A stretch of DNA of 64,000 nt from Yuukianura sp. NJ FZ-2021 (lineage: Eukaryota). The stretch spans positions 7,440,001-7,504,000 of the forward strand of contig CM102290.1 of NCBI GenBank assembly GCA_046563655.1, read 5' to 3'. Of this stretch, positions 1-64,000 are shown piece by piece; positions within the stretch are counted from its first letter, which is position 1; every line of letters begins with the position of its first letter. Below the pieces are notes generated by a model. The model saw only the letters and a list, made by a program, of their open reading frames with translations, was not told the origin of the DNA and made no database searches. The position numbers were made by a program, and so were the translations under genes.

Positions 1-2372
1 TTGTTAAGAGAGATTCGTAGGCTACTTTCGCCTCGTAGTCAGTGTTATCGTCACCCGTTTGCCAGTAATTAGTCTCACTTGGTTTGTTCTAAAACCAAAC
101 TATTGTTGAGCAATGTAAGAAAATTTGACATTTTTAAAAAATTGTCGTTTTTTTTTTAAATTATGACCTTGAAAAGCTCAATGTCTAAAAACGCCCAGTC
201 TCCATTTGTAAGCCCGTTTCGGTAGGCTTTGATCATAAATTCTCGAACTAAATTTTCTTGCAGGCTTAAAATCACAACTAACCAAATCGTACCAACAAAT
301 TAAAATTTTTGAAATCGTGAATTTTGGTTTTTTGTGCTTACTTCTCGCATGTTGTTTCATTTCGGAAATTGCATGTTCCATTTCAATTGCCACATGACCA
401 TCGATATCATGTGCAAAAACTTCATAGCCAAACTCCTTCATTCCGTTGATGACTGTCCGGCCTTTTAAAATTCGTCAATGCTGTAACCTCTTCTTAACTT
501 AAAATTTCTCAAGGCGTCTCGTCACTCACCGACAGTGAAAGAAAAAAGATCCGTTCGGTCATAAACTACTGCCAAATGCTTCCAGTTGTACTTGCGACAG
601 ATACTGTGGAATACCAGTTTGAGTCTACACTGGCAGTAACTCAGTCTAGTGAGGGTTGAAAATTTGGACTTGTCACCAAACACACCCTAAAGGTACACAT
701 CATAAAAATCACCTAGCTTTTGCAATTTCTTTGGAATCATAAATTTTTGCAACGCAACGCTTCTGAGAAGTGACACATTTTGTAGACAACAATTTAAAAA
801 ATTTTTATACGAACCTTGCTATTATTGACATCCATTTGATGTCCCAGGAGACGATCACCACTTATTTCACTTTCAGTTGACGGCGGCTGGATAAGAGCAA
901 GTTATTAAAAATTGGAAAAAAACGTTAAGTTTAAAAAAACGTACAACAAAAAAGGATTTTTTTTAGAAACTGATAAAATTATTGAGTTTTACGTTTAAAA
1001 AAAAGCAAAAATAACTAATAAACATTTTGAGTCTTTCACCTGATCTCCCAACCCCGTTACAATCTAAAGCAAATCATACTACAGATAAGTATGTAATTTT
1101 AGAAATTTGAAAATTTTTGGAAAAAGTGCTTAGTGTTTTATTAAAATTACAGGTATGTTCCAATAGGCAGCTAATCGTGCCACAGGCGACAACGCAAATC
1201 CACATGAAGGACCAATGAACGCAATAACGTTTGAGATAAACTTCATGTCAGCGGCCTTTCCTCCTGTTAAACTATCATCACAACTGGGGTAACTGCAGTA
1301 AAAATAAATAAGAACAAACTGAATTTCAATCTTGATTCCACAAATTTGTTATGACGCATTTTCCAATTTCTAAGAATTTCCATTCTACTGGCTCACTGCT
1401 AAGCTTTAAGTGAGTCTGAATTAATCAGTGAAGATGGGATTGAGTGTTTCAGAAGAAAACGGGCAAAGCCTAGTGAAAGCTGCATGGAATTTGCATGCAT
1501 TACAATAACAAACATTCTCATTCAAACTGCCTCAAATTCTGGAATCTAGTTTTTCAAATCAGAAGAAAGCATAGGAAGCATTGAAAGTTTTGTTGTCAAT
1601 TCCTTTCGGATAAGTTCCATTGTTTAGAGTTTCAATAAACTACCATGATGCTATAACGAGTGCAGTTTGATGGAATACCAAACAAACCTAAAATTGAAGC
1701 TCTCCAGCAATAAGATGCTGCTGGAACCACTTTCGATTATATAAATTTTCAAACAGCGCTGCATACTAAGTTAGGATTATCTTCTAAATTTCAGTGTTGA
1801 GAGTAGGCAGGGATGCTATGTCACACTTCAAAATGCCCTTAAGCCACCCACTTACTTGGAGGTGCAAAGTATCGCAGAAACATTGATTTTAAGTATGCAA
1901 CAGGTGGAAAATTCTGCGAAGTCATCAAGACTGCTGGAAGCGATCAATCTCTTTCAGTGAAAGTGCTTTCACTACTAATTTCAGTATTTTATGTAACAAA
2001 TATCGGTGAAAAGCTTTCAGCGTTGGTTTACCTGCTCTGAACTTTGTCCAGGATAATTCCATGTGGACTCATGTAAACTTCATTAATGTAGTCCAGGGCA
2101 AGGTCAACAGCCGGAGCACACTTTTCCAGATCAAAACTAGATCCAGTTCCAGAAACTAACAGAACGCCTACGTTGTAATGTACATAGTGATTGTGTCTCA
2201 AGTGAGGTGGAACTGTGAGGCGTTTGTAGTCCATTTCCAGAAATGGGTTGTGGGTTGTGCCATGGGTCATTCCGTGTCCCCCCGTCAGAGGCAAGGTCAA
2301 GGTCAACAGTAGCCAGAAGATCACGAGACCGGAAAGTCGCCAATTGCCAACTCTCCCTATTGCACTACTCAT
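1..2372 (-). CDS. Natriuretic peptide receptor / receptor guanylyl cyclase-like protein, N-terminal part (signal peptide + ANF-receptor extracellular domain); 3' end lies outside the window
   Basis: ATG at 2372 gives MSSAIG...LVIFWLLLTLTLPLTGG (signal peptide). Spliced exons ~2372-2032, ~1292-1151, 1063-1040, 886-815, 686-530, ~461-342, ~278-169 and 88-1 translate to FDLEKCAPAVDLALDYIN, IAFIGPSCGFALSPVARLAAYWNIP, IVTGLGDQ, FSTLTRLSYCQC, VREFMIKAYRNGLTNGDWAFLDIELFK and WQTGDDNTDYEAKVAYESL, typical of the ANF_receptor domain. Confidence 0.85.
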
Positions 2373-3920
2373 TGTCACAGCACTACTGTCTTCTTGGTAT
2401 GCAGCGGAAGAAAGCAAGCGTCTACTTGAACTTCCAAAGGGAGAAAGACGACCATCGGCCAACTTTCTCCCGATTTGAAGGCTCCAGTGGTGTTGGGGAG
2501 AAAGTGTGACATGAGTAGATGCTTATCCGGAGGTTCCAGAATTCCAGAAGAAACGTTTGGGTACTGTTACTACTTTGGACAAAGCTACCCAAGGATGCAA
2601 GGACTTGTGAACTAGATCTACCCGGATGATGCGGATTAGTCTCTCCTACTCATAAAATGGAACCGTTTCAACTTCAACCAAGCGGAACCACCGACACACT
2701 AGTCCTTCTGTTTCAAAACTATTTCTGCATCCGAATTTCAAAGCATTTTCATTCTTCCTTGTAAACAAGTTTTATGCTTGTCTTGTCTTACAAAAAAAAA
2801 CAATTGCAGACAAAGGCTTGAAGTTCTGAGAAAGACTTTCCGTGACAGTTCAAATAATTTTGATTCTTCTAATTTTTAGTAAAACTACCAAAAGTTGGAA
2901 CTGCGTTTGAATTATAAAGCATTTTTTTCCAATTGGCGTTGGAAACATTTTGTTAAAGTTTTATTGCTGTAGCTCAACACCATCCTTAAACTTTATGTTC
3001 GGAATTGGAAATCCGTTGAGCGTCTCCTGGGAATCTGTTTAACTATTTCTATGGGTATGCTATGTACTCAGCACGAAAAGAGAAAGTGGGCGAAAATTGG
3101 CTATAATTTTGTATGCTGAATGCGTATGGAAAATGCCTACAAAATTATAGTTAAAAAAAAATTCTGAACAGAATAAGAAGGCACAGAAAATGTAATGTGA
3201 TACAAATGTTCTCCATTGTCTGCATTCTGCAATTTTTTTTCCAAATTTGCTGATTTAATTTGGAATATAATGAATTTTAGTACGTGTTAGAGACTAAAAT
3301 CGGACGTTGATCACTGAGGTTTCATTTTTGTATTAAGTGTATAGTTAGCCCCTAAGTTTGGAAAACAAACACAACATGAGTTAATTAAACTGGTTTAGGC
3401 CATTTGCAGGTTCTTGAATTTTTGTTGTTAGTTCTGACCAACATTGTTCAAAATTTTGTCTAAAATTGATATGTGAAGAAATAAGTATGAAGCCGAAACA
3501 ACATGCTTTAAATTGAAAAACTAGATGAATTTCAAAAGTTCAAAAAAACTTTTCCACTAAAGTCAGTTTCGACGGCTAACGTAAGTTAGTTGTAGGCGTG
3601 ACTTTAATTTTTAATGTACTTAAAAACTAACAAATCAACACAATGACTGGTACGCCTATCCTGGTGGTGTTTTCGATCAGGTTTCAAGTGTTTAATGAAG
3701 TGTGTCAGATTACCAAAAGTCATTAACTGGTAAGCCATACTTGTTTTAACTGAATTTAAAATTTGCACAAAGTTCGTTGACCCCACGCCCTCGTCAAAAT
3801 TATATTGACGCCCACTTAGTTATAATTCAAGCATTCGGGAATAACAAAGTATTTGTGAGATAATCGTTTATTTGTATTTAGTCAGTCGTCTGCTTCTGTT
3901 AGATTACAAGGTGCAAAGCC

Positions 3921-3930
3921 TATATAAATA
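3921..3930 (+). promoter_or_regulatory. Putative TATA box of the alpha-mannosidase gene
   Basis: TATATAAATA ~225 nt upstream of the ATG, followed ~30 nt later by AGTT and a probable short 5'UTR exon/intron (donor GTAATT near 3963). Confidence 0.45.
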
Positions 3931-4146
3931 TCCTAAAAGTCAGGCGAGAGTTACTTGTTGAAGTAATTAATTTTTTAAGTAAAAGCGAGCTTGATATTGT
4001 TCATAAAACTCATATTGTCCGAACCAAGTAAGGCTTCGCTTGGCTTGTTTGGTGAGAAATTTCAATTTTAGAAGCGGGAAACAAAGTAAACAAACTGTTC
4101 GCTGTCCTTAGTCCTTGTCAGCAGTGGGATAAAAAGGCACAGGAAG

Positions 4147-7100
4147 ATGTCGTCGAATCTGAATGCTGTCGCCCCAATTCATAAAAATCGATCGACGACA
4201 TTAGGAAGAATCAATAACTACATCTCAAAGGACAGTTTGTTCAAGAGTACAAATCTCTCCAGTCGGTTGTACTCCCAAGTCCTGCCAATTACAGGTAAAG
4301 TTGTATGATCATTTCTATAAATATGCTGATAGTACATAGTTTATCAATTCTAAAAGATTTGTGCATAATTTTTGTTGATGTTTTTTAGATATCGAAGTTT
4401 GGAGTTTGCCCGGAGGAGCTGGTGCATGGCAAAATTATACGTTTGACCAGATTACGCAACAACAGTATACTGCCACTCAGACTGGAACAACGTATGGACC
4501 AACATGGACTACACATTGGTTTCGAATTCATATACAAATCCCTCCAGAGTGGGAGGGGCAAGAAGTTCATTTCAGATGGTACACTGGATCAGAAGCGACA
4601 CTTTGGAACACGGCGGGGGACGTGCTTCAGGTAATATATTTTCTAAGAGACGAAGTTCGGTTTTGTTCATGAAACGTTTATTCTATTGTCCCTGTTTAGG
4701 GCTTAAGTCCGGGCTATCGAGAGGAGTTCATTTTGACCACCAGCTACGTTCCCGGAGGCCCAACGACGTACTACGTTGAAATGGCATGCAATGCAATGTT
4801 TGGAGCTGGTGCTGGAGGGGATGGATCTATAGGTAGATTTTCCCTGGGACCTTTCAAGGACGAACGTAACTTTTGTTAAATTGTCATTTTAGAACCGCCG
4901 CTTGAAAACAAATACTATACGTTGGAGAGGGTAGAAATTGCAGTGTTTGATCGAGCCATTTTTAAACTGTCCACAGACCTGGAGATGCTTTATCAAATGG
5001 CTGACAAGCTTGGCGAAACTCATATAGGGTATCAGGTAAATGACACCATAGCTTATATTAAATGTGTGTGAACATCATTGACTGAATGATGTTGACAATG
5101 TTGATTTATTTTAGGCAATGTTTGCCGGAAATGAAATGGTTAACAAAATGATCATGGGGCAAAACACGTACTCCTTATACCAATAAAAACATATTTTTAT
5201 CAAATCAGGTATTAGTGGCAATTAACCTATTCGATATGTTGCTTTTAGGGAAGCCGGGGAAATTGCGGACGGATTCTTTGCAGAGGGAACCGGAATCAAG
5301 GCTCATAAGTTAATTTCGATGGGTCATTGCCACATTGACACCGCCTGGTATGTTCCATGTTTGACTATACAAATTCTGAATTTAGCCGTACTTACGACCA
5401 GGTTAACTTTGCTTCCAGGCTTTGGCCGTACAGCGAAACGATTCGGAAATGTGCTCGAAGTTGGTCTGCTCAAATTCGCCTGCTGAATGAATACAACGAT
5501 GCCTATTTTGCTTGTTCACAGGTGATATTTCTCGATGCACTTTGGTTACTTAATGTTTACGGATGATTTACTATTAATTGTACTACTTTCAGGCTGTCCA
5601 GTATGCGTGGATGAAACAATGGTATCCTGGATTTTATGCGGAATTACAGGAAGCAGTGTCGGCTGGTAGATTTGTCCCCGTAAGTTCTACAATCCATACG
5701 CTTTTAACATAAACTTACTAAGGTTTTTCCATTTCCAGGTTGGAGGTACTTGGGTAGAAATGGACGGCAACATGCCCAGCGGCGAATCCTTCCTTCGACA
5801 ATTCTTCTATGGCCAGCGATATTTTCAGCAAGAATTCGGAATTACTTGCACCGAGTTTTGGCTTCCAGATACTTTCGGTTATTCGGCACAAATTCCGCAA
5901 ATCATAAAGGTAAAAATGACTATGAGAGAATGGAGCTGAATTCCTGTTGACAATTCGAGAGTAATCTCTGATTTTTTTTTTAAATATTTTCCTTACAGCA
6001 TGTTGGGATCAATCGCTTCATGACCCAGAAGATGAGCTGGAACCAAGTGAACAAGATGCCGAATCACAGTTTCAAGTGGGAGGTACGAATTTAAACAAAT
6101 GTAGGAAACTTATGAATGTCTCCTCTGAACACTGGTTGTTTCAGGGCATCGATGGATCGGAAGTCTTGGTACATTTCCCTCCAGGAAATACCTACAATGC
6201 AAATGGAAAGTAAGGGGACCTAACCATTGCGTTGCTTGTATGGATAAAATGTGATACTTAATTTAATATTTTCAGCGTCGATGAAGTATTGTTGTCTCAG
6301 AACAATTCCGAAGACAAAGGGCGAGCAAACGTTGGAATGTATTTGTACGGGTATGTTTGTCTCAGAATTTATCACACAGCTTAAGGGCAATCGTGAACGA
6401 GTGAACACGTTTATGAACCGTTTTTTAACAGGTATGGTGACGGTGGTGGTGGTCCAACCCGTAATATGATTGAACGTCAGCGTCGGATTCGAAATGTGGA
6501 CGGCGTGCCAAAGTAATTAACCCTTATCAAATATTTGAATGATATTTGAGTATAACTTGAGACGTTTGTGTTTGAAAATTCAGGGTAGAGTTCAACTCGC
6601 CCGAAGTTTTTTGGCAAACGTTGGAATTGGAATCAAGCAAACTATACAGGCAACGAATTTACACCACAAAGCACACAAAATTATGCTGCAAATGAACGAA
6701 GTATTGTTTGTATTGTGACTGTGAATTTTAACCTTGCTTTAGATGGGTGGGTGAGCTTTTTCTGGAACTCCACAATGGAACTTATACAAGCCAAGCCAAA
6801 ATCAAATGGTACAACAGGAAATGTGAATTTCTGTTCCAAGAAATGGAATTCTTGATGACAAACGCTTATGCAACAGGAAAGGTTACCGAAGCTGTTCTCC
6901 GAGCGTAAGTTACTCCGTGTAGTAAAGTACCCAATAAATTCCCTACTTAATAAGTAGTAAAATACTACGTGCTCTTTTAATCTTTCTGATTCTATAGGGA
7001 CATTGAAGTTGTGGACAATTGCTGGAAGGACTGCATGCTGAACCAGTTTCATGATGGTACAGAAACGACTCACTTTATTAATACTACTTACTCCTTTGGT

Positions 7101-9401
7101 TTTTGCAGAAATCTCACATCGCCCCAACCCATTCGAAATTCTTTGAACGATAAAAGAAAGTAGATAACTAAAAAAAAGTTAAAAATATTTAAAATGAATT
7201 TAAAGACGAATTTAAAAAAGCGGAAAGCATTCATAATTGACTTTTTAGTTTTTTAAATGTAATTTCTTAAATTAATTTGAAATATTTTAAACTTTGTTAA
7301 TTATTTTGTTCAATCCCGAGTGTAGTTGGGGCGATATGAGATTTCTGCAAAAACGTTCGTTTTTTTCTCGCTGATCACTCAGTAGAAAAACCCCTGTTTT
7401 TTCAGGTTAGGTTGCTAGGACTAGTAGAGAGCGTTTGAAATCGGAAATGATTTATAATTTTCTGTAGTTTTACCGGGATCCTGCATTGAGCTGATTGTAA
7501 CCGATGCCTGGGCCCTGTATGAACAAATTTTCACCACGATAATGCAACTTCGGAATGTGTATCATGGCTACATTCTCGGAACTGGAACTGATGCTCTTGT
7601 CTCCTACAATCCTTTGGCCTGGAACGTCAAGTCTGTGATTTTCAACAGCCCCGACACCGGAACTGGAATTCCGGATGGTCCCAATGTACAGGAAGTGGAG
7701 ATGGCGAGTACTCCATTTGAAGAATCGGTAGAAGGGAGGTATCGAATTCCCAGCAACTTCAAGGCGGCGCTGGTTCAGCTCAGTCCCTCCGGCTACAGTG
7801 AAGTGACTCCAATTGCTCCGACTAACCCAATATCTTATGCCGGTATTTAAACTTAATCAACAACATTGGTAGTTTATTCACAATCATGTTTATGTTGTTT
7901 CTAGCTGGACAATTTGTGAGCGGACCTCTCCAGTTACAAGTTGCGCAAACTGGATTGCCTTTTGAGCAGTTATTCTACACAAAAGCAGATGGGCAACAAG
8001 AAGCTGTGTTCAGCGACTTTGGCAACACAAACACCGAGCCTGCGATGCTTTACATCTATGATGATGTTCCTCTGTTCTGGTATGAGCTATAGAAATACAA
8101 GAAACATTGGAGTACGTTCTCGGTGAACTAATCGGTTGAATTATTTAGGGACGCCTGGGATATTGCTGACTACCATATGGAAACAAAGGCATTACCAAAC
8201 TTCAGCGGATTTGGAAACATTGAAGTGTTTGCGAACGGTCCAATAGTTGGTGGTTACAAATGGAGTGCCAATTTTGGCAACGGAAGTTCACTGACTCGTT
8301 ACACAATACTGCGAGCTGATTCTCCAATGGTAAGAGAAAAGTGCAGTGCAGTCATCGTTGATAATCCTAAATGGGAATGTCAAATCTTAGGTGGAGTATT
8401 TCCTTGATGTGGATTGGAGGGAAAATCATAAACTTCTGAAAGTTGAATTTCCCATGAACGTACTCTCCCGAGAGGCCGCTTTTGAAATCCAGGTGAAATT
8501 TCGAAAGTACTAAACAAGGTTTTCATGGAGTAATTTTGGGAATTCCCTTTTGATTTAGTTTGGGCATATCAAGAGAAATACGCACATCAACACTTCCTGG
8601 GACTGGGCTAAGTATGAAGTGTGCGGGCATAAGTGAGTCCAAGATGGCTAAACTTAAATGTTTACTTCAAACAGAATGTCTATCATTGCCTAAACTGGTT
8701 TCACATTTATCTTATAGGTGGGTTGACATCAGCCAGGCAGACAAAGGAGTTACGCTGATCACCGATTCAAAATATGGATTCAGCGTTCGGGGCAATGTGA
8801 GAAATGAAATCCCTAAATTCTTTGCATCAAAAATGTTGAAATTAGTACGAAACTCTTCTGTCCTAGGTTGTGAAGCTGTCGCTTTTAAAGGCTCCAAAGA
8901 ACCCTGATGCCAATTGTGATATTCACAGACATTACATTCACTACGCCATTTTACCCCATGAAGGAACATTTCAAGAAGCGGAAGTAATTCGTCGTGCGTA
9001 TGAACTTAACTACTTCTCAGCAAATAACGTTCCAGTCCTTTCAGCACCGTCGGGATTTTCCAGTTCTTGGGTAACTGTGGACCATCCTGCTGTGGTCGTA
9101 GGAGCTGTCAAACCGGCACATGATGTTATCGATGCACTTGTCGTTCGACTGTTTGAGAGTCATGGTGGAAGCGCCCGGGCAAGGTGAGAAAACAGTATTT
9201 TCGCTATTCCATTTACGTTCTCACGCATTAACTATGTTTAACAGAGTCCAGTTCGGATTCCCTGTAACTAAGGTGGAGCCATGCAATGGACTCGAGACGT
9301 CCCTCGGACCTGAAATTCCATTAACTAACAATGGATTTCAGACGGATTTCAACCCGTTTAAAGTTCAGAGCTTTCTGGTTACATTTGGCGCTGCCAAATA
9401 A
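4147..9401 (+). CDS. MAN2C1: Cytosolic alpha-mannosidase 2C1-like (GH38), multi-exon
   Basis: Exons encode [137 protein letters not shown] and [10 protein letters not shown]. These are hallmark GH38/MAN2C1 motifs. Stop TAA at 9399-9401. Confidence 0.93.
7099..7354. mobile_element. MITE-like inverted-repeat element in a mannosidase intron
   Basis: 30-bp inverted repeats GTTTTTGCAGAAATCTCACATCGCCCCAAC (7099-7128) and its reverse complement (7325-7354, 1 mismatch) around an AT-rich core. The host intron is ~410 nt versus ~60 nt for its neighbours. Confidence 0.7.
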
Positions 9402-9673
9402 GCCTAGGCAAAACTTGGATTATGTGTTGATTAGTTTAGTTTCACGTTAAATTGATTTCTGACGCAGATGTGAATCATATTTTAAAATAACGGGGTCCAT
9501 CGCTTTAACGTCTATGTGAGTTCTAATGTTCAGTCGCTTATACTTCAATTCAATTTTATTCACTTTGCCCCATTCTTTCGAAAATATACTAATTGTATCA
9601 ATAACGCATTAAATTAATAAAGTAGAAGTCAGTATTTTCAACGAAGTAAATCCGATTTTGAAACTAATAAGTG

Positions 9674-10426
9674 TCAAAAAACATCACCTTCCTCAAGAGC
9701 ATCGTCCTCACTGAGATAGCCTTCGCCATTGTCAAAGTAGTCGTTCATATAGTCATTCCCTTCATCCATTTCTTCATCTACTTCATCCTCATCCTCGTCG
9801 TCTCCATCTGCAATGTCTGGGTCCATAGATTTCGCGGCATTTTTCAGTTCCAAGTTCTCAGCCTGTGTCGGGTCAAGCTGCGCCAACTTGCGCTTCTTTT
9901 CACTGCTAGGTTCGTCATCTGACTCGGAATTCCGCTTCTGTTCTTTAACCGTATATTTCTCCAGGATTTCCTTGGTATCAACCACCTTTTCAACTTTGAC
10001 GGCCTGTAGCTTGTCGGATTTTGTAGAAAGCTCTTTAGGAAAGAACTTTTTGTCGAGGACGTAGTGCAAATTTGGTTGTACCTTCAGCGGGTGTTCGTAA
10101 GCGTCTGTATACCTAGGGACGTCAAATGCCGATCTGGTTACTTGGAGATTTATCGCGTAGTTACTCTTGAGGTACTTGTTGAAGTGAAGAAAGTCTGGGG
10201 CAAGGCAGGTTGTATTAACATCTAAATAGTCGTAGGCGGTTCCGTCGCAATATTCAGGGTAAAGTGGTGGAAGAACTGGTCGAACCATATCCATCGGTAC
10301 CGAGTCTGGAGTTGTGGTCTTGACCCCAGGAACTGGGCCTGCTTGTGGCTTTGATACGTTCGGTCCACCTCCTCTACCTCTTCCACCACGAGCCGGAAAA
10401 CCTCCCCTTCCACGTCCACGATTCAT
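9674..10426 (-). CDS. POLR3G: RNA polymerase III subunit RPC7/RPC31-like (250 aa, intronless CDS)
   Basis: ATG 10426 starts MNRGRGRGG. Contains PPLYP, RYTDAY, FFPKEL and an acidic tail DEEMDEGNDYMNDYFDNGEGY...DVF, characteristic of the RPC31/POLR3G family. Confidence 0.85.
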   Translation of the reverse strand: MNRGRGRGGFPARGGRGRGGGPNVSKPQAGPVPGVKTTTPDSVPMDMVRPVLPPLYPEYCDGTAYDYLDVNTTCLAPDFLHFNKYLKSNYAINLQVTRSAFDVPRYTDAYEHPLKVQPNLHYVLDKKFFPKELSTKSDKLQAVKVEKVVDTKEILEKYTVKEQKRNSESDDEPSSEKKRKLAQLDPTQAENLELKNAAKSMDPDIADGDDEDEDEVDEEMDEGNDYMNDYFDNGEGYLSEDDALEEGDVF

Positions 10427-10502
10427 TGTAATTGATAATTGAAACTTGATTGATGACTTCAACTTCCGTATCCTTATTACTATTGACCGATGGTGAATTA
10501 GT

Positions 10503-10824
10503 TCATGCGGTAATCGCCATTTGTCCGACGGTTTGTGTTGTCGAGTCTGCTCCGTTTGAGAACTGATCCGCGTCGTAGATGACTTTCAACAACAGCGTGC
10601 AACTAGGACATGTAGCAACATCTTCGCCGTTCTCCAAGTCCTCCTAAAACAAAGCAAATATTAGTTTTTCATATATCGTCAATCACCTAACAACGATATC
10701 TCACAACATAAATTACCTTTGTAATTTCAAATCGATCACCACAGGGGCAAGGGTAATAATAGGTCTCGGTGTCCTCGTCCCAATCAAAATCCTCAATTTC
10801 TATTTCGTCGTAGTACGAAGTCAT
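10503..10824 (-). CDS. DPH3: Diphthamide biosynthesis protein 3 (CSL zinc finger), 82 aa, 2 coding exons (10824-10717, 10643-10503); absent from the ORF track
   Basis: Translation [64 protein letters not shown]...AITA*, with a canonical GT-AG intron and the CPCG...CPSC motifs. Confidence 0.95.
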
Positions 10825-10829
10825 CCCCT

Positions 10830-11069
10830 ACTATGTGTTAGCCAATTTCACTTGCGTCGCAAGGTTTGAAATAAAATACTAAATACAACCTATCAATCAG
10901 TTCAGCGAAATTGATTGACGAAATTACAATTACCCTAACGTAAACCTCGCGAACTATGTGTTAGCCAATTTCACTTGCGTCGCAAGGTTTGAAATAAAAT
11001 ACTACAAAACCTATCAATAAGTTCAGCGAAATTGATTGACGAAATTACAATCAAGCGTAAACCTCGCGA
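10830..11069. repeat. ~123-bp tandem duplication directly upstream of the DPH3 start codon
   Basis: CTATGTGTTAGCCAATTTCACTTGCGTCGCAAGGTTTGAAATAAAATACTA...GTAAACCTCGCGA starts at 10831 and again at 10954, nearly identical. Confidence 0.92.
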
Positions 11070-11354
11070 CTCAACTAAACTACCGTCTAGTCTACTGTTC
11101 ACGGCCACGTGAGTCGGAGACGGAGATGAATCGGAAAGTCGCAAAAATGATATTTCAAAATTCCCGCGATTGATTTTTACCTCTCGTGGGTTACGAAAAA
11201 AGAGGATATATTATGAGGGGAGATCGACTGCTTTTCAACACGATTTGCTGTAAGTTTTTTTTTAACAAATACAAAAATTACTTGCAGCAAATCGAGACGT
11301 CGAAAATAGCTTGCAGAAAATGTTAATCTCAACACTTTCTGCAAGCTTTTTTCT

Positions 11355-11521
11355 TGCAGAAAACCGAGGCCTTGTTATAAAAAGGCTTGCGGAGAATCGA
11401 GCCGCCGTTATAAAAAGCTTACGAAGAATAGAGCCGCTGTTATAAGAGACTTGCGGGGAATCGAGCCGCTGTTATGAGCACATTGGAAAGAATCGTGACG
11501 TTGTTATAATAAGAAGCTTGC
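11355..11521. repeat. Degenerate ~31-bp minisatellite (~5 copies)
   Basis: A unit close to GAATCGAGCCGCTGTTATAAAAAGCTTGCGG repeats with substitutions and without unique spacers. Confidence 0.8.
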
Positions 11522-11669
11522 TCGGTTTTTTTTGCACTGAAACATACGCCCCATTTTGTTTGGGGGGTTATGTATGTCTCAAGTGTTTTCATTAAGTCTA
11601 CATTGCACTCAAAATTCACTTTTACAATTGCTTTTGTAGGACTTGGCATTTTGAATAACTCAGCTGAAC

Positions 11670-11985
11670 TTCATGCGTACTCTACCGTCTCGAAGAGTAG
11701 GTCTCGTGAAAAATTCACTTGTTCTCTAACTTTTTTAAGTGGCAAAATTTTGAAAAATTCACTTTTACACTTACTTTTGGAGGATTTAGAATTTTGAAAA
11801 ATTTAGCTGAAATTCAACTTTTCGATGTATTTCACTGACGGAAAATTCACGCATACGCTACCGTCTCGAAATTTTGGATTCGTGAAAAATCCCCCGGTTT
11901 TCTAACATTTTGACATGGCAAAATTTTGAAAATTCACTTTTACGTTTACTATTCGAGAATTTAGAATTTTGAAAAATTCAGCTTA
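11670..11985. repeat. Two diverged ~177-bp direct repeats
   Basis: CTACCGTCTCGAA...TCGTGAAAAAT...TGGCAAAATTTTGAAAA(A)TTCACTTTTAC...ATTTAGAATTTTGAAAAATT occurs at ~11682 and ~11858. Confidence 0.75.
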
Positions 11986-12357
11986 GGTTAGGTTAGGTTA
12001 AAAGTTGAATTTCTGCTGAATTTTTCATAGTGGAAAATAGATTTTCCAGTAGAAAATAGATAGTTCTCCCCTCATAGTTCTCGCTACGAGTCCGAGACAC
12101 GAACTGTCCGAGATACATGCATCCCCACCGCTAACCGCTCTGACAACCGATATGGGCAATCTACAATTTTAAGTCAATTACATTGTAAACATCCAAGATT
12201 TATAAGTGATACAACTTTACTCTTTAGAAGTTAAAGCGTTTACATAAATTCAAAAGGTCGGCCAAGACAACAGTAATTTTGTAATATGAATGATCAGCGA
12301 GAATGAAATTGTCCTACTTCATTAAAAATAAACATGTAATACGAGTTTATAAACAAC

Positions 12358-13477
12358 CTATCTTTTTCGGGGTTTAGGGTCTGCTGCAGCAGCATTCGCC
12401 CTAAGAATTGCTCCAGGATTCGGATACGGACGACTCTGGAAAAGGGGCCCACTTGCTGTAACGTCTGCCCCAGTTTTTCCGTCGACTTCGGACTTTTCTA
12501 GTCCAGAACTCCAGTCTCCCCTGTTCAATATTGAAAAGCATTTACCTAGGTCATTCGGGATTGCTCGGAAAACTAGAAAAACAAGTGTTGATGATAATTG
12601 ATATTGTGTACCTTGGAACGTCGGAGTATGCAGCAGGATCCATTGGATCCAAGTCATCGGCTTGTTTTCGTTTTCCACCTCTCTCCCTCTCCCGATTTTT
12701 TCTTCGTTCCGCTTGCTTCCCACCTTTGAACAATCCCGGCGGCGGAGGTACTTCTGCTGCTGTCCCCAGTTCCAAAAACTTCGCCCTCAGTTCTGCCGCT
12801 GGACGTGTGATGACTGCCTTGGGGTGTGTTGGGGAAACCCAAGAGACGGCATCCGTCTTCAGATTCCAGTAGTAATGCCTACCACTATATTGTAAAGCCA
12901 GAGTTAATGCTTTGTCAAAACGATTTAATAATAATATGTACTGAAATTGAAAATGTCAACACCAACCACCCAGCATCATAGACTTCTTGCCATCCCGGCG
13001 GCAAAGGGTATTTTTTCAACATTTTCGTACGGTACTGGTTGTAACGGGATCCAGCAGAGGGGCGACCTTTTCCCCACCGAGTGATGCAGTACTGGCAGCA
13101 TGTATGATATAAATTGTATTTGTTTGGGCAGCCCGCATGACCCAGCCGGAGGAATTTGCTGATCTTCGATGCTGGAGCCTTAATTACATCGTCATCGTCA
13201 TAACTTTCTGCAATTACTTCTTCGACGTAACCTAAACAAAAAAATAGCAGACGTGATCTTCAGTCACTGAAGTTCAGTGTGGTCCAGCAGAAAAAAAACT
13301 GCAAACGCATGACCTCTCAACTTTGTGGAAGATTTTGTCCGTATTACCTTGCGGAAATGCAGAAGATGGAGGGAGGATGGTTTGTCGACTGGAGTTGCCA
13401 GTTGGACCACTGCGATGTTTCTGTTGCAGAAGGCCGCGTTTCGCCAGTTTGGCGGCCAATGCTGCTGGCAGCGGCAT
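12358..13477 (-). CDS. PQBP1: Polyglutamine-binding protein 1 (WW domain; spliceosome-associated); exons 13477-13348, 13231-12970, 12884-12612, 12520-12358
   Basis: [28 protein letters not shown] domain [52 protein letters not shown] and [28 protein letters not shown]. Confidence 0.93.
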
Positions 13478-14210
13478 CCTCACTATTGTTAGTCCTGACT
13501 TTTAAATAAACCAATACCAAAGAAAGCTGGCTTAGTGCCTGTAAACAAAAACAAAAGTGTGTTAATTGAGAGACAAATTAATTGGAAACTACAGTTAATT
13601 AAATCCTATTGATAATGTTTCCGACACTACCGTAATTACTGTACTGTTTACTGTTACTTGTTGCTTGGCAGAAACCTCAAGGTCGCTAGTTTATATTTTG
13701 TAGTTCTCTCTCCCTTTTACGGAACATAAACAATCGTAAACTAAAAGGTTAGGTTAGGTTAACCTTGCAAAAATATTCGTAAAATCATAGTAAACTCGAT
13801 TTTGTAGCCGTACAAAAGTTGTTAAAAATTTGAATTTGAGATAAAAGATATGTCGCGCCTACCTAATATAAAAAACTGGTCTGACACCGGGGTACTCCAC
13901 ACACACACTTTCTTTTCAATTTAGCTGTACTTTTACATTTTTCGGTCGAAAAATCAACCAGGTCAACTAAGGTCAAAGGCAGACTTGAGTCGACGACCTG
14001 CTTCGGTATGCTAATTGCTAAGCTGGACTACTATGTACTATATTTGTTAATCCTAGTAAACACACGTAGGAGGGAGCGTAGTCAATCCGTCGATTCTGAC
14101 ATTCCCAATTTTCGGATTTTGTTTTTATTTTCATAAGGTTTCCCTAAAATTTTACAAACAAATATTTAATATGATGAAGTTAAAGGTTTTATCGAAACGT
14201 CCTCGTAACC

Positions 14211-15457
14211 TTATTGAAAACCAGATAGGTTTGGAGATGTCATCGATAACTTCTCGCTCAAATGAATTTGAACACGAGTAAGTTCCGAAAGGTAAGTCGA
14301 CATTAGTAGGTCCTAATAAACAAACCATAAACACCGCGATTAACGATTGACATCATTAAAAAATAATCTCGGTTTTTTAAAGCTACCTTGATGTTGGAAT
14401 TCAGCATCCCATCCATATCCGATGATGTCATTTTCGGTACTGCTTGCACGACTTTCAAGAGACTCCTGCCGATAGTATTATCCGGAGTAATTTTATCCGT
14501 AATGACGTTCTCAACGTAGTCCAATACGGTCGTCAGCATGTTGTCCAAGTCCACCGTACTTTCAACAACTTGAGGTAATTCCCCCAATGGCTCGACCTTC
14601 CCTTGCAAACTACGTGCCCTCAGCAGAGTTTTCACTAAGAATGAAAAGTAGCCCGATAAGTCAGGCTTTCTTGACACGCAAATGTGTAAAAATGAACAGA
14701 TTTGAACTAAAAGACTTACTAGCGACGGCTTCTGGCGGATACTGAGTGATTTCCACAGGGACTGGACTAAACATGGCTCCTTGTGATCCATCCGGCACGC
14801 CAATGTCAACCCTTACGGAAGAAAAAACAATCATTGAGAAAACCTCAAAATGTTTACCTTATAACGTGTATTGAGCAATATGTAATTGACGGGAATACTT
14901 ACTGAACAAATGCTTTGATGTTCATCCGACCAGTTTTCATTGTTGTGTCAACAAGTAGTTGAATCGGATTCATGCATTGACGACCATAATAGTCATTGAT
15001 CGGAACAGCAATGCTGGAGACCTCGTACCCAGTAATCCACCATCCCACGATCACTTCCGACGGATGAACTTGTTTGTTGAGTTTATACATGACGTCAGCT
15101 AAGTGCATTTCAATACAAACCTAAGGGAATCAACTAAGTTGAATCATTTCATCATTTCAAGACGTGTTACAAATTCTATGACGCTATGAAGCTTGATTTA
15201 CCGTTCCATCAGTTGCACTTATACTGTGTGGCACTACAAAGCAATTGGTAACTTCCACGGTGTTGTTGTCAATGGAACCTGTCAAAGAATGTCAAGTCAT
15301 GAGTTTAGTTTTCATCGCCGTTGTGAAATTAAATGACAGAATGAGATTACTTACCAAGAAGTGTACCAAGGATTGAAGTTCTATCCATATTTCGTCGTTC
15401 GTACGCATTCACAATTTGGAACAGAACAGTTGGATGAACTTTGACTACCTGAGCCAT
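14211..15457 (-). CDS. eIF3f: Eukaryotic translation initiation factor 3 subunit F (MPN domain), 6 exons
   Basis: [22 protein letters not shown]...[38 protein letters not shown] and [29 protein letters not shown]. Stop at 14213-14211. Confidence 0.92.
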
Positions 15458-16283
15458 CTTGACACAATCTGTTTTTCCGTGACCCCTTCTTGTAACTAAA
15501 TCAAAGTAATCCGCAGATCTGTGACGAAAGAGACAATAATTTGTGTTTGCTTTGCACAAATCTTTCTCCGGCAACACTTATTAGCAGTGATGATAGAAAG
15601 GACCGCGGTTTTTAAGCTCTGTAAAACTTCAACCCGTCAGGTTAAAAAAAATACCTGCAAAATCTGGAATTCAATTAAAATTTTGAAGTTAGGTATGAAA
15701 AAGACTTGGAAATGTTTTCAAGCAAGGCGCGGCAGGCGGTAAGTGACAGTAGATGGAGCCGCTCTTCGTTCCCTCTTCATTCAGAATCAAAAATTCTCAG
15801 CATAGGAAGAAGCGTCGGCACTTTATGTTCACATGAGACATGAGACATGAGTTCATTAATGAACACAGTACAAACAATTATTTCCATTGAAATGAATTAA
15901 AGTAACTGATATGTGTTAACTGACAATTAAATACTACAAACAGAGTTAACACAACACATGTTAAAATACAACGGGGATAACAACAGAAGCTTGAAAATCC
16001 CGATCTCTGGCGAAGTAGTCCATTGTCCTGTGCCTCTTGGAACTCTTGGTTACGGTCCTAACCTTGGACCCCGCAGTAATTCAAAAAACTGAAAATAGTA
16101 CGAACACAATTTTAATTTACTTTTGCTTCACCCTTTTCTTTTTTTCAGTAGTTAATCGATTTCGGTAAATTATTTTGACACGCTGTTTTGTAGTGCTAAC
16201 GTTTAAGTTTTTATTTTGAACAACATGTACTAAATAAAAGCGGGAAACTCTTGCAGACAGAAATCTAAAAAACAAAGTTTTTA

Positions 16284-17524
16284 CAGTCTACCAAAGTCTC
16301 CAATGGCAGAGTCCCAGTCGCCTCCTGTAGCGACCTCCTGGTCGCTACAGGAGGCGGCTCTGTCTCTCCTCCAAGCGACCCGTTCCAGAGCCCTCTTGTT
16401 GCAGCTTCTGGAAGAGCAGCCGGGTCGCAACCAGCGGCGGTCTCAGAAGTTGGTCTTTGCAGTGTTGCCTATAATTCCCATGTATTTTCATGAGTTCAGC
16501 CTAGCGTAGCACTGTGGCTAATTTTGTTTAATGTTTCAACTGCAAGTTTTCGAATTGTGTTGTAAACCTAAGTGTATGATATACGAAAAGAAACTTGTCG
16601 CTTTAATGAATCTTAACATTTTTGTTTTTGACTCTTTTTTTTTAGAAATTCTTTCAGAACCGTGCTCAGAATATTCAAATTAGCCTACAAACCGATTTTC
16701 ATAGATAGCGGAGAAAAATATTTTTATTTCGAAGTTTTGAGGAAACAAAAAAAAAATTTTACTTGATTTTTTTTTAAATTAAGTTTTGTTTTGGTAAAAC
16801 AGTTTCTGAAAAAAAAATCCTTTTTTTTTACTATCAGGTTTGCATAGGGTCTTCACAGAAAAGTTTCGTAATTTCAAAAATATTTTCCAAAGGGTAATCA
16901 ATGGGTAGGTAACTAACGCGCAAAGATTTTAATTATAATAATACTAAATTAAATGATGAATGACTGAACTAACTGTACTTGAAATTAGAGTACATTTGAC
17001 AATCAATATTGAAATTGTATCCAATGTGCAATTTCATTGATTTTCAATGCATCTCGGATGGATACAGTGTTGCCGCTTTTCGGAAAAATTTGTGCGGGTG
17101 GGTCGCAGTCTGTGGAGACCCGGGCTCCCGTCATGCGACTTTGTCAATTGGACTACAATTTTTTTAAAATATTTTTGATTAATGCTTAAATATTTCTGAA
17201 ACTAATTATTGTTTTAAAAACTAGACAAAATTTGGCATCGACTGACAGCAAATTCACGAAAAAAAACTTTTTCCTAACACTAACCAACGATGCAAAGTTG
17301 CGAAATTACGTTTTCTATCGATCAAAAGAAAGAAAACAACACTTTCTCGGTGGGAAGTCCGTCCCCAAACCCGAAAAACTAAAATAGTCGCTACGAGCAG
17401 AGGCTGGGTCGCCTGAAACTGCGACCCACCCACAGGAGTCGCTAGAGGAGGAGACCCTTTCACAGAGTGTTGCGACTTTTCAGCTAGAAACTGGGTCGCA
17501 ACCTGTGGCGACTTTGGTAGGCTG
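16284..17524. mobile_element. Non-autonomous TIR DNA transposon (~1.24 kb)
   Basis: Ends CAGTCTACCAAAGTCTCCA / TGGCGACTTTGGTAGGCTG (2 mismatches in 19 bp). TTTTA is duplicated on both flanks (16279-16283, 17525-17529). GC-rich subterminal GTCGC/GCGAC motif arrays at both ends. Confidence 0.78.
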
Positions 17525-17853
17525 TTTTATATTTAAATTCTTCCTTTGGGGATTTATGAAACAATTTGAAGTTGAACTGTCAATCTTAATTGAATGAGAC
17601 GAAAGTTCACCGATCTGCAGACAGGTGAGGTCACAATTTTATGGCTTAGCAACTACCATACCGGTTGCAACTACGGTAGTGGGTGGATTCAACGTTTGAA
17701 GTAAACTGTCGTCGCTATAGTTCTCTCCATCGTTCAAACGAACGTGTCAAATCGAATATTAGAGGTTTCGTTATTTCTGAGTTCTCGATTTGGAATACGG
17801 ATTTCGGATCCTTTGCAGTTTCTCTCAATTTATGCCAACAGGTAAGTTAGGTC

Positions 17854-18009
17854 GGTTGGAGTCTAGTTTTGTAGTCTCTTTTTCTTTTAATCCCTGAGTT
17901 AGGTTAGGTTTGGTGTTGAAGGAGCATAGTGCGTCGTGCACTGTGTCCTGATTTCATAACCTAACTCATGGACTGAATGAAAAACAGACTACAAAACTAG
18001 ACTCCAACC
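17854..18009. mobile_element. 156-bp fold-back MITE in the porcupine 5' intron
   Basis: Perfect 24-bp TIR GGTTGGAGTCTAGTTTTGTAGTCT / AGACTACAAAACTAGACTCCAACC, an 8-bp direct repeat GTTAGGTC on both sides (17846-17853, 18010-18017), and further internal pairing. Confidence 0.88.
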
Positions 18010-18089
18010 GTTAGGTCTACGGGTCATAACTTGGGCTTTTCTTTTACAACATTTTGTATTTTAGGCAGAGTCCAAAGGTCAAGAACAAC

Positions 18090-19949
18090 ATGGATGACAT
18101 GCTGGATGTAATGGACGGGGATGATGATACCCCATGGGAGCTAGTACTTTTCGAAGTATTCGAGCACTGTGTAATTCCCGTACTGCAACAAATTCTCCAC
18201 CGTTTGTTGCCTGTTTTATGTGTGACATTCTTCGTCGGAGAGCTATTACAACAAGGTACGTAAAATAAAATCCTGAGGTCAGGTTTGTGTGGCAAAATAT
18301 TAGGGACATGTTGATTGATTGATTGTTACCGTTTCTTCATTCTTACACAGGGTACACGGGAAAAGCAGCGAACATTATTTGCCTTGTTTCTGGGCTAATA
18401 GTTCTTAGAAGTTTTGTTGACGAACGAGAAGCCCTAGTCTTTGTTATTTTTACAGCGACGACGTACTTTTGGATCTATTTATCGGTCATGTATCGTAGAA
18501 GGACGTGCTACTCCTGCTGTTTTGCGATCTCAATACTTTACCTCATCGTCCGGTACATAAATTATTTCCGTTCGTATTTAACTTTTGGTGAATATATTAT
18601 GATCTAAAAATATTTTTACTTATAAACTTTAGTGAACACTATCCACTATTTGGGTATTCGCAATGGTCCGAAGCTCGGGGGATTACAATGATCGCTCTAA
18701 TGAAGACAATGTCCTTGATCTATGAGCTTACTGGCAACGAGCGCCTGGTAGTTCCAAATGTTGATGAGTACTTTGGATACATTTGGTTTCCTGGCTCACT
18801 TCCGTTTGGGCCGTGGGTCAGTTTCGCCGAACATTCCACTATCCTGGATCACACTGGTTGGCAAAAGGTCAGTTATAGTAACTACCATTAGTTTGGTTAG
18901 TACGTTTCAAAGAAGAAAGATTGTGGCCCAGCGTTACCTCTCTCTCTAACTTATCAGTGTTAAACTTAGTGTCATTTGCAGAACTACTTTCGCTGGTCAA
19001 TATCGATGTGGTGGAAGCTGATGTCTGCCGTTTGTTGTCTTCTGATGAGTACCTGTGGGTTCCATTATATTCGCCAATTTATGGAAATCGAATCAATGTT
19101 AGTTCTGGTTAACCCTAGTTATCTCTTAATCGAAAATTGTACATAATAAGAGTCTGCTATTTTCTTCGAAAATTCTACAGATATGGCGCACTATACTTCG
19201 ACGCGATCACAACACGGTTCAGCCACTACTTTATTTGCCACCTCTCTGAAGCTGTTTACATGCTTTGTGGGCCGCGTACTTCAGAATCATGTCTATCTTC
19301 GCCGGTAGTTTCTCCTATGCATATCGAATTCCCACGGTCTCTGGTGGACGTTGTCGTCCATTGGAATATCCCGATGCACCGTTGGCTGAAACGACGTAAG
19401 TGCACAACACAGTTAAACTTTTTTTTTTCTGAACAGAAATTAACTTTTATCTCTTGCACCACAGATATCTATATCCCACTAAGGGCTGAAGGAGTGGGAA
19501 CCACAATCGCTGCCATTGCGACATTTCTAGTTAGCGCAATGCTTCATGGTCTCAGTATTCACTTGACTGCCGTATTGGTTTCAATTGCAATTTTCAGTTA
19601 CATCGAGTACAGTTTTCGAGAACTATTGACTACGCTATTCGACTCGTGTGTTCGGGTTCGACCGTGCGTTGGCTGTGATCATAAGTACCGGTCTTCTCAA
19701 CTCCTTGTTCAATTGTCGAATTTTGGACTATATTTGCTGGCTATGTTCAATCTGGCTTATCTCGGTGCTCTGCTGGACGAAGGGCAAACTTCAAAAAATG
19801 CTGAGGTTTTCAGTCTTACTGATCTTACAAACCAATTTGAACGTTGGGAAGAAGCCGAATTTACGAGTCACAGAATAATGCTGGGATTGTTCTTGTTTAC
19901 GGTTCTTACTCGGAGCCTTCTTCTAGCCGTCGACTCTTCCAGAACGTAA
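18090..19949 (+). CDS. PORCN: Porcupine, Wnt O-palmitoleoyltransferase (MBOAT family), multi-exon
   Basis: MIALMKTMSL, YFGYIWFPGSLPFGPWVSF, RFSHYFICHLSE, EFPRSLVDVVVHWNIPMHRWLK, FLVSAMLHGLSIHLTAVLVSI (catalytic His), C..C.H.Y and FNLAYLG. Confidence 0.92.
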
Positions 19950-21577
19950 AATTGTGCATCACCGTCAGTATTGAAATCAAAAATTTTATTCGAGTCTCAA
20001 AGAAAGTATTCACTTCTTGTTCTCATCAATCAGTTTACTAAACTTACATAAATTACTACGAATTCTCAATAAGTTGTGATTGTTCCAAATATTTTGGATA
20101 TTTTACTATAGCTTTATTTTCCAGATTCACATGTTCTTACAAATTCTCAATTCATTTCAATTTGTTTAAAGTATTCCGCTCAAGTAGACACTTTTTACGA
20201 GTTGTGCAACTTAAAAAAACGCATGTCTTTTTAAACATGCAGTTATTCTAAACCTAACTAAGTTTTTAAATTATTGTAGTTATTGCATAATGTTCCTAAA
20301 CAAAGACAAATTGTTTGTGTGAGTCTCTGTATCTAATCCTCAAGCTCCTTCCGTCCACTTTGTTCTATGAATTACTGTATTACTAACTTAACTGTTGAGA
20401 TTATTTATTACTGCCTTAACATAATATAATTTGTAAATAAATTAACGTAATGGTTCAGCCCAGTTTAACTCTTTCCAAATGACTTTTGTTGCCCATTTTC
20501 AAACTTTTTCTGTACTGGCCATATTTTAGAATAGTTTATACTTTTTCATTTTTGACAAGTTTTTTTTAACTAGAGTTGCCTCATTATTGAAAGCATCCGA
20601 AATTCACCAAAACTAATTTTTGTTATAATTTTGTCAAATTTCATGACAAGTTTTGGAAAATTTGGAAATGTTTGAATTTACTTTATTTTCTAACAATTTA
20701 GGAATAGTAGTTGGCAACTCTTAAATTTTAACTTCTTTAGCTATAGCTTTTATTTTTTATCTAATACTTAAGGAAAAAATGTAAAAAATGAGAAACAAAG
20801 GGAAAGAAGACTTTTACATTGTTAAATTAAAGCTTTTTTAGTATTCCTTGGAGGTCACTTTGTGAAGGCCAGAACATTGTGCTCTTCGTCATTGTGCTTT
20901 TTAGTGAATCTAAACAGTATCATCAGTATATTGATGATGACTTTGATCAGTTTAGTTCCGTTCGTGGGTAAATTTTTGCTCGTTTTATAAGCTTAATCTG
21001 GAGCTTGTAAAACTGCGGACGGTTCTTAAGATTCTTTTGTGGCCAGCGAACGTGAAGGACAGGACAGAGGAAAGAAGGAGGAGGCAGCGATTGATCATGG
21101 TCAAGTCATAATTTCAAATTTAATTTTAAGACCATTTCAGTTCTGAGTTTTTGCAAATTAGGGGGCTTGAGGGTTATGGTTTTACTAAACTACGAGGATT
21201 GAGCTAGACAGTTTGACCTTTGACTTTAGTTTTGTGAAGTGTGTATTAATTGGGGTGGGTTTTGTAGGAACCTTGTATTTCAAGTCTTCAAGGCTAAAAA
21301 CCTTCCAGCTTATATCCTAACCTTAAATTCTAAACACTTAAGGTCTAAAATGTTAAGTACATCACATCACATTTTCAGCCAATTCCAAACTCCACCATTC
21401 TTCATCTTCACTAGGGGTTGTAGTTGTAAGGTGTCCAGCGTACTCGAGTGACACATTCTGTGACATTTGGACGGTAGATGACCTTTGACCTTTGACTTTG
21501 GATTGTTTCGTGACCTTGAGCAGGTTAGATTGACCTTCAACAAGTTAACAACGATCAGAAGTGATTTGAGAACAAAG

Positions 21578-24500
21578 CTAAAGTTCTCGAGACGTCAAGA
21601 GAGCTTCATCATCCACCGGATGGCTAGCGACACAGTCATAGTCATAAGTACAGCAAAGTTGTCCATCCTAAAAGAGGAAACATACTAATATGAGGTCATA
21701 GTTCATATTTTACTGCTAGCATTGGATCTATGCTCAAGATTTTGATTTTGATTTAAACACATTTAAAAAAATGTCTTTGAATATTTCTTGAGCAAAGATG
21801 CGGATTGAACAGATTTGATTTTCTTATGAATAAATTAGCCATTAAGACAAACAGGGCACAAAACATATTATAGGAGGTGCTTGGATCAGTAAATATGGGG
21901 AAAAAATCGAAAAGAAAAGAAAGCGTGAACTGCAAGCACAATGTTTTTCTAAAGATGGAATTAATTTCAGTTCTTCTGATTCACTTTTCATGCAAACATG
22001 CAACGATTCTGACACCAAGTACTTTGCGTTGTGAACATTAAGGTGAAAATGTCATGATCTAAATAATAAAACATTAAAATCCCAAATACGAATTTTTAAA
22101 GCGATGAAAATAATGAAATTTTCAATTTAATGAAATTCAGTTTTTAGTTTTAATTCCTTCTTTTGTTTTGAGTCTAGTACGTTAAGAATATTGTATGTTT
22201 GGGTATCTTCCGCTTGCATGGAATTTTACAAATCAAGTTGTGCGTTTACAGTTTCCGACTGACGTCAAGTATTCATTGAAACAAAAAAAAAGTTAATGAG
22301 TAAATTTCATTGTTTAAAAGGAACCAAATTACAGACATTTGGACAACTTGACTTGTAATTTTAAGCACAATTTGTTTGTCCTTGGTTGACATGATTTTGA
22401 ATTTGAATGGAAGCACTTTAGGTTATTTTTATTTAGCAAGAGCATGGATTTCGTGTCATGTTTCTGAAGGCGGCATTGGACACGCTATAGGTGGGGAAAG
22501 TAAGAGAAAGCAAAGCAGAAATAGACACATACCGAGTGTTTCAAGCCCCCTAGTAATTTTAATTAGATAATTTTCTAAATTTTACGAATTTTTAGTGCTT
22601 TCCCCCATCTCACAGCATTGGACCACCCACGCTTTAAAGGAATTTACTCCCCACCCAAGAGAAAATTTTTACGGGGGGTAATGGTGCACTCGGTAAGTGC
22701 ACTAAGAGAGTGAAAAGTGTCCACTGTTTACGTCAACTGACAACTCAAAATTTAGTCAGTTGACCAAAAATAAATCCAAAACGAACCAAAAATTATGAAA
22801 AGCGTCAGCAACTAAAATATAAAATCAAACAGTGAGTGTGATAAAAACAATTAATTTACCGAAGCACACAAATTCCTTCATTATAGCTCACCGATTTAGC
22901 GCAGAGCGGCACCTGTTAGGGTTAATAAGGTTTACAACAATTTGTTAATTTTTTGTAAATTACAACACAGTATCAAATAGTCAATCAAAATAAGTTTTGA
23001 AAAAAAAACTACTATTTTTTTTAAAAGGAGAAATATTAGCAGCCACAATTTTTGTTGAGGATATTCATGCATGTTTCAGTTAATTGAAAATGTTAAACAT
23101 TAGTTTCAAGCAGTTATGTACTGTTGGGTGTACTTTTTCAAATTTTTAAAAACTGAGTATCAGTTACTAAGAAAAATTGAAAAAAAAATTGGATTTGGAG
23201 GATGAAAATGACTTACGTGGCACTTGCAGGATATGCAGTGATTATGTGGCAGTGTGATTTGGGTCCCGGACTTAATTTTAGTTTCTAGAAGATTACATTC
23301 GTCGAGGTAGGAACTGTTTCGGTGCGTATGGGAACATTGGTCTTCGGGACAACGGTAACAACAGTCCCCAGGGGGCAGCACTGGGTTGGGACAGTTTAAT
23401 GGTGGGCAGTCCATTTTCCAACAGTCGATTTCTCCATTCAAGCACTCACAAGTCTCACATCGGAAGTGCCAAGTCTCTCCTATTTTTCAAATTGAAGGAG
23501 GTCATCAAAGGTCAAAGAGCTAACTTTCAGTTTTTGTCATTTCGAATTTTACCTGATTTGTAGGTCATCTCTGGATAGAGTTGATGTCGACAGGATTTGA
23601 GTGGAGGGGGCTGCGTGAGGTTCGCATTTGCGCAGGCGCTGCAGCACTGATGCGGACTTTCAACGCTGTTGGAGCCCTCAAGGGAGCAGAGATTGAGGCA
23701 AGTGACGTCAGACGGAGGGTGACAGGTCGTTGTACCCGGAGTCGTACAGGTACAGACGCTGCAGTCTTCACTGAACCAAGTTGAGCTCGGTGGATGTGAC
23801 TTCCCGCCTTCATAGCAACCTAAACGCATTCCAGCCCCATTCAAAGTCAGTTGCTGACGGTGTTAATCATCATCTACAGTTAAAAGTAATTAAGAACCTC
23901 ACCCCGTGAGCAGTCTTTGTTTGAGTCGAGGCAGTGGCATTCGTATGAGCCAATGGTGTTGAAGCATTTCATGCCGGGAATACTTCCGCAGACATGTTCC
24001 CTCTCGCACTCGTCTACATCTAGAATGGATAAGAGTTGTCAGTTTCCACTTAAGTCAGCACTGTTCAAATAGTGCTGAGGTTTGAGTACAAACGGAATGA
24101 AGGCTGGCGTGCTCTGATTGGCTCTTCACAAGTGGTGTGGCTCAACTTGTCGTTATTTATAGTTTGGAACCAGTGGAACTCTCGAGTCTGGCCGCCATTT
24201 GCCAAGAAATAGTGACAAGACAAGAAGAATGAGACTCACCTTGGCACCGAGCCGTTGCACCGTCAATGAGAGTAGCCTGGAACCCATCGTCACATTGACA
24301 GTGGAACCACCCCGGCTTGTTGACACAGGAGGCATGGGCTGGACACAGCGCCGAATTTGAAACGCTTGAATTCCTCCGTTCCTCAGCACACTCGTCAATG
24401 TCAGAGTCACAGTATTGACCTGTCCAACCTGCTCGACAGGAACAAACCCCTGGAGCGATACAAATTCCACCGTTTTCACAAGTCCGATTGCAAATCGCTG

Positions 24501-27375
24501 GGAAATCAAAATTCAGAAAAAGTCAACATTTGAATTTTGGCGACAAGTCTAAGTGAATTGAAAAAAAAACTGAGAATCGAATTTGGTTTTTTGAAGACGT
24601 ATGAAATTACGCAGAGAATTTTTTTTTATACTTACGTGAGCAATGGAATCCGTTTCCAGTGTATCCCTCTTTGCAGCGGGGACAACTGTAGGAACCTTTA
24701 GTGTTTTCACAAATGGCATTGGGATGACACTGATTTGACCCGCCCGGGGCACACTCATCTTCGTCTTCACATGTGAATTGGTCAAGTCTCTTGAATCCTG
24801 CTACGCATGAGCAAATGTAGCTCCCAGGCGTGTTAACACACACTGTACTTTTGGGGTTGCAATGATTTCGATTTTCGGGAAGGCACTCGTCAATGTCCTC
24901 GCAAGAGGACTTTCCATCCCCAACGAAACCGGCGTTGCAGTGACACATAAACGTTGTCTGCAGATTAACGCAGGTTGCATTGGCATGACACTTGTCGGCA
25001 TGACTAGCACAATAGTCGGTTCCTGATAGTGAGGATCACATAAGAATTAAACGTAATCCCCATGCGCAGAGTCATTGGAGTTAGTGAATTGTGGAACTTA
25101 CCTGGACAAATTTTGCAGCATTCCTCAGGAATGCTGATTTGTTCAGAAGGTGGACAGGAGAGGGTGGGGCAGGATGTAATGGGTTCCATGGGATTGCACT
25201 TTAGGGATCCATCTTCACATCTACATTTTCTGGAATAGTAGGCTTGTCCAGCACATTCTCGGAAAGTTACTTCACCCTCGTCGTACCAGACTTTGTTTCG
25301 ATAGCACTCTAAATAATGTAAAAAATTTAAGTGTAAAATTTAACTTTAACTTTTGAAAAATTCATAGTTAAACTGGTATTGAAGAATTACTTTGGCACTT
25401 CGGACAGCACTCTCCTACTCTTTGGGTTGGATTTTGACATGGATCTAATGGACACTGAACACGTCGACACTCAACTTCACCTTTCTAAAATTAAAAACAA
25501 ACTCGAAATTCTAAATTTCTATTTTGATTTAGCAAGTTCACTAAAAATTTTGAAACTCACATGACATGTACAGTTTTCACAGTTTTGGTTCCATTTTGTT
25601 CCGTCAGGGACGATGTGAGTATCGTTTATTCTACAAGGTTTGTTGCATTCGCACTCCTCGACTTCATTTAGTCTTGCCTCCGCTTTACTCAACTGAATTT
25701 TCCAAAATTCTTAAAAATTTTTTTCTAAACTTTATGATTTGAAAATGAAAATCAAAATGGCTTACCCGATCTGCAAGAATTTGGAACTGGGACTGGAGTG
25801 CCGCAAAGGAGACTTTCAGCATTGTGTAATCGCTGCAAGTCGGGCAAGTGGAGTCCATTTGTGGACATTGTGACAAGTAACCATGGGGTCCAAAAGTAAG
25901 CCTAAGGTCCTGCATTGCTCCCTGTTGGATTTCAAAAAAATTCAAAATTTCTCCTAAATATTATCGAAAATTGCAGAAAACTGCAAATTTGATAGTCAAG
26001 TGACATGTTTTTTTATGTTGGCTGACGTTCTACTCCATATAACTAACCTGGTACAAGAAGTGAGAGGTGGTTTTCTGGCCTATCCAGAGTGACATGTTTC
26101 TGGCGCTGAAGATGGCCGTGGCCGGGTCAAATCTTAGTACGCGCCTATACAAAAGATGACAATCGACTAGGATCTCTACTTGGGAGGCTGAGAAGGAAAT
26201 GGCGAGGCGATGCCAACTTCCGTCTGCCAAACGAAATGGGAATGTTTCCACCAGAGACCCAGAAATCACGCGCAGTTCATTCTTCCGACCGCTGGACTGA
26301 ATTTCTAGAGCACTGAACAATTCATAACCAAAAATATAGCAACTTGTACCCAAATGTCACTTCAATGTCAACAACTCACCTGGATAACCCTCTGGAGAAT
26401 GCAAGGAGAGTTCCAACATTATTAGGACTTTGCTTAACTATTGCTGAGATCGTGAACTCATTTGCACCGATTTCACTGAATTTCCCACGGACTCTCTCGG
26501 CCCAATCCCCAGAGACCATTGTTTGCCTCACTTCACCTACAATAAAGTGGAAGTAAAGAATTTACTTGGATAAGTAAATAATATGATAAATTTATAAAGT
26601 TTTGATTAGTAATTAAAATATTTAAGTTGTTTCATAATTTATGTTTCCTGCAAATCAGAAACTACACGTTATAACCTTGCCCCTTTCAGTTTTTGTCACT
26701 TTGCCAAAAAAAATTAGTGTAAATTATGAACCAAAAGATTAGCCAATTTTTAAAAAAAATACACAAAATCGTTAGTGTTTTTGAATCATAAATTTGGTAC
26801 AATTCACGTCAAACAACATTGAGTAAATATCAAAAACGTTTGAGGTAAATAACCTTTTCAAATATTTACGGCTGTTTGTGTCTGGACTCTTTTTTTTTTG
26901 TATTCGAGAGAAAGTTTAATAAAGTTGAAAAGTTTTTGGAACAATTTGAGTCCAACACTTTACGAGTTCAAAAAAGAATTAGCGTCAGTCGTCTGAGGTC
27001 ATTGAGCCCATGTTCCCAAAAGGTTTTAAAAATTTTAAAAATGAAAAATTTCGTTTTAAAAATCTTACCTGTGAAAATAACCCCTGGACTTAGCGTGTGA
27101 ATCCCCATGCCAAGGGTTATTCCTGAGTAGGTACTATTGTGCAGATGAAGACTGTCAAAGAGATCCAACTGGACAAAGTCTGGACCGCCAACTGGAACAG
27201 AAACAAACACTTAGGTTAGTGCATGATGACCTTTGACCTTGACCTAGCCTATTCTTCTCCTGGACAAAAATTCTGTTAAAATACCGGTGAGTGAGAGCAT
27301 AGAGATGGACATGATGACAAAGAGGGAGACTCTGATGGACGGAGATGACAAAGAGACCAAGTAGCAGAATGACAT
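21578..27375 (-). CDS. NELL: NELL1/2-like secreted protein (signal peptide, TSPN/LamG, coiled coil, VWC and EGF repeats), proximal-promoter isoform
   Basis: MSFCYLVSLSSPSIRVSLFVIMSISMLSLT|VGGPDFVQLDLF, LEIQSSGRKNELR, FPFRLADGSWHRLA, GAMQDLRLTFGPHGYLSQCPQMDSTCPTC, Ca-EGF repeats (DIDEC..., DEDEC...), VWC motifs (CWKMDCPPLNCPNPVLPPGDCC). Last exon DGQLCCTYDYDC...REL* at 21667-21578. Confidence 0.9.
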
Positions 27376-30300
27376 AGTTAGATGAGGCACGCCGGTGGTA
27401 CATAGTATTACAATAGTAATAATTAAGTGTTAATTAATTATTAATTGTAGTCACTTAACACCTCATGGTCACACGAGTGTCACTCATTCACTATTTTCCA
27501 AAAGATCCACTCTCTTCAACCCTACCGCTTCAACTGATGGGAAAATGAGTGTCTAATGAACATTTTGCTAATTTGCTGAATCCGTACTGCTCAAAATATG
27601 ACTCAAATTCCTTCAGTTCTGTAACGTTATGTGAACTCAACAAAAATCCAACTGCTCAAAATGGAATATGCTTCACATACTGCTCCTAGGAAGACGCTTC
27701 TTTTGCAACTAAACATTAACCACGCCAATCAAATTAGCAACTTCTCCTAACCTAACTAACCTAAACAGCTTTGTGCTAAACTCCTTGGCCAAATTTGGCC
27801 ATTCCAATTCTACTCCTGATCAATCCTTGGACAAAGTTAGTTCCAAAATTGCACTTTTAACACTTTGGGAAGTGATTACCTCCCCCCTTACAACCTTGTT
27901 ACTAAAACACACCCATCACCCAGATTGGGTTTTACGTAGGATTCTTTTACGATGATGAGTCGTTTTAGTTTGCAAACTGTATCAGTTGCAAAAATAGGAA
28001 ATACGAAATAAGTTTTGTGTCGGTGGGTTCAAAGCTCAGAGAAGGTTAGGCAATACTGGACGTCCAATTTCCGTGGAGTCAATATTTGCAAAGATCATTT
28101 TTTTGAGTATGGATGATGGATATGCCAAAAAATTGTTGAAAAATCTATAAGATTAGAAGTGATGATTCACAGGGTTTTCTATTCCCTCAAAAATAAAAAG
28201 GAACGTTACCGTCTGTTTGTGTACCGACAAATGATTATGTGAGGAAAGTAAATCTTGCATGGACTGATAACAGATTTTAGAACAAGATCAGTCTAGCGAG
28301 GATGGAACGGGGCTTTTTTTTTAAAAAAAAAACTAATTTAGAACAAAGGTGTCAAAAGTTTAATCAACTCATTTCCTGTAATATTTCCAAATGTTTTGTA
28401 ATAAATCAAGGGTAAATGGCCATTTGGAACATTATTTTCAGACAAAAACAATGCTAAACAGTATAAGATACTGAAAAAAAAAATTAAACTTACAAAAAAA
28501 AAGTGCATTGAAAATTAAAAAAAAATATTGAAAGCGCTACATTGATAAATTGAAAAATAATTCTGTAAAATTCTAACAACAAAAGAGTTTTTTTTTGTGT
28601 ATTTTCCAAAAAACGTTGACCTTGCTCAAAGTAGCTAATTGCCAAAAAGCAAATTCTGAATTAGATAAACCTGTACTTTAGAAATTTGTTGATGGTTTCG
28701 CTCACTGTGTAATTAACTAGAATTTAATGAAACTGCGCACATTTAGTCCTTAATTGTTCCGTTGCATCGTACGATACTTTCTACTAGGAAATAAAACTAT
28801 TGTTCTTTCTGCAATAGCTGTTGAATGACTTTGTTACAACTTTTTAGCAGAGAGGAGCAAAGACGATTTAAACATCTACAAATCGTCTTTCAAATTTTGT
28901 CGTTATTTAACTCCCATTGAACCAGAATTTGCAAACCGAAGCATCTTTTTTTCATTTTTACACTTTCATTCATTTTAATTACCGTTGATTTCAAAAATTG
29001 AAGCTCAAAGATCGTGACCTTTGACTCCCATTTAGTTTCATGATTACAATTTGAAATTAATTATATCAAAATTAAAATTTCCAAATACTGATTTGAAACT
29101 GATTGTACGTTGGAGAACCGGCAAAGTGAAGCCACGTGGTTGAACCTTATGCCAATAGGAAGATTCCTTTGAATTGTTTATTTGTATTCCTCGGAATAAG
29201 AACTGTGTAGCAGTTTGAAATGTGAGGTGACGACTGAGCATTTGCAAAACTTACGACGACATGACCCATGGCACGTTTCTTCAGCCTTTCTCAAAATCCT
29301 TGAACAATTGTTTACACTAACTTTGGAAGGAGGGTATAATAAATAGTAGTTAAGGGGGTTAACTCCGAGTTCAGTAAAGAAACAGTAAAGTCTCAGTAGA
29401 CTTCTGGATTCTGCCAATGCGTAAAATGTATGGTCTCGGATCGGAACACTTTTTGGCACAAGCTCCGCCTTACTTATGCTTGACCAAAGTGGCTGAAACA
29501 AGAAACAGACTGAAAGTACCTTGTAACTCAAGGTTTTGGCCACAACAGATCCCCTGTCATCATCCATATAAAAATTAAATGGCTTTACTTCAAACATCAA
29601 CTTTCGAATTTTTCAACACACAGTATTGCAAATTTAAACATTCAAATTTTTAGGCCGAATTTTCATTAATTACAATCTTTTCATTTATTTTAAAATGAAA
29701 AGATAGTACTGTATAAAGTCCAATATTTTCTTAAAATTAAGCATCAAATTTCAGTGTATTGAAATCGAGCAAACTTTGAAATTTAGGCCGCTATCCCCAC
29801 CAGAGTTATAATTGAACACGTTAATTCGAAAATGCAATCTTACCACTTTTCCTGAGAACGACTTAAGACGCAATTTTCAACAAATTAGCGATGCTTTGCA
29901 AATTTCTTCTTTTTTTGCATCATTGATACATAGACTGTGGGAACCAATAGGACTAACGTCGAAATCAGGAGAAGCATTTATGTTATTAAGTGCTTCAAGA
30001 AATTTTTAAACAAGATTACGTTTTACGAGTGAAGAAGATAGTGAAGTGCGAGTTTTGCTGAAAAAGAAGATTCGAGAGATTCAAACTTTCATAGGCGTGT
30101 TTCTTAGGTTCGAAATTCAGTTTGGGCAAAGTTCCAATTGGCAAATGCCGTTGATTTGACACAAGGAATCGGAAGAGTGAAATTGAATTTGTGAGAATCC
30201 TGATTGTTAATTTGGTGGAGCAGAAGGTATAGTGGCAGTACTAGGTGAATTTGATGGTAATGAAACGATGGAACTGACAGTCTTAAAGACTAGTAGCATC

Positions 30301-33300
30301 CGAGTTCTGAAATAGAAAAAAAGCCCCAAAATCACGGAATCTATGTTTTATTTCTAGACGGTTAGCTTGATTCCGTTTGATCCATCGCTCAAAGTCTTGC
30401 TTCATCGTTTCTTATACACTGTTACATCCGTTTCTTATGAGATATACTCTTACAACTTGACATGATTCCTGGAACCAGTTAGTTTTCAAACCAAAGTCCG
30501 GAAGTAATTGGATTGACACCAACAATTGCCAAAGTGAGGCCAGAGAATCATGATTTTTAGGCAGATACTAGAATTACTCAGAAAACGGGGATGAGTAACC
30601 AAAGTTCTCATGAAAAATTCAATGAAAATTATTATTGCCAACTACGAAATATTTTGAAATCATCCTGCCTCAAGAAAATTTTCCTAGAAAACACCGCTTT
30701 CAAACTGGCGTTTGCTCAACATTTTTTTTGAAAAACATTTAACCTAAAACTAGAAATTTTGAAAAACTTCGGAAACTTTTTACTCATGCAGGTAAAAAAA
30801 AATTTAAAAGCTAGCTGAAGAATTTTTATTTCAAAGGGTGTAAAAATTGAAGCGCCTTTTTTTTAAGGAGAGGGATTGGGTAACCTAACTTTTTTTTTCT
30901 AGAAAAAAGGAAAGTCATGTTTTTATTTAAAAAAAACGTCTGGGTCTATAATCTATTCGTTTTGGTTTGCGGTTGTAAGTGTGTGACGGCAAGAATGAAG
31001 AAATTTAAAAAGTCTAAGAATAAACTGAAGAAAACTTTTCTCAAATGTCGACTTCCAAAAGGAATTCTCCAGAGACAACTTTTATTTCCCTAAACAACGC
31101 ACGGGAGCGAGAGGAGCAGCGACATCGGAAGCGACGACGCTTCAACTCGACACTTTCGTCTCCCCAAAATGTTATTAATCTTACGACCAACACCTACATC
31201 ATCCCGCACTCTGATTCAAATCCCTGTTTACTTTTCCCACTTTAAATGGTCTCAAAAGACACTGCGAGACATCATAAATAAAACATAAATCTACACCAAA
31301 CCAAAACTTATTTCAAACTTTTTTTTGTCCTTCCCTTGGTCTTAGGAAGTAAGTAAGCCAAAAAAAAATGAAAATACGTTCTTCCTTTGCCTCTATGCAT
31401 CAAAATCTGAAATAAAAATAAGTCTATCATCTCTACGAGAGAACGTGTCAGCGATTTCAGTTTTCATAGTCCCTCATGACCCATGAGGACCGTCATCGCT
31501 CTGCAGCCACAAAAACTTTTTTCTGTTTTTTTTTTCAAAACTAAAGGCGGACAATAATGTCTCCCAAAAGTTGGTGAGAATTAGTTCAAGTTGACAAGAA
31601 TATCGTTTTGGGCCTCCATAACTTTTGTTTCAAAAGTCAAATTTTTAAAAAGAAAGTTTTTTAATTAAAAGAAGCTCTCTCCTTGCTCATTTTGATGCGA
31701 AGAGCATCTGGGTTTGACAGATGAGATGAATTTTTTTTTTGCCAAACCCAAATAATTAAACAGCAAGCATGAAAAACTTCTTGTACTTTCACCACTTTAT
31801 TTTCAAAATTAAGTTAAATCTAAATTTTCAGTATCAAATTCTAATTACTAAGCAAATTTTTTTTATACTTGATTCATGACTTGTATTTTTAAGTTGAAAC
31901 TTTACGTGAATAAAAAACCGACAAAAGTTGAATTTGTGTGCCCCCATTGTTCATCTTTGTGTCTTTGTCTACGTCCCCTATTTTTGCTCTTGAGTGATTT
32001 TGAATTTCGTTTTGTAGAGAAGAAGAAAAGTAAAAGTGTAATTGAATTGTGTGGTTCCGCGTATTATTTGTCTGTGTGGTCTCCTCTGTTCCAAAAGACT
32101 AAGATGGAAGATGGAAGGGGTTAAAGGCTCGTGCCCCCATATAATGTGAGGAAACCCCCATCTTCCGAAGCAGCCTCCACTTGATCTCCAATTTCAAATT
32201 GGACCAGAAGATGATCTGAGTTAGGTTTTCGGGTGGGGTATCATGATCATGAGGCATCGGAACTGAGCACTCAACGAACCGGAAGAGAAAGCATCCCACA
32301 CTTCATTACCTTTCACGCATCGATTCTTCCCATAGAATCAAATGCCTAGCTTTCTCCTCCTGATTTTCACAAATCATAAGAATTGTAGAGTTCGAAACAA
32401 ATTTTAGGGATAAGGGTTAAGGAATTCCTCAGCGTTTTGAAAAACTCGAAAAAAAAAGAGAAAGCGCGTTTAGGCCCATAAACCCCTCGCATTTTAAGTT
32501 TATTTCGAAACTCAAATACATTTTCCAAAGACTTTCCTGTTTGCATGAGCCTGTTCCAAAACAAACCAATTTTGAAATTTTTGAGGGGAAGTTTGAAAAC
32601 AAAAGTGTAGGAATTGGATTCATTTTTTGAGAACTTTGTTAGGAAAGGGAGTTTGTTCTTTAAGTTTTCAAATTGTTGGGTTCTACAACGATGTTTAGAA
32701 TAAGAAATCATGTTTTTCATTTGTTTTTACCAGAAAGGTTGGACTTGTTTAAGCAGCGATGAAACTAATTTAAACAGAACATTCAAATGACTTTCACCGA
32801 ATCCAAAAGCTTCACCGTCTTTAGCATTGCGACGGGAAAAGGAGTGGACAGGTCAGAATGAACATCACCCGCCTCCATTCCCATGCTTAAACTGTTTAGC
32901 CAACGTAGGTTTCAGTTTGGTTCACTACCTACTAAATAATTCAATAGTGCCCTCTGCTACCCAAACTTCTAACCTCCAGTTCCAATTATTTGGTCAATAT
33001 TCTTAAGCTACGACCAATCACAGTTGTGGAATTCCTTTCTATTCAAAATTTTGTTAAAAAAGAGAAATGTTTTAATTTCTGGAACAAAAAGTTGATCTGA
33101 TGTAATAAACTGGCATTCTTCACAAGAACACTTCGACACTTTAGCTTTTCCTGTCTTTTCTTTTCCTTTTGTATTCATTTCATTTACGTGTAAGTTTTGA
33201 AACAAAAAAAAAGTATAAAACAATATTTATTTTTAGTTTTTCGGAAACTTGGATATGTATCAGGAGCCTTTATCGAATGTCAACAACTCTGGCTCAATCA

Positions 33301-36271
33301 TCACACATGTGAAATTACTTAGTAATTTCATCAATAATCAATTCCGATTTCCAGGAACTGTTCACTGCACACTTGCTGACTCATGCGCACCTCTTAAGCA
33401 TTTAGACAGAATAATCTTGTCCATTCCCACGAACGAAAAAAAAATGAGAAAAGTGTTAAACAGTTTTTCTTGTGAATTTCTTTTTTTTTTTAGAACTCCA
33501 TTTGTCATAGCCAAAGTGCGCCATTTCCTTTCAGCAGAAGAAAAGAAAAGTTTTAAAGAAATCCAATTTAAATGTTAAATTTTCAAAGACGGATTCAACA
33601 ACTTTTATTTTTTGGGTGTCCAAAAATTGTTAGCAATAGACAAAGTTCCGTTAAAATGTTGTCATTATAGTCTCTGTTCAAACAAAAAGTCCAGGAGAAT
33701 GTATTTTGCAAAATTGAAAATATGTATTATCATATTTTATGTGCTCGAGTAAATATACAACGTTTTGAAAATATAACTTACGAAAATTGAAAACTATTTT
33801 GAAAATTGAGTCACTTGAGCTAGTACTTTCATATACTTAGAAATGTTTAGAAGGTAAATTCTTTAAAAGTTGTTTACATAGTTCCATATGCAAGGACAAG
33901 GACAAAATACTTTGAAAAATGGCTAGCTTAAAAATGGTTATTCACTAAACTCAGTTGCAAAAATACGAAGTCCACTTTCTTTTTTGATTGTTGAAAAATG
34001 TTATAATTCCCGATAATTATTTAATTGTTTCTTGAAATTACAATTGGATTGCTTTTTTTCTCGAAGAATGTTTTGATTTTTGAAATCGATTTTCTTTTGT
34101 TCATACAATTCAAAACCAGCACGCCAAATTGAAATTTTGGAAAACACGCCGTTCGTCTTTCAAAGTTTTGCAGTTATTTCATGGTCGTTTTACTATTGTT
34201 CATTGTCGTCAAAATTTCGAATCCTTGTTATACATATATTTCTAGAATCGAATTTATTAACTTTTAAATTATAGAAAGTAAGAAAACTACGAACTGGAAA
34301 ATCTGTTGCAGGTTTAGTATAGACAGAATCTTTACCAAAAATACTTTGGACCACAGTTTGTATCCTATTAAATCCCATTGCCTAACTTGTGAGATATTCA
34401 TTTTCCCCAAGATTTGACACGAGGGAGGGAGCTGGAAATACTAAAATACTATGGACCCAGTGCTGTAGTTTTGTTCATAATGTAAATTTGGAAGAAGTTG
34501 AATGCCATTTGAAAGGTTGTTGGGGAGACGCCGGGCACAACTTTTCTGTTTTTCTGCTTATACACTACGTTTTTCCCTGCCCTGCTGCCGAACAGTTTTA
34601 CAATAAGAGGACTTTCCTGACTCACCTGTCCACGTTTTTTTTACCTTTGACAATCAACTATTTTTATTGTCTCTAGTAGAATCTAGAAGGTAGAACTAGA
34701 AAAGCCGTACTTAGGAACCAAATCTAAATCAAGCTTTAATTTCCCTCCCCTCCTACTTTCATTATTTTCCAATTCAGACGCCATTTGCACAAGGATTACA
34801 TCAGTATTACCCCTTCAATCTCCTACTCATCCCCTGTCAAGTCAAAACCAAATTTACTCACAGATTGGAAATATTAAGGTCAAATCATGCTATTGGCAGT
34901 GCTATTATTCTCAGTTGACCAGAACTGAGTTACTACCTTCGAGGTCAGGTATAATTGTGATATTTGAGTCATAATTACAATGTATATTTGGGTTAAACCG
35001 AAGTCTGCTCAGAATGAAATGACCTCCGGACTTAAGCTCATTTGAGCTCCACTCAGGAGAAAGTCAATAAGAAGGTTTCGTCACTTCAGGCAGCCAGGAA
35101 TAGTAAAACCAGAAAAAAGAAAGAAGCAAAGACTTGTGATTCCAAGAAATGTTTTGGGCAAATGACGTTGAAGGGCGACTACATACTGCATGGGGAAGGA
35201 CTTTCATTGGAAAAATACTTTCACTCCCTCATTTGACTTTCAGTTTCTTTCCAAATGCACCTTCATACATATAAAATGCATATGTAATAACTCCCCTCTG
35301 TTTGCCAAAGACGACGAAGAATGCGTCATGGATTTACTACAAATAAGACTGAAGGAGGGTGCTAAACAATTGGTTTAGTTTTGAACGTGTCTGTTTTCAA
35401 ATGGATTTGGTCCTATCACCTGCTACCACCTTCAGTAACAACTACGTGCATAATAATCATAGTAGACAGAAACGTGTCACCGACAATGCCGAGTAACGTA
35501 ATACTATTGATACGACTTGCGTTGTAAAGCCACAATCTCACAAATCGAACTAACAATCCTTATCCCATCATACAGATACATTTTCAAAACAAGGTACTGA
35601 AAGAGTTAGCATTCAAAATTTTTAATTTTTGAAACATCTAGACACGTAATAGCAATGTCTTTTATGTCAATCATGCTCGTCTTATCAAAGGCGCAAGACT
35701 TTTACTAAGATTAGAACCAGCAGCAAATAACGGAATCCAATTTTTGGAAAAACAATTTGACAATTCTAAAAACGCCTCCCTGAAAAAGTACACAAAAACT
35801 TCAACGGATTTGGACAGATTCGACTTAGGATAGTAAAGTAAAGAAATTAAAAATTTTGAAGCTTTCAAAAATTTCTGTTCCTGACTAAAGATTTGAACTG
35901 GAATGATTCGTGGGAAAAGTGGAAATGCACGTTTTAATATTTTAAAACCGTGTGCCTGGGAACAGGGCAGGTGGTGTAGGTTCTCTTTATAACTAATGCA
36001 AAGTGCAGGAAGCCAGAATGGCCAGAGTTAAGTTAGGCCACACTACAACTGGGAACAGACTTTCTACTATTGACGACACTTTCGCACGGAAGACACTTTC
36101 CCTTGTGTCTCTCCCGCTCTTTACGCTAAAACAAATTAACAATTAACAGAGATTAATGCAACTGGGAGACATGGAACGCTACGACGACTGACGTTTCATC
36201 GCCGGAGGTCATTGACACCATCAGTTTGAATTTTTAAAATTTGAAATCTAGGAATGTAAAAATTAGCTTAC

Positions 36272-36338
36272 CTGTAAAAGTTGTGTATCCGGAAGAGCCA
36301 AAGAGACACTGCAAAAGAACTAGAGCGATGCAGAACAT
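36272..36338 (-). CDS. NELL: Putative alternative first coding exon (signal peptide) of the NELL gene
   Basis: ATG...MFCIALVLLQCLFGSSGYTTFT followed by a strong donor CAG|GTAAGC in phase 1, the phase required by NELL exon 2. Confidence 0.65.
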
Positions 36339-39300
36339 GTTGTAGAGAGATAGAATTGGCGTGGCTGGGCAGATGCGGTACGCTCAAAAGTCCCACCGCA
36401 CCAAGTCATATAAACATAATCAATCCCTTTTTAAAGTCAGTTTCCTTTCTTGTTTTTTGACTTTTTAAAAACCAAATTTGCACAACAGAGAAATTTTACG
36501 GAGAAACTTTCTCTTCTTATTTGATTTGTATCTGTTCAAAGTAGCGTCCCTTTGCAACTGCTCCCGGCTTTCTTCTGCTGCTGATGACAAATAAGGAGAG
36601 ATGATTTGCCGTTGTTTGAACAGAGGGAACAAAACTGGATCTGACTATAAGTTGAGCCATGGTTGAAAGTTGTAGCTTTTAAGAAGTTAATTACTAAAGT
36701 TTAAACTTTGTTGACTTGTGGTTAGACTATAAATGGACTAGACTTTGAGTCAGTTTTCACTTCAGAAGGTGTTGACTACATGCACAGGCTTCAATTTACA
36801 CAATTTAAATACACAAAGTTCTAAAAAGTTTGAATTTTCACCAAACAAAATTATTTTAACTTTATTTTGAAAAGTTCACCTAAGCCAATTGTGTCCACAA
36901 CCGATTTGAAGGAAATCCACTTCAGAGTGGATACGTTCTCTCTTTTCTTTTTGCAAAACTCCACTTTCAGTTGGAAACGACTTTCTCTTCAAAAGAAAGC
37001 AAGAAAAAAGAAACCGAGAAGCACAAGCACACAGTCGCAATTTGAAGGAGAAAGTCACGACCAGTCCAGCAGCAAAAGTTGGTCTGGCTTTGCTTCAAAT
37101 CTTCAAGGCGGAGACTTTTGCTTTCTACAAAACCTCCTTTTGACTACAACTGGGTCAATCTCGATCGAACTGAATTTGTTTCATTTGAACCCCAAAAGTT
37201 CTAAGATTTTGGTGACTTAAGGGATAGGCTGGCGATGGAGCCCAGCTTTCTCCTCAACTTTCACTCCTTTTTTAGTTTCTTAGAAAATTCGCTGGTCCTC
37301 TCCTGGGACTTGAGACCCCTTGGCTCTGTTTCATGACTGCGGAAGATTTCACTACTTGCTTCCGTGGCGTCCCAGTCACTTCTGTAAGGACTCTGGAATC
37401 TTCAAAACTGTTTTGCCGCTACAAGAAAGTAAGTTTCGTTTTTAAGGCTAGGTTAGGTGCTGACCGCAGACTACGAAGTCACCGGAAACACAGCGGAGAG
37501 GAACGTGGCAGTGCCTCGATGCCACCACTACTCACTGACTGAACGAACCTTCCGTCCGAACCGAGTCTCCCTTGCACTTCTTTTTGGTTTGATCTAAACT
37601 ACTGTACTGCCTTACCTGCGCCCAGTCTTTTGCGCCGCCCAAAAAAACCAACTCAACGAAACCCCCACTTACGAGTTACGAGGACTCAAAAAGTTGGAGC
37701 TCCAGGGACACTCAGCAGTTGGACTTGGACAGACGATTTCGCTTGGGCCATCCATCGTCGCCGCGGCGACCTTCAGCACTGCGGATCTTCAGCTTAAGTT
37801 TAAATGCACTTGCTGTTGCCCTTGAAAAATTGTGGAGTCTCAAGGATGACGGAAGCGTACTGCCTAAACCTAAATTTTTGAATTCTATCTATACTTATAT
37901 AGGAATTTGAGGAAATATTTGTCACAAAATCCAAACTGTTTCTTTGTTTAAATGGGAAAATACCGGAAAAAATTTTGAAACTAAAGTTTCAAATTTTCAA
38001 ACTAAGAAAGTTTTTCACTTTAAGTTTTTAATTTCCGTCTCATTCACAAGTGAGACTAGATCGATCAATAGTCTATACTGATGCATAAAACATAAATGGC
38101 AGGTTGAAAGCCTGACAACACAAGATTCGATAACGTGTCATTTAGTTTGTATGAAAGACACAATAAAAAACACATTAAAGATTCGGTTCTTTCTTCTTCT
38201 TTTTTTTTCTAAAAAGGAAGAAACAGGAAGAGACTGCGGAGTTCGTTGAAACCAAAATAGGTTTTTATTTACTATTAGAAATTGTCAGCTTTAAATTTAC
38301 TAAAGTTGGGTTTAAAAGCTATGAGAAATCGCAGTTTTAATTTTATTTGGCGGGAAAACTATAAGCAATAGGTTCTTTTTGTCAAATCAACGTTAACACA
38401 AATCACTAACGTCAAAATCATCTTTACGCCAGTCCCTTAGTCCATATTGAATTACTTTTTCTCGTAGTAAGTTTTTTTTTCAGAATTTCTAAATTTGAAA
38501 AATTAAGCTGTTTTTATAGTGAGTGCCAAATCGAAAGTCTCCGCCTCCATCTTTCGAGATGGGTTTGTCTCGCCACTTAAAAAAATGGCCACCACGCTCG
38601 GAGTAGAACGACTTGTTTCTTTAAAAAAAATACTAAATGTCTAGCCTGTTGGAATTATGTAGTTTTATGCACTTATACATTTAAAAGAGGCTTAAATCAA
38701 AATCTGAATTTATAAGAGCAATATTTTGAATGAGGTCGCTTCATAGAATAAACAATAAATTTTCAAAAAATATAATTTTAGGTGATGTAAAGCTTTATAG
38801 GTACTTTGGTGACTTATACGCTAATCGATTTACACTATTGTCTCTCCTTTAAAACTTGTTAATTTAAGTAAAAAAAAAGTTTTTTCAATTTTTTTTGGCG
38901 TTAGCCAAGAAGTTTTAATTATGCGAGACAAGTCCCAGCTTTAGTGCAAACTTAGAACTTTTTGTGGAGATTTTATCTCTTCGAATACTGATGATGTTAT
39001 GGGCGTGCTAACTTCGAAAAACCCGAAAATTTTCCAGACGATTACTCTACAGTTGGAGATTGTCAAGAAGATCCTAACATACACAAGATCCCAAGAGAAA
39101 GAGTTATTTTTGTTTTCTCCGTTGTTTCTTCCGACGTCTTCTTCAACAAATCTTTCCAAAGATCCTTATATCTTCCTTGGCGTCATTTTTCACACTTGAA
39201 GACACTCCTATATCCACTTCCCAAAGATCTCTTACACAATCCACTCAAATCCCGTACTACACTTCTACTTAGCCATTACGATTTTGCAACTTAAGAACCT

Positions 39301-42084
39301 AAACCCTCCTTCCACTTGGCATTTGTCTTGAGGATCCTTTTCAACATAGTTTCACTTGGAATCATTATGCACAGAATTCAACGAGGTTTATTTTACAATA
39401 TGAGCTTTATCCAGCCCACCGCACCCTGAGATCTATGAACTCAAGCGTCCTCATCTTCTAAGAGCTTAATCCAGAACCTCATTTCTGTTTTCTAGCGTCA
39501 CCCACACATACTAAATAAACAAATAATTATGAGAAAGACAGGTTCTAAATTGTGCCATTCTGGTGGATCTGGTGACAGACGACATATGTCACCGTCCGAC
39601 GTACGATCAGTCTCACCACCCTCCACGCTAGTTACACAGTTTCAAGATTTGAGACAGATTAAAGCCCGGATTTCCCAGCTATTTTTTTTTACAAAAAAAA
39701 AAAAACTTTTGGCTTCAAATCGGATATCAAAGTGTAGCAAAAAAAACTTTCTTGTGTGGATTACTTAACGATTAAAAGCCATAAAGGAAGTAGTTCATAT
39801 CAGCCTTACAGTCTGACCCCAATTTCTGTCCATGACCAGCCAATAAGGAGCTCTTGTTCACTACTTTGTCTCGAGATCTGTCTCTAACATTGTTCAAGAA
39901 CAATATCAGATACCGTAAAATTACCACTAACAATTCATAGCCTCACATAATTTTTCCACACATTGTTTTAATTAATCAAATAATGTACAAATAATTTTCA
40001 AATTGCGTTCGATGGGCACGAGAAAAAAAAAGAGAAAGAATTTGAGTCTGAAAAAAAGTATGCTAGGATTTGAAATGTGATTTAAAACAAAACAGTTTCG
40101 CTGTTCTAAAAGCCTCCCCCTGAGTCAGTAGCTACGTATCTAAGTCTAAATAGTATTTTCATATTATTGCTTAAACTGTATAATTTATGATATTTTGTAA
40201 TTATAATAATTAATTATTGTAAAACATTTGGAGTTGATGCCCAATTTACTTTGAGGTTTGACAGCAAAAGGGATGAAGAAGGAAGTTAGTGAAGATGAAG
40301 ACGAGCTAATTATGATGACAGCAAGAATATGTTAGCTTTTTCCGGATCTTCGGATTTGAAGGCGTTCCATAAGGCTCAGATAACTTCACCCCTTCCAGAA
40401 CATTTTTTTAAACTTGAATTTATGGTTCAGAACTGTTTGTATAACTGCAATATCCAACTTCACGGTAACTCCGCACAAGTCAGTTGGAACTGAACACCAA
40501 CTTGTCGTGCCTCAATTCCGCTTATTCAATAGGGAAGCATACGGAACCGGATCCGGAAAAAGGATACAACAAAAAAATTTAGAGACACGACTTCCGTGTC
40601 ATAGGAAAGAAACGAATTCGTAGTCACAAGATGTTTTCCCACTTTTTGGGGCCCTTCAAACTTTTCAAATCATGCAAAAACGTATTTAGTGTTAAATTTA
40701 TGGAACTTATTGTACCTTTAGTCAAAAATCCGAATCAAGGAATCTTTAAAATCCAAACCAAATGTGAAAACTCGTTCAACTTTTGAAAAGGCAAAACTTC
40801 CGATTTCCGAATTTGACTAACTAGGATAGCTAATTTTTTGTTGTTTAAAAAACTATAGTTTTTTTAAAAGAGGAAGAAGGATTTCATGGTAGGTTTTCCT
40901 TTGTGGTTTTGACGCGTGCAACAACGGTATCGGTATGGTATTGTTTCCGGAAGGAAGGCGGAAAGTGAGAGAAAGGCACCATACTGGAGATGGACTAAAA
41001 CTAACCTAACAAAAACTGTTTGTTCGCTTCAATTGTCTCCGTTCGAGATACAGAGATGCGTCTTTTGAATTTGTTTCGCATCGAAGACTTGTTTTAAACC
41101 CTACCTCACCTGCCCTTAACTTCTGGCTTAGGATCCTTATGGATACCATCCCAAAGGAAACGGCAGTTTAGCAGTACACTCGAGCCGTCCGGAAGCAAAT
41201 GGACTTGGAAAGTTAAGGGCTTAAGGGCGGAGATGCAGCAAAGTTGCGGTGACAGGTCAAGTTACCCCGAATTTTAGTCTTCCGTCTCAAACGTCCGGAA
41301 GTTCAGTGAGCCCTTAAGGCTCATCATCCTATTGAACACAAATAAGCCTAATTTGAAATGAATTTTGAATGGCAGCCAGGAGGCAAATTCAACAAGCCTT
41401 TTTTAAAAGTCCAACAAAGCATTAGAATAAAACATTTTTGTGAATAAAAAGAAATATTTTTTTCAGTGCAGAAATAGTGTTATCCCTCCAACAACTAGTA
41501 ACACCTAAGTAATTGAATTAATTAATTTAAATTTTGACTTTTAGCAATTTATTGTAGTTAATTAATGTAAACTTCAACTGTTAGTAATTAGCAGTAATTA
41601 ATTTAATTAGTTTAAATTGTGTGCGTGCAATTTTTATACTTTTAATTATACTAGCAAGTTGAAATTTGTTCTGTTAGTTATCAAAACGAAAATTATTAAT
41701 TTTAAGTTGAAAATGAGTTTTTAATTTTAAGTAAGCTGCATAATTTTGATGGTTACGAGAAAGTTGGTGAAAGTGACGCCACTTCTGGTGCTGTTATGAA
41801 ACTCAAACAGTGTGCGGCATCTTGGAGACATCAGTGCCAAACCTTACAGCGAAATTCCTAGGACTTTTGGAACCAATTGAGCACTGGATGGCGCTACCTC
41901 TCACCGGGGAAACACGATCTTGTCCTTGTCCACTTGAATCGGAGTGACGTCAGTTGGACTTCATGCCTCGTCTGCATGGTTATCTGTATGGTCCCCAGGG
42001 TTACACAACCCTTGTCAAAAACCTCTCCTCGTGCACTCTTACAGTCTAGTACAGTCATTTCGGCAGGCAGGCGGTCATATTTTT

Positions 42085-42442
42085 CCCGTGTTCCGTAAAA
42101 TACGCTTTTTTAAAGTCTATGCTTTGTTTTTTCGCTGCAAATAGTTATGCTTTTTATGCTTTAAAAGCAAAAAGTTGCTATAAATGCCGCTGGAAGGGAT
42201 GCTGCCGAAATCGGCTAACTTGGAATTGATGTATTATACGTCAAAATACCCTTATACTTGTTAAATAACGTTGGTTTATGACCTTTTCAACTTAGAAAAC
42301 GAAAAATTTGTCTTAAAAGAACTTAATAAATTGATCTTTCAAAAGCAGTAAATTATAAAAACAGCAAGTGTGATAATCGCTGCTTGCTTCTTTTGCTTTT
42401 AAAGCAAAAAAGCATTTGCTTTAAAGAACTCCGAACACTGGA
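42085..42442. mobile_element. Degenerate MITE-like inverted repeat
   Basis: ATGCTTTTTATGCTTTAAAAGCAAAAAG (~42147-42174) is inverted against CTTTTTGCTTTTAAAGCAAAAAAGCAT (~42389-42415). Outer ends are CCCGTGTTCCG / CCGAACACTGG. Confidence 0.5.
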
Positions 42443-43568
42443 TTTTTCAATGTTAACAATTTCCAACAATGAAACAATTCGAGTCTTCAGTAGTGATCAC
42501 TGTAGGTTTCGCTGGAGCTCAATTCTGGACTAGTTTTAACTATATATGGTCAACTTTAAAATAATTTTTTTTTGCATTTCGTCGTAATGCATAATGTTGA
42601 TTATTAAATATACACCTGTATAAAAGTTTTAGTTCTCATAATGTAGCAGTAGCGTCAGTTTTTAATTAAAACAAATTTTGAGAATATAAAATCTCAAATA
42701 AATAAAACATATGGAATAACATAAAAAATATTACTTAACGCAAGCAATTATTGTTTGTGTTTAATAAATAAATGCCTAAGAAATTCAAATTGAACACTTT
42801 AAATACACATGCACTGGTCCACAAATAAATGTATGTAGCATAATTTTTAATTAGTGAGCCTATAATGTTGAAATCGAATGTATTTACCATATGGCATATA
42901 ATTTTTAGGGAAAACTGGTCCGCAACAATGTGCGACCGGTTCAGACTGTTTGAAGTGGAATTGGCAATGTGGGGAGTTGGGTGGCCTGGGAAGGCGCATG
43001 CGTCGCAGAATGAAGGCCCTACTTGAGCCGAGCTCTCACTCAACTCGGCACTCCTCTTCTTTCTCTCCATTTTCACCTTCCTCCAGGCAGGACCTACTCT
43101 CTGATCTCTCCTTTTACACATCACGCCGATAAGGTAACGTTAATTACAATCAATTAATCCAGTAACTACCGTTAACTATAACTAAAGCTCCGACACTGAA
43201 ATACCCGCTAAATCATAATTCCATGACCTTTAAGTTGGAGATAACGAAATGGAGGTCAAGGGGAACATGTTCTCCATCTTTCTTTCCTCACATTTTTTGC
43301 CCCACATTGCCGTGCTTCCACGCCGGCTTGAACTAGAAAAGAAGATGCCGCAGTGGGAAGATCCCTGAATTATTTCCAAAATTTCAGTTTTTAGCGTTTA
43401 ATTTTTGAAATGTAAGACTTGGAATTCTGATAAAGAACTAGGAGAGGTTTTAGGTGCGTTTTTTGGTTTAATTGAGGCCACACCCACTCCACTGATCTAA
43501 TGACCTTTAACTGACCTTGAATTTTGATTTAACTTTGTCAATTGTCTCTGATTTTACAGACTTCCAAA

Positions 43569-45224
43569 ATGTCGGGCAAGAAGATTACCGATCCAATGGA
43601 TTTCATGAAGGATTTTATTGCTGGAGGTATTTCAGCAGCAATTTCCAAAACGGCTGTTGCCCCAATTGAGCGTGTCAAATTGCTTCTTCAAGTTCAGCAT
43701 GTCTCAAAGCAAATTGCTGCAGATAAGCAATACAAGGGTAAGAACTGGCTTTCAAAATATCTAGGTCAACTTATATAGCTCTATAGACATAGGATTTAGC
43801 GTTATATGGTGTCTATATTTTCTTAAAACTCCGCACACGGTAGCACATCTAAAAACCCTATTTTATTTCTTCCTCTTCCATATCCTAATCATTGATCTTT
43901 CCTTGCGAAAGCGAACCTGGCGTCTAAAGTGGGCATTGCATATTTTGGCAATATATCAGAACTTATCCCAAACTATTTATAACTTTTTTCACAGCTTTTC
44001 ATCTTACTATTTAGTGTAGTGTGACTACTACTGCAAGATGATATTCGCTTGTTTTTGGTAACGCAGTGTAAAGTGTAAACCATTCCCAATTTAAATGAGC
44101 CCTTGGTCTTTGAACCACAGCCGAAGGGCATATTATACTAGTGTTTTTGATGATACGATAATGTAAGCTACATGGAAAACTGATGATGATGAAAATAATT
44201 ACTTAAAATCAATTACTTAATTCTGTGTTTTCCAGGGATGATCGATTGCTTCGTCCGAATTCCAAAGGAGCAGGGTTTCCTGGCTTTCTGGAGAGGAAAC
44301 TTGGCCAACGTCATCCGGTATTTCCCAACCCAGGCATTGAACTTTGCTTTCAAGGATAAGTGAGTGAAATTAATTATTATTTTTTGAATAATTACAACTA
44401 TTATGGCTGTCATTACAACATTTGACGAATGAATTTAAAATAGGTACAAGCAAGTGTTCTTGGGAGGTGTTGACAAGAACACCCAGTTCATGCGGTACTT
44501 TCTCGGAAACTTGGCTTCCGGTGGTGCTGCTGGAGCTACTTCCCTTTGCTTTGTGTACCCCCTTGACTTCGCTCGAACACGGTTAGTCTTAAAAATATTG
44601 TGCAGCATGGGTTTCAGATGCAGATTGATTGCTAATTTGTGATTTGACTTATACATAGGTTGGCTGCCGACGTAGGAAAGTCTGGTGGTGAACGTGAATT
44701 CAGTGGATTAGGCAACTGTCTTACCAAGATCTTCAAGTCAGATGGTCTCGTCGGTCTCTACCGAGGATTCGGTGTGTCTGTACAAGGTATTATCATCTAC
44801 CGAGCCTCCTACTTCGGATTCTTCGACACAGCCAAGGGAATGTTGCCTGACCCCAAGAAGACACCCTTCCTCGTCTCATGGGCTATTGCTCAAACCGTGA
44901 CCACCGTTGCTGGTATCATGTCCTATCCCTTCGACACCGTGCGTAGGCGTATGATGATGCAGTCTGGACGCTCCGATAAGCTTTACAAGGTAAAGTCGCT
45001 TTACAATAATTGCAAGGCAGTAAACTATGTTCAAACGTACGTTAAATTCATTACACACTGAATTGCTTTGCTTTTTTCAGAACACAATTGACTGCTGGGT
45101 GAAGATTGCCAAGAACGAGGGCCGAAATGCCTTCTTCAAGGGAGCCTTCTCTAACATTCTCCGTGGAACTGGTGGAGCCCTTGTACTTGTACTCTACGAC
45201 GAAATTAAGAACTTCCTGTTCTAA
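43569..45224 (+). CDS. ANT: Mitochondrial ADP/ATP translocase; exons 43569-43737, 44236-44359, 44444-44581, 44659-44989, 45081-45224; non-coding exon ends at 43133
   Basis: [80 protein letters not shown] and the RRRMMM signature. Confidence 0.98.
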
Positions 45225-47568
45225 GGTGGGAGAGACAAAGTGTAGGACTTGAATTTTGGAAGGAAGAAAAAGAAAATAGAAGAAAAAATGAGAAGAGTTT
45301 AAAACAACATCAACATCCTTTGGTTCTTGTAGAAGTAAAAATAAAACAATGTGAAAAACTAATCGATGTGATCAATCGTCGTAAAAATCAGTTGGAATAG
45401 AATCTTATTTTAAATCCTTTGCGTTTGGTTTTCATTTATTTTCACCCCAACTTCATGTTTTTCGTTTTCAATTTTAATTTCAAAGTAAGTAGAAACAAGA
45501 AGTCATCGAAGGTAATGGAAACACCAAATGGAACAAAGTGTCAGTTTTCATCAGTGTGACAGGAGTGACTTGATTTATTGAATAAATTTATCAAAGTACA
45601 TAGTACATAATATGAAATGGTGTCATAATTTCTTTTGCGTAAAGTTAGCATAGCTTAACACTTCTTTAACCTAATTTTGTCGAAGATTTACGACTACAGC
45701 GTAGTCAACATTTGCTTATGTCGTTAACTTAAACTACAGGTACAATTATAATTAGCTTTTGACAACCCGGTTACAATTTGAATCCAAGATGAGTCGCTCC
45801 TAGTGCTGATTGTTTTTTCAAAAATTACAACAAAATATAAATTTTTAAAACAACATTTTTTTCACCCTGTCAAAACTGAAAGAAAAAGCTCGCATTACAA
45901 TTGAATGACTCATTTGGACACTTCGGAGTGTATTGACCTGCCAGTTAAAAAAAATTCTGTTTCTTTTTTCTATTAAGGTCACAAACATCACATCACATCA
46001 ATTTTTTGAGATTTTTTTTAACTGTAATTTTTAGTCTAGTTAATTATCTTGCCGCACAATTTTACACTTAACAAAAACTGATATAATTTTAGTTATAGAA
46101 ATTTTTTCCTTCCTAATTTATAAGCCCACAAGAATTTTCCTATGTTAACTTTTAAGATTGTCATTCATTTTGAAAGTTTTTTTTTTGAATTTGCACATGA
46201 ACATTAACCATAACTTGGGACTAACAACATGCGGGCTATTTTACTGCGCAAACTGTGAGTTATACATGCGCAATGCGCAACCAATTAAATGTATCCGTTT
46301 ATCTCAAATTCATTTTTTGAGAGAATGTTAATGTTAAGGCAGTTTTGATTTTAAAAATAAGTTATTTTTTAAAGGAAGCTCGTTTTTCTTCTTTCTTTTA
46401 AGGTGGAGACTTTCCATTCTGCCATTACGCTCTTTTGCTTAGCCTTAAATTAATCTTTGAGGTCAAAGGTCAATCTATTCAAACTTACATAAGGTTAACT
46501 TTTGTTGTCTTTTAACTAACGCTTTTACCTTAACAATTTTAAGTTACAATCATAGTTTTATAAATAATTTCACAGATTACATAAATTGCATTTAACTTCA
46601 CATTTAGCTCTAGAATGCGTCAAACTTCTTATTAATGCAAAATTTATTTTTAAATAATTTACGCTTTGTTTTTCTAAAAGTAAATAAGTTGTTTTGCTTT
46701 TCTAATAAATATGGCAAATGTTTCGGGGAATTCAAAATTTTGGTTTTAAAATTAAAATTTGAAATTTGTAGAATTTTTTTTTTCTGAAAAGAAAATTTCT
46801 TTTGAAATTAGTAAAACCCTGACCTTCCTCAATTTAATTTGGTTTGGGACGCAGGAGATATGAAACCAGCTCGAAATCTCATACAGTTTTTGTGCAGTAA
46901 TTCTATGCAATAAAAACATAATCTACGAGTATGAAATCAACGTTACGCCTAAGCGTAACTCGTTTTGATTTGATTTTTTTGCTCCTTGCGATTAGTGGAA
47001 TGTCGTCAATGGATAAAAAGTTGCAATGTTGCAAAATACTATATAACTGTTGAAAAACATTGAAAAAAAGCAATTTAGTTAAAGTCAACTAGCCAGTTTT
47101 TTCTCTGTTTTGTCGAGCCTTTAAAAAGAATAGAAAGGAAAGTCAACCTAATAGGAGCAAAAGCGTTCCCACGTTTTTAACAAAGGATGCGTATTTAACT
47201 TAAGATTTATTTTATTGCAAATCAAATTTGGTAAGTAATGTGTGACTCATAAAAATGAATGTGTCGTGGTGCTGGATTTTGGGTTAATGCGTAACTGGAG
47301 ATTCTGAAGTCAGTTAAGTTTGACGTGTCAGTGATTTTGGTTTGATTGGGTTTCTAATTCTACCGAAAAAGTTTGTGAGTTTAGTAAGTTAAGTTTGGTC
47401 CTTAATTTTGGCAAAGAAAGGGCGTGGTCTATGAGATTTCTGAAGAAGTTTATAGAGAATAAGGTAATGTTCATATAGTACTTTTCTATAAAAAATGATT
47501 TTTGAAGCCGCCATGTTTCCATGAAGCCGCATTCTGTTTGTCACTCTCCCTAAAGACTCCGTCCAATT

Positions 47569-50500
47569 TTACGAGTTGTACATGGTCTCATCCTCAACGG
47601 ATCTTGGAATGTCAAAAATTTCAGCAAAAAGTGGTGGAAGTGACGAAAATTTGCTCCAGTGAGAACGGTACCAGTCCAGTACCGTGTTGTGAACCGTCCC
47701 GATTCGTCGTAAGTCTCCAAGCAACGACTGAAGTCCGGTTTTCCCAATGGCGTCCTTGAGCTGATTTTGAGAAATGGCGAGGCCTACGATGGAGTGATGT
47801 GACAGGCCGTCCCGTTGCGGTGACAACAAACAAGCTCCAGCCAAAAGCCCCAATTCAGAATCGGACCAATTGGACAACACGTTCCATGCAGTGAACATTG
47901 CGTTGGACAATTCAGTCTAAAAGACAATAAAATAAACAAGATTAGCACTCAAATTTTAAGTATGGTTCAGTTAGAAACATTTTGTGAGCTTTGTCGAAAG
48001 TTTGGGGTTTTAGAAAATTGTTCAATGTAGGATTATAATAGGACTTTTTTTTTAGAAAATTAATATTGCAGTCTGATTTATCCCAGTCTTACGGTGTAGA
48101 CGGCTTCGAGATGTTTCCGATTGATCACAAGTCCATCCGAGAGTGTCATTGCTTCCTGCGTCGTCAAAGGCGTCATATAAATAGCCCAAATTTCAAAAAA
48201 TCCCGCTTTGATGAGAATGAGCTGGTCATCTTGTGGGAGCGAACAGAAGCCAGGAATTCGTTTAGCAAATTCAACGACGCCTTGAATGGAACCTAACATT
48301 TCTCGTGACAGGACAGCAAACAGAGAGATGCGAAAAGAATCCTTGTTCTCTTGCAAAACATTCTGCAACAACACAAGAAAATCAAATAAATTGAATTTGC
48401 AAATGTTCCAAATCTCTGACTCGTACTTCCTACACATGTCTCCTGTTTCAATCGTAGCGCTCAAAAAAATTTCCGAATCAGCCTAAAATTGAAAAAAGTG
48501 ACGTTGCGCGAGAGGAAGTTCAAGAGAACTTATGATGAGGCAGAAAATCAATTGGAAAAATCTTTATATCGGTTCATTGCGGAAATCGCTGCTTAGTACT
48601 TTATGATTTACTTTGATGACAGTATGACATTGAACAGAGTCTCTAAGGACTTTACGCTGAAAGATTTTGAAGCATTTACGAGAATGATGACCTGCTAGAT
48701 ATTCAAAATGTGACCTTGTTGTTTCCCAAAAGGTCAACGGACAGTGCACCTAGCTAAAGTGCAACCACGAATGCATTTTATCTCTGAACATCAACGCTTC
48801 TAATGCTCAGTTCCCATGTAAATTTAACTGTTAACACAACTTATCTCACACACAATTTGAATAACTGTATGGGTAACCTCTGACACGTCCAGAGAAAGTT
48901 CAAGTTCCTTACCATGGTGAGTTGTCTTGTAGGAAGGTCACGTATTTTATCATGCGTGTAGGCACAGTACTGCACATGACCTTGTGACACAATGCTAGCC
49001 AGTGAAGACAAAGTGTTTGGAAACGTAGAGGTCACGGCCATGAGGTCATTTGCAGCAGACGACGTCGGACTCCCGCTCATAGACGGTGACGTTGTGCTGC
49101 TGCTGGTTCCGCCTTCGCTCGAACTGTTTGAGCCAGGAGACGCTGACTGCGGCGTTCCGTCGTAAGAGGACTGGTCCGCTTCGGCCGAAGTGATCACTTC
49201 CCGGGATCGCTTCGGAACTCGACCATACCGAACGGCTTGAAATAGAAAACAAAGTTAAGTTAAAGAAATCTGTGTAATAAAAAATTAATTGCAACCAATG
49301 TCGTCGTGTACGTGTACAAGAGACAAGGCAACTTCGGGAAATTAATTTTGGAGAAAGTCAGGAGAAGAAAGAATGCGGAAAAGGAGGGAACTTTTTCAAA
49401 AGTTGCTTTCTACCGTCACTTCCTTCCGAATCGGGCGTCGTGTCCAGGAAATCCATTGCTTCCAGAAGACTTTTTGTAACTGAACCGTAACAAGGTATGA
49501 AGTTGTTTCAGATGCTGTTAGAATGCTACTGAAGTTACGCTTGTTTAAAGTTAATGAGTAGCAGCAAGTGCTCTGAGTGATGTGACAAATTGAGAACTGA
49601 TCGAAGGCTGATTGATACTCCTCAGGAGTCCGAATCAGGACAAGCAGGGAGAAGGGACTGGAACTTTTTCAAAAAAGTTTTGGGAACACAAAGTTAGACT
49701 TACAGTCACGAGACATTCCGACAGCCAGGCACTTCTTGAATCGACAGTATTGACACCGATTTCTGTTGAGGCGTATCACTAGGCATTTCCCATCCCGTAG
49801 ACATCTAAAAAGAGGACATAAACAATTAAAAGTTATCCGAGAGGTAGAAAAACTACCCCAAAGTTATCTGGACTAATATGGACGTTATAGTTTGTAACTT
49901 AACTAATAAGGTTTGTAGGAGGACACTGAACCTAGGTTTCCCTCGGACGTTTTTAAATCAGACCATGTTAATATTTTTAGCTTCTAAAAGTAATATGATC
50001 CAGGCTATAGCTAGATTAAGAGGTACTTATGAGCACCACTTGCTTTATTTTGCACTAACTCCACCGAGTTATTTCTTTTTCGCAAAAAATGTATGCAACA
50101 GGTCAGTTTATGCCAAAAAGGCTATGACTTCTCAAGTTTCACCTGCTAGTCCACTTATGAGGTTTCCATATTTCCATAACTCTACAAACGATACTTCTTG
50201 GAGGTCATTGACCTAAAAACTATACAACCGCGGGGTCATTGACCTTTGACTTACCTATATTCAATTTGCTTCTGAATACTTCTACGAAAGAATCCTTTGC
50301 AACCCTCACAAGAGGTCACACCATAGTGGTATCCTGACGCCTTGTCACCACAGACGCGGCAGGGATGAAATGATTTTCCGGAATTGTTAGAATCAGCATA
50401 CCCATCTAAAATTTGCAAAAACTTGTAGTAGTTTCAATTTTATTAATTTTGGAATTAAGGAAGAATCGTGTTTAGCAGTAACTAGTACAAAAGTCATTGA

Positions 50501-53500
50501 CCTCTTGGCTGTGAGGAGAGATGTGTATTGTGTTTTGTTGTTATTTTAAAGCTTGAATTTTGCAAAGGATTTTAAGTTGATGACTGATGACCCATTTAGG
50601 TTAAATTTCAAACCTATTAATTTCTCTACTCCTTTTAAAATATTGACAAACCGTGTAAGGCTTCTTCTAGCTCACACCACCACTAGGAATGTTATAGTCC
50701 AAGTTTCAAATTACAAAATTATCGTCAAAGTCTTCCTTTATACTTCAACTTGTGTGCAAAAGGTGAACGAACTTTTACCAAATCACTCACAATACATGAG
50801 GAAGTTTGGTGCGACATAATATTTCCATTTTTAAAGAAAATGTAACAACTTTCTCCAGGAAACCAAAAGAGAAAGCAACAAAGCGTCCTTTCTCTCCAAA
50901 AAAATGAAGCTTGAAAAGTAGGTCAAATTGGTTATTGTATAAATACGTTCGCAAAATACTATGTTTACAACCACAATGCATCGCGATTACAGTATGTATG
51001 ATATGTAGAATAAGGGAAGAGGTCAACTGAGTTCATTGACGATTACATGACCACGGTTAACTCACTTTTCCTGTGACATTTTACAAAGTTCTGTCAATGG
51101 TCCTTCTGTGTCCAGGAAGGTGGACACAGAAGATAAACCAACTTTTAATACATTATTAATCTGTTTATTATGGGCTAATAACTTAGGTAGAGTTGTTGCT
51201 TTCACTTTAAACTTTTCCATTCCTGTGAATGAACTCAAAGAAGCTTAAAGTCATCATACTCTACAATATGCTTTCAATAAATTTTAAACTGCTTTCATAA
51301 TATCTCAATTCCTTTAGCGAAATTCAAATTGGTTGGGAAATTCGTTCCGCTGGTTTTATATTAGTGAAATGCGTTTCACAGCACTTTACGTTTTACGCCT
51401 ACATTTCAGTATGGTTCAAGACAAGATTTAGGAAATACCTGCCATGAGTTGATAAAATTTTGAAAAGAGGCATGTTGTGAATATACAGAAGCCGGAGCTT
51501 CTCATGGTGTATAACGATGACAGATGAAGGCTTAGAGAGCATTACGTTTCTTTTGATTGTTTACACTTTGGATAATGAAAGACTTAGGGCAAAGAGGCTT
51601 CTGTCAAACAATGGACGTGAATCAAGTGATGATGATGATGGAAAAGATGTCGTCCAGTGTGGAATTGTTGATGTGATGATTGATGGTGGTGGATTTTGAA
51701 TCATGTGGGGAAGTTGTAAGTGTAATTTGACATAACGGGGTTAGTAGTTGGGTTGTCGTTGGCCATGCAGGCAGTTGAGCAACTGTTAAATCCAGTTCCA
51801 CTCTCCCTCTTCCGATGATGATCATCATCATCTTTTAGCAGTGGATCTTACCAAGTTCCGCTACTTTATATCACACATCTACACTTGAAACATCCCAAAC
51901 AACGTTACAAAAAGTTAGGTTCCGCAGGGAAAACGATTACAGGCAGTCAAGTGTGAGATGTGGAGGAAAAAAATTCCATTCGGAATAAGATTCCTCAGAG
52001 ATTTGGAACATTGTGGAACCACTTTATTACATTCATAATCTCAATCAAAATCAAATTACAACTTACAACTTATAGTAACATTTTGAAAAAAAAAAATTCT
52101 CATCTTTTTTTTTCTTTCAAAATTTCAAATCACGTTTCAAATTTGGGAATCCAATCAAGAGGACTAACTGTATTTGTAACAATAACAAGCCCTCAAAATT
52201 TCAAAAACGAACAATTTAGTAAAAAAAAAATTAAATTCAAAAAAAAGTTGCAAACGTTTCTTCTAAACTACTGCTTTAAGCGTATCCTTAAAAAATTGGC
52301 ACTGGAGTTTTTTTTTACTCGATAATGAAAGATTTTTTTTACATCTTTAGAGGAGTTCAAAAAAGTGCAATGAATTTGAGAGATAAAATTTTGCAGTTAA
52401 TTTTTTGAGTGAAAATGTCTGTATTTTGTTATGTTAGCTCATTAAATTTATAGTTTTTTTTTTCCAACAAGGGAGAGATTGTTGGAAAGCACAGTTATAA
52501 AAGTGCACAGAAACTTTTTTTAAGAGAAGGGAATTGAAGCATTAATCTTGGGTTTTTGATTGTTGTTATTTTGCAACATTCTCATAAGGTTTTGAGAATG
52601 GATCTTCCGAGCCAGTACGTGATGTCGTATAGACAGTAAAGCAGAATATAGGCGTGTATTTCATTCCATGTATCAACTTAAAGTCAGCCAAAGGTCAAGC
52701 ACCTTCTAACTAACACTTCCCTCACACTCCCCAAAATATCAAAATCCAAAGGAAATTTATGAACAGCAATTTCCAAAAATGTAAAAAATAGTCTTTTCAA
52801 AAAGTTGTTTCAAATTTTATGGATCTACTTGTTTGGATCTAATGAAGCAGTACAAAATGACAGCGGTGTCTGACTGAAGTAAAGTATCCAGGAAGGACTT
52901 TGGCTGTGCTGGAAATGTCCAGAATAGCACGTCAAGAACTTAAGCTCCCTCCGACATCAAAAGCTTGTCGAAAAGTCCAAAACCTAGCAGAAAAGTCTAA
53001 CTTTTAGAGGAAGACGCTACGGAGGCAGGTCATTGCCCTCGAACGACCTCTTTTCCGAAGCATAAACAAGAACTGTACCGTTACGCTACAAGACTCTAGC
53101 TTTTCCCTAAGGTTCCAGCAACCAACCAAATAATGTCTCTGGAGGACGCTTATATTTTCTTATAATTTTACAATTGGATTTGTCTTTACAGGCTTCAAAC
53201 ACACACGCACGCACGCTCACTATTATTCATTACTTGGCCCACTTTTTACAACATAAGATACAAAAATAATAATGTTCCAGCACACCAGGAAGAAAAAAAA
53301 ACAGGTTTCAAACAAGAGGGAAATATGAAAAAATAAAATAAATTAAGACTCGATGTTCAGTTAAAGCATTTCTATGTTCATGTTCACTCCGAATTTAAAA
53401 TAGTGCTTCATGGCCTAAAAATAAAAACATGATAATAATAAAGTGAAAAGTTTTTAGTTGATTTTATAAAGTATATTTTCAAAATGAAAAAGAAAAGGGT

Positions 53501-56500
53501 CGTTAAGTATTCAGCATTTCGGCTTCTCTGTTTTGAAATAATTTATCACGCTCGTCTTTCATACTTTTTCTTTCAAAATGAATTAATTAACGTATGTTAT
53601 AACTGGATCAGACTTGCTTGCTTCATCTTATTCTCTGTAAAATTACATTAAAACTTAATGCGGTACATGATGATTTCCTGAATTTGTAAGTTGCCAAAAA
53701 AATGTTAAACTGAAAAAAAAGAGAAGAGAAATCACCGAAATTGGAGATGAGATTCCGTTTCTTTTTGGAAAAAGTTGTTGAGGTGTGGGTAGACTTTATA
53801 AATCTTTGTAATTCTTTGTCGTTTTTTCAGGTTTGGCGAGTCCTTAACAAACAAATTTACATAAATTTTTTCGGAAAATGTTTTCCGCCTCCTGGGTCAC
53901 TGACCTCTACTGGCCAGGGTGATTTCCCTTCCTACTATATCTCATCTTTGATTCAAAATTTAAAATTCAACTATTATCCGCATCTTCCGCTCCGTTCACA
54001 TCACATCACATACAAACACTGCCTCAAGTAGATTCGATTCGATTATCATCATCTTCACTACCGCTAAGCATCATCATCTTCAGAGATGCAGATGATCCCT
54101 CTTAAAACATAGTCTTTTGTCCTTTTGTTTTTCTTTTAATTACGCGTATAATGAGCTTTAAGTACTTTTCAGACGTTGTTTCCAAGTTGTTTTCACAAAG
54201 CCTAACCCAGCATTAAAAAGAAAACTTTGGAATATCTTGAAATTCGTTATTTTGATACATCATGTTCACTTTTACTAGTGTCGAGGCGGGTGACCTTTTG
54301 GGAATTGAATGCTTTGGTATTCTTTAGAAGCTATTTGGGCGGTGGAGGGATTGGGAAAGTCTCCAAGAAAACAACGAGCGACAGGTCAAGAGCCTTTTAG
54401 ATGCAATCGGTGACATAAGGACATGTTTCCGAGAGTACAAAAAGATATTTGAAGGTTTTCCTTGCAAAGTAGTTACTCAATGATGGATCGCTGATAATTT
54501 CAGTGATAGGATTCAATGGAAAAGGACAGTTTGGAGCTTCAGTGTTACAAACTAATTCTCAAGTGTCAAAGCCCAAGTCTTTCCCCTACACTTCAAAAAC
54601 TTCTCGGTTTTGTCATTTCCTTTTAACATCCGCTTCTCCACCGATTTCTAAGTTGGAGAATCCTTAAAGTTCATTGGAAGATGCTGGAGGAAGATACGAG
54701 TGTAGAAGATGTTAGAAGATGCCAACGGAGACATTTAATCACAAAGTTCATCTTCTGTTGCCTCTTCCAACTAATCGATCGTTTTGCCAATATCTTTTAG
54801 CTACAAACGAGCTGCTGCCTTTTGCCTTTAATCCCATCCTGCTTCTAGGCTTCTCGCACTTCTCGACTTTAGTGTCCTCATGGAAATAGAAGCGTTAGAG
54901 GTCAGTGACCTCCCGAGAGTCTTATTATTCTTTCCTTCCAGAAGTTCCTTACAAAGGGGGCCCTTCATCTCTGTTTACATCTTTCGGGAAAGCACCCTAT
55001 CTTGTTATTTCCAGATAGCTGTGAGAAGGGAATAGCCCTTTGAGCCCTTTATCCCATTACCCCATGAATCCCTTCACGAAAGACATATGAAGGACAGGGC
55101 GATGACCCTATTGAAAAAAATAACTAACCTAGGCCTCTAATGATCACTTTCTGGAACAAAACATACAACAGCCAACCACTTTTTTTTTGAAAAACGAAAA
55201 AAAAAAAGTGAAATAGGAAATACGAAAACTCATCAAGTTTTAAAGTAGCAAAGTAATCTCTTGAACAAAACATCTAATGGCTTATGGATTTTAAATTTAA
55301 AGCACGAAAAGCACATCTTCCTGGAACAGAAATAAAAAAAAACTAGAAATGTTTCGAACCTGATTGAAACAACAAACTCTTCAACTTAACTCCAAATGAT
55401 GACATATAGAACAAATTTAAATTATGAAGTTTCAGAGAGTTTCATCTTTTAACAAAGAAACTTACTTTTTAACTCCACAAAACCTTAGTTTTGTGAAATC
55501 CGAGTCCTAATTTAAAAAATATACTTTTGAGCGAAAAAAAAAATTCTGCATGCTTTTAACAATTTTTTTGTGGAACACTAATGACTCAACAGACATTGCG
55601 TTTTTTTTTCCAGTTTAAAAAAATTGTGTTGAGGAGTATATGGGAATTTTCATGAGAGTGAAGCTAAAAATGAGGCCTAAAAAGTTTATTTTTGGACTAA
55701 AGCATCTTTTGGAAGAGATTTGAAGATGAGTTGTTCTATTTGAAAAGAAAAACTGTTGGGGAAGGCCTATTGTTTGGGATTTTTAAGCTCCTTCCACTTT
55801 TTGTGTAGTAAGAAAGTTCCTCTTCGTCTAGAAATAGTTGTTTGAACAATTTCTGAACAAGGCTTAAAAGTGTGTGGAAAAGCAGTAGCTGCGGCTGGTT
55901 GAAGTAGGATGCAGAGATCCTTTCCCCTTCGTTCTATTCATTTCATAACTTGTAACGGGACTCTTCTTCCAACAACCAAACAAGTCTTCAAGGCCAGAAG
56001 ATGAAAAACATCTTCGTTGTCTTCGGTTGAATGACCCTATCACTTCCATTTCCATCAATCCATCAACTTTCTACGTCAACACAGATTAATCACCACCAAT
56101 TTTAATCAACAATCCATCTCTACCTCAACCACGATTAGCTAAACTCTAATTTGGGCTAAGATCTAATCCTGCTCTTAACTTCGTGGTGAAAGAGGTAAAA
56201 GTTTCTACTGCGACAATAAAAAGCAAATGTAATTGTTTTCTTTTAAATTTTGGACTTTGTTTTTTGGTTTAGCTTTTGCTCGGGAAAAATGCTAAAGTGT
56301 GAAATCACTTTTTCAAAATTTTTAAACATGGAGTGACTTTAGATCAAAGTCAACACTGAATTAGTTAAGCTTTGAAAATTTCGTTTTGATTAGAAATGCT
56401 TGGTTTGTTTCAAAACGTTAAGTTGTCAACCTTGTTCCCGGACGAACAGTGAGGGTGCCTGTCACATCTTCATCTCTGTCACTGTCGCCATTGGTAATTC

Positions 56501-57534
56501 CCGTAAGGTAAAAAGTGAATGACCGCGATCCGGAAGATTTTTCCTGTGTAATCCTGTTTCCCCTGCTCATCTGAATTTCATCATCGCTTCCTTACAATAA
56601 TTCTAAAATGTCCAAAAAACCAAACCCTTGTATTGCTCTCCGAAGCAATTTCGAGTGCTCACTACTATTCAATACTACGGGCCGGAATAGGCCACTAACT
56701 TTTGGACAGGGATGAGGATCTTGAGATGTTCTAAGGAGTCCATGACAGTCCAGAACTCTCTGACACTATCACGCTAGAATGATATTTATTAGCAAACAGC
56801 TCAAACCCAATCTACAGTTCATTGACCAGGCTCCTACTTGGGCATAAGAGTGAGAGGAGTAAACTAATCTTAGGATCCAACCAGGAAAATAAATAAAGAG
56901 TAGACCAGTTTAAAAAAAGTTTGTAAATAAACATTTTTTAAAACAAGATTTAAAAATGGGTTTTAAAATTACCTTTCTTTCCTTGCGTGTTGGTAGAGAT
57001 GCTGCTGTCCAGGTCAGAGATAAGTCCGTTCCCACTTCCTGGTGAAAGTGACTGGGCTTCATGTCCGTGAGTCGTACTTCCTGGACTCTGCGCAGTATCG
57101 AACGGGTCGAGGTCAGAGGTCATCATCGCTTCGTCTTCCGGCTCAACTTTGATTCGGGAAACTTCGTCATCAAGTCTTAGCCTTCCGCCGTTACCGTTAT
57201 CCACTGGACTCGACGTTGACAAGCTACCATTGTTGCCATTACTGCTACTGTCAACTTGGACTACACCAGGCGGTTCCGTCTTGATAATTTGATGATGGAG
57301 GTGTTGTTGATGGGACTGGTGGTGGTGTTGAAGAATCGCAGCATTGCTGTCCACTTGTTGACGTTGTTGCGTCAATTCTGGAGAGTCGGCGTCACTTCGT
57401 CCAAACGAATCAAAGATATCTGTGGCTCCATCGTCATCACAAAAACTGAGTTCAAAATCAAAATTGTTTTGGGAACTGAGTGAAGCCAAATTGGAATTGG
57501 TGGAGGCACTGGAACTGGACTCAACTTTGAACAT
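47569..57534 (-). CDS. Eip78C: Ecdysone-induced nuclear receptor E78 (NR1E1); exons ~57534-56973, 50405-50255, 49804-49704, 49235-48913, 48362-48093, 47916-47569
   Basis: [114 protein letters not shown]-terminal [12 protein letters not shown]. These match E78 rather than E75 or HR3. Confidence 0.92.
50202..56828. promoter_or_regulatory. Cluster of IR1 ecdysone-response-element-like palindromes in E78 introns
   Basis: RGKTCA-n-TGACCY-like sites at 50202, 50233, 50491, 51030, 53027, 53894, 54899 and 56816. Confidence 0.75.
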
Positions 57535-60500
57535 TTTCTATCGTTGTTACCTTCATGTGCTTTGGACTCCAATCTAAACAAAACAGTACAATTAACTTTT
57601 AGGTTCACTTTTGATCAAAAAAGCTACAAGTTTCTAATTTGAAGAAATTGACTCTTCAGACTTTCACTGTTTTGAAAATTAAAAAATTAACAAGGTGTGA
57701 ATATCGTCTTCCAAAGCTCTACACTTCCTGTGGTTTATCCTATCCCTAACTTTTTAGACAAAATTAAAGTTTTGAGTTTCCTAGGTTGAGTTTCAAAGGA
57801 GCATCCGACTGCTGTTCCTTCTACTTCTAAAGCTGGTGACCAAATAAGAGAGGAAGAAAAGATACCCGAATTCCAAGGAAAGTGAAAGAAGCGGGAGAAA
57901 GGATTTCTGGCTACCACTTTTGCTTAGAGCTGAAAAGTAAAGCAACTCTCACGTGTCGAGTCTTGGCGAACCATATTGATTTAATTCACGTGTAGTCACA
58001 CGCGCGTTGGCACACAACAATACGCCTAACTTATGTATATCAAAACACTAATTACCTGCACAAAGAAAATTCTGTGCGTTTTTTGCTCTTTGGTTTAAAA
58101 TTTTTATGGATTTCTCAAAAAAACTAACAGCTTAAGCGAGTAAAAACCTTTTTGATTGCAATTTTTAAAATCCCAGTTGCACAACGCAAAAAAATGATAA
58201 ATTGCAGGTTTGAGTAGAGAAAGTTTTAAACAATGTTTTTGGACGGTGACAAAGTGAAGAGAGGCGGAAGTGTACCACTTCCATGACAAGGGTGTTAACC
58301 TATTGTTTGACTTTGGAAAGTTAAACTTATAATGCTTGTAACTAAAGTTGTTCTGAGAATAGTAATTAAGATGTGCTAAAAGAAGTAATTGATTGAGCAT
58401 TTATCGGTCGATGACTTTTTTGTGGCTCCTGGGTTTTGGGCAGAGCCTTGCAGAAACAGAGTAGCACGTCACTACCGCACGCATCAAACCAAACCAACCA
58501 CCACGTAGGGTTGTGGCTGAGTAGCGTTTTCGCGGAGGCGAATGTTTATGTTGTTGTTGATTCTTTGTTGTTACACCGCACAGAAATATCAACACTTTAC
58601 GACAGATTAACTAAAGGAGGATGCAGACGTGGGCTAGTTTCCTCAATTTACCGGAATGGAAACAGTTCAATGTTCTCTGCAATCATTTTTTTTCATGAGT
58701 TCATTTCATTTCGAACAGAGTCTAGAAAACAACACGTTTACGTTCTTATTTCCTTTTCCAAGTTTTCGAAAAGTTCATTTAATATTGTTTTGCCAAATTT
58801 TTATTGCCGTTTTCATTTTGTTTCAAAACATTCACCGAAAAAACAAGAAAGTATAGAAAAACAATACTGATACACTTCAAAAATTTTTGCACGACTTATT
58901 TTTCAACCAGTTAATTTTTTTTATGTTCTTTTGTAAAATTTGTATTCAACAAATTGACTTTAGTTGGACTCTCTAAACGCTGAAAATGAAAAGATTAACC
59001 TTTAATTTTAAATTTTGGGATTAATTGATTAAATATTTAAATGATAATTTTTCAAATGAGAAGTTTTGGGACAATTTCTGACTCCGAGGAGTCCGAAAAT
59101 AGTTTGCCAAGACTTCAAAGTAGAATTCTGAGGCCTTTTTTGAGCAACTGCAAATCTGAAATGAATCAACTGGTGTAGTAGCTTATTCTGAAACATGTGG
59201 AGACAGGGAGATTGTGTACAAAGAATTGTAGCAACTGGGATTATGTCACAAAGGCTTTAGTACGAGAAGATTAATTCTCGCAATTAATCAGAACCATCAT
59301 GGATCTTAACCACAAATGAACAGTGGACTACTGCAGTCTGGATTCAAATCTCAAAAGTAACAATCAGCTATCTAAACTCTTTCAGCTATCAAAAAACCTG
59401 GTCAAATTCGAATTCTATTTTACACAATTTCAAACAAGAAAAATGGTTTTTAAAAAAAAAATTTGATTCTAACATTTTTTTTTTCAGTTGTCAGTAATCA
59501 GCTCCTGCGTTAATCAATTAATCGTTTACCAAAATTCCATTTTACAAACTTACAACGAGGATGGAAAATTTTCCGCCGTCCAGATTCTCCTATTGGTGAA
59601 AGTGTCGTCGCACGTCAAAAAAAAAAACAACTTTGCAAGAACTTTAGTGTTTCAATTGAGTAGGGCTGCTAATTTTCAAGCGGCAATTTCAAATTGAAAA
59701 AATTTCAAAGGAGAAAGTAAATGTCACTAAACAGGGATCACTTGTTTCATGGAATCACTTGACCTCGGGAGCCCTGTGACTTCGGCCATGGACTTGACGA
59801 AGAAGTAACAACGTGACCAGGGCTGAACTGATCTTGAGAAGCCAAATGCAGACTGAGAGATGCTTCGGTTTGTGTCCCTCATTTTCCCCTCAAAATTCTT
59901 CATTTTGTTTTCATCTTCATCTTCTTCAGGTTTCCCTTGGCTGCCACTGCACTTCCTCACTCACTTTCCCACTTACTTCTTACTGTAACTAAGTCTGTGG
60001 TGGGCTAAAAGGAGACGCCGCCACGGTTTCTTCTTAAACACAACCATTTCAACTCCATTTCAATCAAATACAACCACTTTGAGGAACTCCCTACTCAAAT
60101 CAATAGGATTCATCAAAAGTCAAACTAGAAAAGTGGACTGGAGGGTCTTGACCTCTGAAACGTTTGCTCTAAGGGGTCAAGAGAACCAAGAGCATTATTC
60201 TGTTAGGACACTTCCAGGATCAAACGTTACTCAATTGTTTCGAAATTTTGAAAAAAAAGATTTTAATCATATTCTACCTAACTGGAATTTCATAATTTCC
60301 AAATGCTATCGACCTCAATTCCAATTCATTTGTCAGTTTGTTACGCCAAAAAGTATCAAGGCGTCATTTCGTTTCTCTAATGCCAAAACACGATTCGGAA
60401 ATAGTTTATGTAAAGAGAGTGTTTGTACAGCAGTCACTGAACTTTTCCATGTCAAATTTTGAGCCGTCAGGAAGCAAAATCTGCATTTTTGTTGCTTTTG

Positions 60501-63500
60501 AGAAAGTAAATTTCAAATTTTAGACGAATAAGACTTGTTTTAAATAGATTTTGATTTCGTCTAGCCTTCGACCTGCAAAGGCACACACTAGTACTGCTCT
60601 GCTTATTCAGCTGAAGTCATTTGTACCTGGAGGGGTACACAAGAAACTTGTTTATAAATTTTCATACCTTTTGTTTAATTTGTAATTTTTGGCGTTTTGT
60701 ACAAAACTCAAATAACGTGGAATGCCGGTGAGTTTTGTTTTACAAGTTTGTGTAAATTGGCTAAAGAAAAAGAGACACTTAAGAGAGTGACGATTCAATT
60801 AAAGTGAAGATGAGGTAAGGAGATGGTGAGTGGTTTGTTAGAGGAAAACGAAAGATTTGTTAGTTATGGAGTCATTGATTCCATGAGCATCTTCTTCACA
60901 ATTCCAATTTTCATGACCTAAGCCACATGCTGAGCAAACTCATTTAGGAGCGCCTTTTCTAATTATTAAATTGAAATATACTCAAAATTTAAATTTTCAA
61001 GTCAGAACATGCGCAACGGGAAATTTCGAATTCTGACACCTTTACATTAAATGCTGCTCCGCTACTTTGTCAAAAAAATAATCTACAATGTTTCTAATTG
61101 CCTTTACATGGACATGGACAGTGAAACTTTCTATAATTAAAAAAAAACAATTACAATTTGTGTTGTCAAAAAATAATCGTCTTGCATTCGATTTCTGAAT
61201 GAAATTAAAAAAAACTGTGTTTTGCTTAACAAAAAACAAACATTCTTCTGTATACGCTGGTATTCAAAAAAATCTGTTATTATAATATGTGTAATTTCGC
61301 AAGTTTCATTTGCGAAAATTATGGCAAAATTTCAGTCAAAAAAAAATTATGAAAAAGTGTTGGATTCGTAAGTTAATTGAGCCAGTTTAATCGGTTTAAT
61401 CGGTTTGGAAGTTAAAGAATTCGTGAGTTGAAGGGGTAAACTGTATTTGCCAATTGCGAAGTAATCTTAAATTGCAATTTGCGTGTAAGTTGGCAAAGCC
61501 AGAAACAGGATTTTTGGAATCCTTTGGAGACTTTCTTGCATGGCGCTTTACCCGAGTCCAAAGTCATTCATTACATCCAAACATTATAAAGAGAGAACAA
61601 GACTTGGGTTGGAACATTCAGCATCAACCATCCATTTCTTTTCGGCTTCCCAGCATCAATAACCTGGCAGAATCCGTTAGATCCCAAGTCCACACAAAAC
61701 AACTTACGGAGGGAAGCATGAGTGTTGTTGGCAGGAGAAGAAGTGATGCTTGAGGATCCACAAGATGCAGGCACAAGATGACTTGAAGATCCAGTGATTA
61801 TCACCATAGGGTCATAATTGGGATAAATACTATGCGGGAACTAACTGCGAGATCCAACAGTAATTACAATTATTCCTCCATTAGAAACACAGGAAGTAGG
61901 ACTCTACAGTCTGCCTACACCTTGTGAGAAATCAAGACAAAAAAAAACTGCAACACTGCAAAACGGATTTTAAAACTCAGGCTTCACCCCTTCAGGCAAA
62001 GGAATTGACCACTTTTTACTTCAAAATATTATAAATTACAAGTAAGAACTTTATAATTAAAAGCAAAAAAAAAGATGCCGTTACTTTTTGCAAATAATCA
62101 CAAAAATACCACTTTCATCAGTCTAATTTCCAAAACATAGGCTACAACAATTTACGAGAGTAATGGTTAGGAACAATGTGCATCTCTTTTGAGTACAAAT
62201 TGGAAGAAAAATTTAAATTCGCAAATTTTCATCTTTTGTCATTTTGTCTTCTTCTTTTACGCAAAAAAGCTTGGAATCTTTCTTTGGTCATGCATTTCTA
62301 AAGAATTCAGATGAGAATTTATTAAATTTTTTTTTGAAAATCATAAAGAGTTGAGGTACTATAGTATAAGGCGGGATCTGTTGAAGTTGCAAATTCGCAA
62401 ATTCTGAGCACACCTATGCATTGAAAATTGCTTAGGAAGGAAAAGTGTTGTGAGTTCAATGGAAGAGTAATGGGCCTACTTGATATGCACTCCCTGTATT
62501 CTTCCCAGGAGATAACTTCAAGTTTTCCCAAATTAATTTCCTTGTTTTTTTTTTCTTGTGATGGAATCACATTTTGGCAAAGTGAAAGTCACAATTAGCT
62601 TCTCCCTGGTCTCGGTTGCAGTGTTCCGTAATTTTTGTGTTTAATACCGGTTTGCCTTTTCAAATTTGTGCAAATTAACAACGGTTTCACGTGCATTAAA
62701 CTTATTCAACATTCAAAACATTTTTATGGGCTCGTTCGTTGTACCTTGTGCACATTTTGGAGTTATTGCTTCCTTGTTACATGTGCTTCTGCACAACAAC
62801 TTCAGTGTGGATATCCCGCCATCTACTTACGACGCTTTGAAATTACTTTCACTAACACCAAAATGCAGTTCTACATCAAGATAGAGGAAGCTGTAAACCC
62901 GCGAAGAAAGTTTGAGATTTTTTTTTCTCAAAGCAGGCTTCATGCAATTTTGAATCCAAAACAATTTTAAACTAAAACCGACCACATTTTTTTCAGAAAT
63001 TGAGTTTTAAAGGCAGTCACTTTCATAGTGCTTACGACGTTTCTGTGTTTGGATTTTCTAGTCCGCTTTCTTTGGGTTTAGCAACTACATTACTCAAAAA
63101 TTTACGAAGTTTTGAAACGTATTTTTTGAGAATGGTGTTAGAGGAGCTCAACTGTCGCAGTATGTTTGTCGCTTCTGATGTGTACTTAAAAGTTGAATGT
63201 TGCATGAAAAGATGGTGATATGGCAAAGAAAGTCGATCTCCTTAGATTCCATTGTTTCCTTTGTTGATGCACTTTCTTCATGGATCCTATGTGGTGGCTA
63301 TTGGTCCTCTGAGCCTCTTTTTAAAGGTTTTTTTTTGTCTAAAAAGTGAAAGTCCTACAGAGGGAAAGAAAGTGATCTCAGTCACTACTTTCTTCAAACC
63401 TAAATGTGAAATGTGAATGTAAAGTGCACATTGCTCACATAGCGTCCAATCATTAGCCAAAATGGAAAACCTTACTGTAAGAAGATGTTGTTAATGTTTT

Positions 63501-64000
63501 CTTAATTCCTGGAAATACAACGTTTGAACTGCATTGTAAAATAAAGTTAACGTTAAGTTAGTCTAGGAGAGTACTGAAAATTGTGGTTAACTTGAAATGA
63601 AAATACTATTTTGAAATTCTGTAAATTGCTTAACTTTTTTTCTTTTTGTGCTGGGATTCGGTGTTTTGGATCGGAGTGCATCGTAGTGACGCAAATGCGC
63701 AGTTGGTTTGGAAAAGTTTTACTTTCACTGTTGTTCCTGGACTGCTGGATGGATTCGGGTGTGGAGAGCAGGGGAACGAAGGCTGTTTTCCAGTGTAGAA
63801 ATCTGAGCAATGCAGTTGAAAGCGTGCTAAGCGTAACTTGGACTTTTACCTGCTCCAGTCCTGTCTCTTCGCTGATTCTGGACGGCTGGAACTTTAGCGA
63901 TTCCTCTGCTCTGTCTTGTCTCTCGTGTGCTTTTTTCCCTCGGTGTCCCGCTCCAGACAAGTGAGACTGGAATGCTCATGTTTTGTGTGAAAAGAACAAA

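What the first reader, a model, noticed from the sequence alone, without database searches (positions are those of the whole stretch)
9674..10824. Probable dicistronic DPH3-RPC7 (POLR3G-like) transcript
Seen: the DPH3 stop (10505-10503) and the RPC7 ATG (10426) are on the same strand and only 76 nt apart. The spacer has no AATAAA, no ATG and no pyrimidine-tract acceptor. RPC7 is intronless, and the first minus-strand AATAAA I found after DPH3 lies beyond RPC7 (9560-9555). Since 76 is not a multiple of 3, readthrough would not fuse the proteins. Inference: one mRNA encodes both, with the 82-aa DPH3 acting as a functional uORF and RPC7 made by re-initiation or leaky scanning. Established: DPH3/Kti11 supports diphthamide synthesis and Elongator tRNA wobble modification, and Pol III makes tRNAs, so this would be an operon-like coupling of tRNA synthesis and modification. 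Whether it is already described in this lineage is unknown to me.
Basis: partly seen in the sequence, partly recalled or inferred. Interest (0 to 1): 0.8.

Follow-up and report, generated by a model that had tools for sequence, protein, structure and literature searches.

The report
Conserved DPH3–RPC7 two-gene transcription unit
Two small housekeeping genes, DPH3 and the RNA polymerase III subunit RPC7, lie 76 bases apart on one strand, and the same pairing recurs in distant crustaceans, so they are probably carried on one messenger RNA, as many fruit-fly gene pairs are.

Summary
A two-exon DPH3 (82 aa) ends at 10505-10503. An intronless RPC7/Rpc31 gene (250 aa) starts at 10426 on the same strand. 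The 76-nt spacer has no ATG, no AATAAA/ATTAAA and no acceptor-like AG. The first canonical poly(A) signal is at 9560-9555, after RPC7.

No RNA data could be obtained for this organism, so the transcript itself is unseen.

The comparative evidence favours the dicistronic reading. In the shrimp Halocaridina rubra the two proteins have consecutive accessions on one 107-kb contig. Eight equalities were seen among 50 x 118 values, against 0.83 expected by chance. I judge two of the eight to be chance.

The 1.4-1.6 kb contigs carry an uninterrupted DPH3 plus a complete RPC7, as a spliced mRNA spanning both genes would. One of these pairs belongs to the window's own springtail-like lineage.

Leaky scanning is unlikely. 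Re-initiation, or an additional internal promoter, remains open. I read this as a new member of the known arthropod dicistronic-locus class.

The parts
10717..10824 (-). DPH3 exon 1 (ATG at 10824-10822; 36 codons)
   Evidence: One search gives the translation. Zn_ribbon_CSL profile positions 1-31, E 2.7e-13. P0033 (82 aa) is identical over this exon and reads straight across the junction.
10644..10716 (-). DPH3 intron, 73 nt, GT..AG, phase 0, after the residues EITK
   Evidence: One search gives the intron sequence; the Pfam profile continues 31/32 across it; the ORF of P0051 runs off after the same EITK residues, as if it read into an intron at the same position (inference).
10503..10643 (-). 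DPH3 exon 2 with stop TGA at 10505-10503
   Evidence: One search gives the translation. Zn_ribbon_CSL profile positions 32-55, E 2.2e-07.
10427..10502 (-). 76-nt intercistronic spacer, 68% A+T, with no ATG, no AATAAA/ATTAAA and no acceptor-like AG
   Evidence: the fold of 10530-10400 is no more stable than shuffled sequence (z = -0.35).
9674..10426 (-). RPC7 / Rpc31 (POLR3G-like) CDS, single exon, 250 aa, stop at 9676-9674
   Evidence: PF11705, E 1.1e-15; it aligns colinearly with relatives from the shared MNRG.. start to the C-terminal residue.
9555..9560 (-). First canonical AATAAA downstream of both ORFs, 114 nt after the RPC7 stop. It is the presumed shared poly(A) signal.
10815..11051 (.). 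Two tandem copies (121-123 nt apart, 90-98% identical) of the sequence that abuts the DPH3 ATG. This is the presumed 5' UTR/promoter region. There is no ATG on the minus strand in the 296 nt upstream of the DPH3 start.
   Evidence: (repeat families D3 and D4).

Best explanation
DPH3 and RPC7 form one conserved transcription unit. A promoter upstream of DPH3, in or beyond the duplicated 10815-11051 region, drives a pre-mRNA from which the 73-nt DPH3 intron is removed. That RNA is polyadenylated only after RPC7, using the AATAAA at 9560-9555. The result is a mature dicistronic mRNA of roughly 1.2 kb plus the 5' UTR.

DPH3 is translated by ordinary scanning. RPC7 is then translated from the same mRNA, most likely by 40S subunits that resume scanning after terminating at the DPH3 stop and re-initiate 76 nt downstream at the first AUG, which has a good context (A at -3). 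A monocistronic RPC7 isoform from an internal start site may exist in addition, as at many Drosophila dicistronic loci.

Shown here: the gene identities, the geometry, the absence of canonical signals in the spacer, and the conserved linkage. Inferred: the spanning mRNA in this organism and the re-initiation step.

A likely origin, also inferred, is that an intronless RPC7 copy came to lie in the DPH3 3' region in an early pancrustacean. RPC7 is a single ORF both here and on the decapod genomic contig, while the neighbouring genes are split into small exons.
For: (1) Geometry and signals. The genes are on the same strand with a 76-nt spacer. The spacer has no ATG, no AATAAA/ATTAAA and no acceptor-like AG, and the first canonical poly(A) signal lies after RPC7.

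(2) Direct evidence of adjacency in a decapod. In Halocaridina rubra, Rpc31 and DPH3 carry consecutive accessions (KAK7080542.1 and KAK7080543.1) on one 107,069-nt contig.

(3) Matching contig lengths. I compared 50 RPC7 contig lengths with 118 DPH3 contig lengths. Eight were exactly equal, against 0.83 expected by chance. Six of the eight are concordant in sequence relatedness and in data source:
- 107069
- 7028 (P0013/P0067)
- 1605 (P0154/P0066)
- 1612 (P0027/P0073, both from JGI+Logan, 2 contigs each)
- 1476 (P0210/P0069)
- 1420 (P0156/P0039, both from JGI+Logan, 1 contig each)

(4) Cross-checks between pairs. P0013 and P0154 are 95% identical in RPC7, and their partners are 100% identical in DPH3. 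P0027 and P0210 are 84% identical in RPC7, and their partners are 90% identical.

(5) Evidence that a short contig is spliced. The DPH3 ORF on the 7028-nt contig (P0067) breaks off after ..VIYD and continues T-V-S-stop, which is how a GT donor would read. Its near-identical relative P0066, on the 1605-nt contig, is a full-length 83 aa. So the short contig looks like a spliced cDNA that also holds the 222-aa RPC7. This is an inference.

(6) Relevance to this lineage. The 1420-nt pair is of the window's own lineage: its DPH3 is 81% identical to the window's.

(7) Precedent. A 76-nt spacer lies well inside the stop-to-start distances of curated Drosophila dicistronic loci, which run from overlaps to 351 nt in part 1 of 6 of File S1 of PMC4528330.

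(8) Start-codon context. The RPC7 AUG is the first AUG after the DPH3 stop and has A at -3. No AUG occurs in the 296 nt upstream of the DPH3 start.
Against: No RNA of this organism was seen.

Except for Halocaridina rubra, I infer that the two proteins share a contig from equal contig lengths. I never saw the contigs, so gene order, strand and spacing in the relatives are unknown. Two of the eight equalities look like chance. The first is 1420 with P0164. The second is 1074, P0208/P0077, where the DPH3 partner is only 71% identical to the Halocaridina DPH3 although the RPC7s are 84% identical.

In the springtail Orchesella cincta the annotated DPH3 and RPC7 lie on different contigs, of 18,699 and 107,571 nt. 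So the linkage is not universal.

Eighty-two codons is long for efficient re-initiation. PMC2276209 cites work in which re-initiation drops sharply beyond about 34 codons.

Weak poly(A) hexamer variants exist inside RPC7 and at its start codon. An initiator-like TCA motif sits in the spacer, so separate or overlapping transcripts cannot be excluded.

The spacer shows no unusual RNA structure that would suggest an IRES.
Confidence: 0.6

Rival explanations
1. There are two overlapping but separate mRNAs. RPC7 has its own compact promoter and start site inside the spacer, DPH3 exon 2 or the intron, and RPC7 protein comes essentially from that monocistronic mRNA. DPH3 transcripts either end at a weak non-canonical signal near the start of RPC7, or run on to the RPC7 poly(A) site with RPC7 acting as an untranslated 3' UTR.
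For: The locus is compact. The convergent plus-strand gene has its own ATTAAA/AATAAA at 9608/9616, so opposite-strand 3' UTRs already overlap here. Weak hexamer variants are present: AATGAA at 10427, AATACA at 10216 and GATAAA at 10154. The motif TCAATCAA occurs in the spacer (10453-10446) and twice in the duplicated region upstream of DPH3. At 114 of the 159 curated Drosophila dicistronic loci, at least one gene also has monocistronic transcripts (PMC4528330). Re-initiation after long ORFs is usually inefficient.
Against: TCAATCAA is not enriched in the window: 9 matches against 6.7 expected, and 21 of 100 shuffles reach 9. No canonical poly(A) signal exists for DPH3 before RPC7 ends. Tight linkage kept across lineages whose RPC7 proteins are only 36-47% identical is what shared transcription predicts. 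Independent genes would not be expected to stay linked in this way. The short contigs in relatives appear to carry both complete ORFs.
Confidence: 0.3
2. A polycistronic precursor is resolved into two monocistronic mRNAs, either by spliced-leader trans-splicing or by cleavage in the spacer, as in nematode-type operons.
For: The genes are on the same strand with a short spacer. From recall, not from any call, spliced-leader trans-splicing has been reported in some crustacean groups.
Against: The spacer has no poly(A) signal for the upstream gene and no acceptor-like AG. Pyrimidine content in the 20 nt before each AG is 5-12, against 14 at the real acceptor. If the short contigs in relatives are cDNA, they still hold both ORFs. 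From recall, spliced-leader trans-splicing is not known in hexapods or decapods.
Confidence: 0.05
3. The adjacency is chance, arising in a compact genome, with no shared expression or function.
For: A stretch free of poly(A) hexamers of this length is common in the window. The two genes are on different contigs in Orchesella cincta.
Against: The same pair is adjacent in Halocaridina rubra, with consecutive accessions. It also appears on shared contigs in at least four further unnamed sources. Eight length equalities were seen against 0.83 expected by chance.
Confidence: 0.03

Closest known systems
Drosophila melanogaster dicistronic loci as curated by FlyBase (Misra et al. 2002; Crosby et al. 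2015, PMC4528330). I read passages and part 1 of 6 of File S1.
   Same: Two unrelated, complete, same-strand ORFs with a short stop-to-start distance. In the part of File S1 that I read, distances run from overlaps to 351 nt, with many between 40 and 110 nt. One promoter and one poly(A) site are presumed. The downstream ORF needs internal or resumed initiation. The class is common in Drosophila: 159 pairs, 2.5% of protein-coding genes.
   Different: No spanning cDNA has been seen for this locus. The DPH3-RPC7 pair was not found in the supplementary lists under the names I tried (Dph3, Polr3G, Kti11, diphthamide, polymerase III). It was also not found under CG numbers that I only recalled and could not verify. 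File 1 of the supplements was not searchable. The organism here is not a fly: its closest named relatives are springtails.
Drosophila CG33786/CG33785 dicistronic pair (PMC2276209; PMC5372737; PMC4528330 File S1).
   Same: It is a conserved arthropod dicistron that pairs a translation/tRNA-modification factor with a transcription-machinery protein. CG33786 is named Tcs2, for t6A synthesis, in PMC5372737. The partner is a 108-aa ORF labelled 'Transcription' in PMC2276209. The pairing is conserved to Endopterygota by EST evidence. Both genes are listed as encoded only by di/polycistronic transcripts.
   Different: The genes are different, and neither is DPH3. I recall, but could not verify, that CG33785 is a Pol III subunit. 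The gene order also differs: there the transcription protein is the upstream ORF. The two ORFs overlap by 1 nt instead of being 76 nt apart.
MOCS2A/MOCS2B bicistronic mRNA (mentioned in PMC2276209 and PMC4528330; passages only).
   Same: An ancient, widely conserved animal bicistron encoding two proteins that work in one pathway.
   Different: The MOCS2 products are subunits of one enzyme. DPH3 and RPC7 have no known physical or pathway link beyond both bearing on tRNA and translation.
Polycistronic nuclear loci of green algae (PMC7896298 and PMC11892635; search listing and abstract starts only).
   Same: [quoted passage not shown]
   Different: According to the title of PMC11892635, the algal loci use leaky scanning. 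Here four intervening AUGs argue against that route. The lineages are unrelated.
Nematode-type SL2 operons (recalled, not from any call).
   Same: Closely spaced same-strand genes under one promoter.
   Different: Such operons need a poly(A) signal for the upstream gene and a trans-splice acceptor in the spacer. Neither is present here.

Membership tests
DPH3/KTI11 (CSL zinc-ribbon, PF05207) | A match to the CSL zinc-finger profile above the curated cut-off, with the four zinc-binding Cys | tested here: met
   exon 1 scores 49.9 bits (cut-off 29.2) over profile positions 1-31. Exon 2 scores 30.9 bits over positions 32-55. CPC and CPSC are visible. The protein is 85% identical to the 82-aa P0033.
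RPC7 / Rpc31 (POLR3G-like, PF11705) | A match to the Rpc31 profile above the cut-off, with the conserved acidic C-terminal motif | tested here: met
   58.8 bits against a cut-off of 30.2; the acidic C-terminal block is conserved with named RPC7 proteins (Allacma fusca, Orchesella cincta).
Dicistronic mRNA locus (FlyBase sense, PMC4528330) | Two complete ORFs on the same strand, not overlapping or barely overlapping, each encoding a distinct conserved protein | tested here: met
Dicistronic mRNA locus (FlyBase sense, PMC4528330) | A processed mRNA (cDNA or RNA-seq) that spans both ORFs | tested here: inconclusive
   No RNA run was listed for the window. In relatives, 1420-1612-nt contigs are inferred to hold an uninterrupted DPH3 plus a full RPC7. 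The inference rests on equal contig lengths; the contigs themselves were not seen.
Dicistronic mRNA locus (FlyBase sense, PMC4528330) | No polyadenylation signal and no transcription start between the two ORFs | tested here: inconclusive
   There is no AATAAA or ATTAAA in the spacer, nor before 9560. Weak variants exist. A start site cannot be tested from sequence alone.
Dicistronic mRNA locus (FlyBase sense, PMC4528330) | An intercistronic distance within the range of curated cases | tested here: met
   The spacer is 76 nt. Curated cases run from overlaps to 351 nt in part 1 of 6 of File S1.
SL trans-spliced operon | A poly(A) signal for the upstream gene followed by a pyrimidine-rich trans-splice acceptor in the spacer | tested here: not met
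Termination-reinitiation with overlapping or abutting stop and start (viral TURBS type) | Stop and restart codons that overlap or lie within a few nucleotides of each other | tested here: not met
   The two codons are 76 nt apart. The definition of this family is recalled, not taken from any call.
DPH3-RPC7 fusion protein | A single polypeptide carrying both PF05207 and PF11705 | tested here: not met
   The two frames differ. None of the 29 RPC7 hits of 137-438 aa carries PF05207. Of the 53 hits in the representative library, the only two with long N-terminal extensions (P0170, P0172) have no Pfam match.

The most novel reading that the evidence does not exclude
DPH3-RPC7 is an ancient pancrustacean two-gene unit, older than the split between hexapods and decapods. 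It arose when an intronless RPC7 copy settled in the DPH3 3' region. RPC7 has no promoter of its own and is made only by re-initiation after translation of the 82-codon DPH3 ORF. The supply of a Pol III-specific initiation subunit would then be tied directly to the cell's translational state and to a factor needed for eEF2 diphthamide and Elongator-dependent tRNA modification.
Probability: 0.25. Interest if true: 0.6.

Novelty: new member of a known kind. Interest (0 to 1): 0.42.

Why it matters
Dicistronic mRNAs are an accepted but poorly understood class in arthropods, and only a few pairs are known to be conserved beyond insects. A pair kept from a springtail-like hexapod to decapod crustaceans would be a natural test-bed for how animal ribosomes reach a second ORF after a long first one.

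The pair also links a Pol III subunit to a factor for eEF2 and tRNA modification, echoing the Drosophila CG33786/CG33785 pair. That makes coordinated control of tRNA supply and tRNA/translation-factor modification a testable idea.

There is a practical point as well. Gene predictors that allow only one CDS per transcript will tend to miss one of the two genes at such loci.

Tried and rejected
RNA evidence: the look-up of sequencing runs listed no RNA holder for 9400-11200, so read laying could not be used. No whole genome is held for the window.

DNA of relatives: two scans of metagenome contigs, one with the RPC7 protein and one with a 3-sequence alignment, confirmed no relative. A 10-sequence alignment was too variable to use. 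I therefore never saw the contigs that hold the relatives' genes.

A search with the first 130 aa of RPC7, limited to proteins of 71-228 aa, was meant to find an RPC7 fragment on the 925-nt contig of the closest DPH3 (P0033). It returned only P0006, 1 hit among 470 candidates. It also missed P0005, so this blank says little.

Fused DPH3-RPC7 proteins: none were found.

Internal promoter motif: TCAATCAA is shared by the spacer and the DPH3 upstream region, but it is not enriched in the window. The sigma-70/terminator scan does not apply to a eukaryote and I ignored it.

IRES-like structure: the fold of the spacer region is no better than shuffled sequence.

Earlier scan notes: nothing relevant.

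Literature: six searches that paired a gene name (Dph3, diphthamide or Polr3G) with a dicistronic, bicistronic or polycistronic term, or Dph3 with Polr3G, found no paper describing this pair. A polycistronic + Collembola search found only unrelated papers. The Drosophila RNA polymerase subunit table (PMC7704258) is not held as text, so I could not get the CG number of fly Polr3G. My recalled CG number for fly Dph3 matched only methylation-probe papers. It is absent from the searchable supplements of PMC4528330. Whether the pair is dicistronic in Drosophila therefore stays open.

I first suspected from memory that CG33785/CG33786 was this very pair. The papers show that CG33786 is Tcs2, not DPH3, so I rejected that idea.

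Full report
**What is in the sequence.** On the minus strand, an ATG at 10824 opens a 36-codon exon (10824-10717). A 73-nt GT..AG intron follows (10716-10644). A second exon, 10643-10503, ends in TGA at 10505-10503. The two exons match the Pfam CSL zinc-ribbon profile end to end, positions 1-31 and 32-55. An 82-aa protein from an unnamed source, P0033, is identical to the window's product for the first 64 residues and reads straight across the predicted junction. So the DPH3 gene model is sound.

Seventy-six bases downstream, an ATG at 10426 opens a 250-codon uninterrupted ORF ending at 9674. It matches Pfam RNA_pol_3_Rpc31 at E 1.1e-15. It aligns colinearly with relatives that share the same N-terminal start.

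**Signals.** The spacer (10502-10427) is 68% A+T and has no ATG, AATAAA or ATTAAA. Its five AG dinucleotides are preceded by 5-12 pyrimidines in 20 nt. The genuine DPH3 acceptor is preceded by 14. The first canonical poly(A) hexamer on this strand after the DPH3 stop is AATAAA at 9560-9555, 114 nt beyond the RPC7 stop.

Two cautions apply. Hexamer-free stretches of this length are common in the window: 20% of gaps are that long, and they cover 52% of the bases. Weak variants are present at 10427, 10216, 10154 and 9957.

Reading through the DPH3 stop enters RPC7 out of frame. Read from stop to stop, the RPC7 frame is open back to 10585, but it holds no upstream in-frame ATG. The spacer region folds no better than shuffled sequence (z = -0.35).

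In the spliced mRNA, four AUGs lie between the DPH3 and RPC7 start codons, two of them with A at -3. The RPC7 AUG has A at -3. No AUG occurs in the 296 nt upstream of the DPH3 start.

**No direct RNA evidence.** No RNA run was listed, no genome is held, and both metagenome scans came back empty. The transcript in this organism is therefore unobserved.

**Comparative evidence.** The closest named relatives of both proteins are springtails. For DPH3 these are Orchesella species, 89% identical over exon 1. For RPC7 they are Allacma fusca and Orchesella cincta. The organism is probably a springtail or a near relative, but I did not establish this.

The protein searches report, for each hit, the length of the longest contig that encodes it. 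I compared the 50 RPC7 contig lengths that I collected with the 118 DPH3 lengths listed. The RPC7 lengths came from 27 of the 29 hits, plus 3, 15 and 5 cluster members or representatives. The DPH3 lengths came from the best 120 of 299 hits; two rows gave no length. Eight values were exactly equal, where 0.83 is expected by chance.

One equality is confirmed independently. In the shrimp Halocaridina rubra, Rpc31 and DPH3 are KAK7080542.1 and KAK7080543.1 on a 107,069-nt contig, which makes them neighbouring annotated genes.

Five more equalities are concordant in both data source and sequence relationship:
- 7028 nt: P0013/P0067.
- 1605 nt: P0154/P0066. These RPC7s are 95% identical to those of the 7028 pair, fall in one 90% cluster with Panulirus ornatus Polr3G, and their DPH3 partners are 100% identical.
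- 1612 nt: P0027/P0073.
- 1476 nt: P0210/P0069. The RPC7s are 84% identical to those of the 1612 pair, and the DPH3s 90%.
- 1420 nt: P0156/P0039. Both come from the same two sources, with one contig each.

I judge the other two equalities to be chance. P0164 also has a 1420-nt contig, but it comes from one source only and is a divergent RPC7. P0208/P0077 share 1074 nt, but that DPH3 is only 71% identical to the Halocaridina DPH3, whereas the RPC7s are 84% identical.

**Why this points to a spanning mRNA and not only to adjacency.** The DPH3 ORF on the 7028-nt contig stops matching after ..VIYD and continues T-V-S-stop, which is what a GT donor site would read as. Its partner species' DPH3, on the 1605-nt contig, is a complete 83-aa ORF. 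So the 7028-nt contig looks genomic, and there RPC7 is still a single 222-aa ORF. The 1605-nt contig looks like spliced cDNA that also carries RPC7. This step is an inference.

A 1420-1612-nt molecule holding about 250 nt of DPH3 and about 700 nt of RPC7 leaves only 470-680 nt for both UTRs and the spacer. That fits the window's geometry. The P0156/P0039 pair belongs to the window's own lineage by DPH3 (81% identity). Its RPC7 is only 40% identical to the window's, and decapod RPC7s are 40-47% identical. The linkage therefore spans deep divergences.

**Evidence against, and limits.** I never saw the contigs, so order, strand and spacing in the relatives are unknown. Orchesella cincta has the two annotated genes on different contigs, of 18,699 and 107,571 nt. 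This may be a real loss, or an unannotated second copy. No RPC7 fragment was found for the 925-nt contig of the nearest DPH3, but that search was insensitive. No fused DPH3-RPC7 protein exists among the 29 hits or the 53 hits.

**Mechanism.** The best-supported model has one promoter upstream of DPH3, one poly(A) site after RPC7, and a mature dicistronic mRNA.

Leaky scanning past four AUGs is unlikely. The spacer shows no IRES-like structure. Stop and start are too far apart for the viral stop-start coupling mechanism. That leaves re-initiation by post-termination 40S subunits over a 76-nt AUG-free spacer as the most economical route. However, an 82-codon first ORF is long for this; PMC2276209 summarises work showing a sharp drop in re-initiation beyond about 34 codons.

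FlyBase curators note that 114 of the 159 Drosophila dicistronic loci also have monocistronic isoforms for at least one of the two genes. They also note that most pairs do not meet the requirements of a scanning mechanism (PMC4528330). An additional internal RPC7 promoter is therefore a serious rival, and the two models can coexist.

**Comparison with what is known.** The locus fits the FlyBase class of dicistronic loci in geometry. The spacer is within the curated range, which runs from overlaps to 351 nt in the part of File S1 that I read.

The nearest thematic parallel is Drosophila CG33786/CG33785. [quoted passage not shown] I had wrongly recalled that pair as being DPH3-Polr3G, and the papers corrected me.

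Six full-text searches found no description of a DPH3-RPC7/POLR3G dicistron. They cover only the open-access library. File 1 of the PMC4528330 supplements and the subunit table of PMC7704258 could not be read. An existing database annotation, for example in FlyBase or RefSeq, therefore cannot be excluded.

**Verdict.** The dicistronic interpretation is plausible and now has comparative backing, but no direct proof. I rate it a new member of a known kind, of moderate interest.

Noticed in passing
window 10815-11051: The roughly 120 nt that abut the DPH3 ATG are tandemly duplicated. Copies lie 121-123 nt apart and are 90-98% identical. The copy boundary falls just inside the DPH3 start codon region, so the presumed 5' UTR/core promoter is present twice.
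   Followed up: partly
window 11353-11500: An array of 32-nt tandem repeats, about 3-4 copies at 63-80% identity, lies about 550 nt upstream of DPH3. Its function is unknown.
   Followed up: no
window 11106-11111: A palindromic CACGTG E-box lies about 285 nt upstream of the DPH3 ATG (read). From recall, such boxes mark Myc-type targets among growth and Pol III-related genes. I did not test this.
   Followed up: no
window 10427-10585: The RPC7 reading frame stays open for 53 codons upstream of its ATG, across the spacer and into DPH3 exon 2, without an in-frame ATG. This is probably chance, but a frameshift or an alternative splice could in principle join the two proteins.
   Followed up: partly
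window 4379-9401 (+) and 9608-9621 (+): A multi-exon alpha-mannosidase (GH38) gene on the plus strand converges on RPC7. Its ATTAAA/AATAAA at 9608/9616 lie beyond the RPC7 AATAAA at 9560-9555 (minus strand). The two 3' UTRs should therefore overlap by roughly 100 nt on opposite strands.
   Followed up: partly
window 14306-14812 (-), 19119-19946 (+), 23163-25339 (-), 44648-45058 (+), 48081-48482 (-): Other gene fragments were recognised by Pfam: a MitMem_reg domain (JAB/MPN-family C-terminal region), MBOAT, a VWC/EGF-rich secreted protein, a mitochondrial carrier, and a nuclear-receptor ligand-binding domain. All are split into short exons, in contrast to the intronless RPC7.
   Followed up: no
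proteins P0005 and P0006 (relatives of the window's RPC7): P0005, on a 6337-nt contig, starts at the Met that corresponds to residue 45 of the window's protein. P0006, on a 959-nt contig, ends early at the position of residue 164 with unrelated residues. Either RPC7 has introns in those relatives, or the contigs are imperfect.
   Followed up: no
proteins P0034 and P0036 (Orchesella dallaii): This springtail has two annotated DPH3 proteins, of 89 and 93 aa, on different contigs. DPH3 has therefore been duplicated in at least one springtail lineage, which complicates the reading of the unlinked Orchesella cincta genes.
   Followed up: no
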